From contig OY282383.1 of the NCBI GenBank assembly GCA_958295855.1, forward strand, positions 1,404,481 to 1,468,480: a stretch of 64,000 nucleotides of DNA. Direction: 5' to 3'. Position 1 is the first letter of the stretch; each line of letters begins with the position of its first letter. The notes beneath the pieces are model-generated. The model made no database searches. It was not told where the DNA came from and was given only the letters and a program-made list of their open reading frames with translations. The stretch comes from an uncultured Poribacteria bacterium (lineage in GTDB: Bacteria > Poribacteria > WGA-4E > WGA-3G). Both the position numbers and the translations under genes were made by a program. Positions 1 to 64,000 of this stretch are shown here, piece after piece.

Positions 1-1277
1 TTGTTGCGGGGTGCACGACTTTCCTGACGTTGTCTTATATTATTTTTGTTCAACCTGTGATGCTTTCGGATGTGGGCATGGATAGGGGTGCTGTGATGGT
101 TGCGACGTGCTTGTCGAGTGCGGGTGCGACGTTCCTGATGGCGTTTTTGGCGAACTATCCTGTTGCGCTTGCGCCTGCGATGGGCATTAATGCGTATTTT
201 GTGTATGATGTGTGCCTGAACCCTGCTATCGGTTTGCCGTGGCAGGAGGCGTTGGGTATCGTGTTTTTATCTGGGCTGTTGTTTATGCTGCTATCTTTCG
301 TGGGGTTACGCGAGGCGATTATGAATACGCTGCCGGTGTCGCTGCACCATGCGATTGCTGTTGGCATTGGTGTTTTTATTACGTTTATCGGGTTGCGGAT
401 GAGTGGGATGATTACGGGGCATCCTGTGACGTTTGTGACACTGGGTAATTTTGAATCTGCGCCGGTGCTGCTTTCCGTTTTTGGGCTGTTTGTGACACTG
501 GCTTTGATGGCTAAGAATGTTCGGGGTGCGATGCTTATCGGCATTCTTGCGACGGCTGCGCTGAGCTTGCTGCTGGGCTTGGTGACATATCAAGGGACTG
601 TGGCTATGCCGCCGCCTCTTGCGCCGACGTTCTTTGCGCTGCGGTTGCCGAATATCTTTGCTCGGCAGGAGCTGATTCCTGTGCTTTTTGTGTTTTTTGC
701 GCAGGATATGTTTGATAGCATCGGTACGCTGACGGCGACTGGGCATAAAGGGGAGCTGCTTGAAGATGGCAAGCTCTCGAAGGCTCGGCAGGCGCTTTTG
801 TCTGATGCTGCGGGTTCTGCGGGTGGTGCGCTGCTCGGTACGTCGACGGTGACGTGTTATATTGAGAGCATCTCGGGTATTGCGGCGGGCGGTCGGACTG
901 GGCTGACGGGTATTGTGACGGGGTGTCTGATGCTGTTGTCTCTATTTTTTTATCCGCTGGTGAGGATTGTGGGCGCGGGGTATCTCGCTGAGGGGAATAT
1001 AACGCTTTACCCGATTATTGCGCCTGCGTTAATCATTGTTGGGTGCTTGATGCTGAAAGAGCTTGTGCACATCAATTGGGAGGATATCACGGAGGCGATA
1101 CCGGGTGCTCTGACGGTGGTTATCACGCCTCTGGCTTTCAGCATTACCCACGGTATAGCGTTCGGGTTTATCTCAATCGCGTTTATGAAGTTAGTGACGC
1201 GGCGGAGAAAGGAACTTCACCCGCTCATCTACTTCTTTGCTGTCCTCTTTATCGCACGGTACATTGGCATTGCCTAA
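1..1277 (+). CDS. NCS2-family purine (adenine/guanine/hypoxanthine) permease, AzgA/PbuG-like; 5' end truncated by window edge
   Basis: The frame stays open back to position 3 (VAGCTTFLTLSYIIFVQP). Multiple TM segments are present, together with the NCS2/AzgA hallmark LTTFLTM-YIIFVNP-like N-terminal motif. Confidence 0.8.
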   Translation, partial: VAGCTTFLTLSYIIFVQPVMLSDVGMDRGAVMVATCLSSAGATFLMAFLANYPVALAPAMGINAYFVYDVCLNPAIGLPWQEALGIVFLSGLLFMLLSFVGLREAIMNTLPVSLHHAIAVGIGVFITFIGLRMSGMITGHPVTFVTLGNFESAPVLLSVFGLFVTLALMAKNVRGAMLIGILATAALSLLLGLVTYQGTVAMPPPLAPTFFALRLPNIFARQELIPVLFVFFAQDMFDSIGTLTATGHKGELLEDGKLSKARQALLSDAAGSAGGALLGTSTVTCYIESISGIAAGGRTGLTGIVTGCLMLLSLFFYPLVRIVGAGYLAEGNITLYPIIAPALIIVGCLMLKELVHINWEDITEAIPGALTVVITPLAFSITHGIAFGFISIAFMKLVTRRRKELHPLIYFFAVLFIARYIGIA

Positions 1278-1489
1278 ATACCGAGAACGACAGACAGGCA
1301 TTAGCCCTGCAAAGCAGGGACAATGCCAATTATTTGTAGGGGAAACCGAGCCTTGTGCCGGTTTCCCCTCAACTCAAATCAGAAACCTCCGACGAGAACT
1401 ACAAGCAACAAAAACAACAGCAAAAACCACCAGTGCTAAACAAGGCCGAAGAAAGGACAAACTGATAAGCCATAACCAAAATAAAAAAG

Positions 1490-2275
1490 ATGAGACTGAC
1501 TACCTTCGTCCTTTGTGGCGTTCTACTGCTATTCGGTTGCAATACCGATGAAGATTCCCACCCACCCCTTTCCGAACCAAGCGTGCAAGGAATGCCAAAC
1601 TATTTCCCCGATGCTGTCGGAAGCAGATGGGTTTACCAGGAAGCTAGCGGTATGCGATGGGCGCGGGAGGTTACAGACGAGCGCGGCACTCATGGAGAAG
1701 GTTATCAGGGCTTTGCCTATATGCCACCGGTTTCCCAAACCGTATTTGACTATCTGAAACCGGATGTCTATCGCGTTACGGAAAACCAGGTCCTTTTCGT
1801 CGTCAGTGAAAACATCGACAGCTACGTTCAAACTGAGCTCCCCAAAGCAGCGCAAGATGAATTCGCGGGTTTGGAACTGAACGTTGCAATAGAGGCCATA
1901 TCACACCCCGAACTCGTTTTCTTCCATATTCCACTAACCTCCAATTTCCGGTGGGATGCCCTCAATGTGACAGTTAGCGGGAACATCATCTTGCAAAATC
2001 TCGTACTGCTTCAGATTCCCTTTGAGGTGGATATAAGCGTCAAAGGAGAGGTTGTTTCCGAAAGTTCACTTGAAACGCCTGCCGGGAGCTTTGAGAAGAC
2101 ATATCAAATTGAATATCAGACAGAAATCACATACATTCTTTTTTCGGAAGCGGAGACGACGCGGCAGAGTCAGACAGTATGGTTTGCTCCGCATGTCGGC
2201 ATTGTCAAAATCGAAGATGAACGCGGCGTAACGGAGCTCACTGAGTACAAGGTAGGAGCGATGTCCGATTTGTAG
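1490..2275 (+). CDS. hypothetical lipoprotein
   Basis: Signal peptide with an LLLFGC lipobox at the N-terminus. There is no recognisable catalytic motif. Confidence 0.5.
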   Translation: MRLTTFVLCGVLLLFGCNTDEDSHPPLSEPSVQGMPNYFPDAVGSRWVYQEASGMRWAREVTDERGTHGEGYQGFAYMPPVSQTVFDYLKPDVYRVTENQVLFVVSENIDSYVQTELPKAAQDEFAGLELNVAIEAISHPELVFFHIPLTSNFRWDALNVTVSGNIILQNLVLLQIPFEVDISVKGEVVSESSLETPAGSFEKTYQIEYQTEITYILFSEAETTRQSQTVWFAPHVGIVKIEDERGVTELTEYKVGAMSDL

Positions 2276-2297
2276 GGGCAGTGCCTTGTGCCTGCCC
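2273..2297. repeat. B-family palindromic repeat (reverse orientation), ggggcagtgccttgtgcctgccc
   Basis: It matches the consensus gggcaggcacaaggcactgcccctac seen about 14 times in the window. Confidence 0.8.
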
Positions 2298-2326
2298 AAC
2301 CGTGTACCCCCAGATCTTCCCAAGGG

Positions 2327-2360
2327 TTAGTCACGCATTTTCAATGCGTGTTGAATTCTC
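2327..2360. repeat. H-family hairpin repeat, ttagtcacgcattttcaatgcgtgttgaattc
   Basis: An identical 32-nt copy occurs at 34247-34282. The stem is cacgcatt/aatgcgtg. Confidence 0.7.
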
Positions 2361-2389
2361 CCTATTTCTCCGCAAGGAATGTCGAAAAA

Positions 2390-3487
2390 ATGAAAGTTGT
2401 TATTTTAAGCGACAACAAACCGGGGCATTACAAGCAATCCTTAGGTATTGTCGAAAAATTGCCTGAATGCCGAATAGAATGGCTTGAGGTGCAATTCCGG
2501 CGTAAGTGGCGCGATAACCTTCTGCGCGTCTTTATGTGTATTTTTGGAGGCGTACCCCTCCCCATACTGTTCCTCCACGCCCTTCTCCGCTGGAGCCTCA
2601 CCCCGGCTGCTTACAATGCTCTCGCGCGCCTTCAAGCCGCTGACGTTATCCTTTCGACAGGTTCATCTGTGGCAGCTGTCAATCTACTCCTTGGCAGGCT
2701 TCTCCATGCCAAGACGGTCACCTGTCGCCATCCTTCACCGTTAGGCACGCGCCATTTTGACCTCGCGATTCTCCCGATGCTCTCGTGGCCCAGCGCGGCG
2801 CGCAAGGACAATGTGTGCAAAACTATCGGCGTGCCAAATCCGATCTCACCCGCAAATTTAGATGCATTGAAAAAGCAAGTACGAAAAGATATGAAACTGT
2901 CAGACAGCGCGCGGATTGGCATACTCCTCGGTGGCAATGACCGGCACGAAACTGTCACCGAAGCACATGCAAAGCGTTTGATTGACATCTGTCGGGCAAT
3001 TGCTGAAGAAATGAACGTACAAATATTAGTGACGACTTCACGTCGAACGTCTCCTGCTGTAACAGCATACTTGGCTACCGCGCTCAAACAGGCGGACTGG
3101 TGTCCATTATTTATTACCCCCGACAGCCCTTCAGAACTTGCCGACCCGTATCAAGCCATTCTCGCCCTAAGCGATCTGCTTATCGTCACCGCCGATAGCT
3201 TCTCAATGGTATGTGAGGCGGCGAGCAGTGGACGCAGGGTTATCATCCTAACGCTTGAACGTAGTTTAACCACTATTGAAAATGGTGGCAAACCTTCCCG
3301 CGCGCGACAGCCCAAGCGGTACCAGGTTTATCGCTATATGGCAGAACGTGCTATCGTGAAACAATGCGGACTTGATAACTTGGCCCCACAACTCACAGCG
3401 GCGTTTACCTCGGATGCTATCATCTCCTCACTCCAAGATACGAAAATAGCTGCCCGTGCCATCCGTTGTTTAGTAGCTAACAGTTAA
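2390..3487 (+). CDS. ELM1 / DUF1022 family protein (mitochondrial-fission ELM1-like, glycosyltransferase-like fold)
   Basis: Motifs DNKPGHYKQSLG, ILLGGNDRHE, TTSRRTSP and TADSFSMVCEA are typical of PF06258. The start was chosen at MKVVIL, downstream of the upstream repeats. Confidence 0.7.
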   Translation: MKVVILSDNKPGHYKQSLGIVEKLPECRIEWLEVQFRRKWRDNLLRVFMCIFGGVPLPILFLHALLRWSLTPAAYNALARLQAADVILSTGSSVAAVNLLLGRLLHAKTVTCRHPSPLGTRHFDLAILPMLSWPSAARKDNVCKTIGVPNPISPANLDALKKQVRKDMKLSDSARIGILLGGNDRHETVTEAHAKRLIDICRAIAEEMNVQILVTTSRRTSPAVTAYLATALKQADWCPLFITPDSPSELADPYQAILALSDLLIVTADSFSMVCEAASSGRRVIILTLERSLTTIENGGKPSRARQPKRYQVYRYMAERAIVKQCGLDNLAPQLTAAFTSDAIISSLQDTKIAARAIRCLVANS

Positions 3488-3562
3488 TCGGGAAAAATAG
3501 TGGAACTTCTTTTCACATTCGGTGTGACAACCAGTGCGATATGGAAGTTGATACAAATCAGT

Positions 3563-3737
3563 TTTTGTCATTCCTTGCGGAGTAATCAGCAAATGTAAGA
3601 AATAAAAAAGTTGTTCATTGGCCATTCACAACTTGGTATGAAACCCCTGCTTTGCAGGGGCAAATACCATTGGCAGGATACCAAAAACGCGCGCATTAGC
3701 GCGCCTCGTAGCTCTCGTCAGAGGTTTCTGATGCAAG
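3563..3737. repeat. composite nested repeat: D-left + E (terminator-like hairpin) + A hairpin + D-right
   Basis: tcattccttgcggagtaatcag ... gtaagaaataaaaaagttgttcattggccattcacaacttgg ... cccctgctttgcaggggcaaataccattgg ... ctctcgtcagaggtttctgatgcaag. The same architecture recurs at 63078-63243. Confidence 0.8.
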
Positions 3738-4018
3738 TTTTTTAATGCTTAATTAGCAGGGAACACACTACAACTCATTACGAAACCCGATTTTGACAGG
3801 TAAAAATCCCCTGCGTCAGGGGATAAATCGGTTGTGAATAACAACCCATCCATGATAAATTCCTTATCACGCTGTGTTTATCCGCTGACGAAGCAAAGCG
3901 GGGCATTATACCTCAACGGAAAAATCGGAGCAGAACCCCAATTAATGGAGCTCTGACGCAAGGTTTACATTGCAAAATGTGGAATCCGAATTGTTGATCA
4001 AACTGAAGGAGATAAACA

Positions 4019-5284
4019 ATGAAAGCCAAACACCTTGTACGAACACTTACCCTCCTAGTCGCTTTGGGAACAGTCGCATTTTTCGTAGCGCGCCCAGGTG
4101 CGCAAACAACTGAAGACGCTTGGAAGGCTTGGGTAGACGAACAGACCGAGACTGTGCTAAGATCTGCGGGAGAAATGGATGAAGCACGCCGCACTGAAAT
4201 GCGCGCCAGTATTCGGGCGAAGTTTTCGGCACTCGCTGCAGCGTTGAAAAACGAGGTCGCGTCGCCACCGCAGGCTGAGGACTACGTTAACTTGCAAACG
4301 GTCAAAGAGCTACGGGATGCCTATGACGAGGACTACAACCGCAGGCATCAGACTACCACCGTACGCGTGACATATAAGGCAGGAGACTCTGAAATTTTCA
4401 CCTATGATGAGAATATTCCGCTCGCCGAGGTCGACGCAAAATATCCACGCGATGCATGGCTCCAGAGGCTTCTTGATAGAGGTGGCACAATTGAGAACGC
4501 AGACGCGTATTGGGAATACCTGTTCCTGCGAGATACGTTAATGCATGTTGAAGAACATCCGCAGGTGTGGACATCCGGACTGTTCGGCATCCCGCCGACG
4601 AAGGAGTGGGAAACCTATAAAACGGCTTACATTGAGCGAGAACTCAGTCGGATTCAAAAAACCAAGCAGACATCGCACCGATTCCTAGAAGGGTTGCACA
4701 GTTTGCACCCGCACAATTGGGAGCAGCATCTAAAGGTACCTCATGTCCTAATCCCTGAATTGCCTAAGGTGACTTCCTTCACTGTGCATAAGCACTATAG
4801 CGGACCACAAACCGTCAAGGCACTCCGGGCCGCTTATGACGAGAAGTACAACGAGCGGTATGCCATGACTTCAGGAAGTGTCGTTTATAAACTCAATAGT
4901 GTCACGATTCTTGAATATCAGACCCCGCTCCCGATAAGCGAAGTGGAGGCGAAATATCCGCGCGACGAGTGGCTGCAAATGCTTCTTGAAAAAGGTATCA
5001 CTATTGACAATTTTGAAGAATATTGGACATATCTATCGCAGCGGGAAACATTGGTGCAGATTGAAAAGCATCCGGAAGTCTGGTCTTCCGGGCTTTTCAG
5101 CATTCTGCCCACCGACGATTGGGAAACCTATAAAGCCGCTTACTTGAAGCAAAACATTGAGAAACTTCGCGGCGAACGCTATGGCGTGGAAATAGGAGAG
5201 GACATCCACAAAGCCGAAACAGACGCCCGTGAGTTTGAGAGGCGAATTAGAGAACGGTTACAACGTCCGTTACTCGACCGGTAG
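4019..5284 (+). CDS. secreted hypothetical protein with two ~130-aa internal repeats (KYPRDAWLQ-LL-KG-TIENF motif family)
   Basis: N-terminal signal peptide. A duplicated module AKYPRD(A/E)WLQ(R/M)LL..G.TI(E/D)N...YW.YL...W.SGLF..P...WETYK.AY is present. It is paralogous to the gene at 8641-10041. Confidence 0.6.
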   Translation: MKAKHLVRTLTLLVALGTVAFFVARPGAQTTEDAWKAWVDEQTETVLRSAGEMDEARRTEMRASIRAKFSALAAALKNEVASPPQAEDYVNLQTVKELRDAYDEDYNRRHQTTTVRVTYKAGDSEIFTYDENIPLAEVDAKYPRDAWLQRLLDRGGTIENADAYWEYLFLRDTLMHVEEHPQVWTSGLFGIPPTKEWETYKTAYIERELSRIQKTKQTSHRFLEGLHSLHPHNWEQHLKVPHVLIPELPKVTSFTVHKHYSGPQTVKALRAAYDEKYNERYAMTSGSVVYKLNSVTILEYQTPLPISEVEAKYPRDEWLQMLLEKGITIDNFEEYWTYLSQRETLVQIEKHPEVWSSGLFSILPTDDWETYKAAYLKQNIEKLRGERYGVEIGEDIHKAETDAREFERRIRERLQRPLLDR

Positions 5285-5436
5285 ATTGCGTTGAATTTGC
5301 GCTGTATGGCGAGGGCTTCGTACCTCGCCATTTTCCCTTAATTCCTGGCCAGTACGAAATTTGCCCTCCACCGGTTGATAATATCCTGAGGCGAACAGAT
5401 ATCCATCGTACCGAAAATCATGGTATTTACCCATGC

Positions 5437-5530
5437 TTTACATCAGAAACCTCCGACGAGATTTTCAAGGTTCTCCGTTAAGACTACATAATGCCGTCAA
5501 GGTACTAGGCATAGACGAAAAAATCAAATG
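5437..5530. repeat. F-family repeat (reverse orientation)
   Basis: It matches copies at 21745-21832 and 23470-23548: tcgtctatgcctagtaccttga..gcattatgtagtcttaa...tcgtcggaggtttctgatg. Confidence 0.7.
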
Positions 5531-5749
5531 TCAGTTTGTCACTTGTCAGAATAGGGTTAGTGGCATGTTTTGATAAGCCACTGCGTCAATGTTAACTGAG
5601 AACCGATAACTATTGCAAAAAATGTTAAGGGCATTTCGTTCTCCTGTAGGAGGGAGCACCGAATCCCGTTCACAGCAGAGACACGGAGAACACAGAGGTA
5701 CGTGGCGCGTGGCATCGAAAAAACGAAAACTAAATAGCCCTAAAAAATG

Positions 5750-5779
5750 TTGACATTTTTCGACAAACGGAGGTATAAT
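5750..5779 (+). promoter_or_regulatory. near-consensus sigma70-type promoter (TTGACA-18-TATAAT) for rpn
   Basis: TTGACA at 5750-5755 and TATAAT at 5774-5779. The ATG of rpn at 5786 lies about 7 nt downstream of the -10, suggesting a leaderless or very short-leader mRNA. Confidence 0.5.
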
Positions 5780-5785
5780 AGTTGT

Positions 5786-6697
5786 ATGCTACAATATGAT
5801 CCCGTAGCGAAGCATCTGCTTGACCTGTTTTCTGAAGAGTTTGCAGCGTTAGCATTTGAGGGCACAGCGGTTGAAGTGTTAGAGAAACTGGACACCGAGC
5901 AACCCACCGTCGAGGTGCATCGCGACGATATGACGTTTAAGGTTCGCCTGCCAGATGAGGGAGAGGCGATTCTTCATATAGAATTACAAACTGGCGATAG
6001 CACAGACAAACCGATGCCGCTGCGGATGCTGGGGTATGCGAGTTTCCTTGTGGTTCGACATGAGATGTCGGTGTATTCGATGGTGCTGTATCTACGTCCG
6101 TCTGCGGGCCGGCATGACCCGGGGCATTATGGTTATGGCAATCCGGACTTGGGTTTGCAGTTCAACTATCGGGTGATTCGGTTGCGCGAGTTAGATGGAC
6201 AATCCGTTTTGGATAGTGGTTGTGTAGGGTTGTTGCCTTTCACGCCGTTAATGGCGGCCCCTGCGGGGTTGTCAGCGTCGGCGTGGGTAGAAACCTGCGT
6301 AGCTGCGGTGAAATCAGCGTCGGTTGACAAGCAGACGCGTGCGACGCTGTTGTTTGGTATGTCTGTGCTTGGGAGTTTGGCGCATGCGCCGGAGCTCTTT
6401 GAAAAATCAATGTCGGAGGACATCATGCAAGAGTCACCCTTTTACCAAGTGCACTTTGGAAAGGTGATGCAACGAGGGGTTGAACAAGGTATTGAACAAG
6501 GTATTGAACGCGGTGCGCGTGAGAATGCCATAGAGAATATTCTCACGGTGCTCACGGCGCGCTTCTCGCAGGACGATGCACACACCGTGCAGCCAACGCT
6601 TGAAACGATTACCGACCTGCATCGCCTGAAGCAGTTACATCTGTCTGCTGTGCTTGCGGCCAATTTTCAAACGTTCCTGCAAACGCTGGAAGCGTAG
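5786..6697 (+). CDS. rpn: Rpn-family recombination-promoting nuclease / putative transposase (PD-(D/E)xK YhgA-like N-domain + DUF4351 C-domain)
   Basis: Characteristic (EQGI)n tetrapeptide repeat and a C-terminal DUF4351-like segment. The N-terminal region is YhgA-like. The track start at 5747 overlaps the promoter and was rejected. Confidence 0.65.
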   Translation: MLQYDPVAKHLLDLFSEEFAALAFEGTAVEVLEKLDTEQPTVEVHRDDMTFKVRLPDEGEAILHIELQTGDSTDKPMPLRMLGYASFLVVRHEMSVYSMVLYLRPSAGRHDPGHYGYGNPDLGLQFNYRVIRLRELDGQSVLDSGCVGLLPFTPLMAAPAGLSASAWVETCVAAVKSASVDKQTRATLLFGMSVLGSLAHAPELFEKSMSEDIMQESPFYQVHFGKVMQRGVEQGIEQGIERGARENAIENILTVLTARFSQDDAHTVQPTLETITDLHRLKQLHLSAVLAANFQTFLQTLEA

Positions 6698-6767
6698 AGC
6701 CGCTGCATCGAGAAACGGGGGCGTGATAGTTCGTAGGCGTTGTGCTGAATGTTATCACGCCTCTTGT

Positions 6768-7295
6768 GGTTGTGTAGGGTTGTTGCCTTTCACGCCGTTG
6801 ATGTCAGTGCCTGCGGGTGTGTCTGCTGAGGCGTGGGTAGAAACCTGCGTAGGTGCGGTGCAGTCAGCGTCGGTTGACAAGCAGACGCGTGCGACGCTGT
6901 TGTTTGGTATGTCTGTGCTTGGGAGTTTGGCGCATGCGCCGGAGCTCTTTCAAAAATCAATATCGGAGGACATCATGCAAGAGTCACCCTTTTACCAAGT
7001 GCACTTTGGAAAGGTGATGCAACGAGGGGTTGAACAAGGTATTGAACAAGGTATTGAACAAGGTATTGAACAAGGTATTGAACAAGGTATTGAACAAGGT
7101 ATTGAACGCGGTGCGCGTGAGAATGCCATAGAGAATATTCTCACGGTGCTCACGGCGCGCTTCTCGCAGGACGATGCGCACATCGTGCAGCCAACGCTTG
7201 AAACGATTACCGACCTGCATCGCCTGAAGCAGTTACATCTGTCTGCTGTGCTTGCACCCAATTTTCAAACGTTCCTGCAAACGCTGGAAGCGTAA
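6768..7295 (+). pseudogene. tandem partial duplicate of rpn 3' half (DUF4351 region) with expanded EQGI repeat
   Basis: 6768-7298 is about 95% identical to 6216-6697. The 12-nt unit caaggtattgaa is present six times here versus twice in the parent copy. Confidence 0.6.
7031..7108 (+). repeat. 12-nt tandem repeat (ggtattgaacaa)x6 encoding (EQGI)6
   Basis: Perfect tandem copies are visible in the sequence. Confidence 0.9.
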
Positions 7296-7523
7296 CGCGT
7301 AGGCTGGATTGAACGATTTCGTTGTTATCCCCGCAAAGCGGGGCAGATACAACTCGCTGCAATGCACGCCGCCCCAAGAAAGCCGAGCCTTTCTAAACCG
7401 CGTCCCGGACACAAATACCGATTGAAACCCAACTTTTTTCTGCTGCATCGTTGGGTTTCACTTCCCTCCTTTCAAGATTTACCCCTCTTTTGAGGGCCGT
7501 TCAACCCAACCTATGATCTTTTG

Positions 7524-7550
7524 ATAACCGATAACCGATAACCGATAACC
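7524..7550. repeat. heptanucleotide microsatellite (gataacc)x4
   Basis: gataaccgataaccgataaccgataacc. Confidence 0.9.
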
Positions 7551-7642
7551 ATTTTTATCCAGACAGGACTTGCATCTTTCAGAAATTTCTGATATAATAT
7601 TCCCCAAAAGAAACCTTCGGCGAATTACCACATCTGAACATA

Positions 7643-8476
7643 TTGATGAATCTTCTGCCTTATGATTGGGTTGCCATCGGATATTTAGCGATAATAGGCG
7701 CGCTCATCCTAATTTTCCATAAAAACGTTGTTCGTTGGTACCTTTACCTGATTGCCCATCTGCTAGGGATCGCAGGCATTTTATCATTAACCTTCATTCA
7801 GGAATCTTTGGCCTTTCCGTTGCAATTTATACGGGATTGGTATCCGTTATCAACTATCGCGCTCTTCTACTTCGAGATGGGGAAGTTGACACAGATGGTG
7901 TTTCAACGCTATTTCGATGAAACAGTCATCCGTTGGGAGAAGCAGGTTTTTAAAGGGATGCCGAGCTTGGAACTCAGCCGGCGGTTTCCTTCCATCGTAC
8001 TCTCAGAGGTTTTACACCTCTGCTATTTTAGTTATTACGTCATCGCCGTGTTTTTAGCAGCGTGGCTCTATTTCGGAGGACAGACAGGACCCTTTCAGGA
8101 GACAGTCTTCGCCGAGACGTTAACTTTTAACCTGAGCCTGCTCTGTTATCCGTTTCTGCCTGCCACCGGGCCCCGTTATCTTTTTGAGAAGATTGAAGGC
8201 AAGTTGTCTGGTGGTTTTTTCTTCAAACTGACACACTCGATTCTCTCAAGGGGTTCATCAAAAGGCACGGCGTTTCCGAGTTCACATGTATCTTTATCGG
8301 TGATTGTCCTGCTTTGCGCGTTTCGTTATGATAGCACAGCGTTTCTGATTCTGCTTCCGATGTGTACCGGGCTGACTCTGGGCACTGTGTACGGTAGATT
8401 CCACTATGCGATTGATGCCCTCACCGGGGTAGTCTTGGGGTGCATCGTCTTTGGTATCACATCCAAAATCATTTAG
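7643..8476 (+). CDS. PAP2-superfamily membrane phosphatase/lipid phosphotransferase-like protein
   Basis: Multi-pass TM protein. Motifs KGTAFPSSHVS and GRFHYAIDALTG are present, corresponding to PSGH and SRxxxxxHxxxD of PAP2. Confidence 0.65.
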   Translation: MMNLLPYDWVAIGYLAIIGALILIFHKNVVRWYLYLIAHLLGIAGILSLTFIQESLAFPLQFIRDWYPLSTIALFYFEMGKLTQMVFQRYFDETVIRWEKQVFKGMPSLELSRRFPSIVLSEVLHLCYFSYYVIAVFLAAWLYFGGQTGPFQETVFAETLTFNLSLLCYPFLPATGPRYLFEKIEGKLSGGFFFKLTHSILSRGSSKGTAFPSSHVSLSVIVLLCAFRYDSTAFLILLPMCTGLTLGTVYGRFHYAIDALTGVVLGCIVFGITSKII

Positions 8477-8640
8477 TTCTTGAGTTTTCTGAATAACAGA
8501 ATACACGAAACATTGTAGTTGAATGCAAGGGAGACTTTTTTCCAAACCAGGTGGCACTTACCCCCGCAAAGCGGGGGTGCATACCCTTAGCCAAATAAAG
8601 CGCAGCCTTAATTTTCCATTCAAGGAAAAGGAGAAAAATC

Positions 8641-10041
8641 ATGAAGCACGTTGGACTAACTATTCTACTTTTGCTCATTTTCGGCACAACCTTTGTTGGG
8701 TGTCACATGATGCGAAACCTCAAGGTGAGGACAGAGAAATATACCGGACCCCAAACCCCTGAAGCCCTCATGGAAGCGTTTGATACCAAGTACAGTGCTC
8801 GGACAGCAGACACAAAGTGGGCTAGTACTGTAGAGAGATCTTATGGCGAAAAACGCAGCATTGCGTTTACGCTGACAGATATGGATACCAAATACCCGCG
8901 CGACGCGTGGCTTCAGATGCTCCTCAATAAAGGTGTAACGATAGAGAATTTCAAGGCTTATGATGACTACCTCAATATACGCTCGGATTTGATTTTGAAA
9001 GAATTTTATCACACCGGATATGATTGGGAAACTGCTAGAACAGCGTATATTGACACCCAGATTCAGGAGTATCAACTTATCAGTGATGCAAAGCAAGCCA
9101 ACCCAGAGGTGAAAGATTGGGTTGTGTTAGGTGAAAACGTGCTGCCTTCTATTCCGGGGATAATTTACGTACGAAAAACGGAATCAGGGGCTAGCATCTG
9201 GTATATGGCAAGTTCCAAAACAACATCAGGGGTGGTCAAGGGCCCGGAACTCTCTGATAAACAGAAGTCGGATTTATTGAATAGAGGGGTGGAGCCGGAG
9301 GGATGGGAAGTTGTCTATCTTGATGAAAAGGGAAACCTCAAGGTGAGGACAGAGAAATATACCGGACCCCAAACCCCTGAAGCCCTCATGGAAGCGGAGA
9401 AATATACCGGACCCCAAACCCCTGAAGCCCTCATGGAAGCGTTTGATACCAAGTACAGTGCTCGGACAGCAGACGCAAAGTGGGCTAGTACTGTAGATAC
9501 ACCTTATTTGGGCGAAAAACGCAGCATTGCGTTTACGCTGACAGATATGGATACCAAATACCCGCGCGACGCGTGGCTTCAGATGCTCCTCAATAAAGGT
9601 ATAACGATAGAGAATTTCAAGGCTTATGATGGGTACCTCAATATACGCTCGGGTTTGATTTCTAAAGAATTTTATCACACCGGATATGATTGGGAAACTG
9701 CTAGAACAGCGTATATTGACACCCAGATTCAGGAGTATCAACTTATCAGTGATGCAAAGCAAGCCAACCCAGAGGTGAAAGATTGGGTTGTGTTAGGTGA
9801 AAACGTGCTGCCTTCTATTCCGGGGATAATTTACGTACGAAAAACGGAATCAGGGGCTAGCATCTGGTATATGGTAAGTTCCACAACAACATCACGGAAT
9901 GGAAGAGCCACATCGGTGGTCAAGGGCCCGGAACTCTCTGAGAAACAGAAGTCAGATTTATTGGATAGAGGGGTGGAGCCGAAGGGATGGGAAGTTGTCT
10001 ATCTTGATGAAAAGGGAAACCTCATCTTGCCGGATAGATAG
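8641..10041 (+). CDS. secreted hypothetical protein, two near-identical ~210-aa tandem modules (paralog of 4019-5284)
   Basis: Signal peptide. Modules at about 8716-9335 and 9336-10020 are about 95% identical at the nucleotide level. They share the TKYPRDAWLQMLLNKG(V/I)TIENF motif. The second module carries a 42-bp microduplication, EKYTGPQTPEALMEA x2. Confidence 0.6.
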   Translation: MKHVGLTILLLLIFGTTFVGCHMMRNLKVRTEKYTGPQTPEALMEAFDTKYSARTADTKWASTVERSYGEKRSIAFTLTDMDTKYPRDAWLQMLLNKGVTIENFKAYDDYLNIRSDLILKEFYHTGYDWETARTAYIDTQIQEYQLISDAKQANPEVKDWVVLGENVLPSIPGIIYVRKTESGASIWYMASSKTTSGVVKGPELSDKQKSDLLNRGVEPEGWEVVYLDEKGNLKVRTEKYTGPQTPEALMEAEKYTGPQTPEALMEAFDTKYSARTADAKWASTVDTPYLGEKRSIAFTLTDMDTKYPRDAWLQMLLNKGITIENFKAYDGYLNIRSGLISKEFYHTGYDWETARTAYIDTQIQEYQLISDAKQANPEVKDWVVLGENVLPSIPGIIYVRKTESGASIWYMVSSTTTSRNGRATSVVKGPELSEKQKSDLLDRGVEPKGWEVVYLDEKGNLILPDR

Positions 10042-10181
10042 ACGTAGAACTTGAAAAGTTGTTAACCCTAAGGGCACCCGCATTTCCACCGGGTGAAAAC
10101 TTTGCGGCTGCCCACCGTAAATAGACAGTTTAATCCGCAATGCCTGTAGAAAGCTATGAACCTAGAAGATCGGAGGTTTGG

Positions 10182-11414
10182 ATGTCCAACCAATTGGCAA
10201 TTTCAGGCGGCACGCCTATACGCAACATAGAAAACAACCCGTGGCCCTCATGGCCGTTAAATACACCTCAAGAATGGGAATCCAAGATTGAGCCACTGCT
10301 CCGGCAAGTGTATCTGAGTGGTAACGAAGGCTCTGGCGGTACAATGATTGAGCGTTTCAGCGAACAATACGCACGGTATTCTGGAACGAACTACGCGCTC
10401 TTTATGCCGCACGGCACCGATTCCATCAGTGCTGCCTTAGCCGGTGCGCTCGACCTCGATGGATTTAGCGATGGCGGAGAAGTCATCGTGCCGAACTATA
10501 CGTTCGTAGCGACTGCAAGCGCGGTCTTGGAACGTCGATGCACCGTAGCGTTTGTAGATATTTCACCCGAGACTTTTACGCTCGACGCCGAGGCTGTTGA
10601 AGCCGCAATTCGGCCCGAAACCCGTGCTATTTTGCCTGTCCATCTCGGCGGGCACCCAGCAGATATGGGGGCACTACAAGAGATTGCCCAACAGCATCAA
10701 CTCGCAATTATTGAAGATTGCGCGCAGGCCCACGGTGCGGAATACCACACAAAAAAGGTGGGATCCCTCAGCGATGTTGGCGCGTTTAGCTTCCAAGCCT
10801 CTAAAAATCTGACTTCCGGCGAAGGCGGCATGGTCACCACGAACGACAAAGACATTCACGACCGGGTTTGTGCCTTTATGAATGTCGGACGGGCACCTGG
10901 CGGCGCGAGATGGGAATATCCACGGCTGGGATGGAATTACCGTCCGTCAGAATATCTCGCTGCGATATTGCAAGTGCGGTTGGAACTCCTGGAAACACAA
11001 ACAGATCTCCGCAATCGGAATGCTGCCTACCTTTCCAACGCGTTGGAGACAATTCCCGGTATCACACCGCCTAAACTTGCCACATGGGTTACCAAACACG
11101 GGTATCACCTGTACTGCTTGAAGTACAACCCTGAAGAGTTCGGTGGCACATCTCGGCAGGAATTTGTGAACGCGCTGTCTGCTGAAGGTATTCCATGTTC
11201 AATCGGCTACCGGTCGCCGCTGTCACAGGAGCCGGGAATGGCACACGTTGCTCAGAAGTACCCACACCTTATCCGGACCTTGCCCTGTCCGAACGCAGCG
11301 TTGGTTTGCGAACAGAGCGTGTGGCTCTTCCAAAACCTCTTCCTCGGTTCCAAGACAGACATGGCCCAGATCGTGGCAGCTATCACTAAAATTCAGCGTG
11401 CATGGCATGAATAG
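10182..11414 (+). CDS. DegT/DnrJ/EryC1/StrS-family PLP-dependent aminotransferase
   Basis: Fold-type I sugar aminotransferase pattern. The family-typical N-terminus ISGGTPIR... is present, and a lysine-containing FSFQASKNLTSGEGG segment marks the PLP site. Confidence 0.75.
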   Translation: MSNQLAISGGTPIRNIENNPWPSWPLNTPQEWESKIEPLLRQVYLSGNEGSGGTMIERFSEQYARYSGTNYALFMPHGTDSISAALAGALDLDGFSDGGEVIVPNYTFVATASAVLERRCTVAFVDISPETFTLDAEAVEAAIRPETRAILPVHLGGHPADMGALQEIAQQHQLAIIEDCAQAHGAEYHTKKVGSLSDVGAFSFQASKNLTSGEGGMVTTNDKDIHDRVCAFMNVGRAPGGARWEYPRLGWNYRPSEYLAAILQVRLELLETQTDLRNRNAAYLSNALETIPGITPPKLATWVTKHGYHLYCLKYNPEEFGGTSRQEFVNALSAEGIPCSIGYRSPLSQEPGMAHVAQKYPHLIRTLPCPNAALVCEQSVWLFQNLFLGSKTDMAQIVAAITKIQRAWHE

Positions 11415-13221
11415 ACCGCGCAGCACACCGCTCCTTGTTTACGATAACGACTGCGATTTTTGCCGATACTGGATTGAGCAGTGGCGGCACGTCACTGGGG
11501 AGCGTGTTCACTACGCGCCCTACCAAGAGGTCTCGGCGCAGTTTCCGCAGATACCGCTTTCAGCATTTGAAACCTCGGTGCAGTTGATTTTGGAAAACGG
11601 AACGGTGTTGAGCGGCACCGAGGCTATCCTGCGTGCCTTGAACAACGGCTGGATGCTCTGGTGCTACTACCACTTGCCCGGGTTCATGAGCGTGACAGAG
11701 GCAGTCTATCGCTTCATTGCACAGCACCGTCCGTTTTTCTCCCGATTGACGCGATGGTTGTGGGGGACACATACTGAGCGAACAACGTTCTGCTTTTCGC
11801 GCTGGCTGTTTCTGCGGGTACTCGGTTGTATCTATCTTATCGCATTTTTTTCTCTGTGGGTGCAAATTCACGGGCTTGTTGGAAGCAATGGGATTTTACC
11901 GGCGGAGCAATATTTGGCAGATGTCCATCAACAAATTGGGACGAGAGGCTATCACCTTTTTCCAACGCTGTTTTGGCTGAATCCGACAGATGCATGCCTC
12001 CATTTTTTGTGTGCTGGGGGTGTTCTTTTATCTTTCCTCCTCATCGCGGGCATTTTTGCTCCTTTCACCTTAGTCGGTTTGTGGGGGTTTTATCTGTCGC
12101 TTGTGACGGTCGGGCAAGTCTTTCTCAGCTTTCAATGGGATGTGCTGCTGTTAGAGGCAGGGTTTTTGGCAATCTTTTTCGCGCCGATGCAACTGCGCGA
12201 TGCATTTACACGTGCTTGGGAACCTTCCTCCGCTTTTTTGTGGCTTTTACGCTGGCTCCTATTTCGCTTGATGTTTGCCTCTGGGTTCGTTAAACTTGCT
12301 AGCGATGAGACATGGCGAAACCTTACTGCCCTCAACTTCCATTATGAAACGCAGCCCTTACCGACGTGGATAGGGTGGTATGTGCATCAGTTGCCCGAGT
12401 GGTTCCACAAAATTTCAGTTATCGGTATGTTTGGCGTTGAGTTAGTCATTCCGTTTCTGATTTTCGCCCCGCGACGTTTACGAACTATAGGGTGTATCGG
12501 ATTGGTTGGGCTACAACTGTTGATTCTTCTGACAGGGAATTACTGTTTTTTCAATCTGCTGACGATTGCGCTGTGTCTACTTCTCATCGACGACCTGACG
12601 TGGAAGAGGCTGCTACCCAAACGGTTCATGCCGGGCATTTGCCCGATCCAACTGCCGCCTCGCCGATATGGACGAATCTGCATAGCAGGTGTGACGGTAC
12701 TACTCTTTCTGTTGAGTAGCATCCGATTCGGTGGGCAACTTTTCAGAGAAGCGCGGCTGCCGGATGTTGCCTGGATCTCGCCATTTCGGAGCGTCAACAC
12801 CTACGGCCTCTTTGCAGATATGACTGAGACGAGGCCGGAAATTGTCGTTGAAGGCAGCAACGACCGGCTAACATGGACAACTTACCAATTTCGATGGAAA
12901 CCGGGTGAACTAACGCGTGCTCCCGGATGGGTCGCGCCGCATCAACCACGACTAGATTGGCAGATGTGGTTTGCTGCTCTCCAAGGGAGTTATCAGAATA
13001 CATCGTGGTTTCTTAATTTTGTGGCGGCACTGCTACAAGGAAAACCTGAGGTGCTGAAATTGTTAGCAGAAAACCCGTTTCCGGACAGACCTCCGCGCTA
13101 TATCCGGGCAACCCTTTACGATTACCGCTTCACCGAAATTGCCACGAAACGTGCGGCGGGAACGTGGTGGGCCCGAGAATGGAAGGGGATTTATTGCCCT
13201 GCAATTTCCCTCCGAAAGTAG
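11407..13221 (+). CDS. DCC1-like thiol-disulfide oxidoreductase (DUF393) fused to lipase-maturation-factor/HTTM-like membrane domain
   Basis: N-terminal LLVYDNDCDFCRYWI, a DUF393 CxxC motif. The remainder is polytopic, with LMF1/HTTM-like W-rich loops. ATGA overlap with the upstream stop gives translational coupling. Confidence 0.6.
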   Translation: MNRPRSTPLLVYDNDCDFCRYWIEQWRHVTGERVHYAPYQEVSAQFPQIPLSAFETSVQLILENGTVLSGTEAILRALNNGWMLWCYYHLPGFMSVTEAVYRFIAQHRPFFSRLTRWLWGTHTERTTFCFSRWLFLRVLGCIYLIAFFSLWVQIHGLVGSNGILPAEQYLADVHQQIGTRGYHLFPTLFWLNPTDACLHFLCAGGVLLSFLLIAGIFAPFTLVGLWGFYLSLVTVGQVFLSFQWDVLLLEAGFLAIFFAPMQLRDAFTRAWEPSSAFLWLLRWLLFRLMFASGFVKLASDETWRNLTALNFHYETQPLPTWIGWYVHQLPEWFHKISVIGMFGVELVIPFLIFAPRRLRTIGCIGLVGLQLLILLTGNYCFFNLLTIALCLLLIDDLTWKRLLPKRFMPGICPIQLPPRRYGRICIAGVTVLLFLLSSIRFGGQLFREARLPDVAWISPFRSVNTYGLFADMTETRPEIVVEGSNDRLTWTTYQFRWKPGELTRAPGWVAPHQPRLDWQMWFAALQGSYQNTSWFLNFVAALLQGKPEVLKLLAENPFPDRPPRYIRATLYDYRFTEIATKRAAGTWWAREWKGIYCPAISLRK

Positions 13222-13314
13222 CAGGCACGCTCCGCCGTGCCGTTGGCCAAACGAAAGTAGCCGGCACACACCGCCGTGCCGTTAAACCATTTCACGAATT
13301 AGATAGGGGAATTT

Positions 13315-14085
13315 ATGCCCAGTCAATTTTTAACCGTCGCGCTAGCGGCAGCCAAAAACGCTGAAGAGATTATCACTGCTTACTACACTGGCGATGCGAT
13401 GAAGGTAGAACTGAAAACTGACGAAACGCCGGTCACCCTCGCCGATACCGAAGCGGAGAAAGCCATCCGTAAAACCATCAAGCAGGCATTTCCCGAGCAC
13501 GGCTTCTTAGGCGAAGAATATGGGATAGAAGAAGGCACATCGCCATACCTCTGGATTATCGATCCCATTGATGCCACAAAAAATTATATCCGAAAAATCC
13601 CGATCTTCGGCACGCAGATAGCACTGATGAAAGGTGAGGAACTTATCCTCGGCGTTTCCAATGCCCCGCTTTTGAACGAACTGCTCTATGCGGAAGCAGG
13701 GGGTGGTGCTTTCTTGAACGGCGAACCCATCCAGGTGTCTAATGTGACACATCCTACAGACGCGATGGTATGCCACGGCGGGCTGAAGTGGTTTACAGAG
13801 AAGGACGTTTTACCCGGCATGTGCAATCTTATCAATGACGTAGCACGCTCCAGAGGGTTCGGCGATTTTTACATGTATCACCTCGTCGCTTCCGCAAGAG
13901 CAGATGTTGTCATTGAAGCAGCTATCAGCATCTGGGACATCGCTGCCGTTACTGTTATCGTGCGGGAAGCTGGCGGTAAGGTAACGGATATGCAAGGAAA
14001 AGCCATTACGAAAGATACTGTGGCAATGGTGGCGACAAATGGAGTCCTGCATAGCGCGGTACTGAACTATTTTAAACCTGCTTGA
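13315..14085 (+). CDS. inositol monophosphatase family protein
   Basis: FLGEEYG, WIIDPIDATKNYI and W-D----I motifs of the IMPase/SuhB family. Confidence 0.75.
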   Translation: MPSQFLTVALAAAKNAEEIITAYYTGDAMKVELKTDETPVTLADTEAEKAIRKTIKQAFPEHGFLGEEYGIEEGTSPYLWIIDPIDATKNYIRKIPIFGTQIALMKGEELILGVSNAPLLNELLYAEAGGGAFLNGEPIQVSNVTHPTDAMVCHGGLKWFTEKDVLPGMCNLINDVARSRGFGDFYMYHLVASARADVVIEAAISIWDIAAVTVIVREAGGKVTDMQGKAITKDTVAMVATNGVLHSAVLNYFKPA

Positions 14086-14104
14086 TTAAGGCTTCAGCCC
14101 TTGA

Positions 14105-14992
14105 CTACCAAAAGGTTCGCGCAAGCCCTGTCCAATCAATTTCAGGACCAAAGGATAGCAGCATATCTGCCCAGTCTGTCCGTTGGAGTGCGTAACCGAG
14201 GGAACGGAGCGGATTTTCATATCTACTTCCTTCGGCGGTTTGCCATACGCGTGGTGAAGGAATCGCTGCCTCTACTGACGTGATAATCTCCACCGGGTCT
14301 TCATCTGGGACCATCGGCTCACGAATCAATCCCTGCGGACGATGTTCTGAGGGTTCATCCCATTCTGCATAACCGACGATGCTTGCTCCGCGACGCAAGA
14401 CACGATACTGCTTCATATTGTATTGATGCACCTCCGGGGACTGAACATTCCAATAGACAGGAAAATTCTGACTCGCCCACCTCTTTTTAAGTTGATGTAA
14501 GATATCGAAATCATTACGGTTCACCTCTGTCCATTTGAGCAGAGAGGAATTTGGACGTGGCGAGAGGTGCGTTCGTAACTCTCTGGTAACCTCCTGATAT
14601 CCGACTTTCTGATACAATTGATAGGCTTTCGCAGTCTCCACATAAAGAATGCTTCCCCGATAGCCTTTTCTCTTAAAGTATGCATTTAGATCCCGCATCA
14701 AGCGGGTTGCGATACCTTGACGGCGCATGTTGGGGGCAACAAACATAACTGTTACCATCCCAAATTTTTGAGGCTTGCCCTCAAAAAACAAAAAAGTTCG
14801 TGAACCAAACACATGTCCAACAGCCCTTTCATTGACGAATGCCAAACGAATCCCTTCTGGTTCAAGGTCTGCGTCAAATTTCTTTTGGTAGTAGTCTTTA
14901 CTGATACTGAATTGTTCTGCTGGTAACAACAACGCTAAAATAGCATCGTCATCACCGGGCCGCCAATGTCTGTAAATAATTCTATCGCGCAT
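14105..14992 (-). CDS. GNAT-family N-acetyltransferase
   Basis: Acetyl-CoA-binding motif RRQGIATRLM together with a GNAT-like beta-strand pattern. Confidence 0.6.
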   Translation of the reverse strand: MRDRIIYRHWRPGDDDAILALLLPAEQFSISKDYYQKKFDADLEPEGIRLAFVNERAVGHVFGSRTFLFFEGKPQKFGMVTVMFVAPNMRRQGIATRLMRDLNAYFKRKGYRGSILYVETAKAYQLYQKVGYQEVTRELRTHLSPRPNSSLLKWTEVNRNDFDILHQLKKRWASQNFPVYWNVQSPEVHQYNMKQYRVLRRGASIVGYAEWDEPSEHRPQGLIREPMVPDEDPVEIITSVEAAIPSPRVWQTAEGSRYENPLRSLGYALQRTDWADMLLSFGPEIDWTGLARTFW

Positions 14993-15146
14993 GAATCTCC
15001 TTTGTTATTGGTAAAATACGTATTGAATTCCTCTATCAATAGAGCTTCACCTAATACACAGAACCGGATGCACTTTTTCGCGAGCCGTTTACCGATTTGA
15101 TCTTTCTATAATTGCCGTGTTAAAACGACTAAGTGGAAAATCTTCC

Positions 15147-15176
15147 TTGAATTGTTATGTGGGTATGTGCTATACT
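15147..15176 (+). promoter_or_regulatory. candidate sigma70 promoter TTGAAT-18-TATACT
   Basis: Located upstream of the cyclase-family gene. Confidence 0.35.
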
Positions 15177-15217
15177 ATACAAATAACAGATTAAAAAAAG
15201 AGAGTGAGAAACACAAA

Positions 15218-15910
15218 ATGCACCTTGCCACCTGTGTGAAAGATCAAAATGTGCTAGATCTGTCTTATGTCGTTGACGAAAATAGCCCATGCGAACTGCC
15301 AATTGATCCGGCCAAAATTTATGACCAGGCGACGTTGGAGAAAGATGGTTATTTTGAAAGCCGAGTCGACATGTCCGGACACTACGCCACGCATATGGAT
15401 GCCCCCTGTTTAATGTATCCCGGTGGGGCTACCATCGCCGAAATTCCGAAGGAGAAGCTGACCGGGCACGCGGTGTTGATGGACTTTTCTGCAATTAAGA
15501 AACCGAATGACGCTGTGACGGTTGAAGATATTAAAGCGTGGATAGCTGAAAACGGCGAGATTCCAGAGGGGCACATCGTTTTTATGCGAACGGGAATGGA
15601 TAGATTTGTCTATCAGGATAGTTTCAACAAACAGTGGATCGGATTCAGTAAAGATGCTGCCGAATTGCTCGTCCAAAAAGGTATAAAGGTTATCGGCACT
15701 GATGCCTGCAGCATTGACTCGGTGGCGGGCCATCCACCCTTACACGATGGGTTACCCCCAGCACACCTCGTCTTTCTTGGCGCGGGCATTCCACATGTTG
15801 AAGATCTGTGCAATTTAAGTCAATTACCGACGCACTTCTATGTGGTAATTGCCCCGCTGAAATTGGCGCGCAGTTCCGGGGCTCCCACGCGTGTCTTCGC
15901 ATTTGTATGA
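15218..15910 (+). CDS. cyclase-family protein (kynurenine formamidase-like, PF04199)
   Basis: HxGTHxDAP-type motif (SGHYATHMDAP) together with a downstream conserved His and Asp. Confidence 0.7.
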   Translation: MHLATCVKDQNVLDLSYVVDENSPCELPIDPAKIYDQATLEKDGYFESRVDMSGHYATHMDAPCLMYPGGATIAEIPKEKLTGHAVLMDFSAIKKPNDAVTVEDIKAWIAENGEIPEGHIVFMRTGMDRFVYQDSFNKQWIGFSKDAAELLVQKGIKVIGTDACSIDSVAGHPPLHDGLPPAHLVFLGAGIPHVEDLCNLSQLPTHFYVVIAPLKLARSSGAPTRVFAFV

Positions 15911-16187
15911 GTCTTCTCTTTTTTTTAGCCCAAACCTCCACTGAGATTTTTCGTCCCAGCTCGGGTTGCCAGGCCATTCAAGACGTATCTGTTTGTTTTT
16001 TCAAAAAGCAAGTAGTTTTGGACACTGGCATGTGGTTTCCCCTGCTTTGCAGGGGTTAATACCACCTTGGACAAAACGGGTTCAGTTGCAATCCCCGCTT
16101 TGCGGGGAAAACAACGATAACGCCGAGGTTCTGCTTTGCTAATTTTACTTTACCGAGCACTTGGCGAATTGTTGACAGCACGAAAAA

Positions 16188-17642
16188 ATGACACCAAAAA
16201 TTCCTGCACCTTTCGCGAAACTCTTACGGGAAATAGGCGAAGTGGGCGGAAAGGCAACCTACCTCGTTGGCGGATTTGTCCGCGACCTTCTGCTCAAGCG
16301 GCCGAGCCTTGACATTGATATTGTCGTGGAAGGGGATGCAATCCGAGTAGCAGAAGCGATGCAGCGTCGGTGGAACGGCACCTTGCGGGTGCATACGCAG
16401 TTTAGGACTGCAACCGTCACGCCCGCAAATCCTGACTATCCAAAGGTTGACTTCGCCACCGCACGCCATGAAACTTATCAATGCTCTGGAACGTTACCTA
16501 GTGTGGAATCAGGAAGTATCTCGGACGATTTGCAGCGGAGAGACTTTTCGATCAACGCCTTGGCGATGCGGTTAGATGCTGAGGCTTTTGGAACTATTGT
16601 TGATGAAACGGGCGGGCTTGCCGACCTGACGGATGGCGTGATTCGGGTTCTCCACAAGCGGAGTTTCATGGATGATCCAACCCGTGTTTTTCGCGCATTG
16701 CGGTATGCAGGACGCTACCAATTTCGGATTGCAGAAACCGATAAGTTTCTTATTCGGGAGGCACTCCCGGTATTGGCACAGCTGAGTGGAGAACGCATAC
16801 GGAACGAGATTGACAGGGTGCTTCTGGAGGAGAACGCCCCACAGATCGTGCAACAGTTCACACAGTTCGGCATAGCTGATGCTATCTTTGCAGGATGGCA
16901 GATATCCCCCGCGTTTGCTTGCGAATTCCAGGCAGCACAGCGGGCACTAACGTGGGCATCGCAGCACCTCGCGGATGAAGCGTTTCGACCTGTCCTTGTG
17001 CGATGGATGGCATTTTTCGGCAAAACAGTGCCGATATATCAGATTGAGGCAATCAGTTTTAGGCTCGTGTTGGAACATCAACTCCAACGATTGGTGAGTC
17101 ATGCCCAAGCGTTTCGACATGGTGTCTCACTTGAAAAAGTGACGCAATCTGCCTTTGAGAAACTCGGATTCCCGCTGGCGCAGAACGCCCGGGTTGAATA
17201 TCAAAACGGGAAGTGGCACATCGTCGACGCTGAAAACAGAGCCACTTACATAATTGGGGATGGGAACCTTTATCGGGTGGATACACCGCTAACTGCCTAT
17301 CGTCAATTGACACCGATATTGGAAGCTTTAACGGAAGTTACTGCGCCGGGAAGGATTTATCAATTGCTGAAACCTTATCCACTTGAAGCGTTGGTTCTGG
17401 CGTATCTCGATGAAACTGTGCCACACCCGAAGCGCGAAAAGGTCGGGAATTATCTACAGAATTTACGGAAGATACGCCCATTTATCACGGGACGAGACCT
17501 AATTCGGTGGGGCGAAAAGCCCAGTAAAACCTTTGAGACGTTGCTGGCGGAGTTATTCGCGGCACAATTAGATGGAAAAATCACCACAAAATCGGAGGCA
17601 TATTGCTGCCTGCAGAAAGTCAAGAGAGCTGCTAATCTATAG
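16188..17642 (+). CDS. cca: tRNA nucleotidyltransferase / poly(A) polymerase family protein (CCA-adding-type head domain), paralog 1
   Basis: GGFVRDLLL...DIDIVV class II NTase motifs, RRDFSINA and DPTRVFRALRY. Confidence 0.75.
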   Translation: MTPKIPAPFAKLLREIGEVGGKATYLVGGFVRDLLLKRPSLDIDIVVEGDAIRVAEAMQRRWNGTLRVHTQFRTATVTPANPDYPKVDFATARHETYQCSGTLPSVESGSISDDLQRRDFSINALAMRLDAEAFGTIVDETGGLADLTDGVIRVLHKRSFMDDPTRVFRALRYAGRYQFRIAETDKFLIREALPVLAQLSGERIRNEIDRVLLEENAPQIVQQFTQFGIADAIFAGWQISPAFACEFQAAQRALTWASQHLADEAFRPVLVRWMAFFGKTVPIYQIEAISFRLVLEHQLQRLVSHAQAFRHGVSLEKVTQSAFEKLGFPLAQNARVEYQNGKWHIVDAENRATYIIGDGNLYRVDTPLTAYRQLTPILEALTEVTAPGRIYQLLKPYPLEALVLAYLDETVPHPKREKVGNYLQNLRKIRPFITGRDLIRWGEKPSKTFETLLAELFAAQLDGKITTKSEAYCCLQKVKRAANL

Positions 17643-17739
17643 GGCAATCCATCTGTGCTTCCGTGGTCAATTATCAGTTATCGGGTAAAGAGCCATCTGA
17701 TGCACATCAGAAACCACTTTTAACCAAGAAACGAAAAAC

Positions 17740-18414
17740 ATGTTTAATCCATACCTAGCAATTCTTCGGGTGACGCAGTTCATTATCCTATTAACCTTTC
17801 ACGAGTGGGGGCACGCGAAATCTGCCAATATGCTCGGCGACCCAACTGCACGCGACCAGGGGCGCATGTCACTGAACCCGGCCGTGCATATCGATGCGAT
17901 TGGAACGCTTTTGCTACCCTTGCTTGGTACGCTCTTTGGCGGTGCGTTCTTTGGCTGGGCGAAACCAGTGCCAGTCAACCCTTACAATCTCAAAAATCCC
18001 AAAAGGGACATGATGCTTATCGCAGCGGCCGGGCCCTTCATGAATATTGTCTTGACTTTCGCTATTTTCTTGAGCATTAGATTGCTCAATGAATTTCTCG
18101 GTTTTCCGGTCTCCGGTTCCGCAATACAACGTGAGATTTTCAGGCAGTTAAGTATGTCCGCGTTGATTAGTGTTTTTCTCGCTGCTTTTAACATGCTCCC
18201 ACTTTTTCCTTTAGACGGCTTCAGTGTCGTACAGGGTTTGCTCCCGGGGCGCGCTGCACACCAGTTTGCAAAACTGAGCCCTTATGGAATGCCGATTCTG
18301 ATGTGTCTTATTTTTGTACCCGGACTTCTTGGGATACCCAATCCGGTATTCGGATTCCTAGGAATTGTCAGTTATGCTGTCCTCAATCTGATCCGGTCGA
18401 TAGTCGGGTTGTAA
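17740..18414 (+). CDS. site-2 protease (M50-like) family membrane metalloprotease
   Basis: HEWGHA zinc motif in a TM helix, with polytopic topology. Confidence 0.65.
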   Translation: MFNPYLAILRVTQFIILLTFHEWGHAKSANMLGDPTARDQGRMSLNPAVHIDAIGTLLLPLLGTLFGGAFFGWAKPVPVNPYNLKNPKRDMMLIAAAGPFMNIVLTFAIFLSIRLLNEFLGFPVSGSAIQREIFRQLSMSALISVFLAAFNMLPLFPLDGFSVVQGLLPGRAAHQFAKLSPYGMPILMCLIFVPGLLGIPNPVFGFLGIVSYAVLNLIRSIVGL

Positions 18415-18592
18415 TATGTAATCAATTTATTGCACAGGACTTACGCAAGTTTTGGAGTCGCTGTTTGAAACTCAGATCTGCACTTTTTTCGTCTTTCCTT
18501 ACTGTAGCTCTCGTCGGATGTTTCTGATGCAACGATTTTAAGACGAAACGTCATTTACTGAAATTAACCATGTGATTCCAGACCTATCCTGC

Positions 18593-18703
18593 CAATGGTA
18601 TTTGCCCCTGCTTTGCAGGGGTTTCATACCAAGTTGTGAATTTTGATGAACAACTTTTTTATTTCTTACTTATGCTGATTTCTCGGCAAGGAATATCGAA
18701 AAA
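18593..18703. repeat. composite: A hairpin + E terminator hairpin (reverse) + D-left (reverse) ending in RBS/ATG of scpA
   Basis: ccaatggtatttgcccctgctttgcagggg ... aagttgtgaattttgatgaacaacttttttatttctt ... ttctcggcaaggaatatcgaaaaaATG. Confidence 0.75.
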
Positions 18704-19483
18704 ATGCCACATAAGCTAGTTGAAACAACATCTACTATTCCAGCTATCCCTTCCATCTACTCTGTCAAACTAGAAGGCTTTGAGGGACCACTTGACCTGC
18801 TCCTCCATCTTATTCAGAAAGAGGAGATGGATATTCATGACATCCACATCGCTCAGATCACCGACCGGTATTTGGAATATGTGAATTTGATGGAGCAGCT
18901 AGATTTGGATGTTGCCTCCGAATTTTTGGTCATGGCAGCAACACTTCTCCATATTAAATCGCAAAGCATCCTTCCGCACTTTCCTAGAGATGGAATCTCA
19001 GATTCTGAGCATGCTATGGGGGACGAAGAGAATCTGGTCCGGCAGCTATTGGAGTATAAACAGTTTAAAGAAGCAGCACAAGTGTTGGAAGTTTATGCAG
19101 AACGGCGCACGTCGGTATATAGCAGAAACCCGAAGTTACACGCCGATTTAGATGGAGTACGCGAATTTGAGATTAAAGCTACGCTGTTCGATCTGCTCAC
19201 CGCTTTCAAGAATGTGAATGAACGGCTTGCGGTGGTGGAACCTGAAGAGGTTTATGAAACGGTGGAAGAGGAAACAATTACCGTTGAGGGCAAAATCGCC
19301 TTGATCGAAAGGCTGTTGGCAAGTGAAGACCAGCTGCTCTTTGATGATCTATTTCCGTTATCTGCAACTCGAGCGGATAGGATCGTCACATTCCTGGCTA
19401 TTTTGGAACTTATTCGGTTAGGCACAATTGTCACTGTACAAACTGATTATTTTGAGAGTATCTATATCGTTAAACAGTTGTAG
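18704..19483 (+). CDS. scpA: segregation and condensation protein A
   Basis: EGFEGPLDLLLHLIQKEEMDI...ITDRYLEY, the ScpA N-terminus. Confidence 0.8.
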   Translation: MPHKLVETTSTIPAIPSIYSVKLEGFEGPLDLLLHLIQKEEMDIHDIHIAQITDRYLEYVNLMEQLDLDVASEFLVMAATLLHIKSQSILPHFPRDGISDSEHAMGDEENLVRQLLEYKQFKEAAQVLEVYAERRTSVYSRNPKLHADLDGVREFEIKATLFDLLTAFKNVNERLAVVEPEEVYETVEEETITVEGKIALIERLLASEDQLLFDDLFPLSATRADRIVTFLAILELIRLGTIVTVQTDYFESIYIVKQL

Positions 19484-19520
19484 GGCGGCATTGTGCTGCC
19501 AACAAATAGGAACTTTACTT

Positions 19521-20120
19521 ATGGATTCTGAATTCGGGGTTGAAAACCCCTCACACGCTGAACGTCTAATAGATGAACCTGCCCCGATATCGGGGCAAGC
19601 CCCTCAGTCGATCTTGGAGGCAATTCTGTTCGCCGCGAGCGAACCGATTTCGGTGAAACAGTTTCAACACGCGCTTCCGGGGATATCAACACGCGAGATT
19701 CGGAAGGGGCTCACCCAACTTCGCGACGACTATCAACAGATGAACCGAAGTTTCCGCCTCGTTGAAATTGCGAATGGGTATCAAATCTGTACCTGCCCTG
19801 AGTATTCGGAATGGATTCGGAAGTTTTATACCCAGCAGGTGCGCGTCACGCTGTCGCCCCCTGCACTGGAAACGCTTGCAATTGTTGCCTATAAGCAGCC
19901 TGTCACGCGCGGTGATGTAGCTGCAATTCGGGGGGTAAACAGCGATGGCGTTCTTAATTCGCTTGTTGAGAAAGGGCTTGTTCGCATCGCGGGCAGAAAA
20001 GAGGGGGCAGGCCGCTCCCTACTCTTTGCCACCACCGACACGTTCCTCCAACATTTCGGATTGAAAGACTCTTCCGAATTGCCTTCGCTTGACGAGTTTT
20101 TGTTGTTCCTTGCGGAGTAA
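19521..20120 (+). CDS. scpB: segregation and condensation protein B
   Basis: ILEAILFAASEPISVKQ, and winged-helix repeats typical of ScpB. Confidence 0.75.
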   Translation: MDSEFGVENPSHAERLIDEPAPISGQAPQSILEAILFAASEPISVKQFQHALPGISTREIRKGLTQLRDDYQQMNRSFRLVEIANGYQICTCPEYSEWIRKFYTQQVRVTLSPPALETLAIVAYKQPVTRGDVAAIRGVNSDGVLNSLVEKGLVRIAGRKEGAGRSLLFATTDTFLQHFGLKDSSELPSLDEFLLFLAE

Positions 20121-20182
20121 TATAATGGCAAGGTAGCTTTAGAGATGCACTGTAGCTCTCGTCGGAGGTTTCTGATGCAAGT
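20100..20182. repeat. D-family ~85-nt repeat
   Basis: ttccttgcggagtaat...gcactgtagctctcgtcggaggtttctgatgcaag. Confidence 0.8.
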
Positions 20183-20258
20183 TTTGGTGATACACATTTT
20201 TGTGGGCACGGTTTCTAACGGGGCTACGTCCGGGAGCGAGTGACAGCAGCGTGCAGGA

Positions 20259-20362
20259 TAGGGTAGGCACAAGGCACTACCCCTACTTTTTCAGCACAAA
20301 CCTCTACTGAAATTTGACGTGTGATTCTAGAGGTAAGGGTAGGCACAAGGCACTACCCCTAC
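20259..20362. repeat. two B-family repeats (variant gggtaggcacaaggcactacccctac)
   Basis: Copies at 20259-20287 and 20337-20362. Confidence 0.8.
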
Positions 20363-20390
20363 GGATTTCTCCGCAAGGAAAGGCGAAAAA

Positions 20391-21719
20391 ATGAACTATA
20401 ACGCATGGTTTCAGTGCAGTGAAGGCTGCAACGACACCTACCCCCTGACCGAAATTATCTACCGATGCAAAAATTGTGATGGGTTGTTAGAGGTTCGGCA
20501 CGACATCGACGCTTTGAAATCGCGCAGAGCCGACGATTGGAAATGCCTTTTTGAGCAACGCTACATGCGAACCAAATACCCTTACGGAAGCGGAGTCTGG
20601 GGAAAAAAGGAACTTGTCTGTCCCACTATTGACGATGACAACATCATCTCTATGTATGAAGGCGGGACCAACCTGTTTTGGGCAGAACGCTTCGGTGAAC
20701 AATTGGGTGCCCCTGACTTGTGGATTAAGCAATGCGGAAACAGCCACACCGGCTCCTTCAAAGACCTCGGGATGACTGTGCTTGTTTCTATGGTAAAACA
20801 GATTATCGCCGAAGGGCGAGATATCCGAGCCGTTATGTGTGCTTCTACTGGAGATACCTCAGCAGCCTTGGCAGCTTATGCCTCTGCAGCAGGTATTCCC
20901 GCGGTTATTCTCTTGCCCAAAGAAAAGGTTACGCGCGAACAACTGATTCAACCGATTGCCAACGGCGCATTGACGCTCTCACTCGAAACAGATTTTGATG
21001 GATGCATGGATGTCGTCCAAAAACTCGCCGCACGGAAGGATTTCTATCTTGCCAATTCCATTAATTCCCTCCGCATTGAGGGACAGAAAACGATTAGCAT
21101 TGAGATAGTCCAGCAGTTTGATTGGGATGTTCCAGATTGGATTATCATTCCGGGCGGCAACCTCGGCAATGTTTCGGCACTCGGGCTCGGTTTTTTAATC
21201 ATGCAGGAACTCGGTATCATTGACAAACTGCCGCGCATCGCTTGTGCACAGGCCGAACGCGCGAATCCCCTCTACCGGAGTTATCAAACTGGGTTCACAG
21301 AGTTCCACGCTATTACTGCACAATCGACGCAGGCTACAGCGATTCAGATCGGGAACCCGGTTTCGGTTCATCGGGCCATCCGAACCTTGCGCCGGTTTGA
21401 TGGCATTGTCGACCAGGCTACGGAAGAAGAATTGGCGAACGCTGCAGCAAGAGCAGATAGGACTGGACTGTTCAATTGCCCGCATACAGGTGTCGCCTTA
21501 GCAGTCCTCATAAAAATGATCGCGCGCAAGCAGATTCTCCCAGATGACAGGGTCATCGTTATCTCTACAGCAAATGGCCTCAAATTCCCGAATTTCAAAG
21601 TAGGGTATCATAATGTCGCACCTGGTGAACCGCTACCGCGCTACCTAAACAAGCCGCTTGAATTGGAAGCAGACTATGAAGGCGTTCTGAAGCAGATTGA
21701 TGCCCACCTTAATGCCTAA
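20391..21719 (+). CDS. thrC: threonine synthase
   Basis: PLP-fold type II. Lysine motif SFKDLG, and full-length similarity to the ThrC pattern. Confidence 0.8.
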
Positions 21720-21744
21720 AACGCCACGTAGTTGGCGGTTATCA

Positions 21745-21832
21745 GTGTTTTTCGTCTATGCCTAGTACCTTGAGGGCATTATGTAGTCTTAAGGGCCTTG
21801 AAGATCTCGTCGGAGGTTTCTGATGTAAAGCG
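21745..21832. repeat. F-family repeat
   Basis: See 5437-5530. Confidence 0.7.
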
Positions 21833-21993
21833 GGGGTAAATACGATTCCTTGTAGGCGTGCTTTCCTAAGCGCACTTGAAAAAGAGCACGGTTGGAAACC
21901 TCGCCTACAAAGGAAAGTTAATATGAAAAATCACAGATTTTTCATAGTTTAACCTCCACAAAAGCACCTTGCTTCCTATCACATCCTACAAAT

Positions 21994-22070
21994 TTGCGTC
22001 AGAAACCTCTGACGAGATCTATAGTGCATTGTTAGACCTATCTTGCCTTCTCAATTCTCCGCAAGGAACG
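21994..22070. repeat. D-family repeat (reverse orientation)
   Basis: tgcgtcagaaacctctgacgagatctatagtgcattgttagacctatcttgccttctcaattctccgcaaggaacgac. Confidence 0.8.
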
Positions 22071-22090
22071 ACAAAAAGACTGAAAACCAG

Positions 22091-22120
22091 TTGCAATAAA
22101 CATGGAAAATATGTTATAAT
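22091..22120 (+). promoter_or_regulatory. candidate sigma70 promoter TTGCAA-18-TATAAT upstream of xylA
   Basis: TTGCAA at 22091-22096 and TATAAT at 22115-22120. An AGGAG RBS lies at 22141-22145. Confidence 0.45.
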
Positions 22121-22153
22121 TAAAAAAAACAACAAACAATAGGAGTGTAATGA

Positions 22154-23323
22154 ATGCCAGAACAGTATCAGCCTAAGCCTGAGCATAAGTTTACCTTTGG
22201 GTTGTGGACCGTGGGCAACCCAGGCCGTGATCCCTTCGGTGATGTTGTCAGGCCACCCTTGAAACCCACCTATACCGTCCAGAAATTAAGCGAACTAGGC
22301 GCGTACGGAGTCAATCTACACGATAACGACCTTGTGCCCTTTGATGCTTCAGCTGCAGAACGTGATGGAATAGTCAAAGAATTCAAGAAAGCACTCGCCG
22401 ACTACGGCATGAAAGTGCCGATGGCTACAACGAACCTCTTTTATCACCCAATCTTTAAAGATGGCGCGTTTACCTCAAATGACCCGAGGGTACGAGCGTT
22501 TGCAATCCAGAAAACTCTTAATGCGATTGACCTCGGGGTTGAATTGGGTGCAACTGTTTATGTGTTTTGGGGCGGCCGCGAAGGTGCCGAAGTCGATGCC
22601 TCTAAAAACGGACCCGATACTATTAAGTGGAACCGTGAAGCGATGAACTATTTCACGCACTACGTTAAAGACCAGGGATATGACCTCCGTTTTGCTTTGG
22701 AGGCAAAGCCGAATGAACCGCGCGGGGACATCTACCTGCCGACAACGGGACACATGCTTCACTTTATTGAGACGCTGGAGCACCCGGAAATGGTCGGCGT
22801 TAACCCCGAATTTGCCCACGAAACGATGGCAGGGCTGAATTTCATTCATGGGGTTGCACAGGCTTATGAGGCGGGAAAACTCTTCCATATTGACCTGAAC
22901 GACCAGAAGATGAGCCGGTTCGACCAGGATTTGCGCTTCGGTTCTGAAAACATTAAAGGCGCGTTCTTACTCGTCAAATTCCTTGAGGATGTTAACTGGG
23001 ACGGCTCCCGCCATTTTGACGCGCACGCCTACCGAACCGAAGATGAACAGGGCGTTTGGGACTTCGCCGCCGGGTGTATGCGCAGCTATCTGATTCTGAA
23101 AGAGAAGGCGCGCCGATTCAACGAAGATGCAGAGATTCAGGGACTTCTCGCACAACTGCAAGCACGCGATGCTGAACTTGAAGCCTTGATGGGAACTTAC
23201 ACTGCCCAAAACGCTAAAAAATTAAGAACCATAGATTTCAAACCGGACACTTTGGCTCAAAAGGGGCTTGGATACGAAAAACTAGACCAGCTCACGTTTG
23301 AAATTTTGACCGGCATTAGGTAA
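22154..23323 (+). CDS. xylA: xylose isomerase, class I (short, actinobacterial-type)
   Basis: [10 protein letters not shown]-terminus, [21 protein letters not shown], and a ~390-aa length. Confidence 0.85.
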
Positions 23324-23343
23324 ATGGCACTGAGGGTGCATAC

Positions 23344-23372
23344 CCCTGCTTGCAGGGGAAAATACCACCCTT
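23344..23372. repeat. A-family hairpin repeat
   Basis: cccctgcttgcaggggaaaataccacc. Confidence 0.7.
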
Positions 23373-23469
23373 ACAAACCCATATTGCATTTGCATCACAC
23401 CCCTCTGACGAGATTTGTCGTATATTGCCATCCCTATCTTGCGTTTACCATGCACTGCAAAGGATTTTC

Positions 23470-23548
23470 GTCTATGCCTAGTACCTTGACAGCATTATGT
23501 AGTCTTAACGGAGAACCTTGAAGATTTCGTCGGAGGTTTCTGTTTCTC
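23470..23548. repeat. F-family repeat
   Basis: See 5437-5530. Confidence 0.7.
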
Positions 23549-23554
23549 GGAGGC

Positions 23555-25498
23555 TTGCTTATGAGTACGCTTATCATTGCAGTTTTGAGTTTTATCGGGT
23601 TCATTGTTGCCTATCATACGTATGGCAGGTGGCTCGCGAGAAAGATTTTCGGCTTGGATGCCCGCGCGACGGTGCCAAGTCAAGAACTGCGAGATGATGT
23701 CGATTACTTCCCCACCAAGAAGGAGATCATCTTTGGGCATCACTTCACGAGCATCGCTGGCACCGGGCCCATCGTTGGGCCCGCCATCGCTGTCTTTTGG
23801 GGGTGGTTGCCAGCGCTGCTGTGGGTTGTCCTCGGTTCCGTTTTTATCGGTGCTGTTCATGATTTTGGCTCGCTCGTGGTTTCCCTCCGCAATCGTGGGC
23901 AGAGCGTCGGCGAAGTCGCAGGTAGAATGATTGGTCCCCGCGCCAAATTCCTCTTCCTCTTTGTCCTCTTTATGGGTTTGACGATTGTCCTTGCCATCTT
24001 CGGCCTGGTTATCGCCCTGATTTTTTCTTACTATCCGGAATCTGTACTATCGGTTTGGATAGAAATTCCGCTTGCTGTAGCCATCGGCATCTGGATTTAT
24101 CGCAGAGGTGGCAATATTTTGCTGCCATCTATTATTGCGCTCGGTGTGATGTATATTGCCATGGGGTTCGGTGCCTACATTCTGCCGATTGATTTAGGGC
24201 AATGGCTCGGCATTCCGTTGCTTGGGAAAACCTACCTGAGCGTCGTGGTAATTTGGACGCTGGTGCTTTTTGTCTACTGCTTTATCGCCTCTGTACTACC
24301 TGTGTGGACGCTACTTCAACCGCGCGATTTTATCAACAGCCACGAATTGGTGATAGCCCTGCTGCTGTTGGTGTTGGGACTCGCCGTCGCAGGTTTGACA
24401 GGGCAAGCAAACCTAACCGCATCAGCTCCTGCCATCGCTTCGGACATTCCACCAGATGCCCCGCCGATTTGGCCATTTCTCTTCATTACGATTGCGTGTG
24501 GTGCTGTCAGCGGATTCCACTGCATGGTGAGCTCCGGTACTTCCAGCAAACAGGTTGCATCCGAAGGTGACGCGCAATACGTAGGATATGGTGCAATGTT
24601 GCTTGAGGGCGGGCTTGCCGTTATCGTTATTCTTGCCTGCTGTGCCGGCATCGGCATGGGCATTTTCAACCGCACCGGCACTGGAGCAAGTTACACGTTC
24701 CAACCAATTGTCAAGGCAGACGTTCAATTCTCGCCTGCCAATGGCATGCTTTCATCGCAACCTATTACCAATCATGAGGCGTGGCAAACCCGCTATGCAA
24801 CGGGCAAAACAGTGACAAATCCCGATGGCACAACCCAGGTGGTAGGCGGCGGTTGGGCGAGTCACAACCTCAAAGCGAAGGTAAGTGCTTTTGTCGATGG
24901 CGGCGGAAATTTCCTGGCTACCCTCGGTATCCCGCTCAAGATGGGAATTGCAATTATGGCAGTACTCGTTGCCAGTTTCGCGGCTACAACGCTAGATACA
25001 GCGACGCGGCTCCAACGGTACGTCATCCAAGAACTCGCGCAGACCGCGAACATCAAGCCCTTAATGAATCGTTACGTTGCCACTGCATTTGCGTTGGTGA
25101 TTGCTGCGGCTGTTGCCTTGCTACAGGGATCGAGTGGCCCCGGTAGTGGTGGATTGACACTCTGGCCGCTCTTCGGCGCGACAAATCAACTCTTGGCGGG
25201 ATTAGCCTTCATGGTTATTGTCTTCTATCTCCGGCGCCGCAACAAACCGATCTGGTTCGCGCTTCTCCCAATGATAGTCATGCTGTTTATGCCTGCATGG
25301 GCGATGTTACACCAAATGTTTAATCCACAAACAGGATGGATTTTTACCGGCAAATACCTACTTTTCGGATTCGGTGTTGCGGTGCAGGTGTTGCAAGTCT
25401 GGATGATAGTTGAGGGAATCATCGCGTGGCGATATGCACGTGGGAATTATCCAGAACTTCCCCCCTTGGAAACCCTCGCTACCGAAGGCGAGGCATAG
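23555..25498 (+). CDS. cstA: carbon starvation protein A (peptide/pyruvate transporter family)
   Basis: Polytopic protein of about 650 aa. CstA-typical N-terminus and a GFHCMVSSGTSSKQ motif. Confidence 0.8.
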   Translation: MLMSTLIIAVLSFIGFIVAYHTYGRWLARKIFGLDARATVPSQELRDDVDYFPTKKEIIFGHHFTSIAGTGPIVGPAIAVFWGWLPALLWVVLGSVFIGAVHDFGSLVVSLRNRGQSVGEVAGRMIGPRAKFLFLFVLFMGLTIVLAIFGLVIALIFSYYPESVLSVWIEIPLAVAIGIWIYRRGGNILLPSIIALGVMYIAMGFGAYILPIDLGQWLGIPLLGKTYLSVVVIWTLVLFVYCFIASVLPVWTLLQPRDFINSHELVIALLLLVLGLAVAGLTGQANLTASAPAIASDIPPDAPPIWPFLFITIACGAVSGFHCMVSSGTSSKQVASEGDAQYVGYGAMLLEGGLAVIVILACCAGIGMGIFNRTGTGASYTFQPIVKADVQFSPANGMLSSQPITNHEAWQTRYATGKTVTNPDGTTQVVGGGWASHNLKAKVSAFVDGGGNFLATLGIPLKMGIAIMAVLVASFAATTLDTATRLQRYVIQELAQTANIKPLMNRYVATAFALVIAAAVALLQGSSGPGSGGLTLWPLFGATNQLLAGLAFMVIVFYLRRRNKPIWFALLPMIVMLFMPAWAMLHQMFNPQTGWIFTGKYLLFGFGVAVQVLQVWMIVEGIIAWRYARGNYPELPPLETLATEGEA

Positions 25499-25593
25499 TG
25501 AGAAGGGTACACTGAAATTTTAGGAATCTTGGGCAAAGACAACCAGCAGAAAGTAGTCAATGAAGTTTTGCAGCATTTTGGAGGTCAATAAAG

Positions 25594-25995
25594 ATGGACA
25601 AGCCTTACACAATTGTTCAACAAGACGATTACAAATTGACGCTCTATCGCGGAATCGAGCCACTGCATCCCGACAACGATAATGTTGATGTTCAAGTCAC
25701 CTTTCCTAACGGAGAGAACTTCTCCGCAGTCTTTTTCACTCTTCAAAACATTGACACTTTGATGAAGCACTACAAAAAGACTGGGGAGTGTGCCGATGGG
25801 CTCTATTTTTGGGCATCTGATATGATGATTGTCCAAAAACTTACTGAAGAGACTATCTGTGAGACGATCGACAATTTACTAATCTCAGAAGAGTTTGAGT
25901 CTGTTTTTTCAAAAAATGAGGAATCTACAGATATTTCTCCTGAAGAGGAAAACAAGTTCTTCAAATGCTTTCATGAATCTTTACAGTATTCCTAA
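25594..25995 (+). CDS. hypothetical small acidic protein in a low-GC islet
   Basis: Clean 133-aa ORF. GC is about 40% versus about 52% in the flanks. No recognisable motif. Confidence 0.4.
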   Translation: MDKPYTIVQQDDYKLTLYRGIEPLHPDNDNVDVQVTFPNGENFSAVFFTLQNIDTLMKHYKKTGECADGLYFWASDMMIVQKLTEETICETIDNLLISEEFESVFSKNEESTDISPEEENKFFKCFHESLQYS

Positions 25996-26073
25996 TATCC
26001 TGTGCTGTGCCTCCGCTCGTCTACAATAAAATGCACAATAACATATCCCGCTGGCAACTTGGATAATTTACCC

Positions 26074-26568
26074 CTATGTGGCATGTCCAATGAGTAATAC
26101 GGATGCTGGCAATGATGTCGCTGCTGCCTTTTCAAATGCCCTATGGATACATTCAATATCTGCATCCGTCTCTAGCATCTCATAAGGCAAACGCCATGCC
26201 TTGAGTGTCGGTTCAAGGAAGGTGGCAACGGAGTCAACCCACTGCCCGTTCGCATTACGGTTGTGAAACCCGCGATACCCGATGAATACTACCACCGGTA
26301 CCCGCATGTTCACCACGGTGCCGCGGATAGCATCGCCGGATTCCAAAAACCCTGTATTTTGGATGATGATGACCGGCCGCTTGCCTCCGACGTACAACCC
26401 CGATGCGATAGCGAATGCTTCTCCTTCACGGGTTACGGTGATGACTTCGATCTCTGGGTCGGCTCGCAGGAGCTCATAAATCCGGGCACTGCCGTTATCC
26501 GGTACACCTACGGCATGGGTAATGTGCTGTTTCTTCAGTTCGTCTACAATGTTTTGTGCTGATGCCAA
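26074..26568 (-). CDS. TPP-binding N-terminal-domain protein, sulfopyruvate/phosphonopyruvate decarboxylase alpha-subunit-like
   Basis: About 165 aa, resembling the ComD alpha subunit: HAVGVPDNGS...IQNTGFLESG...FIGYRG. No beta subunit is adjacent. Confidence 0.55.
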   Translation of the reverse strand: MASAQNIVDELKKQHITHAVGVPDNGSARIYELLRADPEIEVITVTREGEAFAIASGLYVGGKRPVIIIQNTGFLESGDAIRGTVVNMRVPVVVFIGYRGFHNRNANGQWVDSVATFLEPTLKAWRLPYEMLETDADIECIHRAFEKAAATSLPASVLLIGHAT

Positions 26569-26580
26569 GTTGTGCTCCTA

Positions 26581-26652
26581 GGTTTAACGGCACGGAGGTT
26601 GGTATTTGCCCCTGCTTTGCAGGGGTTAACACTCTTAGTGTGCCTACGATTT
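26581..26652. repeat. nested repeat: C-family palindrome (ggcacgg...gtgcctac) with an A hairpin inserted in its loop
   Basis: ggtttaacggcacggaggttggtatttgcccctgctttgcaggggttaacactcttagtgtgcctacg. A near-identical copy lies at 28621-28694 on the other side of acs. Confidence 0.8.
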
Positions 26653-26657
26653 AAGGG

Positions 26658-28601
26658 CTACCGTCTGCCTTCAACCAATGCGTCAACCACTGTCGGATCG
26701 GCAAGGGTTGATGTGTCACCGAGTTCAGAGATGTCTCCTTCCGCGATTTTGCGGAGGATGCGCCGCATAATCTTGCCTGACCGGGTTTTTGGCAAGGCAG
26801 GCGTAAACTGGATCTTGTCGGGCGTGGCGATAGGTCCGATTTGTTGCCGCACCGCTTGTTTGATGCCCGTTTCTACTGTGTCAGAGGCAGATTCGCCTGT
26901 CATGAGGGTGACATACGCATAGATGCCTTGTCCCTTTATGTCGTGTGGGTATCCGACGACTGCAGCTTCTGCTACCGCTGCGTGTTGCCCGATCGCCCCT
27001 TCTACCTCGGCTGTGCCTAATCTGTGCCCGGAGACATTTAGCACATCGTCCACGCGGCCTGTAATCCAATAATAGCCGTCTTCATCGCGTAGTACACCGT
27101 CGCCAGTCATATAATAACCGGGGAACCGGCGAAAATAGGTATCAAGAAATCGCTCATGGTCTCCGTACACTGTTCGCATAATGCCAGGCCACGCTGTTTT
27201 AATACAGAGATAGCCGGTGGCGGGGTTGCCCTCCACCTCATTGCCAGCTTCATCCAAAATCACAGGTTCAATGCCAAAGAAGGGGAACGTAGCGGAGCCC
27301 GGCTTCAGTGGTGTCGCCGCGGGCAGGGGAGTTATCAGAATTCCGCCCGTTTCAGTCTGCCACCACGTATCTACAATCGGGCACCGTTCCTCGCCGACTG
27401 TGTTGTAATACCACAACCACTCTGGTTCTTTGATGGGTTCGCCGACTGTGCCGAGCAACCTAAGTGTGGTTCTGTCATACGGCTCAACCCACGCATCGCC
27501 TTCCTTCATCAAAGCGCGCAGAGCTGTGGGTGCTGTGTAAAAGATATTGATGCGATGCTTTTCGACTACCTGCCAAAAGCGTCCGAAGTCCGGATAATTC
27601 GGCACGCCTTCAAACATAACGCTAATGGCTCGATTTGCAAGCGGCCCGTAGATGATGTAAGAGTGCCCAGTAATCCAGCCGATATCCGCAGTGCACCAAT
27701 AGATGTCGCCTTCGTGGTAGTCAAAAATCTGTTGGTGTGTGTAGGAGGTATAGACAAGATAGCCACCTGTGGTGTGCAAAACGCCCTTCGGTTTTCCAGT
27801 TGACCCGGAGGTATAGAGAATGAAAAGCGGGTCTTCAGCATTCATTACTTCGGGTTCGCATGCTGTATCTGCTGTTGCCATTGCTTCGTGCCACCAAATA
27901 TCGCGCGCCGCGTCAAAATCAACCGCGTCGCCTGTGCGTTCCACGACAACTACCTTTTCAATAGAGGGGCACGCTGCAACCGCCGCGTCTGCGTTCGCCT
28001 TCATCGGGATGTCACTGCGGGGTCCGCGCATTGCGGTATCTTGCGTTATCAGGAGTTTGCAGGCGGAGTCGTTAATCCGATCTCTGAGGGATTCTGCTGA
28101 AAATGCGCCGAAGACGATGGAGTGAACGGCACCAATCCTTGCACACGCCAACATTGCAATCGCCAACTCTGGCACCATCTGTAGGTAGATACAGACCCGG
28201 TCGCCTTTCTCAATGCCTTGTGCTTTCAGGACATTAGCAAACTTTTTGACCTCGGCGAGGAGTTCACTGTAACTGAACGTCTTATCTTCAGAGGGATGGT
28301 TTCCTTCCCAGATAATAGCGGTTGCATCGCCGTGGCCTGCTTCCACGTGCCGGTCGAGGCAGTTATAGCATGCGTTCAGCGTGCCGCCTTCAAACCATTT
28401 TATTTCCGCGTTGACAAAGTCATAATCGCGAATCGTATCCCATTTTTGATACCACGTCAACCGTTCTGCAATTGTTGCCCAAAACGCTTCCTGGTTTTGA
28501 ATGGATTCGGCGTATTGTGCTTGATATGCTTCTAAACTGTTGACGTGTGCGTCACCGATTGGATAGGCAGTTTCCACCGGTGGAAAAACGTTGTTAGCCA
28601 T
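26658..28601 (-). CDS. acs: acetyl-coenzyme A synthetase (acetate--CoA ligase)
   Basis: 647 aa. AMP-binding motif [11 protein letters not shown] and an Acs-typical N-terminus. Confidence 0.85.
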
Positions 28602-28620
28602 TTGTTTTTTCTCCCATAAG

Positions 28621-28694
28621 GGTTTAACGGCACGGCGGTTGGTATTTGCCCCTGCTTTGCAGGGGTTAACACTCTTAGTGTGCCTACTACTTTG
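28621..28694. repeat. nested C[A] repeat, second copy flanking acs
   Basis: See 26581-26652. Confidence 0.8.
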
Positions 28695-28826
28695 GGCACC
28701 CGGATGTTTCTTGAAGGTGCGGTGCCAGATTTCTTTTGTATAATCGGGCAGCCGCGTTCCTCTCTAAACCATTCTATAGTAAAACTTAGAATCTGTCAAG
28801 TTACGAGCGAAGGTGCTCAGGGATTT

Positions 28827-28911
28827 TCGTCATGCCTTGCGGAGAATGCAGAATGCAAGACAGGTGTGACAATGCACTATAGCTCTCGTCGGAGGTTTCT
28901 GACGCAAGGTT
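28827..28911. repeat. D-family repeat
   Basis: ttttcgtcatgccttgcggagaatgcagaatgcaagacaggtgtgacaatgcactatagctctcgtcggaggtttctgacgcaagg. Confidence 0.8.
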
Positions 28912-28949
28912 TACCTTCTGAAGAGGGGAATGGCGCCCAGAGGTTGTTC

Positions 28950-29180
28950 CTAAAAAGGAGCGCGAGTACTTGAAATGATTCCATATTCTTTGCACTTCTC
29001 GATTATTACTTCTTCATTTTTGCAGTTTTCCAGAATGAAGTAATTCTCCTTCAAATCCCTGATCTTGTTAATAGAAATGCTCTTCTGATTCAGGTGTTCA
29101 ATGAGAATCGTCGGAACAAAATATAGTTCAAACGCGTTATCGTCTGAATGTAAGAAATAAAAAAGTTGTTCGCTAGTCAC
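28950..29180 (-). CDS. hypothetical small protein (AT-rich islet); N-terminus contributed by an E-repeat
   Basis: 76-aa ORF at about 35% GC. The first residues MTSEQLFYFL are encoded by the reverse strand of the E element. An upstream ~45-aa ORF at 29319..29185 may be the original 5' part of the same gene. Confidence 0.3.
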   Translation of the reverse strand: MTSEQLFYFLHSDDNAFELYFVPTILIEHLNQKSISINKIRDLKENYFILENCKNEEVIIEKCKEYGIISSTRAPF

Positions 29181-29193
29181 TCACAACTTGGGT
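29142..29193. repeat. E-family element (hairpin aagttgt...acaactt preceded by gtaagaaataaaaa)
   Basis: Read on the opposite strand it is hairpin + TTTTTTATTTCTT, an intrinsic-terminator shape. Confidence 0.7.
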
Positions 29194-29526
29194 GAATCCC
29201 AATGACAACATCTGAGGTTGTAGTGGATTGCGTACGCTGGCAGATGTACAGGAATATCACCATCTACCCGAATAATGCTTTCGCCAAAGTCGTTTATAAT
29301 TTCGGTAATGTTGTCCATGATTTGTTCGTATGTTACCCCTGCTTTGCAGGGGCTAATACCCTTTGCTCAAAACCGATCTGTGCCCCTGTTCTGTCCATTC
29401 CAACACCTTGTTTAGAGGACGCGGTTAGGTGTTGCGCCGCGATGCTGCACAAGAATTGTCCAAACTTCAGTAAATTATAGCACAATTGTCGAAAAAGTGC
29501 AATAATAGTATCAAAGTCTGGCAGGG

Positions 29527-29621
29527 TGGGCAGGCACAAGGCACTGCCCCTACAATGAAAGGTCAACCCAAATTCTGCGGATACGCGGCAGAATAGGCAG
29601 GCACAAGGCACTGCCCCTACA
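29527..29621. repeat. two B-family repeats; the distal one supplies the stop codon of the CPBP gene
   Basis: Copies at 29527-29554 and 29595-29621. The minus-strand stop TAG is the complement of the cta in ccccTAc. Confidence 0.8.
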
Positions 29622-30351
29622 TGATTAGATGTGAAATGCTGACAACTACCACATCCATTGTCATCGCGACGAGCCAGTGAATTGCGGCACCGTAAATAAA
29701 CGAGCGGGTTTCGAGAGCAAGAATCCCGAGCAACACCCCTGCAACAATTGAACCGAGTGCCTCCGGCAAAGGCTTGGAATAGTGCATTACCGCAAATGGG
29801 ATAGTCTGGATGAGGATGCTGTAATTTCCGAATCGCTTTTCTAACCCAAATAGCATGAACCCGCGGAAGAAGAATTCCCATGAAAACATGTAAACCCCGT
29901 ACGCGAGTTGGTACAGAAGGAAGGTTTGCCAACTATTAGCGACTACCTTGCAAAGCGGATACTTTGCGAGGAAGGGCCGATACACTATTACTGCTAAGAT
30001 GACAACCGGAATCATCAGTATCCATGCCGCTAACGTCACACTCCAGCCCAGTTTCTGATTTCCCAACCGAATTCCGTAATCACTCAGCCGCTGTCTTGTT
30101 CCAAATTTAGCAACAAGAGCAGGCACGAGTAACAAGGTGAGTGCGGTTGTCAAAAACCAGTAGTAGTATGAATAGCTTTCTGCCAGCGGGGCGTTTCCGA
30201 AATACTCAGCGAAATGGAGTTGGAAAAAACGCCGCCGGCTATAATATCGGTGCAACGTTAACAGAAGGGCAGAAGCGAGTAAAATTAACGTCGCTTGGCG
30301 TTCCCAACCCTGCAGATATTTTTCTCTTAATGTTTGGAGACGTGAATTCAC
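29617..30351 (-). CDS. CPBP-family intramembrane glutamic endopeptidase (CAAX protease/Abi-like)
   Basis: Motifs WEFFFRG, FAVMH and HWLVAMTMD in TM helices. Confidence 0.65.
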   Translation of the reverse strand: MNSRLQTLREKYLQGWERQATLILLASALLLTLHRYYSRRRFFQLHFAEYFGNAPLAESYSYYYWFLTTALTLLLVPALVAKFGTRQRLSDYGIRLGNQKLGWSVTLAAWILMIPVVILAVIVYRPFLAKYPLCKVVANSWQTFLLYQLAYGVYMFSWEFFFRGFMLFGLEKRFGNYSILIQTIPFAVMHYSKPLPEALGSIVAGVLLGILALETRSFIYGAAIHWLVAMTMDVVVVSISHLIM

Positions 30352-30409
30352 CTTGACATCCTGTCTGTTTTTAGGGTATTATACCGTGACTAGTAGAAAT
30401 TTGCAATTT

Positions 30410-30493
30410 TCGTTATTCCTTGCGGAGAATTCAGGGTGCAAGGGAGGTCTGACAATGCACTGTAGATGTCGTCGGATGTTTCTGACGCAAGGT
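30410..30493. repeat. D-family repeat
   Basis: ttattccttgcggagaattcagggtgcaagggaggtctgacaatgcactgtagatgtcgtcggatgtttctgacgcaagg. Confidence 0.8.
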
Positions 30494-30518
30494 TTACATT
30501 TGGTGGGGGCTATGCGTT

Positions 30519-31586
30519 ATGGAAGCGGAACGAGTGGGCAGGCACAAGGCACTGCCCCTAGAACAGATTCAGGGCCTCTTAATCATAAGACTGGCTCCGC
30601 TGGGTGAGACAGTTTTGACAACGCCTGTTATTCGTGCCTTGCGAAACCATTTCCCCGACGCGTATATCGCCTACATGGTGGCTCCCACGCGGGAGGATTT
30701 GGTGTCGGCAAACCCGCATCTGAATGAGGTGCTTACTTATCAGCCTTCGGTGCCGAAACTCATCTATCAAATTGCTCGGCGAAAATTCCAAATGGCGGTT
30801 GTGTTGCAACCAACCTTCCGTTTGGTGCTTCACACGTTTCTTGCCCGAATTCCGTTCCGCGTTGGGTTTGAAACGAACACCGGCGGCCGGAAACTGCTGA
30901 GTCTTGCCGTACCAAATAACACTGTTCAGCATGAAGCACAACGCTATCTTGATGTTGTTCGCGCGCTCGGCGTTGAGGCGGTGGATGATGAACCGGAAGT
31001 GTTCGTTAATAACGCGGGAAAAGCATGGGTTGACAACTTTCTCGCAGATTTGAACCTTAATGATAATTGTCCCTTAATCGGACTCAACCCGGGGGCTGCC
31101 ACATCCTACCGCCGGTGGCCGGATGGTAACTTTGCTCTGCTCGGAGACCTGCTTCAGAAAACGTACGACGCGCACATACTCATCACAACGGGCCCCCGGG
31201 AAGGAGAACTCGCATATCATGTGGCAAACCAGATGGCACATTCGCCCATTATTGTTAACAGTACAACACCCATGCAATTGGCCGCTCTCCTGCAACGGTG
31301 TCATCTCTACATCAGCAACGATACGGGACCCATGCACCTCAGTACTGCGGTAAAAACCCCAACGATTGCCTTGTTTGGTGCATCAAACCCAATTCAGTGG
31401 GGGCCACCGTGGGACAAACACACCGTTATTGCGCGCAAGGGGTGTGAGTTTATGAAGACGCTATCGCCCAAGGAGTGGGACGAACATGCCGCGATTGCAC
31501 GCCAGAATTTCGCGGTGCTTACCCCGGACATGGTTATCGCCGCAGTGGAGAAGTTAGAATGGAAAAACTCGAGCGCAACAGACTGA
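30519..31586 (+). CDS. glycosyltransferase family 9 (ADP-heptose:LPS heptosyltransferase-like); 5' end uncertain, a B repeat is embedded in the N-terminal region
   Basis: ILIIRLAPLGETVLTTPVIRAL, with downstream GT9 motifs (GLNPGA, TGPREGE, ISNDTGPMHL). The in-frame B repeat at 30536-30561 encodes GRHKALPL. Confidence 0.7.
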   Translation: MEAERVGRHKALPLEQIQGLLIIRLAPLGETVLTTPVIRALRNHFPDAYIAYMVAPTREDLVSANPHLNEVLTYQPSVPKLIYQIARRKFQMAVVLQPTFRLVLHTFLARIPFRVGFETNTGGRKLLSLAVPNNTVQHEAQRYLDVVRALGVEAVDDEPEVFVNNAGKAWVDNFLADLNLNDNCPLIGLNPGAATSYRRWPDGNFALLGDLLQKTYDAHILITTGPREGELAYHVANQMAHSPIIVNSTTPMQLAALLQRCHLYISNDTGPMHLSTAVKTPTIALFGASNPIQWGPPWDKHTVIARKGCEFMKTLSPKEWDEHAAIARQNFAVLTPDMVIAAVEKLEWKNSSATD

Positions 31587-31660
31587 GGGTGCATACCCCT
31601 GCTGGCAGGGGTAAATACCACTCGCAGAATTCAGATGAACAGTCCATCCAAAATTGTCTA

Positions 31661-33151
31661 ATGGATATCCGAGCTCGAATGCACAGGCAAACCCTCTTGC
31701 AAACGGTGGTGTCAGCTGTCTTTTTTGGACTACTTGTGCTTGCTACCCTGTTTATTGTTGATCGAATAATTCGCCTTCCTATACAGTTGTTTAGTATTAC
31801 TTGCCTAGTCATTTCTGGGGCAATGGTTGTTGGTATCTGCTTCAGTTTCAAACGTCGAAAGGATTTGCGATTTGTGGCGCGAACTGTGGACAGGGACATG
31901 GGGCTCAAGGAACGATTGAGCACGGCGTTTGAATTGATACAGGATGATACCCAAAGCGATTTAGCTCGACTCCAAATTCGAGATGCTGCTGCCACTGTTG
32001 CAACCCTAGCGGTAGCAAAAGTCAGTCCATATCGCATGCCTTTGTTACTGAAAGGGCTTCCAGTTCCGATTCTTTTCATTGCACTTTCTTTCGCGATACC
32101 GCGCTTCTACCACCTGCCGCAACTGCTTACTGCTGCTCAGCAGGAAGTGGTAGATATAGCTGTTGCAAACCTTGAAAAGGTACAGGTTAACAATCAGACG
32201 CTACAGGTGCAAATCCAAGAAACGGTTAAAAAGTTGAAGGAGGCAGAGGATGTTGACACTGCGCAGGCGCACCTCAGCAGTTTGAATAGGGACGTTCGCA
32301 AACAGAAATTGGAGCATAAGGCAGCAATTGAATCTGCTATTACCAAAGCGACACAAGCGACACAACGTTTTGGTGGCATGGATGCCAACCAACTTGCGGC
32401 AGAGTTGGAAGCGGTCATGGAACAACCTGAGATGCCGCCAGAACTCCAAGCTGAACTTGCGGAACTCTTTGCACGCTTGACTGAACGTCTGCCACAGGAT
32501 TCGCTAAGCGATTCACTAACTCAGATTCAGGGGAAGGCAGTTAGCCAAGAAACGTTGCAGGACATTGTTGATGTCCTCCGGCAGGCAGAAAAGTCGATGC
32601 AACTTGCACAACTGGAGGCACAGCTCACGGCAAGCCGAAAGGAATTAGCACTTGCGGGTATTGAAATACAACAAGCTTCGAGCGGGATTGCTAATAGTGA
32701 TGGAGCGCCTGGGCAAAACAGGGGCGATAGCGAAGTGCAAGGCACGCTTGAAGCGGCATCCGATTTTGCGTCGCAGCCAACAACGTCTACAGCCAATGAA
32801 GCGGAAGGTGATATGACAATAGAAGGAGATAACTTTATAGATTCCGGGCAACCCCCGCTAACCGGTGAAACAACCTCACCGTTACAGGTTGGCGGGACAC
32901 AGTTGACGCTCACAACGGAACCTTCACTTGATTCCCAACGCTTTTCGAGAGTTTTCACAGGTGAAGGGCAGGCACAAGGCACTGCCCCTACCGACGCGCC
33001 AGACTATCTTCCCTTCAGCCACGCTGTCCTCAACGCGAAACGCGCGTATGCGCAAGCTATGAACAACAACCGTATTCCGGTGCGGTATCAAACACAGATG
33101 AAAGCCTATTTGGAGGCAATTGCCACGGTTAATGAAAAACAGGGTGACTAA
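31661..33151 (+). CDS. hypothetical membrane-anchored coiled-coil protein
   Basis: Two N-terminal TM helices followed by a long Q/E/A-rich coiled coil. The start was chosen at MDIRARMH. An in-frame B repeat at 32965-32991 encodes GQAQGTAPT. Confidence 0.5.
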   Translation: MDIRARMHRQTLLQTVVSAVFFGLLVLATLFIVDRIIRLPIQLFSITCLVISGAMVVGICFSFKRRKDLRFVARTVDRDMGLKERLSTAFELIQDDTQSDLARLQIRDAAATVATLAVAKVSPYRMPLLLKGLPVPILFIALSFAIPRFYHLPQLLTAAQQEVVDIAVANLEKVQVNNQTLQVQIQETVKKLKEAEDVDTAQAHLSSLNRDVRKQKLEHKAAIESAITKATQATQRFGGMDANQLAAELEAVMEQPEMPPELQAELAELFARLTERLPQDSLSDSLTQIQGKAVSQETLQDIVDVLRQAEKSMQLAQLEAQLTASRKELALAGIEIQQASSGIANSDGAPGQNRGDSEVQGTLEAASDFASQPTTSTANEAEGDMTIEGDNFIDSGQPPLTGETTSPLQVGGTQLTLTTEPSLDSQRFSRVFTGEGQAQGTAPTDAPDYLPFSHAVLNAKRAYAQAMNNNRIPVRYQTQMKAYLEAIATVNEKQGD

Positions 33152-33815
33152 ACTTATCATCACTGCCGGCATTATTGCAGCAGTTTATTTTGTGTTGAGA
33201 CACTATGGTGTGACAGACACTATTCGGCTGGAAAACGTCCCGAAAATCAAAACATGGGTAGCGAGTTTTGGTACGATAGCACCCTTAGTCTACATTGGGC
33301 TCTACATTGTCTCGACTATCTTTTTTCTCCCAGGCACCCCGGTGACCGTGTTAGCCGGCATCGCCTTTGGTCCGCTTTGGGGTATTTTCTACGCGTCGAT
33401 AGCCTCTATTATTTCTGTTGCTATCGCTTTTCTTATTGCCCGTTACGCTGCACGGGGGCTCGTGGAAAGTTGGGTGAAGGACAATGCACAGTTCCGCGAA
33501 ATAGATGCCCAGGTTGAACAGCAAGGCTGGCGAATTTTGATGTTTACGCGCCTAGTCCCACTTTTTCCATTTAACCTTCAAAACTATGCCTACGGGCTCA
33601 CCAGTATCCGATTTTCCACGTTTGTGCTTGTTTCTGCTATCTTTATGTTACCGGGAACAATAGCATTGGTTCAACTTGGGGGCGCGTTTATCAGTGGTGA
33701 GGGGAATATTTGGAAGACGATGTTCTATCTCGGTGTTGCAGGTGTTCTTATTCTTCTCGTCTCCCTCATTCCAACTTTTTGTCGTTCCTTGCGGAGAATT
33801 GAGAAGGCAAGATAG
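33132..33815 (+). CDS. TVP38/TMEM64 (DedA-like) family membrane protein
   Basis: FFLPGTPVTVLAGIAFG and F-R--P-FPF motifs of PF09335. The C-terminal 12 residues and the stop are encoded by a D repeat. Confidence 0.7.
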   Translation: MKNRVTKLIITAGIIAAVYFVLRHYGVTDTIRLENVPKIKTWVASFGTIAPLVYIGLYIVSTIFFLPGTPVTVLAGIAFGPLWGIFYASIASIISVAIAFLIARYAARGLVESWVKDNAQFREIDAQVEQQGWRILMFTRLVPLFPFNLQNYAYGLTSIRFSTFVLVSAIFMLPGTIALVQLGGAFISGEGNIWKTMFYLGVAGVLILLVSLIPTFCRSLRRIEKAR

Positions 33816-33858
33816 GTCTAACAATGCACTATAGCTCTCGTCAGAGGTTTTTGACGCA
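33778..33858. repeat. D-family repeat
   Basis: gtcgttccttgcggagaattgagaaggcaagataggtctaacaatgcactatagctctcgtcagaggtttttgacgca. Confidence 0.8.
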
Positions 33859-33887
33859 TTTTTTTTGGACTTGAAAAAAGTTGGTGG

Positions 33888-34232
33888 ATGGGGGTGCCAC
33901 GATACCCATTCAATCCAGAGACGTGGATACCGTATCATCTCGCCACCGATGCGGAGGTGCAACTGGCAATTTATGACACCCGAGGTGCCTTAGTCCGGCA
34001 GTTAGCCCTCGGCTATCAGCCTGTGGGCCACTACGAAAGTCGGAGTCGTGTAGCGTATTGGCAGGGTATGACACCCCTGCAAAGCAGGGGACATATACCA
34101 CTGGGCAGAAATGCGGTGGGCGAACGTGTCGCGAGTGGCATCTACTTCTACACGTTCACCGCAGGGGATGTCGCGGCGGCGCGGAAAATGCTCAGCCTGA
34201 AGTCAGCTGCTCTTCCCCTTCTCATATTGTAG
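33888..34232 (+). pseudogene. orphan C-terminal FlgD-Ig-like / T9SS-type sorting-domain fragment, with an A-repeat insertion
   Basis: AEVQLAIYDTRGALVRQLALGYQPVGHY...GRNAVGERVASGIYFYTFTAGD matches the ~80-aa C-terminal beta-sandwich tail of large secreted proteins. Only the tail is present. An A hairpin at 34074-34103 lies within it. Confidence 0.4.
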
Positions 34233-34246
34233 AGCGAGGTGCGGGG

Positions 34247-34282
34247 TACTTAGTCACGCATTTTCAATGCGTGTTGAATTCG
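34247..34282. repeat. H-family hairpin repeat
   Basis: Identical to the copy at 2327-2360. Confidence 0.7.
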
Positions 34283-34422
34283 TCCGCGTTAAAAAACGCC
34301 TTGTGCCTCGCCCTATTTTTCTTCCGCTCCAGCATATTGCAACGCGTTGCGTTTCCACAGAGATTCAGTTCTCGGAGATTAGGAATTCTACAAGGAACCC
34401 CAACTACCATCAGTGAGGTTAC

Positions 34423-34728
34423 TTATTGAATATCCCGTGTTTTGTGAGGACGAATAGGTGTTTGGTGGCCCTGGCGCGGCTCGTCTGTGCTCATCTGTAC
34501 AACAATCCGCTTGTCACCCACCCAAAGGACGTTGCCTTGTGCCCGAATTTGGGGTGACGGTTCAAACTTCACCTGGCCTTCCACCACATGTAGGGTAACC
34601 TCAATAGTTTGGGGGGTACGCCGCTTTTCAATTTCGGCTAAGGTCTCAAAAAACTGGCTTCCGAGCAGCGCGTCATCGTCACGGGCGAGATACGCTTCAA
34701 ATTTTGCATCAAGGGTTTTAGGGTTCAT
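34423..34728 (-). CDS. hypothetical protein (101 aa), translationally coupled to upstream gene
   Basis: Overlaps the stop of 34718-35548 by 11 nt. No recognisable motif. Confidence 0.4.
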   Translation of the reverse strand: MNPKTLDAKFEAYLARDDDALLGSQFFETLAEIEKRRTPQTIEVTLHVVEGQVKFEPSPQIRAQGNVLWVGDKRIVVQMSTDEPRQGHQTPIRPHKTRDIQ

Positions 34729-35548
34729 GGACAGATTCTCCTAATTGTTGTCGCTGTAAGACTTTCTGCTTCCAAAGATTGTACTCAACTATGACGAAAC
34801 GATATTCAAGGAATGTTGTGCTCACCACTTGTGGGAGTTTTGATGCGGCTTGCATCAGGTCGCTACTGACAGTTTCTCCATTTATGCGGTGCCATGCTGG
34901 TTCTGTGAGCACCACGATGCGAACATAACATCGATTTTGCACATCGTACAGTCGAGTGATATAGAAATCACAAGTTAGCGGGAACGAACGCGCGACGTAG
35001 AGAAAATATGTCGTATTCTTGATATCGCCGGTCATATTTAGCAAAGTTAAGTCGCACGGCGAGAATCGTTCGGCGCGCACCCGCAAATCATGCGGTGTAA
35101 ACTGGATACCTGTCTCTGTCATGTCTCGAAAAATCGTCAGTTCAAAGATTGAACCGCGAGCAAAAGAAGCCCACCAATAGAGACAATAAGCGAGGAGGCA
35201 TTCCGTTTCAGGTGTTTTCCCTAGTGTGAAGGGTTCACAGCACAGCTGGGCGAAAATCTCCCGCGCGTAGCCTGCTTGGATCGCTGGTGCGCGGGCAGGG
35301 ACATCGGTCTCTGCGTAGAGCTCAGCGATGAACGCGTCGCTTTTTACGTCGTCAATGAAGCGGTCATAAAAGGCCTGAAAGGTCAGCCGCTGCTGATTCA
35401 ATTGCACGGTCGCCTCCGCAAGCATCGTGAATGCTTCCAACAGCGTGACCCATTCGGTTAACGAAAACCGTTCTGCTTCTCCCAAATAGCGTAGTAGCAA
35501 TGTTTTCTGTGCGTCGGTCAAGGTCTGCGTGAGTTCAACAGCGACCAA
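34718..35548 (-). CDS. hypothetical protein with possible PD-(D/E)xK nuclease-like motif
   Basis: FSPCDLTLLNMTGDIKNTTYFLYVAR fits PD-x(n)-(D/E)-x-K spacing. No other family signature is present. Confidence 0.4.
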   Translation of the reverse strand: MVAVELTQTLTDAQKTLLLRYLGEAERFSLTEWVTLLEAFTMLAEATVQLNQQRLTFQAFYDRFIDDVKSDAFIAELYAETDVPARAPAIQAGYAREIFAQLCCEPFTLGKTPETECLLAYCLYWWASFARGSIFELTIFRDMTETGIQFTPHDLRVRAERFSPCDLTLLNMTGDIKNTTYFLYVARSFPLTCDFYITRLYDVQNRCYVRIVVLTEPAWHRINGETVSSDLMQAASKLPQVVSTTFLEYRFVIVEYNLWKQKVLQRQQLGESVHEP

Positions 35549-35905
35549 GGGTTAGCCCTCCATCTTTTTCTGTGCTTTCTGCTCACTCCAGCGAGACTGT
35601 TACTCACAGGCACGTTTTAAGGAATTAACGTTGTTTATGCAGCTATTTTAAAAATCGTGTTGTTTCATGTTATGGATATCATCGCACAATTTGAAAGGAA
35701 TCGCAAGGGAATGCACGTCGCATTTGGGCGTGTCCGCCGCAAAAACGCAGTGCCATTCCGTTCTCCCGTAGGAGCAATCTCCGAATCTCGACGCTCCGCC
35801 AGTGAGGCATATCATGCAAGACTACCACCCCGCTTCGGTCAGAAGACGAGCGGAGACAGGGCATCGCCCTTGCGATTCAAGTTGGAGTCGTATAAAGAGT
35901 TCAAC

Positions 35906-37186
35906 CTACTGACGAATTAACGCCTCTGCGGCGGCGAGTGCCTCCTCGCGCGTCACAATCTCGCCATCGAACTGGTGTTCCTCAATCTGTTTCAACAACA
36001 TCCCAATTTCTTTTCCTTCTTTCATATTAAACGTACGAATCAGATCTTCGCCGGTGATGAGTTTTCCCTGCTTGAGGATAGGAAGGACATGGCGGTAGTA
36101 GGTATCCGCAATTTGTCTGAGTATTGCTTCGTCAATCGGATGCATCGCTGCGGAAAAAAGAAGCACACCCCGCCAATCGGAGGCTGTGGTTCTTAGAAAG
36201 TGGATTATCTGTTTCCGCGTCAATTGCTTTTTTGTAAGCTGTTGATGTCCCCAAACGAGACATTTCATAAACTGCACCCCTTTTCGGCTCAGTCGCAGTT
36301 GTTTGCCGACATCACCGAGGCTTCCCTGTAAGCACAGGCAGAGCTTAATCAACGAACGACGGTTGATTTCCAAACCTAATTCTTCTCTGAGATAGGCATC
36401 GATTTCAGTTTGGTAAGGGCGAAGCGGCGCAGGGATTGGGGTATCCTCAAAGGTGTCAAGCGGTTGCCAGGGCACGGGGGCTTGTCCTACACAAGGCATA
36501 ACGTGTGCTAACAGTTCTATTTCAGACATTTTTTGCAAATAAGGACTTGCCTTCTCAACGCTGAGAATCTTCATTAATTCGTCGCGTACGCGTTCCGCGG
36601 AAACGTGAGGCAATAGGTGCTGATACTTCTGTACCAAGCCGATAGCATTTTGGGACATCTCAAAATCTAGCTGTGCCGCGAATCTATAAATTCGCATCAG
36701 GCGGAGTGGGTCATCGGGGACGACTTGTTCGCTCGAAAATTGAAGCAGACGGGTTGCCAAGTCATTTTTACCACCACACGGGTCAATCACGTGAAAGGGG
36801 CTTGACATCAGTACAGATTCGAGCGAGATTGCCATTGCATTCATCGTCAAGTCGCGTAAACGCAAATCATCGATGAGGGATGCGGCTCTAAATTGTGCGA
36901 AGTCCATGCTCACGCGAGGCGTTCTCACAATAACGCGTGCAGTAGGTGGTTGCTCCTCAAGCGCAATACAAGTTGCGCCGAAGCTATCGGCAAACGTTTT
37001 GGCAAACTGGATTGCGTCCGAAGCCAGCGCGAAATCCAAATCGGCGATAGGCCGGTTGAGCAACAGATCACGTACGCTGCCCCCGACGAGGTAGAGCTGA
37101 ACACCTCGCGTCTTTGAAAAAGTGCTGAGTGCTTGAATAACTGCGTTGCTGCGTAGTTCTTGGCATGTGAATGTCGTTGTCTTCAA
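35906..37186 (-). CDS. tRNA nucleotidyltransferase / poly(A) polymerase family protein, paralog 2
   Basis: LYLVGGSVRDLLLNRPIADLDFAL, RDLTMNAMA and DPLRLMRIYRFAAQL. A second Pol-beta-type CCA-family enzyme in the window. Confidence 0.7.
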   Translation of the reverse strand: MKTTTFTCQELRSNAVIQALSTFSKTRGVQLYLVGGSVRDLLLNRPIADLDFALASDAIQFAKTFADSFGATCIALEEQPPTARVIVRTPRVSMDFAQFRAASLIDDLRLRDLTMNAMAISLESVLMSSPFHVIDPCGGKNDLATRLLQFSSEQVVPDDPLRLMRIYRFAAQLDFEMSQNAIGLVQKYQHLLPHVSAERVRDELMKILSVEKASPYLQKMSEIELLAHVMPCVGQAPVPWQPLDTFEDTPIPAPLRPYQTEIDAYLREELGLEINRRSLIKLCLCLQGSLGDVGKQLRLSRKGVQFMKCLVWGHQQLTKKQLTRKQIIHFLRTTASDWRGVLLFSAAMHPIDEAILRQIADTYYRHVLPILKQGKLITGEDLIRTFNMKEGKEIGMLLKQIEEHQFDGEIVTREEALAAAEALIRQ

Positions 37187-37251
37187 AGGTATTAGCCCTC
37201 AAGCCTCTGACGAGATACGCCTTGGATATTTCATGCCCGACTTTCTTTATC

Positions 37252-37355
37252 GAATGCACGTCGCATAAGTAAGAAATAAAAAAGTTGCTTGCTAATCACG
37301 CGCAACTTGGGCGCAGTGGTATATTACCCCTGCAAAGCAGGGGAAACTGATACCA
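37252..37355. repeat. composite E (GC-stem variant) + A hairpin
   Basis: gaatgcacgtcgcataagtaagaaataaaaaagttgcttgctaatcacgcgcaacttgggcgca is 65 nt identical to 61301-61365. It is followed by cccctgcaaagcagggg. Confidence 0.8.
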
Positions 37356-37370
37356 TTACGCCGCAAATCG

Positions 37371-37993
37371 CTATACCAAAAACTGGTTTGCACGTGCTTT
37401 TCGCCGTTGCGCTTTGCGCGAACGGAATAGGATACCATCAAGGTGCAGGTGCGTTGCATAGCCGATGAAACTTGCGACGTAGAACGGAACACCGCTACGA
37501 ACAGCATCAGGAAGTTCTTTCCATTCTACCAACGAACGAAGTAAATCCGGCAATGTATCCCACGCTGCACCCCAAGATGGATATGCCGCATAAATCGGGA
37601 TAAACAGAAACACACACGGTAGCAGCAGCATCGTCACTTTGGAGTGAGTCCACCCGCGATGTTTGCTAATAAGTGGGAGCATAGCAAACAACCCGAATAG
37701 GGCTGATTCTAGATACTTTTGATTCAGAATGAGCGCGATGTTCAACGCGAACAGCACACTATAAAATATTTTTCGGCTCTTGCTCTTAATATCCACGTCT
37801 GGCCACAGCCCGAACAGTACAGCGATGGCGAAACATCCGATGGCTTTTACAGGATTCACCACCGAAATCGTTGGATTCCAGTCTAGTGGCAATGCACAAA
37901 AGATTGAAACAGCGATAGTGGCGACGAGCGATATGATGAAAAAGGTGCTGTAGGTTACCACCCCGCCGATCCAGTGTTCACGAAACATACTCA
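37371..37993 (-). CDS. membrane-bound metal-dependent hydrolase (YdjM/DUF457 family)
   Basis: KHRGWTHS and ATHLHLDG motifs with four TM helices. The start was chosen at MSMFREHW. Confidence 0.55.
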
Positions 37994-38486
37994 TAAGAGA
38001 TAGTATAGCATATCCTGTAGGAAAATAAAAATCATTTTCTGTGGGCAAGCAACACAAGCAACACAAGGATGTGTAAATATTTTGTCAAAAGTTTGAAGTT
38101 GACTGCGGGCATTGCATAAGGTGAAATCGGGGTTGAAAACCGCTCCTACAAGAGAGAGATTATGGCTAATGTCAAAAACTTTACACACCGGCAACACAAT
38201 TTTAATTTGACTTTTCATTTCAAATATGATACAATTATATCATATTGTCGCGAATCTATCTATCCACATGCTGTAGCAGCGTTATATTTTCCCGTGATGG
38301 AGGGGCCACAGGGCGGGCTGTAGAACACGTCCGACAGGCAGATGCAGAAATAACAGTCGAACCGCTTGATGTTGATCTGGGTAAGATCGAGGCAACTATT
38401 GCCTTTTTCAAAGGGTCTAGTGGCGAGGTAATTGCGTTTTTTGAGACGCATTAATCAGCTGTTTAGCGTACCACGCAGGAATTAGC

Positions 38487-38515
38487 TTGATTTCAAAAAG
38501 GAAAACGTGTAATAT
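38487..38515 (+). promoter_or_regulatory. candidate sigma70 promoter TTGATT-17-TAATAT upstream of rimP-nusA-infB
   Basis: Hexamers with 17-nt spacing, about 150 nt before rimP. Confidence 0.4.
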
Positions 38516-38669
38516 GTAACGTAAAGCTTGTAGGTGAGAGTTAACACGCCGTGCTTGGGCATCGGTAGAAGTGGTGAAACGCCCTGTCTTTCGGCGCGTG
38601 AAATACCACAAGATGAACCGCGAGGAATCTCTACTACTGGGAACTATCGCGTTTTTTTTATACCAACAG

Positions 38670-39119
38670 ATGACAGAAACCCAGAAGAACTCCGTTTTTG
38701 AGATGTTAGTACCTATACTTCAAATTGATGGTATTGAGCTAGTGGATGTTGAAACACAAGGCAAGACGTTACGGCTTCTCATTCACAAACCTGGCGGTCT
38801 TTCGGTGGCTGATTGCCAAGCAGTGAATCAGGTTGTTCACCCGATTTTGGCGGTTCATCAGTATTTAACCGACTATACTCAGCTTGAAGTTGCTTCGCCG
38901 GGGGTAGACAGACCTTTGAGAACTGCCAGGGATTTTCAGCGAAATCGAGGCAGAACTGTTCACATAAAAGCCTCCGCAGAAAACGACCGGACGTATGAAG
39001 TACATGGCACTATCACGGCAGTACTTGCCGGGGCGGTAGTTTTGGCACAAGCTTCTGGTGAGCAGGTCTCCGTTGAAATTTCACAGATTCGCAACGCGCG
39101 CATAAAACTTAACTGGTAA
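38670..39119 (+). CDS. rimP: ribosome maturation factor RimP
   Basis: LVPILQIDGIELVDVE...LRL..HKPGG, and synteny immediately upstream of nusA. Confidence 0.7.
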   Translation: MTETQKNSVFEMLVPILQIDGIELVDVETQGKTLRLLIHKPGGLSVADCQAVNQVVHPILAVHQYLTDYTQLEVASPGVDRPLRTARDFQRNRGRTVHIKASAENDRTYEVHGTITAVLAGAVVLAQASGEQVSVEISQIRNARIKLNW

Positions 39120-39375
39120 CCGACACAACCTGTTTTCTTCATAGGTGCAGCCGACAAAGGTTTATTAAGTTTTAGAATTTATGGCATAATTGTTTTCCGG
39201 CCCCGAGAAAAAGTCCGATAAAGGGATTTCCAGCCGATTTCTTCGTGGGTGCAGCAGACAGTTTTTTCTTAGGCTTTAGGGATAACTTTTCATGAGATAG
39301 CGTTGTTTCCAGCCTTTACAAAAATTTGAAAAGGAGCAAGCGGGCTGAAACTGAAAAAGAACCGCGAACATCATT

Positions 39376-40635
39376 ATGTTAGAGAATCTCCAGAATGCTA
39401 TTCGTCAAAACACAGCGCAAACAGATCTCCCTGAACACATTTTTGTTGAAGCGATAGAAGCTGCTTTGCGTGCTGCTGCGCGTCGAGTTTACGGTGCCGA
39501 AGCTGACATTTCTGTGGAGATTAACCTGGATAAGGGGGAGATACGCTGCTACGTCCCTAAAACGGTTGTTAATATTATGCGCGATTTTTCCACAGAAATT
39601 CCGATTGAGGAAGCTGTGAAACTCCAAGCTGATGTGGAACTTGGGCAGGTACTTAAGGTTGAGATTAACCCGACTGAGTTTGGACGGATTCCAGCGCAAT
39701 TAGCCAAGCAAATCCTTTTCCAAAAAATAAAGCAGGCGGAACGGGAAAAGATCTATCAGGAATTTGAGGGGCGTGAAGGTGAAGTTATCGCTGGCCACGT
39801 TCAACGGTTTGAACGCGGCGGCATCATCCTTGACCTTGAACAAACAGAAGCCTTTTTGCCGCCTCGAGAGATGCCACGTTCTCAAAACTATGAACGCGGC
39901 AAACGTTTGCAATGCTTGATTTTAGAAGTGAAAAACGAAACGCGGGGTGCCCCAATTATCGTCTCACGCACGCATCCCGACCTTGTCGCAATGCTGTTTG
40001 AGCAAGAGGTACCCGAAATTTATGAGGGACAGGTGCGAATTGTGGCAGTCGCACGCGATCCGGGGAACCGCGCGAAGGTTGCGGTTACGGCAACCGAGGA
40101 AGGCATAGATGCTGTCGGTACATGTGTGGGAGTCAAGGGCATTCGGGTCCAGACTATTGTCAGCGAACTAGATGATGAAAAAATAGATCTGCTTGAATGG
40201 AGTGGCGACGCAAATGTCTTTATTGTCAATGCTTTACGCCCTTTGGATCCTGCCTTTGTCCGGAGAGTTGAACTGAATGAGGAAGAGAAAAGTGCGCGTG
40301 TCATTGTAGCGGACGATCAACTCTCATTGGCAATTGGGCGCCGCGGACAGAATGCGCGCCTCGCTGCAAAATTGACAGGTTGGAAGGTTGACATAAAAAG
40401 TGAATCCGAGGCAACTGTTTCAATTAATGAACTTTTTAAACCGGTAGCCCCTGAACCAAAGGATGAAGACGATGCGGCTTCAGCGGAGATAGAAGGGCCT
40501 GGTGAGATAGCGGAGAATACAGAGGTAAGCTCTCCTACCACTATTGTTGAAACCACAGATTCTGCCGGTGAATCTGAATCGCTTCCTGAGGCTGAATGGA
40601 ACCAGAGTGCTAATGAGGAATCGGATCGGAAATAG
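39376..40635 (+). CDS. nusA: transcription termination/antitermination factor NusA (with acidic C-terminal tail)
   Basis: S1 and KH domains (GQNARLAAKLTGWKVDIKSE). Synteny with infB. Confidence 0.85.
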   Translation: MLENLQNAIRQNTAQTDLPEHIFVEAIEAALRAAARRVYGAEADISVEINLDKGEIRCYVPKTVVNIMRDFSTEIPIEEAVKLQADVELGQVLKVEINPTEFGRIPAQLAKQILFQKIKQAEREKIYQEFEGREGEVIAGHVQRFERGGIILDLEQTEAFLPPREMPRSQNYERGKRLQCLILEVKNETRGAPIIVSRTHPDLVAMLFEQEVPEIYEGQVRIVAVARDPGNRAKVAVTATEEGIDAVGTCVGVKGIRVQTIVSELDDEKIDLLEWSGDANVFIVNALRPLDPAFVRRVELNEEEKSARVIVADDQLSLAIGRRGQNARLAAKLTGWKVDIKSESEATVSINELFKPVAPEPKDEDDAASAEIEGPGEIAENTEVSSPTTIVETTDSAGESESLPEAEWNQSANEESDRK

Positions 40636-40846
40636 TTTTTAGTTGGCAGGATTGACACGAGAGCCCGCTTGAATGAAACTTAATAATTTCATTCGGTACT
40701 GTAAGGGCAGATAGGTAGGAGGGGTTTGTAACCCCGGTTTCCTGCCCAGTGTAGGAGCGGATATGCGGGAGGGGTTTGTAACCCCGATTTCCCCAAATAT
40801 TTCTTTAAACTTCATAAAAATGGGCCTCCCGAGGTTGAAATTGTTG

Positions 40847-41170
40847 ATGGATGTTATTCGCACTTGTATTGGGTGCCGTGGTAAATTTCCGCAGAAAACG
40901 CTGCTCCGATTTACGTGTCACAGGAAAGGAACGTTGCAGGTGGATGTAGAAAAGAAGTTAACCGGGCGAGGGGCTTACGTCTGCCGTGCTGAAGCCTGCA
41001 TTCGGAAGGCGTTTAAGGCTCCAAACCGGATTAATTCTTTGCTACGTGTGCAATTGTCGAGAGCGGTTATCGTGCAATTTGAAAAGACACTTCTTGAATG
41101 GACAGAAAAATTGTCCCCCGGTGTTGCTCTCCCAGAAGGAAAAAGGAGGAATCGCAATGAAGACATCTGA
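40847..41170 (+). CDS. ylxR: YlxR/DUF448 family RNA-binding protein
   Basis: RTCIGCRGKFPQKTLLRF...GRGAYVC motif. Located between nusA and infB. Confidence 0.7.
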   Translation: MDVIRTCIGCRGKFPQKTLLRFTCHRKGTLQVDVEKKLTGRGAYVCRAEACIRKAFKAPNRINSLLRVQLSRAVIVQFEKTLLEWTEKLSPGVALPEGKRRNRNEDI

Positions 41171-43196
41171 GCCGCAAAGGCAGAAGCTTGCCAAAGCCAA
41201 TCGTGGGGAAAATCAATCCGCAAGTACGCGGGTTTATGAATTGGCAAAGCAATGCAATCTAACTAGCAAGGCACTTATCAAAGTATTGGAGACTCATGGT
41301 GTTCGTGTTAAAAACCACATGAGTACGCTCGACCCAGAAACCGTTGCGCTTGTAGAATCTGAGTTGGCAGCCAACCTTTCTGAGGAAACTTTCGTTCCAC
41401 CGAACAAGCCTATTGTGGGTGACTCTGATGCGCAGGCGGCTACAAGGAATGGTTTGCAAATCAAAGAGGGCACAACTGTTTCGGTGCTTGCCTCATCGCT
41501 CAATTTGCAGCCTACTGCGTTGATTATACGGCTGATGAAGTTAAAGGTGATAGCTAATATTAATCAACCTTTGGATTACGATACACTTGTGATGGTTGGG
41601 CGGCACTTAAATTTTGAAGCAGTGAAAAAGCGGACCCTGGAAGAGGAGTTGTTAGCCGATACCCCGGATGCTCCGGAATCACTACAACCGCGTGCCCCTG
41701 TAATCACAATTATGGGACACGTAGATCACGGCAAAACCTCTCTTTTAGACTCTATTCGTCAATCAAATATCAGCGAAACTGAGGCAGGTAATATCACACA
41801 ACATATTGGTGCTTACCATGTGAAGTTAGAGACCGGGAGCATCGTTTTCTTAGATACGCCAGGACACGCGGCGTTCACAGCAATGCGGGCGCGGGGTGCC
41901 CAGGTAACGGATATTGTGGTGCTGATTGTGGCGGCAAACGACGGTGTGATGCCACAGACGATAGAGGCGATTAATCACGCAAAAGCGGCGCAAGTTCCTA
42001 TTGTTGTTGCTGTCAACAAAATTGATGTCGCTGGCGCGCGCCCTGATTATGTTAGACAACAATTGGCGGAACATGATCTTGTTCCAGAGGAATGGGGCGG
42101 TCAAACAATTTGCGTCGAAACCTCTGCAACAGAGGGGACAGGCATCGACTTTTTGCTGGAGATGCTGCTCCTTGAGTCCGCACTTCTTGAACTCAAGGCG
42201 AATCCGGCTAAGCCCGCACGGGGTGTTGTGATCGAAGCGCAGGTGGACAAGGGGCGCGGGCCTGTTGCTACCGTTCTCGTCCAGGCGGGAACGTTGCGGG
42301 TTGGGGATGTATTCGTTTCAGGAAGGTACTCTGGAAGAGTGAAAGCAATGATGGACGATTTAGGGAAACGGATGCGTGAAGCGGGGCCTTCCATCCCTAT
42401 TGAGGTACTCGGTTTTACAGGTGTACCAGAAGCCGGGGACAAGTTTTACGTTGTTGAATCGGATAAGGATGCACGAACTATCAGCGAAGCTCGGCAGGAC
42501 CGGTATCGCACTGCACAACTTGGGTCGAACAGCCGCGTCAGTTTGGATTCTCTTTCCCAACGGATTCAAGAAGGTGACATTAAAGAATTGAATGTTGTGC
42601 TTAAAGGCGATGTGCAAGGCTCTGTGCAAGCTGTCACCGAGTCGCTGCTCAAACTAAGTACCGATGAGGTTAAAATCAATATCATCCACCAAGCAGTCGG
42701 TGGTATCACCGAAACCGACATTTTGCTGGCTTCTGCCTCGGATGCTATTGTGGTGGGTTTCAATGTTCACCCGACAACAGAAGCAGTTCAATCGAAGGAG
42801 GCTGAGGGGATTGATGTGCGGACATATAACATTATCTATAACCTCATCTCGGATGTCCGGTCTGCTATGGAAGGTTTGCTTGAGCCTGAGGTACGAGAAG
42901 TCGTCATCGGGCGTGCAGTGGTGAGGGAGTTGTTCAAAGTGCCGCGGCTAGGGTTAGTTGCTGGAAGTTATGTCAACTGGGGACGGATTTCGTATAACCA
43001 ACCCCTTCGCGTGCTTCGCGACAATCGGTTGATTCATGAAGGCAAGGTGAATTCGCTTCGCCGCTTCAAGGACAGTGTGAACGAGGTGCAAGCAAACTAT
43101 GAGTGCGGCGTAGGAATTGAAACGTTTGATGACCTGAGGGTGGGCGATGTTCTTGAATGTTATGTCCACGAGCATATAGCACGATCGCTCTCGTAG
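41157..43196 (+). CDS. infB: translation initiation factor IF-2
   Basis: G domain [17 protein letters not shown] and NKID. A strong AAAAGGAGGA RBS lies at 41141-41150. Confidence 0.9.
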
Positions 43197-43251
43197 ACAA
43201 CGTGTGGAAAAACTGAGTTCCCAGGGGTGAGCCCACACAACACAGATTACC

Positions 43252-43536
43252 ATGCACATCGGTGTTTGTAAAATTTGGCTCCACATTCCAGAGAGCCACT
43301 CGCTGAAGACGAAACGCCGGGTTATCAAAAGTCTTATCGCCCGGCTCAAAAATCGATTTAATATAGCTGTTGCGGAAGTAGATGCGTTGGATGTGCATCA
43401 ATCTGCAGTGTTAGCGGCTGTCTCGGTTTCTAACGATACTGCGTATCTGAACAGCCTGATTTCGCGTGTTATAACTTTTATTGAGACGAATGCTGGTGCT
43501 GAATTGGTGGATTACGAAACCGAATTTTTCTTTTGA
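43252..43536 (+). CDS. DUF503 (YlxP-like) family protein
   Basis: About 95 aa, in its conserved position after infB. Carries an LHIPESHSLKTKR motif. Confidence 0.65.
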   Translation: MHIGVCKIWLHIPESHSLKTKRRVIKSLIARLKNRFNIAVAEVDALDVHQSAVLAAVSVSNDTAYLNSLISRVITFIETNAGAELVDYETEFFF

Positions 43537-43580
43537 TAACCGCTTGAGCGTATAGGTTTACGGTAAACGGAAGGAGCAAC

Positions 43581-43997
43581 ATGGTAGACAATAGAAGGCA
43601 AGATCGGGTAGGGACCCTCATCCAGAGAGAGTTAAGTGAGCTTATCCAACGTTCTGTCAAAGACCCGCGCGTTGAATTTTGTACTGTCACCCAAGCGGAG
43701 GTTTCATCGGATCTGAAATATGTAGATGTGAAGGTGAGTGTTATTGGTGACGAGGCACAGAAGGATAACACGCTCGCTGGCCTGAAAAGTGCCGCAGGGT
43801 TTTTGAGGCGAGAAATCGGCCGTCGCTTAACGCTCCGCTATTCCCCAGAACTCCGGTTCACCTTGGATGAATCTGTGGACTACCTCATGAAAATAGATGG
43901 GCTCCTGAAATCTATTGAGGCTGAAGACGAAACGCCGGAAAACCTCTCGGCTGAGCCAACGACGAGCGGAGCACAGTCCGCGCCTACAGACAGTTGA
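43581..43997 (+). CDS. rbfA: ribosome-binding factor A
   Basis: RVGTLIQRELSELIQ...DPRV...VT..EVS.DL KH-like domain. Confidence 0.8.
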   Translation: MVDNRRQDRVGTLIQRELSELIQRSVKDPRVEFCTVTQAEVSSDLKYVDVKVSVIGDEAQKDNTLAGLKSAAGFLRREIGRRLTLRYSPELRFTLDESVDYLMKIDGLLKSIEAEDETPENLSAEPTTSGAQSAPTDS

Positions 43998-43998
43998 T

Positions 43999-45003
43999 AT
44001 GCGCAACTACAGCACACTTTTAACGCTATTTGAGCAGCACCATACCTTCGCGCTTTCAACACACCTTAACCCCGACGGCGATGCAATTGGTTCGGAGATG
44101 AGCCTCTATCTCTTTCTCAAAAGATTGGGGAAGTCGGTGAAAATGTTTAATACGGATGCAGTACCGCTCAACTATAGATTTCTACCGTTTTGGGATAGCA
44201 TTCAGAACGCACAGGCTGTTGGAACGTATCGCCCGGAGGTGTTGGTTGTTTTGGACGCAAGCACACTGGAACGAATTGGCAAGACTTTGTCTAAAACGTT
44301 GCTACCGACGCACGCCCTCGTGAACATAGACCATCACGCCACAGCAGAAGCGTTTGGGGATATCAACCTGATCGTTCCTTCAGCCTCTTCCACATCAGAA
44401 ATTGTTTACAAACTCATTAAACACCATCAAACACCGATAGGCAAAGCGTGCGCCCTTTGTCTCTATACCGGACTGATGTTTGACACAGGTTGTTTTCGCT
44501 ATAGTAATGCGACAGCGGAAACGCATCGAATCGCGGCGGAATTGATTGAGATAGGGGATTTCGCCCCGGATGAAGTCTACCGAAACGTTTATGAACAGGT
44601 ACCTGTAGGCAAAATTCGCCTATTGAGTGATGTGCTCCGTACCTTGCGAGTAACGGATAATGGTAAGATAGCATCGGTGTACGCAACGCAGGCGATGTTC
44701 CGTAAAACTGGAACAACTGCTGATGCCGTAGAGGGCATTGTAAATCAGATCCAAACGGTCGCCGGGGTTGAGGTGGCACTTTGTGTGACTGAACTCAAGG
44801 ATGGAAGCGCGAAGGTAAGTCTACGGAGCCAAGGCCAAGTTGATGTTGGTAAACTCGCAGCGAAGTTCAATGGCGGCGGCCACGCCCGTGCCTCAGGTTG
44901 CCGGCTTATGATGCCGTATCCTTCAGCTATTACTGCCCTCGTTGCAAGTGCACAAGAGTGCATCCATCAAAACACAAAAACTAACAAAAGTCGGGATTGC
45001 TAG
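43999..45003 (+). CDS. nrnA: DHH-family phosphoesterase, NrnA-like bifunctional oligoribonuclease/pAp phosphatase
   Basis: HLNPDGDAIGS, DHH and GGGH motifs. Confidence 0.75.
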   Translation: MRNYSTLLTLFEQHHTFALSTHLNPDGDAIGSEMSLYLFLKRLGKSVKMFNTDAVPLNYRFLPFWDSIQNAQAVGTYRPEVLVVLDASTLERIGKTLSKTLLPTHALVNIDHHATAEAFGDINLIVPSASSTSEIVYKLIKHHQTPIGKACALCLYTGLMFDTGCFRYSNATAETHRIAAELIEIGDFAPDEVYRNVYEQVPVGKIRLLSDVLRTLRVTDNGKIASVYATQAMFRKTGTTADAVEGIVNQIQTVAGVEVALCVTELKDGSAKVSLRSQGQVDVGKLAAKFNGGGHARASGCRLMMPYPSAITALVASAQECIHQNTKTNKSRDC

Positions 45004-45099
45004 TGCTTTGCCCACCTCAAAATTGCAGGTTGGTAGTCGCACAATTTATTGCGCATGGAGAGGCACAATGGATTGTGCTATTATGAACCCATTTAAAAG

Positions 45100-46071
45100 T
45101 TGAAAATGGATATAGCCCTAGAGGGGTTGAACAACGTGGAAACTTTTTATAGCTTAGACGATGTCCCCGAATTCGGCAGGCACTCGGCAGTCACCTTTGG
45201 CGTGTTTGATGGGATTCATATTGGCCACCAATCGGTTATCAATATGCTTCTCAAGGAGGCTGCGCAAAATAAGTTGATGAGCCTCCTGGTTGGTTTCTAT
45301 CCACATCCTCTGGCGTTTCTTGCCCCGGAACGCTGCCCACCTATCCTGATGCCGCTTGCCAAGCGCATCGAAATCCTTGAGCAACTTGGTATTGATAAAA
45401 CTGTCATTCTGAGTTTTGATGCGGAGATTGCCTCCATGTCACCTGAGACGTTTGTAAAGCGCGTGCTATTGGAAAAGTGTCGCGCCAAGCATGTGGTTGT
45501 TGGATATGCCTGTCAGTTTGGGAAGGACCGGGCAGGCAATGCACAAAGTTTACAGGAACTTAGCCGGTCTCGTTCGTTTCATGTCTCAATTGTTCCACCT
45601 ACAGAAATAAACGGTGCCCCTGTACATAGTACACGTATCCGCGAAGCCCTCGCGAGGGGGGATCTTCAATGGAGTTCGCAATTATTGGGGCGTCCCTATT
45701 CCCTTGTTGGCGATGTGGTTCGCGGTGACGGCAGAGGTAGACACCTCGGCTTTCCAACCGCGAATATAGAGACTCAAGATCAAATTTGTCCTCCGAATGG
45801 GGTGTACGCGATTCGCGCCAAACTGGAGGGGCGGTGGTTAGATGGCGTATTAAACATCGGAATACGTCCCACATTTAACGCGCTGAATTTTCAGGTAGAA
45901 AGTCACTTTTTTGACTTTGATGAAACTATCTATGGGAAATCGGTAGAAATCTTTTTTGTAGAGAAAATTAGGGGCGAACGGAAGTTTCCGAATCTTGAAT
46001 CTTTGATTCAACAGATACAACGGGATATCGCTGTTGCGTCTGAGATTCTGGCAGAGTCAGTTTGCATTTGA
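45100..46071 (+). CDS. ribF: bifunctional riboflavin kinase / FAD synthetase
   Basis: GVFDGIHIGHQ FAD-synthetase motif and a C-terminal riboflavin kinase (GRxLGFPTAN). Confidence 0.85.
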   Translation: MKMDIALEGLNNVETFYSLDDVPEFGRHSAVTFGVFDGIHIGHQSVINMLLKEAAQNKLMSLLVGFYPHPLAFLAPERCPPILMPLAKRIEILEQLGIDKTVILSFDAEIASMSPETFVKRVLLEKCRAKHVVVGYACQFGKDRAGNAQSLQELSRSRSFHVSIVPPTEINGAPVHSTRIREALARGDLQWSSQLLGRPYSLVGDVVRGDGRGRHLGFPTANIETQDQICPPNGVYAIRAKLEGRWLDGVLNIGIRPTFNALNFQVESHFFDFDETIYGKSVEIFFVEKIRGERKFPNLESLIQQIQRDIAVASEILAESVCI

Positions 46072-46226
46072 GCTAGAGAACGCGCCAGGGGTTGCGCGCC
46101 TAGAAACCCTGCGTCATCCGTGGCTTAGCCAATCATGCGCGCCTTTTATTTCTTGTGTCCAATCCCCCCACAAAACGGATAACTGCAGACCGAAAACTGA
46201 ATACCTCTAACTATCCTCAGTTTAAT

Positions 46227-46255
46227 TTGAATTTTAGGTTGATTTGTGGTATCAT
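46227..46255 (+). promoter_or_regulatory. candidate promoter TTGAAT-17-(TG)TATCAT for rpsO
   Basis: Extended -10 element tggTATCAT. An AAAGGAGG RBS lies at 46291-46298. Confidence 0.4.
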
Positions 46256-46301
46256 ATATTAATGAAAAATATGTGTTAGGCATTCAACTGAAAGGAGGTA
46301 A

Positions 46302-46598
46302 ATGCAATTGGCAATTGGTGCAGCAGAGAAGCAGGAATTAATCCAACAGTACCAGATACACGAACGGGATACCGGTTCCCCGGAGGCTCAAGTGGCCGTT
46401 TTGAATGCTCGCATTCGACAGTTAACTGAACATTTTCGGACGCACAGGAAGGACTATCATTCCCGCCATGGACTTTTCCGCTTAGTTGGCAAACAGCGTC
46501 GGTTGTTACGATATCTTTATAAGAAGGACATTACGCGCTACTATCGTTTAATTAAGGAACTCGGAATTCGTGACACTATCGGATCCAGGAGCAGTTAG
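46302..46598 (+). CDS. rpsO: 30S ribosomal protein S15
   Basis: Conserved [11 protein letters not shown] and LLRYL motifs. Confidence 0.85.
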
Positions 46599-46690
46599 GA
46601 GGTTTTTTGCAGCCTTCACTCTGATGATTTGAAAACGCACGGAGCGCATGAATGGTATTGTGATTTGGAAATACAGGAGTAGGATATAAA

Positions 46691-49018
46691 ATGAAAGTTG
46701 AAATGCAACTTGGGAGCGAGAAGTTATCGATTGAAACCGGAAAAATTGCTAAACAGGCAGACGGTGCTGTTTGGGTGCAATACGGTGGAACGGTTGTCTT
46801 AGTCACGGTGGTAGCCGATGATAGTGAGCATGACCTGGATTTCTTTCCCTTAACAGTAGATTATAGAGAGAGGGCTTACGCCAGTGGACGCATTCCGACA
46901 GTCTATGGCAGACGAGAGCCCCGCCCCGGAACGTCAGAACAGCTCGTCGGACGCTTAATCGACCATTGCATCCGGCCACTCTTCCCGAAGGACTTTAAGG
47001 CTGAAGTACAAGTTTTATGCAATGTGTTTTCATCGGATGGAGTTCACCCTGCGGACGTACCTGCACTCATCGGTACTTCCGCTGCGTTATCAATTTCCGA
47101 TATACCCTTTAACGGCCCAGTTGCCGCAGTCACTGTTGGTAAAATTGAAAACGAATTGATAATCAACCCGACTTACGAGGCATTACATGCCTCCGAGATG
47201 GAACTTTTCGTAAGTGGCAAGGCAGATGCGGTGATGTCGGTTGAAGGCGGCGGGCATGAAATCCCCGAAGACGAGGTCATTGACACAATTATCGCCGCAC
47301 ATGAACAGATAAAAGAAGTTATTAAGATTCAAGAGGGATTGGCCGCCGTGTGCAGTAATACGAAGCGCGACTATGCCTCCAAAAGCGTAGAGGCACACCT
47401 CAGTAGCCGTGTGCGACATCTTGCCACCTCTCGAATCCGAGAGTCCATTGGGATGGCAGATAAAAAATTACGTGAAGATTATCTCGAACAAGTGCAAGAA
47501 GAAGTCCTGTCAGAAATCCTTGAGGATGCGCCGGAGGAAACCGATCCCAATGCGACGAAAGACACGATTTCTATCCTAAGTGAAATTGAAAAAGAGGAGA
47601 TGCGCGCAGCGATTCTCACAGAAGGCAAACGCGTTGATGGACGGGGCGTAACCGACATCCGCACGATTTCTGGCGAAGCCGCTTTGCTGCCGTACACCCA
47701 CGGTTCCGCGCTCTTTAGCAGGGGGCAGACACAGGCACTCTGTGTCACAACGCTCGGTACATCTGGCGATGAAGATGTGCAACGTGGACTTGACGGTGAA
47801 GCAAGACGTTCCTTCTTCCTACACTACAATTTCCCACCCTTTAGTACCGGCGAAGTCAAGCGAATGATGGGCCCCGGGCGTCGAGAAATCGGGCACGGCG
47901 CGCTCGCACAAAAGGCACTTGAACCTGTCATTCCGGGTAAGGAGGAGTTCCACTATACCATCCGAGTTGTCTCGGAGATATTAGAATCTAACGCTTCGTC
48001 CTCGATGGCAACCGTTTGCGGCGCGACGCTGGCACTGATGGATGCCGGCGTGCCTCTTAAAAGACCTGTGGCAGGCATTGGAGTCGGTCTCATCAAAGAG
48101 GGGGAACAGGAAGTCATACTTACTGATATGCTCGGTACTGAAGATTTTCTCGGCGATATGGACTTCAAGGTAGCGGGAACTGATGAAGGTGTCACGGCTG
48201 TACAGATGGACATCAAGATTGACGGTGTGACACCGGAGTTAATGCGTCGCGCGATTCATCAGGCGAAAGATGCCCGACTTGCAGTTATTGAGCAGATGCG
48301 GGCTGTCATCGCTGAACCACGTGCCGAACTTTCACCCTACGCCCCCAGAATTTACTCGCTTCAAATCGCACAGCAGAAAATTAAGGACCTCATTGGACCG
48401 CGCGGCAAAACTGTGCAAGGGCTTCAGGAGGAAACCAACACTACCATTAACATTGAAGATGATGGCACTGTGGAAATCGCCGCAACGAGGGTTGAGGATG
48501 TTAAACGGGCTGAGGAGCAGATTCGCGCAATCACCGCTCTGCCTGAAATTGGCAAGGAGTACACTGGAAAAGTAGTGCGAACTGCCCCTTTTGGGGCGTT
48601 TGTAGAAATTTTGCCCGGGAAAGACGGACTCGTTCATATTTCACAGATGGGAGATGGCTATGTCCGCCGCGCAGAAGATGTCATGCAGGTGGGTGACGAA
48701 GTCACCGTCCGTATCCTGACTATTGATGATCAGGACCGGGTGGATCTAACCCTTGTGGCTGTTGGTGATGTTCCTGTTGAAGAAATTAAAGTTGACGCTG
48801 ACACTGATAGCGATTCCTCATCAGAGTGGAACACGCCGCGGGAACAGCGTGATACAAGCCGGGGCAACTACCGTGATTCTCGGGACTCGCGTGAATACCG
48901 CGAAAGACGCAATAGTGATACGCGGGAAAGACGCAACAACCGTTACGAACCGCGGGATAATGCTCGCGACGCTCGCAATCGTCGTTCGCCGCGCATTCCT
49001 AAAGGGCGTCCTAGATAG
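46691..49018 (+). CDS. pnp: polyribonucleotide nucleotidyltransferase (PNPase) with ~60-aa Arg/Asp-rich C-terminal tail
   Basis: Two RNase PH domains, KH and S1. The tail is REQRDTSRGNYRDSRDSREYRERRNSDTRERRNNRYEPRDNARDARNRR. Confidence 0.9.
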   Translation: MKVEMQLGSEKLSIETGKIAKQADGAVWVQYGGTVVLVTVVADDSEHDLDFFPLTVDYRERAYASGRIPTVYGRREPRPGTSEQLVGRLIDHCIRPLFPKDFKAEVQVLCNVFSSDGVHPADVPALIGTSAALSISDIPFNGPVAAVTVGKIENELIINPTYEALHASEMELFVSGKADAVMSVEGGGHEIPEDEVIDTIIAAHEQIKEVIKIQEGLAAVCSNTKRDYASKSVEAHLSSRVRHLATSRIRESIGMADKKLREDYLEQVQEEVLSEILEDAPEETDPNATKDTISILSEIEKEEMRAAILTEGKRVDGRGVTDIRTISGEAALLPYTHGSALFSRGQTQALCVTTLGTSGDEDVQRGLDGEARRSFFLHYNFPPFSTGEVKRMMGPGRREIGHGALAQKALEPVIPGKEEFHYTIRVVSEILESNASSSMATVCGATLALMDAGVPLKRPVAGIGVGLIKEGEQEVILTDMLGTEDFLGDMDFKVAGTDEGVTAVQMDIKIDGVTPELMRRAIHQAKDARLAVIEQMRAVIAEPRAELSPYAPRIYSLQIAQQKIKDLIGPRGKTVQGLQEETNTTINIEDDGTVEIAATRVEDVKRAEEQIRAITALPEIGKEYTGKVVRTAPFGAFVEILPGKDGLVHISQMGDGYVRRAEDVMQVGDEVTVRILTIDDQDRVDLTLVAVGDVPVEEIKVDADTDSDSSSEWNTPREQRDTSRGNYRDSRDSREYRERRNSDTRERRNNRYEPRDNARDARNRRSPRIPKGRPR

Positions 49019-49106
49019 TGGAAGATAGATTGTCCATCAACGTTTGAAGTCATTTTTGGCTTTTCGTAGAGGTGGATTCTTTCGTATTATTGCAGGACCG
49101 GACTCA

Positions 49107-49142
49107 AAATAGGGTAAAGGAACTCTCCTTTGCCCTATTTTC
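49107..49142 (+). terminator. candidate intrinsic terminator after pnp
   Basis: aaaatagggtaaagg-aactct-cctttgccctatttt: a 13-bp stem with one mismatch, followed by a short T-run. Confidence 0.4.
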
Positions 49143-49477
49143 ATGACTTCTTTTTCCACCTTGGATGGGAATGCCTGTTCTGTGGGTTCCAAGGTCTTGT
49201 TTAGAGAGTGCTAAAGCCCTGGGCAGTTAGATTGTGCGACATGTCGTAAACTGACGGTTTGTGCAACGGACACCGAACTCACATTTATATCAAACTCACG
49301 TTATATCAGATTAACTGGATGCGTATTGTTTTTGCTCGGCGGCAGACAGGCGGATACAGGACACCACTCTTACCAATTAAGTAATATGGGATGAAGCGGA
49401 TTTTTGAAATAGATTGTATGACGAACAACACTGGGGCTGGTAGAAATAGCGGACCCAAAAAACTGTAGGCAAATCTG

Positions 49478-49741
49478 ATGAAAGTGCGACACAATACTAC
49501 TAAACAAACCGTTCATAAAGGAGATCTGCTGGATCAGAAGTGGATGACCTATTTTTTAGTTGTTGTGCTCATTCTACTTATCGTTGTCTTCGTTGTTCTA
49601 TCGTCACCTGTCTATAAGAAATACGTTATGGAGCGCATCAAATCTGTGTTTTATGGCGGAAATCAGAAGGCACCGCGACCCCGGGCTGCGCCAGTAAAAT
49701 TTCAGATTCCCTCGCTTTCACCCGGGTTGACATTCCAGTAA
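49478..49741 (+). CDS. hypothetical small membrane protein
   Basis: Single strong TM helix (YFLVVVLILLIVVFVVL). No recognisable motif. Confidence 0.3.
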   Translation: MKVRHNTTKQTVHKGDLLDQKWMTYFLVVVLILLIVVFVVLSSPVYKKYVMERIKSVFYGGNQKAPRPRAAPVKFQIPSLSPGLTFQ

Positions 49742-49865
49742 TTAGGGGTTTTGAGCAGTCTGAACAATGGACAGGTGGTAAGCCGCTCTTGTAAATGTAA
49801 AGCAAAGTTCCTTGTTTTCCACATTATTTGGTTTTCCGCGTATACGCAAAATTTGGGAGGGTAAG

Positions 49866-50381
49866 ATGTCTAAAACGATGTTGATGTTAGGGCTACCGAT
49901 ATGGTTCAGTTTGATGTGCGGATGTGGGTATGTCTCTACCTCATCGTATCTGGAGCATATCAAAACTATCCGTGTTTCACCTGTTGAAATTCAGGATGCA
50001 GAGATGGCTTATGATAATACTTCGCAGCGGCCGTACGATGAAGTCATCCACGAGAAGTTGACCCAACGTTTCAATCGGAAATGGCGAGATGGGAACGATT
50101 CCCAATTTACGATGCGGATACAGGATTACGATATAAGGGGGCACGGGTTCGGACCTAATGGCGAAGTTGAACTCGTGCGGATGGCTCTACAGGTTGAGTA
50201 TGAATTTCTAGATCGGGTTCGCAACAATATGATTGCTCAAACGGATACCCATGTCCAGATTCATGATTTCTACGTCGTGCCAAACCGAGGCGAACCGGTG
50301 GAAACCCCGGATCAGGCCAAAAGTCTGCTGATAGACGAGCTGATAGAAGACCTTTACAACGAACTTGCTGAACAGTGGTAA
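49866..50381 (+). CDS. hypothetical signal-peptide/lipoprotein
   Basis: N-terminal hydrophobic segment ending in CGCG. No clear family. Confidence 0.4.
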   Translation: MSKTMLMLGLPIWFSLMCGCGYVSTSSYLEHIKTIRVSPVEIQDAEMAYDNTSQRPYDEVIHEKLTQRFNRKWRDGNDSQFTMRIQDYDIRGHGFGPNGEVELVRMALQVEYEFLDRVRNNMIAQTDTHVQIHDFYVVPNRGEPVETPDQAKSLLIDELIEDLYNELAEQW

Positions 50382-50436
50382 AGGCTTTTTGCGAGTGTCA
50401 TCCCAAGGACGTATTGCGCGTGTGGATGCACGGGGA

Positions 50437-50506
50437 AGGGCAGGCACAAGGCACTGCCCCTCCTACGAACCCGCTGAAATGCACGGCGCATAAGTAAGAA
50501 ATAAAA
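50437..50506. repeat. B repeat + partial E element
   Basis: gggcaggcacaaggcactgcccc ... gcgcataagtaagaaataaaaaaa. Confidence 0.7.
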
Positions 50507-50540
50507 AAAGGACAAAGCACTAGGTTTTCTGATTATAGCT

Positions 50541-51578
50541 ATGATACGCGAAATATCACTCATTTTTCTTTTTTGCCTGATACTCCTTTCATGCCATGAG
50601 GAACAGGGAAACTGGACAGCTGTTCACCAGGAAGGCGCGTATATATACGGTGTGTGGAAAAGCCGCACAGCGAAAATAGCAGAGCAGACAATGATAGAGG
50701 TCGCCGCAAACATCCGCACCCAAGATGATGGGGTGTCAGCACCGCTAAAGCGCGGGGTCAAAGAATCTCTGGGACAAACAAACATCGCCCCAGAGCACCT
50801 CTTGCCTGCGGATGACGAGGCCGCGGGATGGGTACGGTCGCGAGCACCGTCAACCTATCAGGGTGCAACGCTCTACCGAGATAGAGCTGCAGCACCTGCA
50901 CTTTACTACGCTTATGGCTTCCAACAGCAGGCAGAGGTTGAATATCAAAACCCGCGATTTGGTTCAAAGCCCCTGATTTTACTAGAAATTTTTGATATGG
51001 AAACCCCAGAAAATGCCTTTGGAATTTACAGTTTCAACACCTATCCACAAGCAAAATTTGAATGGGTTGGCAGCAGGGCAATGCTTTCGGGCGGTTATCT
51101 CCGGTTTTCAAAAGGAAAGTATTTCATCCAGATAGAGGGCTACGAATTCGCAACTGGCATTCGCGACGGAATGATTATGCTCGCAAAATCTGTTGCGGCT
51201 CGAATTAAAGCACCTTCCACGCTTTCTCGCAAGCGTGACTGGGCATCTATACTTAGACTGTTACCTAACAACAAGGTGAACGGAAGTGTCAAACTGTTTC
51301 GCACGAATTGGGCATTGAGCCAAATCTACAGTACTTTACCTGAAAATGTGCCACAATTGAATGATGAGGCACTTGGTATTTCTGCACTCTATAAAGAGGA
51401 TTACGATTCAGCAAAGTGGATGGATGCTCGGATTGTTTTTATTCTCTGTTTTCCTGAGCCATCTATGGCTGAATCTGCTTACACGCTTTACCGACAAGCC
51501 CTAGTGGAACGGAGCGTACCTGTTGAAATTGGCGTAAGCGGAGAAATTCTTATTAACGAACACCCTGTTCCGAAGTAG
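50541..51578 (+). CDS. hypothetical lipoprotein
   Basis: LILLSC lipobox. No recognisable motif. Confidence 0.45.
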   Translation: MIREISLIFLFCLILLSCHEEQGNWTAVHQEGAYIYGVWKSRTAKIAEQTMIEVAANIRTQDDGVSAPLKRGVKESLGQTNIAPEHLLPADDEAAGWVRSRAPSTYQGATLYRDRAAAPALYYAYGFQQQAEVEYQNPRFGSKPLILLEIFDMETPENAFGIYSFNTYPQAKFEWVGSRAMLSGGYLRFSKGKYFIQIEGYEFATGIRDGMIMLAKSVAARIKAPSTLSRKRDWASILRLLPNNKVNGSVKLFRTNWALSQIYSTLPENVPQLNDEALGISALYKEDYDSAKWMDARIVFILCFPEPSMAESAYTLYRQALVERSVPVEIGVSGEILINEHPVPK

Positions 51579-51588
51579 ATGTGCCCTA

Positions 51589-51746
51589 ATGTAAAAAATA
51601 AAAAAGTTGTTCATTAAAATTCACAACTTGGGTAGGCACAAGGCCTACCGCTACAATGGAAACCGTATGCGCTTTAACAAATATAAGAAATAAAAAAGTT
51701 GTTCATTAAAATTCACAACTTGGGTAGGCATAAGGCCTACCCCTAC
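51589..51746. repeat. two tandem E + B-variant composite units
   Basis: (gtaaaaaataaaaaagttgttcattaaaattcacaacttgg + gtaggcacaaggcctac) x2, with a period of about 90 nt. Confidence 0.8.
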
Positions 51747-51781
51747 AAAAGAACTCTAGCGGAGAAATAAGGTAGTAGGGG

Positions 51782-51885
51782 TGGTATTTGCCCCTGCAAG
51801 CAGGGGTTATGGTTCTTAGTGTCTAGTGGTACGCAGTAAACCTCGGCAACCCTTGCTATGGCACACGGAGTGTGCCTGCTACTAT
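51782..51885. repeat. A hairpin + C-family palindrome upstream of amidohydrolase gene
   Basis: tggtatttgcccctgcaagcagggg ... ccttgctatggcacacggagtgtgcctgctact. Confidence 0.75.
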
Positions 51886-51909
51886 GCTGCAAACAAAAGG
51901 AGAATCAAA

Positions 51910-52692
51910 ATGCGTGGCGATTTTGAAGCCTATCTCAATGATTCATTTCGTGATGAAAATGGAAGGCTGGATTTAGCGGCATTATTAACATTGGAAGATG
52001 AAGCCGCCATGGATGTAGCAGTCATCATGCCCAATACCCAACCCGATCCGCAAAATGATGAACTTGCCGATGCTATTCGCGGAAACCCGCGTGCCCTCGG
52101 CTGCGCGCTCGTGCATCCGACAGAACCAGAACCGGTTGAACAAGTCAAGTTGGCGGCGGAGGTGTGGGGAATGCGCGGTATTAAGCTCATGCCTGCTGTT
52201 CACAACTACAATGTGGACGACCCCATCGTACGCCCTGTCGTTGAATCCGCACGTGACTATGGACTTATCGTTTCAATTCACTCCGGACCTAACAATTGCC
52301 ATCCCAACCGCATCGGCACCGTTGCAAGTTGGGTGCCAGAAACGCCTGTCATCATGGATCACATGGGGTTTCCTGATGACTTAGATGCTGCCATCTCTGT
52401 AGCCAAGGCAAACAAGAATATCTCACTTGGAACGACTATCTTACGTTTTCATCGCCGCTGGGGGACGGATGCAAACACCGTTGTTCCTACAGAGGTAAAA
52501 GATGCAGTGGATGCGCTCGGCCCGGAACAGATCGTCTTTGGCTCTAATTTGCCGGAATACCGTCCTATTCAGGTGATTAATGCCCTCAAGCGGTTGGAAC
52601 TCGGCGATGATGCAGAGGCACTAATTTTCGGCGATAACCTCGCGCGCATCTATGGATTAGAAGGTTTTTCGTCATTCCTTGCGGAGAATTGA
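51910..52692 (+). CDS. amidohydrolase-2 (TIM-barrel metal-dependent hydrolase) family protein; C-terminal 8 aa and stop encoded by a D repeat
   Basis: HxH-less amidohydrolase_2 pattern (MDHMGFPD, FGSNLPE). The protein ends GFSSFLAEN*, read from tttttcgtcattccttgcggagaattga. Confidence 0.6.
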   Translation: MRGDFEAYLNDSFRDENGRLDLAALLTLEDEAAMDVAVIMPNTQPDPQNDELADAIRGNPRALGCALVHPTEPEPVEQVKLAAEVWGMRGIKLMPAVHNYNVDDPIVRPVVESARDYGLIVSIHSGPNNCHPNRIGTVASWVPETPVIMDHMGFPDDLDAAISVAKANKNISLGTTILRFHRRWGTDANTVVPTEVKDAVDALGPEQIVFGSNLPEYRPIQVINALKRLELGDDAEALIFGDNLARIYGLEGFSSFLAEN

Positions 52693-52925
52693 GAATGCTT
52701 GGTAGGTCTGGCAATGTACTGTAGCTCTCGTCGGAGGTTTTTGACGCAAGGTTTTTTAACTTTCCTTGCGGAGAATTGAGAATGCAAGATAGCTCTTACC
52801 ATTCTTTGTAGCTCTCGTCGGAGGTTTTTGACGCAAGGTTTTTTAACTTTCCTTGCGGAGAATTGAGAATGCAAGATAGCTCTTACAATTCTTTGTAGCT
52901 CTCGTCGGAGGTTTTTGACGCAAAG
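52667..52925. repeat. three tandem D-family elements (period ~88 nt)
   Basis: D1 52667-52751, D2 52761-52839 and D3 52848-52925. The minus-strand ORF 52650..52874 in the track is an artefact of this array. Confidence 0.85.
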
Positions 52926-52953
52926 TTTACGTTACGTTTAAAATGGTGGCAAA

Positions 52954-54063
52954 ATGAAAAGAACGCCCCTTTATGAGGTTCACAAAGCCCTCAACGCCAA
53001 ATTTACCCAATTCGGTGGATGGGACATGCCGCTCCAATATAGCAGTATTGTTGAGGAGCATCTGGCTGTCCGAACCACTGCTGGTTTGTTTGACTTGTCG
53101 CACATGGGTGAGATTGAGGTCTGCGGACACGGGGCGAACGAGTTGGTGCAAAAACTCAGCACCAACGACGTGAACCGTTTAACCGATGGGCGTGTGTTGT
53201 ATACACTCCTTTGTAAGGAGACAGGCGGAATAGTTGATGATATTCTCATTTACCGCCGCGCCGATAACTACTATATGCTGGTTGTCAATGCTGCCAACAT
53301 TGAAAAAGATCTGGCATGGGTGGAAGCCCATAATGACGAGGGCGCGGAAGTAAGAGATGTAAGCGAGGATACAACCCTCATCGCGCTACAGGGGCCCGCA
53401 GCGATGGACATTCTGCGTCCCTTGGCTTGCTATGGCACACGGAGTGTGCCTGCTACTTTTGGGTTTGCTAGCGGCGAGGTAGCAGGTATCCCGACCGTGA
53501 TTTCACGAACCGGTTACACGGGGGAAGTCGGTTTTGAGTTGTATGTAAACGCGCGTTTGAATAAATGGGGTGCAAAACGTTTGTGGGATACGCTTTATCC
53601 TATAGTGACGGCGGCGGGCGGGCAACCTGTCGGACTTGGTGCACGCGACACACTACGACTTGAAGCTGGACTTCGCCTCTACGGCATGGACATGGACGAA
53701 AGCACGACACCGTTTGAAGTTGGGCTTGGTAGGTTTGTCAAATTTAAGAACCGGCAATTTATCGGCAAGGCTGCACTTCTTGCACAGAAACGGAAGGGAG
53801 CTCTTGCGAGGCAGATGGTAGGATTTCAGATGCTTGGCCGCGCGGTCGCGCGTGCTGGCCATCCTGTCTATCAAAAAGGTGAACACATAGGCGCTGTGAC
53901 GAGCGGTGCGCCTTCACCGAGTCTTAAATGCAATATCGGCTTTGCCTCCGTCGAAAGCAGTAGGCGGGCAGGCACAAGGCACTGCCCCTACAATGAAAAC
54001 ATCGATGTAGAAATTCGTGGGAAGATGCACCCTGCGAAAATCGTAGAAATTCCTTTTTTATAG
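52954..54063 (+). CDS. gcvT: glycine cleavage system aminomethyltransferase T, carrying in-frame C-repeat and B-repeat insertions
   Basis: GcvT motifs throughout. Inserts: ACYGTRSVPATFGF (C repeat, 53425-53460) and [11 protein letters not shown] (B repeat, 53966-53991). Confidence 0.85.
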   Translation: MKRTPLYEVHKALNAKFTQFGGWDMPLQYSSIVEEHLAVRTTAGLFDLSHMGEIEVCGHGANELVQKLSTNDVNRLTDGRVLYTLLCKETGGIVDDILIYRRADNYYMLVVNAANIEKDLAWVEAHNDEGAEVRDVSEDTTLIALQGPAAMDILRPLACYGTRSVPATFGFASGEVAGIPTVISRTGYTGEVGFELYVNARLNKWGAKRLWDTLYPIVTAAGGQPVGLGARDTLRLEAGLRLYGMDMDESTTPFEVGLGRFVKFKNRQFIGKAALLAQKRKGALARQMVGFQMLGRAVARAGHPVYQKGEHIGAVTSGAPSPSLKCNIGFASVESSRRAGTRHCPYNENIDVEIRGKMHPAKIVEIPFL

Positions 54064-54066
54064 ATT

Positions 54067-54228
54067 TCGTCTTTCCTTGCGGAGAATTCAAGTGGCAAGA
54101 TAGGTCTGACGTTGCACTGTAGATGTCGTCGGAGGTTTGTGCTGCAAGAAAAAAGAGGTTTGAATGCAGGTCGCATAAGTAAGAAATAAAAAAGTTGTTC
54201 ATTAAAATTCACAACTTGGGTATGAACA
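54067..54228. repeat. D element followed by E element
   Basis: tcgtctttccttgcggagaattcaag...gtcgtcggaggtttgtgctgcaag ... gcataagtaagaaataaaaaagttgttcattaaaattcacaacttggg. Confidence 0.8.
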
Positions 54229-54254
54229 CCATCCAATGGCGGTGATTTAAAAAG

Positions 54255-55993
54255 ATGAAACACAACTCGTCTCTGATGAAGGGCTTTATGGTATTACTCT
54301 CCCGGCCTTCGGAGACCGGGGGTATAAAACTTTTATTGTCTTTCCTAATTTTGGGACTTCTCATTTCGATCTCACGTCCAGAGGTTTACTCACAGACAGT
54401 TTCCGAAAGAGCCTCAGCATCTACAGTACGATTGGTCGCGTTTTTCGGTGGGGGTAGCGGGTTTTTCGTGGCACCAGACAAAATTGCAACGAATTTTCAC
54501 GTCGCCGCATCTGTCGAAAGGGGTCCGATTTTCGCAAAAGTGGTTGACAACGAGACTATCTGGGCAGTAGAAGGTGTCATGGCATTTGACGTTAAGAACG
54601 ACCTCGCCATCCTAAAAATCGCAGGGGCCGGCACGCCGCTTCCTATTGGTGACAGTGATATGCTCCAAATAGGGTTCGGTGCAGTGGCGTAAAATGTAAT
54701 CAAATCTATACAAATGTAATCAAATCTATCTGAAAGAGGTAGTCTTATCTGACAGATACAGAGGATGGTGAATGGAGCGTGAGTAGCGTTTCCTACTGCA
54801 CGATGCGAAGTGGCACGCTGAACAGGCCTACCCCCCGTGAAAAAGGTATTTACCCTGCAAAGCAGGGCGAATACCACCTGCGGATGAAGAGTTGGCAATG
54901 CGACTGCAGAAAGGTATTATCCCCGCTTTGCGGGGTAAATACCGATGCCGACGGTGGAGGTGGCGATAAGACCTACGTGAGACCCCTAGCCAACAACGTC
55001 TCACTACAGCATCAGAGACGACACGAACAATCGTTACGACACGTCGCGGACAGCTTAGCCGAGACGTCAAACGCCTGTGGATGCTATGTAAGCCCTACAC
55101 TGGTAGGCGATGGCAGATGAAGCAGGAAGTGTGGCAACTGATGGAAGAACCTGTTAGATTTGAACAGGTTTGACTAGAAATGTATAAGTCCCACAGAGCG
55201 GGAGTCTGTTTATTTGGCGGGTTACCCTTATCTAGGAAAATATAGGGTTACGGAGGGCATTATAGAGGATATCCGGCAGAGCGATAAATGGATACGGACG
55301 ACAACCGAAGCGTATCCGGGAAACAGCGGCGGTCCCGTGCTAAACAGTAAAGGGGAAGTCATTGGTATTCACGTCGGCCACGGCTATGACGCGCGTCCCT
55401 CAAACGCGCTCAAGGCATTGCTTGCTGCTTCTACGTCTACAGAGCCCTTAGCACAGTGGCAGAAACGTGCACTTGTTCGGGCGTATGTCTACGTCAAACG
55501 AGGCAGAAGAAAATATGATGATGGGGACGCTGCTGGGGCAATTACTGACTTGGATAAAGCGATCAAACTTAACCCGAACGATGCCGAAGCCTACAAATAT
55601 AGAGCGAAGGCAAAGGCGAAACTTGGCAACCTTGTAGGAGCGATAGCGGACTATAATCAAGCGATTAAACTTAAATCTGATGATGACTATGCTTATAGTC
55701 ACCGTGGAATGGCAAAGTCTGAACTTGGTGACCATGATGGTGCGATAGACGATCACGACAAAGCCATTCGACTCAGCCCTAAAAGTGCCTATTTCTACAA
55801 TAATCGCGGAGAAGCAAAGCGTTCCGTAGGCGATTATGCAGGGGCAGTAGAGGACTATAATCAAGCCATCAAACTAAATCCTAAGTATTCCACTGCTTAC
55901 TACCATCGCGGGCTTGCAAAGGAGGCACTTGGGCAGCAGGCGGCAGCGAAAATTGATTTTGAGAAGGCAAAGGCTTCCTTGCCCGGCCCGTGA
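54255..55993 (+). pseudogene. trypsin-like (S1) serine protease fused to TPR repeats, interrupted by a ~520-bp insertion
   Basis: His (TNFHV) and Asp (NDLAIL) lie in the 5' ORF 54255-54692. Ser (GNSGGP) plus about six TPR units lie in the 3' ORF 55214-55993. The two parts are in different frames. Confidence 0.6.
54693..55213. mobile_element. ~520-bp non-coding insertion flanked by 5-bp direct repeat TGGCG (target-site duplication) inside S1 protease gene
   Basis: gcagTGGCG|taaaatg ... gtttattTGGCG|ggttaccc. Removal restores ...IGFGAVAGYPYLGKY..., a protease-consensus junction. The insert contains two A hairpins and a 17-nt direct repeat, and has no ORF with a recognisable motif. Confidence 0.55.
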
Positions 55994-56005
55994 GGAAAAA
56001 AATAA

Positions 56006-56395
56006 ATGTTTCCACAAAACTTAAAATACATGGAAAGCCATGAATGGGCTAGGCAAGAAGGTGACATCGCTACTATCGGTATCAGCGACTATGCCCAATC
56101 CGAAATTCAGGATATTGTCTACGTCGAATTGCCTGAAGTTGGCACTGAAGTCGTACAGCAGACAGAGTTCGGGGTGATAGAGTCTGTGAAAGCGGCATTT
56201 GATCTCTACGCCCCTGTCAGTGGGGAAGTCATTGCTGTCAACGAATCACTCCTTGATGCCCCGGAACAGGTCAATGAGTCTCCGTACGATAAGGGCTGGT
56301 TGCTCAAAATCAAAATGGTGGCCTTGGACGAACTTGACGTGCTTCTTGATGCCGATAGTTATCGTCATTCCTTGCGGAGTAATCAGAACGTATGA
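56006..56395 (+). CDS. gcvH: glycine cleavage system H protein; last ~11 aa and stop contributed by a D repeat
   Basis: Lipoyl-lysine motif ESVKAA. C-terminus ...YRHSLRSNQNV* is read from cgtcattccttgcggagtaatcagaacgtatga. Confidence 0.85.
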   Translation: MFPQNLKYMESHEWARQEGDIATIGISDYAQSEIQDIVYVELPEVGTEVVQQTEFGVIESVKAAFDLYAPVSGEVIAVNESLLDAPEQVNESPYDKGWLLKIKMVALDELDVLLDADSYRHSLRSNQNV

Positions 56396-56443
56396 TGGTT
56401 CTTACAATACTTTGTAGCTCTCGTTGGAGGGTTCTGACGCAAA
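56361..56443. repeat. D-family repeat
   Basis: See gcvH. Confidence 0.8.
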
Positions 56444-56461
56444 CAAGAGAGGTGGTTACTG

Positions 56462-59431
56462 TTGGAAAATTCTTTCTTCTATCGACACATAGGTCCGCGT
56501 CCAGAAGACATTGAGTTGATGTTAACAACGCTCGGTTATTCGTCAATGGCATCTTTTATTGAAGACGTTGTGCCGGCAGATATTCGTCTAGCATCTCCCC
56601 TCAGTTTATATGTTGCCCACTCTCCCGATTCCGATGGGGAGAGGAAGGGTAGGCACAAGGCACTGCCCCTACCAGAATTTGAAATGCGGGCAGCCTTGGC
56701 GCAGCTTGCTTCTCAGAACCAGATCTACCGTTCCTTTATCGGCATGGGCTACGCTAACTGCATCGTGCCGCCGGTCATCCAACGAAACATCCTTGAGAAT
56801 CCCGGATGGTATACCCAATACACTCCCTATCAAGCCGAAATTTCACAGGGCCGCTTAGAAGCATTGCTAAACTTCCAAACAATGGTTATTGACTTAACCG
56901 GGCTCCCTATTGCTAATGCTTCCCTCCTAGACGAAGCAACAGCCGCCGCTGAAGCCATGGGAATGTGCATCGCAAGAGGGCAGGCACAAGGCACTGCCCC
57001 TACCGAGCAACAGACAGGTTTCCGTAACTTCTTTGTTTCAGAAACCTGTCATCCACAAACAATTGCCGTTTTGCAAACGCGTGCCGAACCTCTCGGGATT
57101 CAATTAGACATTGGTAACCATCAAAACGTGGATTTCGAGGCACCTATCTTGGGAGCTATCGCGCAATACCCGGCTACGGATGGTGCAGTTTACGATTACC
57201 ACGAGTTCGCCAAACGGGTGCATGCCGCTGGTGGCTTATTTGCTATTGCCACGGACCTATTAGCACTGACACTCCTGAAACCGCCTGGTGAGGTTGGTGC
57301 GGACATCGCTATCGGCAGTGCCCAAAGGTTTGGTGTCCCCCTCGGCTACGGAGGGCCCCACGCTGCGTTTCTCTCTACGCGCGAGGAACTCAAACGCCGA
57401 ATACCCGGACGGATTGCAGGGGTTTCTCAAGATGCAACGGGCAAACCTGCCATCCGCTTGGCACTCCAAACGCGAGAGCAACATATCCGGCGTGAAAAAG
57501 CGACCAGCAACATCTGCACAGCGCAAGTACTCCTCGCTGTCATGGCAGGGATGTATGCAGTCTATCACGGGCCCACGGGGCTTAAGCGAATTGCGGAACG
57601 CATCCAGAAACTCACCAACACCCTACGCACAGGGCTTGAGAAATTGGGTTACTCTACTGGGGATGCGCCTTGCTTTGATACGGTTCGGGTAGGGGTTTGC
57701 TACGGAAACCCACGGAGTGTGCCTGCTACTTTTGCTGCGGAACTGCTGGCTGCTGCACGGGCGAGAGGGATAAATCTTCGCGCGATTGGGGCAGGCACAA
57801 GGCACTACCCCTACAACATCGGGATATCGCTGGACGAAACAACGACGCTGGGGGATGTTGAGGAGTTGCTTGGTATTTTTGAGGATGCGAGGGATTTTCG
57901 GTGTAGTAGGGATGTTTGCTACGGAAACCCACGGAGTGTGCCTGCTACTTTACAACGAAAAACGCCCTATCTGACCCATCCTGTTTTCAATAGTTACCAC
58001 TCTGAAACCGAGATGCTTAGGTATATCCACAGACTCCAAACTAAAGATCTCTCCTTAGTCAACGCTATGATACCGCTCGGTTCCTGTACCATGAAACTCA
58101 ATGCTACGGCAGAGATGGTGCCGGTAACATGGCCAGGGTTCAGCGAGCTTCACCCATTCGCACCGCAGGAGCAAGCATCCGGTTACCACGTTCTGTTTGA
58201 ACAACTGGAGGCGTGGTTAGCGGAGATAACGGGATATGGGGGTATCTCATTGCAACCGAATGCTGGCTCACAGGGCGAATATGCGGGGCTGTTAGTCATC
58301 CGCAAATACCACCAAAGCCAAAACGAAGCCCATCGCAATGTCTGCTTAATACCCACATCTGCTCACGGTACAAACCCTGCCAGTGCAGTCATGGCGGGGA
58401 TGAAAGTCATCGTCGTTGCATGCGACACAGAAGGCAACGTTGACCTGGTGGATCTACGGAAGAAAGCTGAGCGTTATAGTGAAACCCTCGCCGCTGCCAT
58501 GGTTACTTATCCTTCAACACATGGTGTATTTGAAGAACAGATTCGCGAGATATGCGATATCGTTCATCAATATGGTGGGCAAGTCTACATGGACGGTGCC
58601 AATCTCAATGCACTCGTTGGACTCAGTCGTCCAGCAGATATCGGCCCTGATGTGTGCCATCTCAACCTCCACAAAACGTTCTGCATCCCCCATGGTGGCG
58701 GTGGCCCGGGGATGGGGCCTATTGGAGTCAAGGCACATCTAACCGATTTTTTACCGACGCATCCACTCGTCACCGTTGGGGGTAAGTCTGGAATCGGTGC
58801 TGTTTCAGCGGCCCCGTGGGGGAGCCCCGGGATTTTACCTATTTCTTGGGCGTATATTGCGATGATGGGAGCAGAGGGGCTCAAATCGGCGACAGAGGTT
58901 GCTATTCTCAACGCCAACTACATCTCCAAACAGTTAGCCCCCCACTATCCGATCCTTTACACAGGTAGGAAGGGGTTAGTTGCCCACGAATGTATTGTAG
59001 ATCTGCGTCCCTTTAAGAGAACGGCTGATGTAGATGTAACCGATGTTGCAAAACGGTTGATGGATTATGGGTTTCACGCACCAACTGTATCCTGGCCGGT
59101 TCCCGGAACAATGATGATTGAACCCACAGAGAGTGAATCTAGAACTGAACTAGATCGGTTCTGCGCTGCGCTTGTTGCGATCCGCTCTGAGATTGCCGAG
59201 ATTGAGACAGGGAAAGCAGATGGACGAGACAACGTTCTCAAAAATGCACCTCACACCGTAGAAACGGTCACGCAAACAGATTGGCCCCACTCCTACTCGC
59301 GCGAAAAGGCTGTGTTTCCAAAGCCTTGGGTGCGCGATGCTAAGTTTTGGCCTGCGGTGGCACGTATTAATGAAGTCTACGGGGACAGGAATCTTTTGTG
59401 TGCCTGTCCACCCCTTGATGACTATTTTTAG
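56462..59431 (+). CDS. gcvP: glycine dehydrogenase (decarboxylating), single-chain P protein, with five in-frame repeat insertions
   Basis: Full-length GcvP motifs. Inserts:
- B at 56646-56672 (GRHKALPLP)
- B at 56977-57000 (GQAQGTAPT)
- C at 57694-57733 ([12 protein letters not shown])
- B at 57788-57816 ([10 protein letters not shown])
- C at 57914-57951 ([13 protein letters not shown])
Start codon likely TTG at 56462. Confidence 0.85.
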
Positions 59432-59594
59432 TCGTTCCTTGCGGAGAAATGAGAATGCAAGACATGTCTGACAATGCCTTATAGATCTCGTCGGAGGTTT
59501 CTGACGCATTTTTGTTATTCCTTGCGGAGTAATCAGGTTGCAGGATAGTTCTGACGTTGCACTGTAGATGTCGTCGGAGGGTTGTGCTGCAAGG
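59432..59594. repeat. two adjacent D-family repeats immediately after the gcvP stop
   Basis: Copies at 59432-59509 and 59514-59594. Confidence 0.8.
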
Positions 59595-59595
59595 C

Positions 59596-59676
59596 CTACC
59601 TAAGAGTCCTCTGACGAGATTTCTAATAGATTTCTAACTACAGCGGAAAGCATGGTACTCCGCAAGGTATGTTAAA
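59596..59676 (+). repeat. G element: conserved ~85-nt leader shared by trkA and trkH
   Basis: taagagtcctctgacgagat...aactacagcggaaagcatggtactccgcaaggtatgttaaaaa. The second copy is at 61457-61540. Both end about 5-20 nt before the start codon. Confidence 0.6.
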
Positions 59677-59679
59677 AAG

Positions 59680-61095
59680 ATGAAAGCAATAATCATAGGG
59701 GCGGGGGAGGTGGGTTTTCATACAGCGAAACTGCTAACTACCGAAGCGAACGATGTCGTTCTCATCGATGAATCCGTTGAAGCCTGCAACCGAGTCAGTG
59801 AACAATTAGATTTGCAGACTTTACGCGGTTCTGGTGCCTCCCCGCGTCTTCTCAAAACAGCCGGTATTGACGAGGCTGGGCTCCTCATTGCGGTTACGAA
59901 CAGCGATGAAATTAACATGCTTGCTTGTCAGATAGCTGACCGGTACAGCGTTGGCACCAAGATTGCGCGCGTCTCAAATACTGACTACTTTTCATCTGGA
60001 AGCGGACTCACGCCCAAGGATTTCGGCATAGACCTCTTGGTTAATCCTGAACAGCTTTGTGTAGCCGAATTTGTTCGCCTTTTAAAGATACCTGAAGCGA
60101 AAGAGATTGTTGAATTTGAGGGAGGCACGGTACAACTTGTCTCTTTTCGCATCAAAAAGACTAACCCCTTGGTTGGAAAATCTCTTGCTGAGTTAGATAA
60201 CAGTGGACTTTTAGCCGATATTCGATTTGCCGCAATTAGCAGGCGAGGGGGTGGTTTAACGGCACGGCGGAGCGTGCCTACTACTTTCGCAAACAGGTAC
60301 ATTATCATTCCTAGAGGCACAGATATTTTGGAACAAGGAGATGATGTATTCGTTATTGGTAGCGCGTTGGCAGTCGAACAGTTGCTGCGCCTGAACGGAA
60401 TCATGTTTAACGAATACCTTGACCGGGTCATTATTGTTGGTGCGAGCCCCATCGGCATCCAACTCGCCCGCACCCTAGAACAAAACAACACTGATGTTAA
60501 ACTCATTGAAGCCAGTCAAGAGCGGGCAGAATTGGCCTCGCGGCTCTTGAAACGGACGACTGTCTTACACGGCGACTATCTCCAATTCAGGCTTCTTGAG
60601 GAAGCAGGAGTCCTTGATGTGAACGGGTTTGTCTCTGTCACAGGTGACGATGAAAACGATATTATGGCGTGCATGACAGCGAAAGAGAACGGTGCACAGC
60701 GCGCCCTCGCCCTGATTCAGCAGCCACGCTACCTGCCGCTGTTGGCACGGATTCCACGGCTTGATGGGGTAGTCAGTCGGCACCTCTCCGTGGTCAGCAA
60801 CATCCTCCGGCTCATTCGCCGTGGGAATATTGTTTCTGTTGCGTCGCTCCATGGCATAGATGCAGAAGTTATTGAAATTGTCGCAGGTATCAACGCGAAA
60901 ATTGTTCACAAGGAGCTTCTGTCATTCAAAACGAAATTTCCAGAAAACGCTTTTATTGGTGCAGTCCTCCGGCGCGACAAACTCATTATTCCGAACGGGC
61001 AGTCTGTTATCCAACCCGCAGATCGTGTTATTGTCTTTAGTATGCCTGATGCAATTCCTATTGTGGAAGATCTGTTCGCGGAACGCAGAATATAG
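59680..61095 (+). CDS. trkA: Trk potassium uptake system NAD-binding protein TrkA (two RCK-N/RCK-C pairs) with in-frame C-repeat insertion
   Basis: GAGEVG and GASPIG Rossmann motifs. Insert GGLTARRSVPTTFAN at 60253-60290 sits in the first RCK_C, just before the IIPRGTD strand. Confidence 0.85.
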   Translation: MKAIIIGAGEVGFHTAKLLTTEANDVVLIDESVEACNRVSEQLDLQTLRGSGASPRLLKTAGIDEAGLLIAVTNSDEINMLACQIADRYSVGTKIARVSNTDYFSSGSGLTPKDFGIDLLVNPEQLCVAEFVRLLKIPEAKEIVEFEGGTVQLVSFRIKKTNPLVGKSLAELDNSGLLADIRFAAISRRGGGLTARRSVPTTFANRYIIIPRGTDILEQGDDVFVIGSALAVEQLLRLNGIMFNEYLDRVIIVGASPIGIQLARTLEQNNTDVKLIEASQERAELASRLLKRTTVLHGDYLQFRLLEEAGVLDVNGFVSVTGDDENDIMACMTAKENGAQRALALIQQPRYLPLLARIPRLDGVVSRHLSVVSNILRLIRRGNIVSVASLHGIDAEVIEIVAGINAKIVHKELLSFKTKFPENAFIGAVLRRDKLIIPNGQSVIQPADRVIVFSMPDAIPIVEDLFAERRI

Positions 61096-61111
61096 GCATG
61101 GGATTCGTGGC

Positions 61112-61196
61112 TTTTCGTCATTCCTTGCGGAGAATTGAGAATGCTTGGTAGGTCTGGCAATGTACTGTAGATCTCGTCGGAGGTTTCTGATGCAAC
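61112..61196. repeat. D-family repeat
   Basis: ttttcgtcattccttgcggagaattgagaatgcttggtaggtctggcaatgtactgtagatctcgtcggaggtttctgatgcaa. Confidence 0.8.
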
Positions 61197-61252
61197 CTCA
61201 ATTAGGAGGAAGTACTCTACAACTTGTAAGAACCCCGATTTTGAGACAAAGT

Positions 61253-61400
61253 AAATACCCCGCAAAGCGGGGCGAATCCCACCGCGGAAAACTCGGAGCA
61301 GAATGCACGTCGCATAAGTAAGAAATAAAAAAGTTGCTTGCTAATCACGCGCAACTTGGGCGCAAAGGGTGTTAGCCCCCGCTTTGCGGGGGATATCACC
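61253..61400. repeat. A variant + E (GC-stem variant) + A variant
   Basis: ccccgcaaagcgggg ... gcataagtaagaaataaaaaagttgcttgctaatcacgcgcaacttggg ... cccccgctttgcggggg. Confidence 0.75.
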
Positions 61401-61456
61401 TACTCGCCGCAAAACTGAATTGACGAAAGCTCTCGTCGGAGGTTTTTGATGCAAGG

Positions 61457-61540
61457 TTTACATAAGAGTCCTCTGACGAGATCTGTAAGGGTTTTTGAAC
61501 TACAGCGGAAAGCATGGTACTCCGCAAGGTATGTTAAAAA
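61457..61540 (+). repeat. G element, second copy (leader of trkH)
   Basis: See 59596-59676. Confidence 0.6.
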
Positions 61541-61557
61541 ACTGAATACCATTCCCC

Positions 61558-63063
61558 ATGAGTCGTAAGTTAATTTTCTACACCTTCGGTAATTTGCTAA
61601 TTTGTCTTGCTGGCACTATGTTATTCCCCGTGGGAGTGGCTATCTACTATCAGGTGGCAGCAGATGAACCCCAGACAGATTTAGTCACGTTTATTTTGTC
61701 AGCAGTACTCACCGTAATTGTTGGTTTCATCCTTCGCTTCAGTATGAGGACGCGACAGCAAGAACTTGGCATCCGCGAGGGCTTTGCTGTCGTTGCCTTG
61801 GGTTGGGTAACGGTTGCCTTCTTTGGCGCGTTTCCCTACATGTTTGCGGGGGTGTTTAAAACAGATGGCCGCTTGCCTTTGACAGAATTCTCCTTCTGCT
61901 ATTTTGAATCACTAGCTGGGTTTACAACGACAGGCGCGACAGTCCTAACAGAGATTGAGCACCTTTCGCATGCAATGCTATTCTGGCGAAGCTTCTCACA
62001 CTGGCTCGGTGGGATGGGGATAGTTGTCCTTGCCGTGGCAATCCTTCCGATGCTCGGTGTCGGCGGCATGCAGTTGTTTCGAGCGGAGGCACCGGGGCCC
62101 CAAACTGACCGGCTCACGCCGCGCATCGCCCAAACTGCTAAACTGCTTTGGGGGGTTTATCTCCTCCTGTCTATCGTAGAAACTGTGTTACTACAGCTCG
62201 GGGGCATGTCTCTCTTTGACGCACTGTGCCATACGTTCGGAACAATGGCAACTGGTGGTTTTTCGACAAAAAACCTCAGCATCGCACATTACGATAGCGT
62301 TTATATTGACCTTGTTATCAGTCTCTTTATGTTTCTCGCTGGCACCAATTTCGCGCTTCATTACCGCGCGCTCCATGGCAATGTTAAAGCCTATCTTCAA
62401 GATACGGAATTCAAATTTTACTGCATCGTTATCGCTGTGAGTATCACTTTAATCTCATGGAATACTGTCAGATTTCAGGTTGATGGGCAGGTGCCTTATG
62501 AGTCAATGTGGGTATCGTTACGCTATGCTACATTTCAGGTTATGTCCATTATTACAACCACAGGCTACGGCACCGCTGACTTTGAAAAATGGCCCGCCCT
62601 TTCCCAATTCATCTTAGTGACGCTTATGTTCTACGGCGGGTGTGCAGGCTCAACTGGTGGTGGCATGAAACAGATACGGTTTCTACTCCTTATCAAACAG
62701 AGCCGTGCCGAAATTAAACGAATCCTCTTCCCACATGCAGTACTACCTATTCGCGTAAACGACAGAGTCATCCCAGCCGAAGTCATGACAAACGTCCTCG
62801 GATTTTTCTTCTTTTTTATCGGAATTTTTGCGATTGTAACGTGTGTCATGGCAACATTAGGGCTTGACCTCGTCAGTGCCGCAGGATGTACAATTGCCAC
62901 GATGGGAAACATAGGCCCCGGCCTCGGCAGTGTGGGCCCCACGGACAACTATGCACATATTCCCACTGCTGGAAAATTCATCCTGTCTTTCTGTATGTTG
63001 CTGGGACGCTTGGAACTCTATACCGTGCTTATCCTCTTTTCACCGAATTTTTGGAAGAGGTAG
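61558..63063 (+). CDS. trkH: TrkH/KtrB-family potassium uptake membrane protein
   Basis: Polytopic. Selectivity-filter-like GTTGYG-type motifs (TTTGAT, TTTGYGT, SGGMKQ). Confidence 0.85.
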   Translation: MSRKLIFYTFGNLLICLAGTMLFPVGVAIYYQVAADEPQTDLVTFILSAVLTVIVGFILRFSMRTRQQELGIREGFAVVALGWVTVAFFGAFPYMFAGVFKTDGRLPLTEFSFCYFESLAGFTTTGATVLTEIEHLSHAMLFWRSFSHWLGGMGIVVLAVAILPMLGVGGMQLFRAEAPGPQTDRLTPRIAQTAKLLWGVYLLLSIVETVLLQLGGMSLFDALCHTFGTMATGGFSTKNLSIAHYDSVYIDLVISLFMFLAGTNFALHYRALHGNVKAYLQDTEFKFYCIVIAVSITLISWNTVRFQVDGQVPYESMWVSLRYATFQVMSIITTTGYGTADFEKWPALSQFILVTLMFYGGCAGSTGGGMKQIRFLLLIKQSRAEIKRILFPHAVLPIRVNDRVIPAEVMTNVLGFFFFFIGIFAIVTCVMATLGLDLVSAAGCTIATMGNIGPGLGSVGPTDNYAHIPTAGKFILSFCMLLGRLELYTVLILFSPNFWKR

Positions 63064-63077
63064 GCATTACGCGATTT

Positions 63078-63243
63078 TTTTCGTCATTCCTTGCGGAGAA
63101 ATCAGCAAATGTAAGAAATAAAAAAGTTGTTCATTAAAATTCACAACTTGGTATGAAACCCCTGCTTTGCAGGGGCAAATACCATTGGCAAGAGAGGTCT
63201 AACAATGCACTATAAATCTCGTCGGAGGTTTTTGACGCAAGGT
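63078..63243. repeat. composite nested repeat D-left + E + A + D-right (same architecture as 3563-3737)
   Basis: tcgtcattccttgcggagaaatcagcaaatgtaagaaataaaaaagttgttcattaaaattcacaacttgg ... cccctgctttgcaggggcaaataccattggca ... tctcgtcggaggtttttgacgcaagg. Confidence 0.85.
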
Positions 63244-63280
63244 TACAGAATAAATGCCAAGGGAGGCACCGCTCTACTTT

Positions 63281-63976
63281 ATGAACACTGATAAACTGCG
63301 CAGAGAATACATAGCACACAGCGGACACCTGCTTGAGCAGCATGCCGCCCCCGAACCATTTGAACAGTTTGAGAAGTGGTTCGCTGATGCGACCCGGGCC
63401 AAACTCGATCTACCGGATGCAATGACATTGGCAACCTCGAGCCTACAGGGAATTCCCTCTGCCCGCATGGTAGTGCTCAGAGGCTTTGATGCAAAAGGTT
63501 TCTGTTTTTATACAGACTATGAGAGCCAAAAGGGAAAGGAGCTCGTGCAGAACCCGAACGCCGCGCTCGTCTTCTATTGGCGTGAACTTGACCGGCAGGT
63601 GCGAAGCACCGGCATCGTTGAAAAAATGAGCGAGGCGGAATCAGATGCCTATTTCGCCAGCCGCCCGGTTGAGAGTCAACTCGCAGTGTGGGCAGAACGC
63701 CAAAGCCGCGTTATCGCAGGACGAGAACACCTTACGGAAGGCTTCAGGCAGGCAGAACAGACCTATTCACCTGATTTGCCTATCAGCTCAACTCAATATC
63801 AGAATGTAGAAGCACGAATTGATAGTCAAATTCCACGGCCACCTTATTGGGGTGGCTACCGGCTCGTACCCAATCTGTTTGAATTTTGGCAGGGATGTCC
63901 AAACCGACTCCACGACCGGCTCTGTTACACGCTGCAACCCTCAGGCACGTGGGAAATGACGCGCCTGTCGCCGTGA
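63281..63976 (+). CDS. pdxH: pyridoxamine 5'-phosphate oxidase
   Basis: RMVVLRGFD, FYTDYESQKG, RQVRSTG and P--WGGYRL motifs. Confidence 0.85.
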   Translation: MNTDKLRREYIAHSGHLLEQHAAPEPFEQFEKWFADATRAKLDLPDAMTLATSSLQGIPSARMVVLRGFDAKGFCFYTDYESQKGKELVQNPNAALVFYWRELDRQVRSTGIVEKMSEAESDAYFASRPVESQLAVWAERQSRVIAGREHLTEGFRQAEQTYSPDLPISSTQYQNVEARIDSQIPRPPYWGGYRLVPNLFEFWQGCPNRLHDRLCYTLQPSGTWEMTRLSP

Positions 63977-64000
63977 GTCTAACGTTCTGAAACTAAAAGA

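Follow-up and report, generated by a model that had tools for sequence, protein, structure and literature searches.

Intragenic GTAG-tagged REP elements in gcvP, gcvT and trkA of a Poribacteria lineage

The gcv-trk region and its repeats

The window, by which we mean the whole 64-kb stretch of Poribacteria DNA analysed here, contains the genes gcvT, gcvP and trkA together with dispersed copies of two short palindromic elements, B and C (Table 1). GcvT matches over its full length (2.6e-94); the alignment of GcvP with solved P-proteins runs from one end to the other (E=0), and its PLP-lysine motif HLNLHKTF is kept. The 26-nt core of B, GGGCAGGCACAAGGCACTGCCCCTAC, is present in 12 copies in the window, where shuffles gave an expectation of 0; the core of C, GGCACAC-GGA-GTGTGCC with TGCTAY on the flanks, has 7 copies, again with 0 expected by chance. 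Flanks common to several copies extend variably past the core, reaching 30-38 nt shared in total, and this comparison of shared flanks gives B and C unit lengths of 26-38 nt. Nine of the 19 copies lie in coding sequence and 10 are extragenic, three of the latter donating a TAG stop. The gcv-trk region holds 10 of the 19 within 8.5 kb; gcvP by itself has five, against about 0.9 expected from 19 per 64 kb (Poisson P ~0.002, in a test chosen post hoc).

Table 1. Genes of the gcv-trk region and B and C copies in the 64-kb window
Feature	Position	Strand	Remarks
gcvT (aminomethyltransferase, 369 aa)	52954..54063	+	intact; one B and one C copy
C REP in gcvT	53425..53459	-	core with flanking TGCTAY at 53428-53456; encodes ACYGTRSVPATF
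B REP in gcvT	53966..53991	-	encodes AGTRHCPY
gcvP (glycine dehydrogenase, 989 aa)	56462..59431	+	intact; three B and two C copies
B REP #1 in gcvP	56647..56672	-	encodes GRHKALPL
B REP #2 in gcvP	56978..57003	-	encodes GQAQGTAPT
C REP #3 in gcvP	57695..57732	-	hairpin-dead variant, -1.4 kcal/mol
B REP #4 in gcvP	57789..57814	-	encodes AGTRHYPY
C REP #5 in gcvP	57914..57951	-	in the hypervariable linker joining the two protein halves
trkA (471 aa)	59680..61095	+	intact; TrkA_N and TrkA_C Pfam domains; one REP copy
C2 REP variant in trkA	60253..60289	-	first RCK_C hairpin loop; encodes GLTARRSVPTTF
B REP in 558-aa coiled-coil/membrane ORF 31475-33151	32966..32991	-	encodes GQAQGTAPT
B REP, GTAG-sense	2272..2297	+	TAG used as stop codon by ORF 1490-2275; upstream of likely ATG 2391 of Elm1-like gene
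Two tandem C2 REPs	13218..13281	+	TAG of the first is the stop of ORF 11248-13221
Two intergenic B REPs	20261..20362	-	GGGTAG...CTACCC compensatory stem variant
Two B REPs, direct pair	29528..29620	-	GTAG of the second gives the stop of minus-strand Rce1-like gene 29617-30351
Intergenic B REP	30536..30561	-	minus-strand ORF 30579-30941 has its 3' end 18 nt away
Intergenic B REP	50438..50463	-	common to the window and the close relative L001
C REP	51854..51882	-	upstream of the probable start of an amidohydrolase gene
Two shorter B-like REPs	51631-51654 and 51722-51746		near C REP 51854

Read on the opposite strand and folded as DNA, B has GTAG unpaired ahead of a stem of 6+2 bp (-7.7 kcal/mol, z -3.3), and in C a spacer of 2 nt separates the GTAG from a 7-bp stem with a loop of 3 nt. 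The C1 form folds at -7.4 kcal/mol (z -3.5) and C2 at -6.5, so that B, C1 and C2 are short imperfect palindromes able to form a stem-loop in single-stranded DNA, whereas the C variant of gcvP has lost the stem. The GTAG end, which appears as CTAC on the strand first read, is found in all copies except the one at 30536, which ends in CTAG; a generic scan for GTAG hairpins recovered 14 of the 19. The B copies at 20261 and 20337 carry the compensatory stem change GGGTAG/CTACCC. Because GTAG plus a G+C-rich stem-loop is the defining architecture of GTAG-tagged REPs, and B and C are dispersed in many copies within the window in the manner of such REPs, whose copies lie mainly close to ORF 3' ends, the two belong to this already described superfamily, the presumed substrates of RayT/TnpA_REP, and are not new kinds of element. 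They do not have the terminal inverted repeats plus target-site duplication of MITEs: no duplication accompanies any comparison of filled with empty sites, and the entire element is one hairpin. Nor are they REPINs, in which two inverted REPs make a long hairpin that is the mobile unit: in the window the copies occur singly or as direct pairs (20261/20337, 29528/29595 and 13218/13257), with no inverted REP doublets among them. A search of Rfam gave no match anywhere in the window.

Copies within genes and their counterparts in relatives

The initial annotation proposed that the repeats had entered conserved proteins in frame, with B translated in all three reading frames, and this was borne out: B is read as GQAQGTAPT at 56978 and 32966, as GRHKALPL at 56647 and as AGTRH(C/Y)PY at 53966 and 57789, and uninterrupted ORFs contain five copies in gcvP, two in gcvT, one in trkA and one in the coiled-coil ORF. 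A further insertion assigned to a heptosyltransferase fell away, since the gene is most likely Elm1-like and the B copy at 2272-2297 lies between the stop at 2275 and the probable ATG at 2391. We compared the copies in gcvP, gcvT and trkA with two relatives, L001 (95.6% nucleotide identity, dS ~0.08) and L002 (~86-89% amino acid identity), and with more distant orthologs; a scan of genome contigs gave no genome nearer than 77% GcvP identity. In these alignments, residues that are added or changed fall exactly on the repeat copies, and each net length change is a multiple of three, as had been anticipated.

In gcvP, copy #1 is absent from L001, which has a 30-nt gap exactly at the copy (net +30), and copy #2 is present in L001 and faces a clean gap of 9 aa (27 nt) in 14 of 14 other aligned orthologs. 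Copy #4 is absent from L001, L002 and all other orthologs aligned, and adds a net 18 nt for a 26-nt copy, so that some 8 nt of the native stretch (IDSSHV) must have given way to it. Copy #3 has a net gain of 24 nt relative to L002 although the shared unit is 38 nt. Copies #3 and #5, located 219 nt apart, are identical over 38 nt, whereas L001 has at the site of #5 a variant that is 3 nt shorter and has an intact stem; this suggests that #5 was converted to the sequence of #3 by gene conversion in the window lineage. No net length gain is seen at #5 relative to the Synechocystis or human P-protein. An AlphaFold model of GcvP built on a 16-sequence alignment was unusable (mean pLDDT 36.7), and exposure of the loops is therefore judged only from the positions of the indels in the alignments with 4LGL and 6I33. 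At GcvP site 1 of other Poribacteria (L003-L005) there is a 36-nt insert, GRSLQAHIAKSE, of GTAG-plus-hairpin shape; it cannot be called a repeat because it occurs once per 22-kb locus.

In gcvT, the B copy corresponds to a gap of 9 aa (27 nt) in L002. This copy and the intergenic one at 29525-29560 have ~36 nt in common, with identity at 35 of 36 positions. The C copy of gcvT leaves the length unchanged (net 0): it overwrites, codon by codon, the native VPKQDVSEIPYFR, to which segments of B. subtilis and T. maritima GcvT correspond, and about 25 of 33 positions differ, against ~86% protein identity for the rest of the gene. Replacement is also apparent in trkA, where the 37-nt unit takes the place of a native 12-residue loop, (S/N)VNNGEPP(T/N)N(V/A)N, kept by both L001 and L002, for a net gain of only 9 nt (3 aa). 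The trkA copy is nearly identical to those at 13213-13288, by comparison and reading by hand.

Three copies of the window, GcvP #1, GcvP #4 and that of trkA, are thus lacking in L001, and since the close relatives L001 and L002 are without some of the copies, these are recent and polymorphic. An assembly artefact was rejected because L001, an independent assembly, has the same copies. The genes themselves remain under purifying selection, with dN/dS against L001 of 0.17 for gcvP and 0.22 for trkA, compared with 0.12-0.17 for REP-free neighbours. The possibility that the repeats mark decaying pseudogenes, which the initial annotation had tied to the finding of frameshifts, draws on an S1-protease/TPR gene nearby that is split by a repeat insertion of 527 nt (54675-55201) and on a 1-nt frameshift in gcvT of L001; however, gcvP, gcvT and trkA of the window are full-length ORFs with conserved motifs and no frameshift, their net length changes are all multiples of three and dN/dS lies at 0.17-0.22, such that decay is refuted for the window copies and has next to no chance of being the explanation.

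Origin and retention of the coding copies

We regard it as highly probable that GTAG-tagged REPs proliferated in this Poribacteria lineage and that the in-frame coding copies are those which survived selection and are translated. Copies would arise genome-wide, and one falling in a gene would survive only if its net length change was a multiple of three, if the element was free of stops in the frame it occupied and if it landed at a permissive, length-variable site of the protein; the 8-13 residues encoded by the REP would then simply be translated within the host protein. Mobilisation would be carried out by a HUH enzyme of the RayT/TnpA_REP type acting on single-stranded hairpins, adjacent target nucleotides would be lost in the same event as integration, and selection would afterwards filter for frame and loop length. 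All nine coding copies have one orientation, with GTAG on the antisense strand. In this orientation none of the three frames of B contains a stop; in the opposite one, two frames of B and one of C are open out of three, and the single orientation is largely due to the stop codons that the other would bring. Some observations do not sit easily with this explanation: neither the window nor L001 has a RayT gene; the net gains (0, +9, +18 and +24) are smaller than the units of 26-38 nt, which is not what simple insertion predicts; both C copies of gcvP are incapable of forming the hairpin and yet are retained; and the copies stand alone or in direct pairs, whereas the mobile unit proposed for Pseudomonas is the inverted REPIN doublet.

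The same uneven gains bear on the claim that every insert lands where homologous proteins have no residues. It holds for GcvP #1 (+30), GcvP #2 (+27) and the B copy of gcvT (+27), and does not hold for the C copy of gcvT (0), the trkA copy (+9), GcvP #4 (+18), #3 (+24) or #5; apart from about three clean ones, the copies overwrite 8-32 nt of native sequence. In the same way, the likening of these repeats to the selfish palindromic elements (RPEs) of Rickettsia is upheld as to tolerance in frame, by the polymorphism, the intact ORFs and dN/dS of 0.17-0.22, while their description as tolerated surface loops needs correction, as most copies replace native nucleotides instead of cleanly adding to them. 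The naming of gcvP as an essential gene is likewise better read as a presumption.

Replacement could also come about without transposition by RayT, with other copies as donors in short-patch gene conversion or template switching, which we consider possible but unlikely. The overwritten native sequence (net 0 at the C copy of gcvT, +9 for 37 nt in trkA, +18 for 26 nt at GcvP #4), the variable length over which flanks are shared beyond the core, the evident conversion of GcvP #5 to the sequence of #3, the absence of any visible target-site duplication and the last nine codons of gcvH, overwritten at nearly equal length by an A repeat, would all fit such a process. However, in three or four cases the copy is cleanly added (27 or 30 nt), the flanks of the gcvT and trkA sites show no visible homology by which conversion might have been guided, and the sites that can be compared with L002 only, at ~86-89% amino acid identity, may reflect an insertion followed by a later in-frame deletion. 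A related proposal, to which we likewise assign a rather small probability, is that in one step a unit of 26-38 nt overwrites about as much of the target, candidates for the agent being a double cut by RayT in the target or template switching at the hairpin. If that were true, the B hairpin found across phyla, with no stop in any frame of one orientation, would be an element adapted to coding sequence, and the window and L001 would provide a pair of natural before-and-after alleles for REP dissemination. The deletion end-points of the empty sites in trkA, GcvP #1 and GcvP #4 have no common motif that we could see.

Proliferation of REPs followed by selection can also be set against a role for the hairpins as nucleic acid, in stability or processing of a gcvTHP-trkA mRNA, translational pausing, or gyrase or nucleoid binding, with the peptides as by-product. 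The strong clustering of copies in the gcv-trk region, the stem variants, which are compensatory or G-T compatible, the one orientation of the coding copies and the argument that many REPs act as RNA elements (PMC3733652) would speak for it. We nevertheless think this improbable: copies are polymorphic among genomes at a dS of 0.08, the hairpin is lost in both C copies of gcvP, across many taxa neither the genes that contain B nor its positions in them are related, and the orientation is largely accounted for by stops. Finally, motifs built by point mutation under molecular drive, in the manner of uptake-signal sequences and without insertion, would leave no length change, as is the case at the C copy of gcvT and at GcvP #5; with gaps of 18-30 nt in orthologs exactly at other copies, and about 25 of 33 positions changed in the gcvT patch with no stepwise path to it, this can hardly be the origin of the repeats.

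Known systems and distribution beyond the window

GTAG REPs are known from Cyanobacteria, Chloroflexi and the PVC group, lying within known genes and often supplying TAG stops (PMC3733652); their decoration of proteins and the donation of stops were described in 2013 (Di Nocera, De Gregorio, Rocco; BMC Genomics 14:522; PMC3733652), with intragenic copies most numerous in Opitutus terrae (PMC3733652). B and C resemble them in the unpaired GTAG, the G+C-rich stem-loop of 6-9 bp, the length of 20-40 bp and the high copy number, and also in having wholly intragenic copies that encode extra residues, TAG stops and several copies per gene (PMC3733652). The host here is a Poribacteria lineage, outside that survey, and its copies occur one unit at a time, while dimers or groups make up over half of the intragenic inserts of the survey. 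Further differences from the survey (PMC3733652) are the very high density, with five copies in one 3-kb gene, the targets, which are metabolic and transport genes where the survey emphasises replication and repair genes, and the replacement of native residues, which it does not describe. No B- or C-encoded peptide or DNA was found in the supplements of PMC3733652, and neither element was matched to a numbered GTAG family; literature searches on Poribacteria and REPs or MITEs yielded nothing relevant.

The RPEs of Rickettsia (Ogata et al. 2000), as a later account summarises them (PMC10969869), are likewise in-frame palindromes in unrelated conserved genes whose ORFs stay open and apparently functional, with several families within one genome. 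Those originally reported measure ~150 bp (PMC10969869), whereas B and C are GTAG-tagged units of 26-38 nt. RPEs are described as additions, and most copies of B and C overwrite host nucleotides; in-frame presence in open conserved genes is common to both, and the length of ~100-150 bp particular to Rickettsia is not seen here. The shorter intragenic repeats RPE-4 and RPE-6 of R. conorii are CGTC-type REPs (PMC3733652). RPE hosts are obligate intracellular, whereas the Poribacteria are free-living or sponge-associated. Another comparison is offered by the small dispersed repeats (SDRs) of heterocyst-forming cyanobacteria, which Elhai et al. reportedly described in 2008 in Genome Res. as hairpin-forming units, 21-27 nt long, whose insertion into other repeats and at times into genes leaves no target duplication; their sequences differ from those of B and C.

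As to principle, then, there is nothing new in these copies, since intragenic GTAG REPs and RPEs are already established; they are a real and very dense case of a known phenomenon in which only the pattern of replacement provides a new lead. The spread of REPs has yet to be explained (PMC8266576), and the present loci offer recent filled and empty alleles at single-nucleotide resolution with the ancestral gene sequence known, in which integration would seem often to remove target nucleotides and to leave no duplication. Moreover, AGTRHCPY-type peptides are read-through of a REP and not protein motifs, which matters for the annotation of metagenomes.

The REP/REPIN-RAYT systems of E. coli and Pseudomonas (PMC3116915, PMC8266576) share with B the GTAG and hairpin and the Y1 HUH transposase (PF01797). 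Classical REPs are almost wholly extragenic and their proposed mobile unit is an inverted doublet (PMC3116915, PMC8266576), whereas the copies described here are also intragenic, and are singletons. No RayT (Y1_Tnp) gene is present in the 64-kb window or in L001. In metagenomes, the exact B sequence adjoins a Y1 HUH transposase gene at two loci (L094 and L195), as in REP-RAYT systems: the Y1_Tnp ORF, 99% identical to a Phormidium transposase and with homologs named RayT, stops at the TAG of a B copy, and related GTAG REPs lie upstream. A contig with B bordering a RayT gene is Phormidium-like. The exact B 25-mer occurs in more than 120 metagenome contigs with GC of 0.32-0.72, often placed tail to tail with a related REP, ACCCTTGTGGTCGCCC, and in frame in genes for HhH-GPD, LdpA, PGM/PMM, SdhB-like, shikimate dehydrogenase and GT2 proteins. 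One 25-nt REP is thus common, letter for letter, to organisms of 32-72% GC and decorates housekeeping enzymes in many of them. At a further locus (L129) the RayT gene itself carries B in frame, and in another Poribacteria species (L008) the C family is found as an ordinary extragenic REP just 3' of gcvT.

REP elements in coding sequences of the window

Twelve copies of the 26-nt B core, GGGCAGGCACAAGGCACTGCCCCTAC, are present in the window and none in shuffled sequence; 11 of the 12 lie on the plus strand. The C core, TGCTAY-GGCACAC-GGA-GTGTGCC-TGCTAC, and its variant C2 (core GGCACG-GCGGAG-CGTGCC) add seven copies together. Read from the opposite strand, B is GTAG-GGGCAG-T-GC-CTTGT-GC-CTGCCC and C is GTAG-CA-GGCACAC-TCC-GTGTGCC-ATAGCA, and both fold with the GTAG left unpaired ahead of a stable stem-loop. 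GTAG-tagged REPs are defined by this architecture, and a generic search for a GTAG-plus-hairpin pattern recovered 14 of the 19 copies. Di Nocera et al. (PMC3733652) recorded GTAG REPs from Cyanobacteria, Chloroflexi and the PVC group; some lie wholly within genes of known proteins (with Opitutus terrae the commonest host), certain genes carry two insertions, and GTAG ends supply TAG stop codons. The phenomenon in the window matches these published intragenic elements, and stop donation is likewise present, in three ORFs (Table).

Nine B, C or C2 copies are inside long ORFs. The ORF holding five of them encodes a 989-aa glycine dehydrogenase, GcvP, which aligned along its entire length (E=0) with solved P-proteins, among them those of Synechocystis and human, and whose nearest database relatives are named Candidatus Poribacteria. 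The Poisson probability of five copies in 3 kb is about 0.002, for a test picked post hoc. The initial annotation described B as translated in all three reading frames, and the ORF census agrees; the annotation also listed an insert in a heptosyltransferase, which is not supported, the B copy preceding the likely start codon, and called GcvP essential, which is not established for gcvP here. The C copy at 51854 probably sits in a 5' leader.

With GTAG antisense, B is free of stops in every frame, whereas in the reverse orientation one of three frames is closed in B and two of three in C; it is largely for this reason that all nine coding copies share a single orientation. The cumulative GC skew rises monotonically over positions 1-64000 and the plus strand carries about 80% of the genes, so that REP orientation with respect to replication and to transcription is inseparable here.

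Table. Positions of repeat copies, host genes and neighboring features, in the window unless another contig is named.
Feature	Position	Observation
gcvP	56462-59431	3 B and 2 C inside ORF
GcvP #1 (B)	56647	absent from L001; 30-nt gap
GcvP #2 (B)	56978	present in L001, absent from every other ortholog; exact 27-nt (9-aa) gap
GcvP #3 (C)	57695	present in L001, absent from L002; net +24 nt
GcvP #4 (B)	57789	in none of the orthologs, L001 and L002 included; net +18 nt
GcvP #5 (C)	57914	within hypervariable linker; no length added relative to human or Synechocystis; L001 variant at this site 3 nt shorter
gcvT	52954-54063	1 C and 1 B inside ORF
trkA	59680-61095	1 C2 inside ORF
Coiled-coil/membrane ORF, 558 aa	31475-33151	1 B inside ORF
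B, minus strand, at supposed heptosyltransferase	2272-2297	likely start 2391
ORFs with TAG from a REP	1490-2275; 11248-13221; 29617-30351	last on minus strand
S1 serine protease/TPR gene	54255-55993	insert at 54675-55201
gcvT of L001	L001 8276-9413	extra G; window equivalent 53478
RayT gene between REPs	L094 3522-4292
RayT gene with B in frame	L129 1-500
12-aa GcvP insert	L003 10160-10195; L004 645-680; L005 10163-10198	same site as #1
~87-nt family	52653-52930; 56359-56395; 59413-59599; 61099-61202; 63078-63244	second at gcvH end
45-nt family	3592-3636; 29147-29191; 37266-37310; 51588-51724; 54176-54220; 61315-61359; 63108-63152
IS605 OrfB/TnpB-like gene	L001 1-1039	missing at the syntenic ~46000-46130 of the window
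Pyridoxamine-phosphate oxidase gene	63773-63829; 63251-63277	57-nt insertion; 27-nt difference at gene start
Long direct repeats	4426-5150; 5747-7295; 8641-10041

Filled and empty alleles in relatives

The copies were compared with two syntenic contigs of close relatives, L001 (95.6% nucleotide identity, dS ~0.08) and L002 (~86-89% identity at the protein level), and for GcvP with 13 further Poribacteria sequences. Where GcvT has the B copy, L002 shows a 9-aa gap, and at the C copy ACYGTRSVPATFG replaces codon by codon, with no change in length, the native segment VPKQDVSEIPYFR, which has counterparts in the GcvT of B. subtilis and T. maritima. The native TrkA loop, (S/N)VNNGEPP(T/N)N(V/A)N, is kept in both L001 and L002 and is swapped in the window for GGLTARRSVPTTFA, which adds 9 nt net. 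These comparisons show the copies to be real, recent and polymorphic. That each lands where homologs have no residues, as had been proposed, is true of only some three copies out of the eight tested.

The sequence common to the copies, flanks included, spans 30-38 nt and exceeds the net gain in five or six cases, which means that the target has lost 3-32 nt. The copies compared with relatives show no target-site duplication, and the net length changes are all multiples of three, although the unit lengths themselves are not. The loss of adjacent target nucleotides may be part of integration, or may reflect a later deletion restoring frame or loop length; for trkA and GcvP #4, both younger than dS 0.08, replacement in one step is more parsimonious, though not proven. 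Copies also undergo gene conversion: in the window, #5 of gcvP has acquired the sequence of #3, a hairpin-dead variant.

The gcvP, gcvT and trkA ORFs are unbroken with conserved catalytic motifs, and comparing the window with L001 gives a dN/dS of 0.17 (gcvP) and 0.22 (trkA), against 0.12 for trkH and 0.17 for PNPase, neighbors free of REPs. A pseudogene reading of these three genes is rejected. Repeats do disrupt neighbors: the S1 protease/TPR gene of the gcvT-gcvH interval is split by a 527-nt insert containing other hairpin repeats (e.g., GGTATTTACCCTGCAAAGCAGGGCGAATACC). This gene, intact in L002 (558 aa) and missing entirely from L001, also has in the window a 19-aa in-frame insert in the signal-peptide region. 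In L001, gcvT is split into two called ORFs by an additional G in a G homopolymer 22 nt downstream from the C copy; this is a genuine frameshift or else an error of assembly.

The elements in other organisms and their proposed spread

The exact B 25-mer is found in >120 metagenome contigs with GC of 0.32-0.72 and dissimilar flanks, none of which carries the other repeat family of the window. In these contigs B is in frame in genes for an HhH-GPD glycosylase, cyanobacterial LdpA (two tandem copies), phosphoglucomutase, an SdhB-like protein and a glycosyltransferase, and, in reverse orientation and encoding RRGSALCLP, in a shikimate dehydrogenase gene. On two HIP1-site-rich contigs, L094 and L195, a 168-aa Y1_Tnp protein terminates at the TAG of a B copy; it shares 99% identity with a transposase of Phormidium sp., and homologs of it carry the name 'REP element-mobilizing transposase RayT'. 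Upstream of its gene are two GTAG REPs related to B. In the Phormidium-like L094, related REPs, GTAGGGGCGAACCCTTGTGGTCGCCC, flank the RayT gene, and in L129 (GC 0.32) B is itself in frame within a RayT gene, encoding GQAQGTAPT. The C family occurs in L008, from another Poribacteria species, as an ordinary extragenic REP directly after gcvT. A RayT gene was found neither in the 64-kb window nor in L001 (64 kb of genome covered).

We propose that REP copies are produced all over the genome. On the analogy of E. coli TnpA_REP (PMC8266576), the likely agent would be a HUH enzyme of the RayT type that works on single-stranded hairpins. Selection would purge coding insertions that break the frame, bring a stop or disturb a constrained region, and the survivors would be those in frame, free of stops in the occupied frame and placed in indel-prone loops, such as GcvP sites 1-4, the GcvP inter-domain linker and the TrkA RCK_C hairpin loop. 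The elements act like the Rickettsia RPEs, to which they had been likened, but belong to different families. New with respect to what is known are the host phylum, the density in gcvP, the direct filled-versus-empty allele pairs, the replacement pattern and the cross-taxon identity of B.

Three other Poribacteria loci (L003-L005) have in GcvP a 12-aa insert, GRSLQAHIAKSE, whose encoding DNA is shaped as GTAG plus hairpin (GTAG-CTTGCAA-GCCCATA-TTGCAAG) and occurs once per locus. At GcvP site 3, the proteins P0096 and P0082 carry a tandem EVASPVN insert.

Other repeats and variation nearby

A third family of ~87 nt, containing TCATTCCTTGCGGAG...CTCGTCGGAGGTTTCTGA, occupies most intergenic spacers and builds tandem arrays. 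It overwrote the last nine codons of gcvH in the window and L001 (QARIEAEHA, native in L002, to RHSLRSNQNV), and in L001 it lengthens the GcvT C-terminus (RRSLRSNQNV). The eight copies of a dispersed 45-nt family, AATGTAAGAAATAAAAAAGTTGTTC....CACAACTTGG, are all intergenic and often adjoin a GCCCCTGCTTTGCAGGGG hairpin family. The IS605 OrfB/TnpB-like (Cas12f-like) gene of L001 adjoins rpsO. The pyridoxamine-phosphate oxidase gene differs from that of L001 by an in-frame insertion, DLPISSTQYQNVEARIDSQ, and by 27 nt at its start, neither resembling B or C. Long direct repeats of 212-300 nt, spaced 513-684 nt apart and 72-98% identical (94-98% in four of five pairs), sit in ORFs without a Pfam match, which appear to encode proteins with internal repeats.
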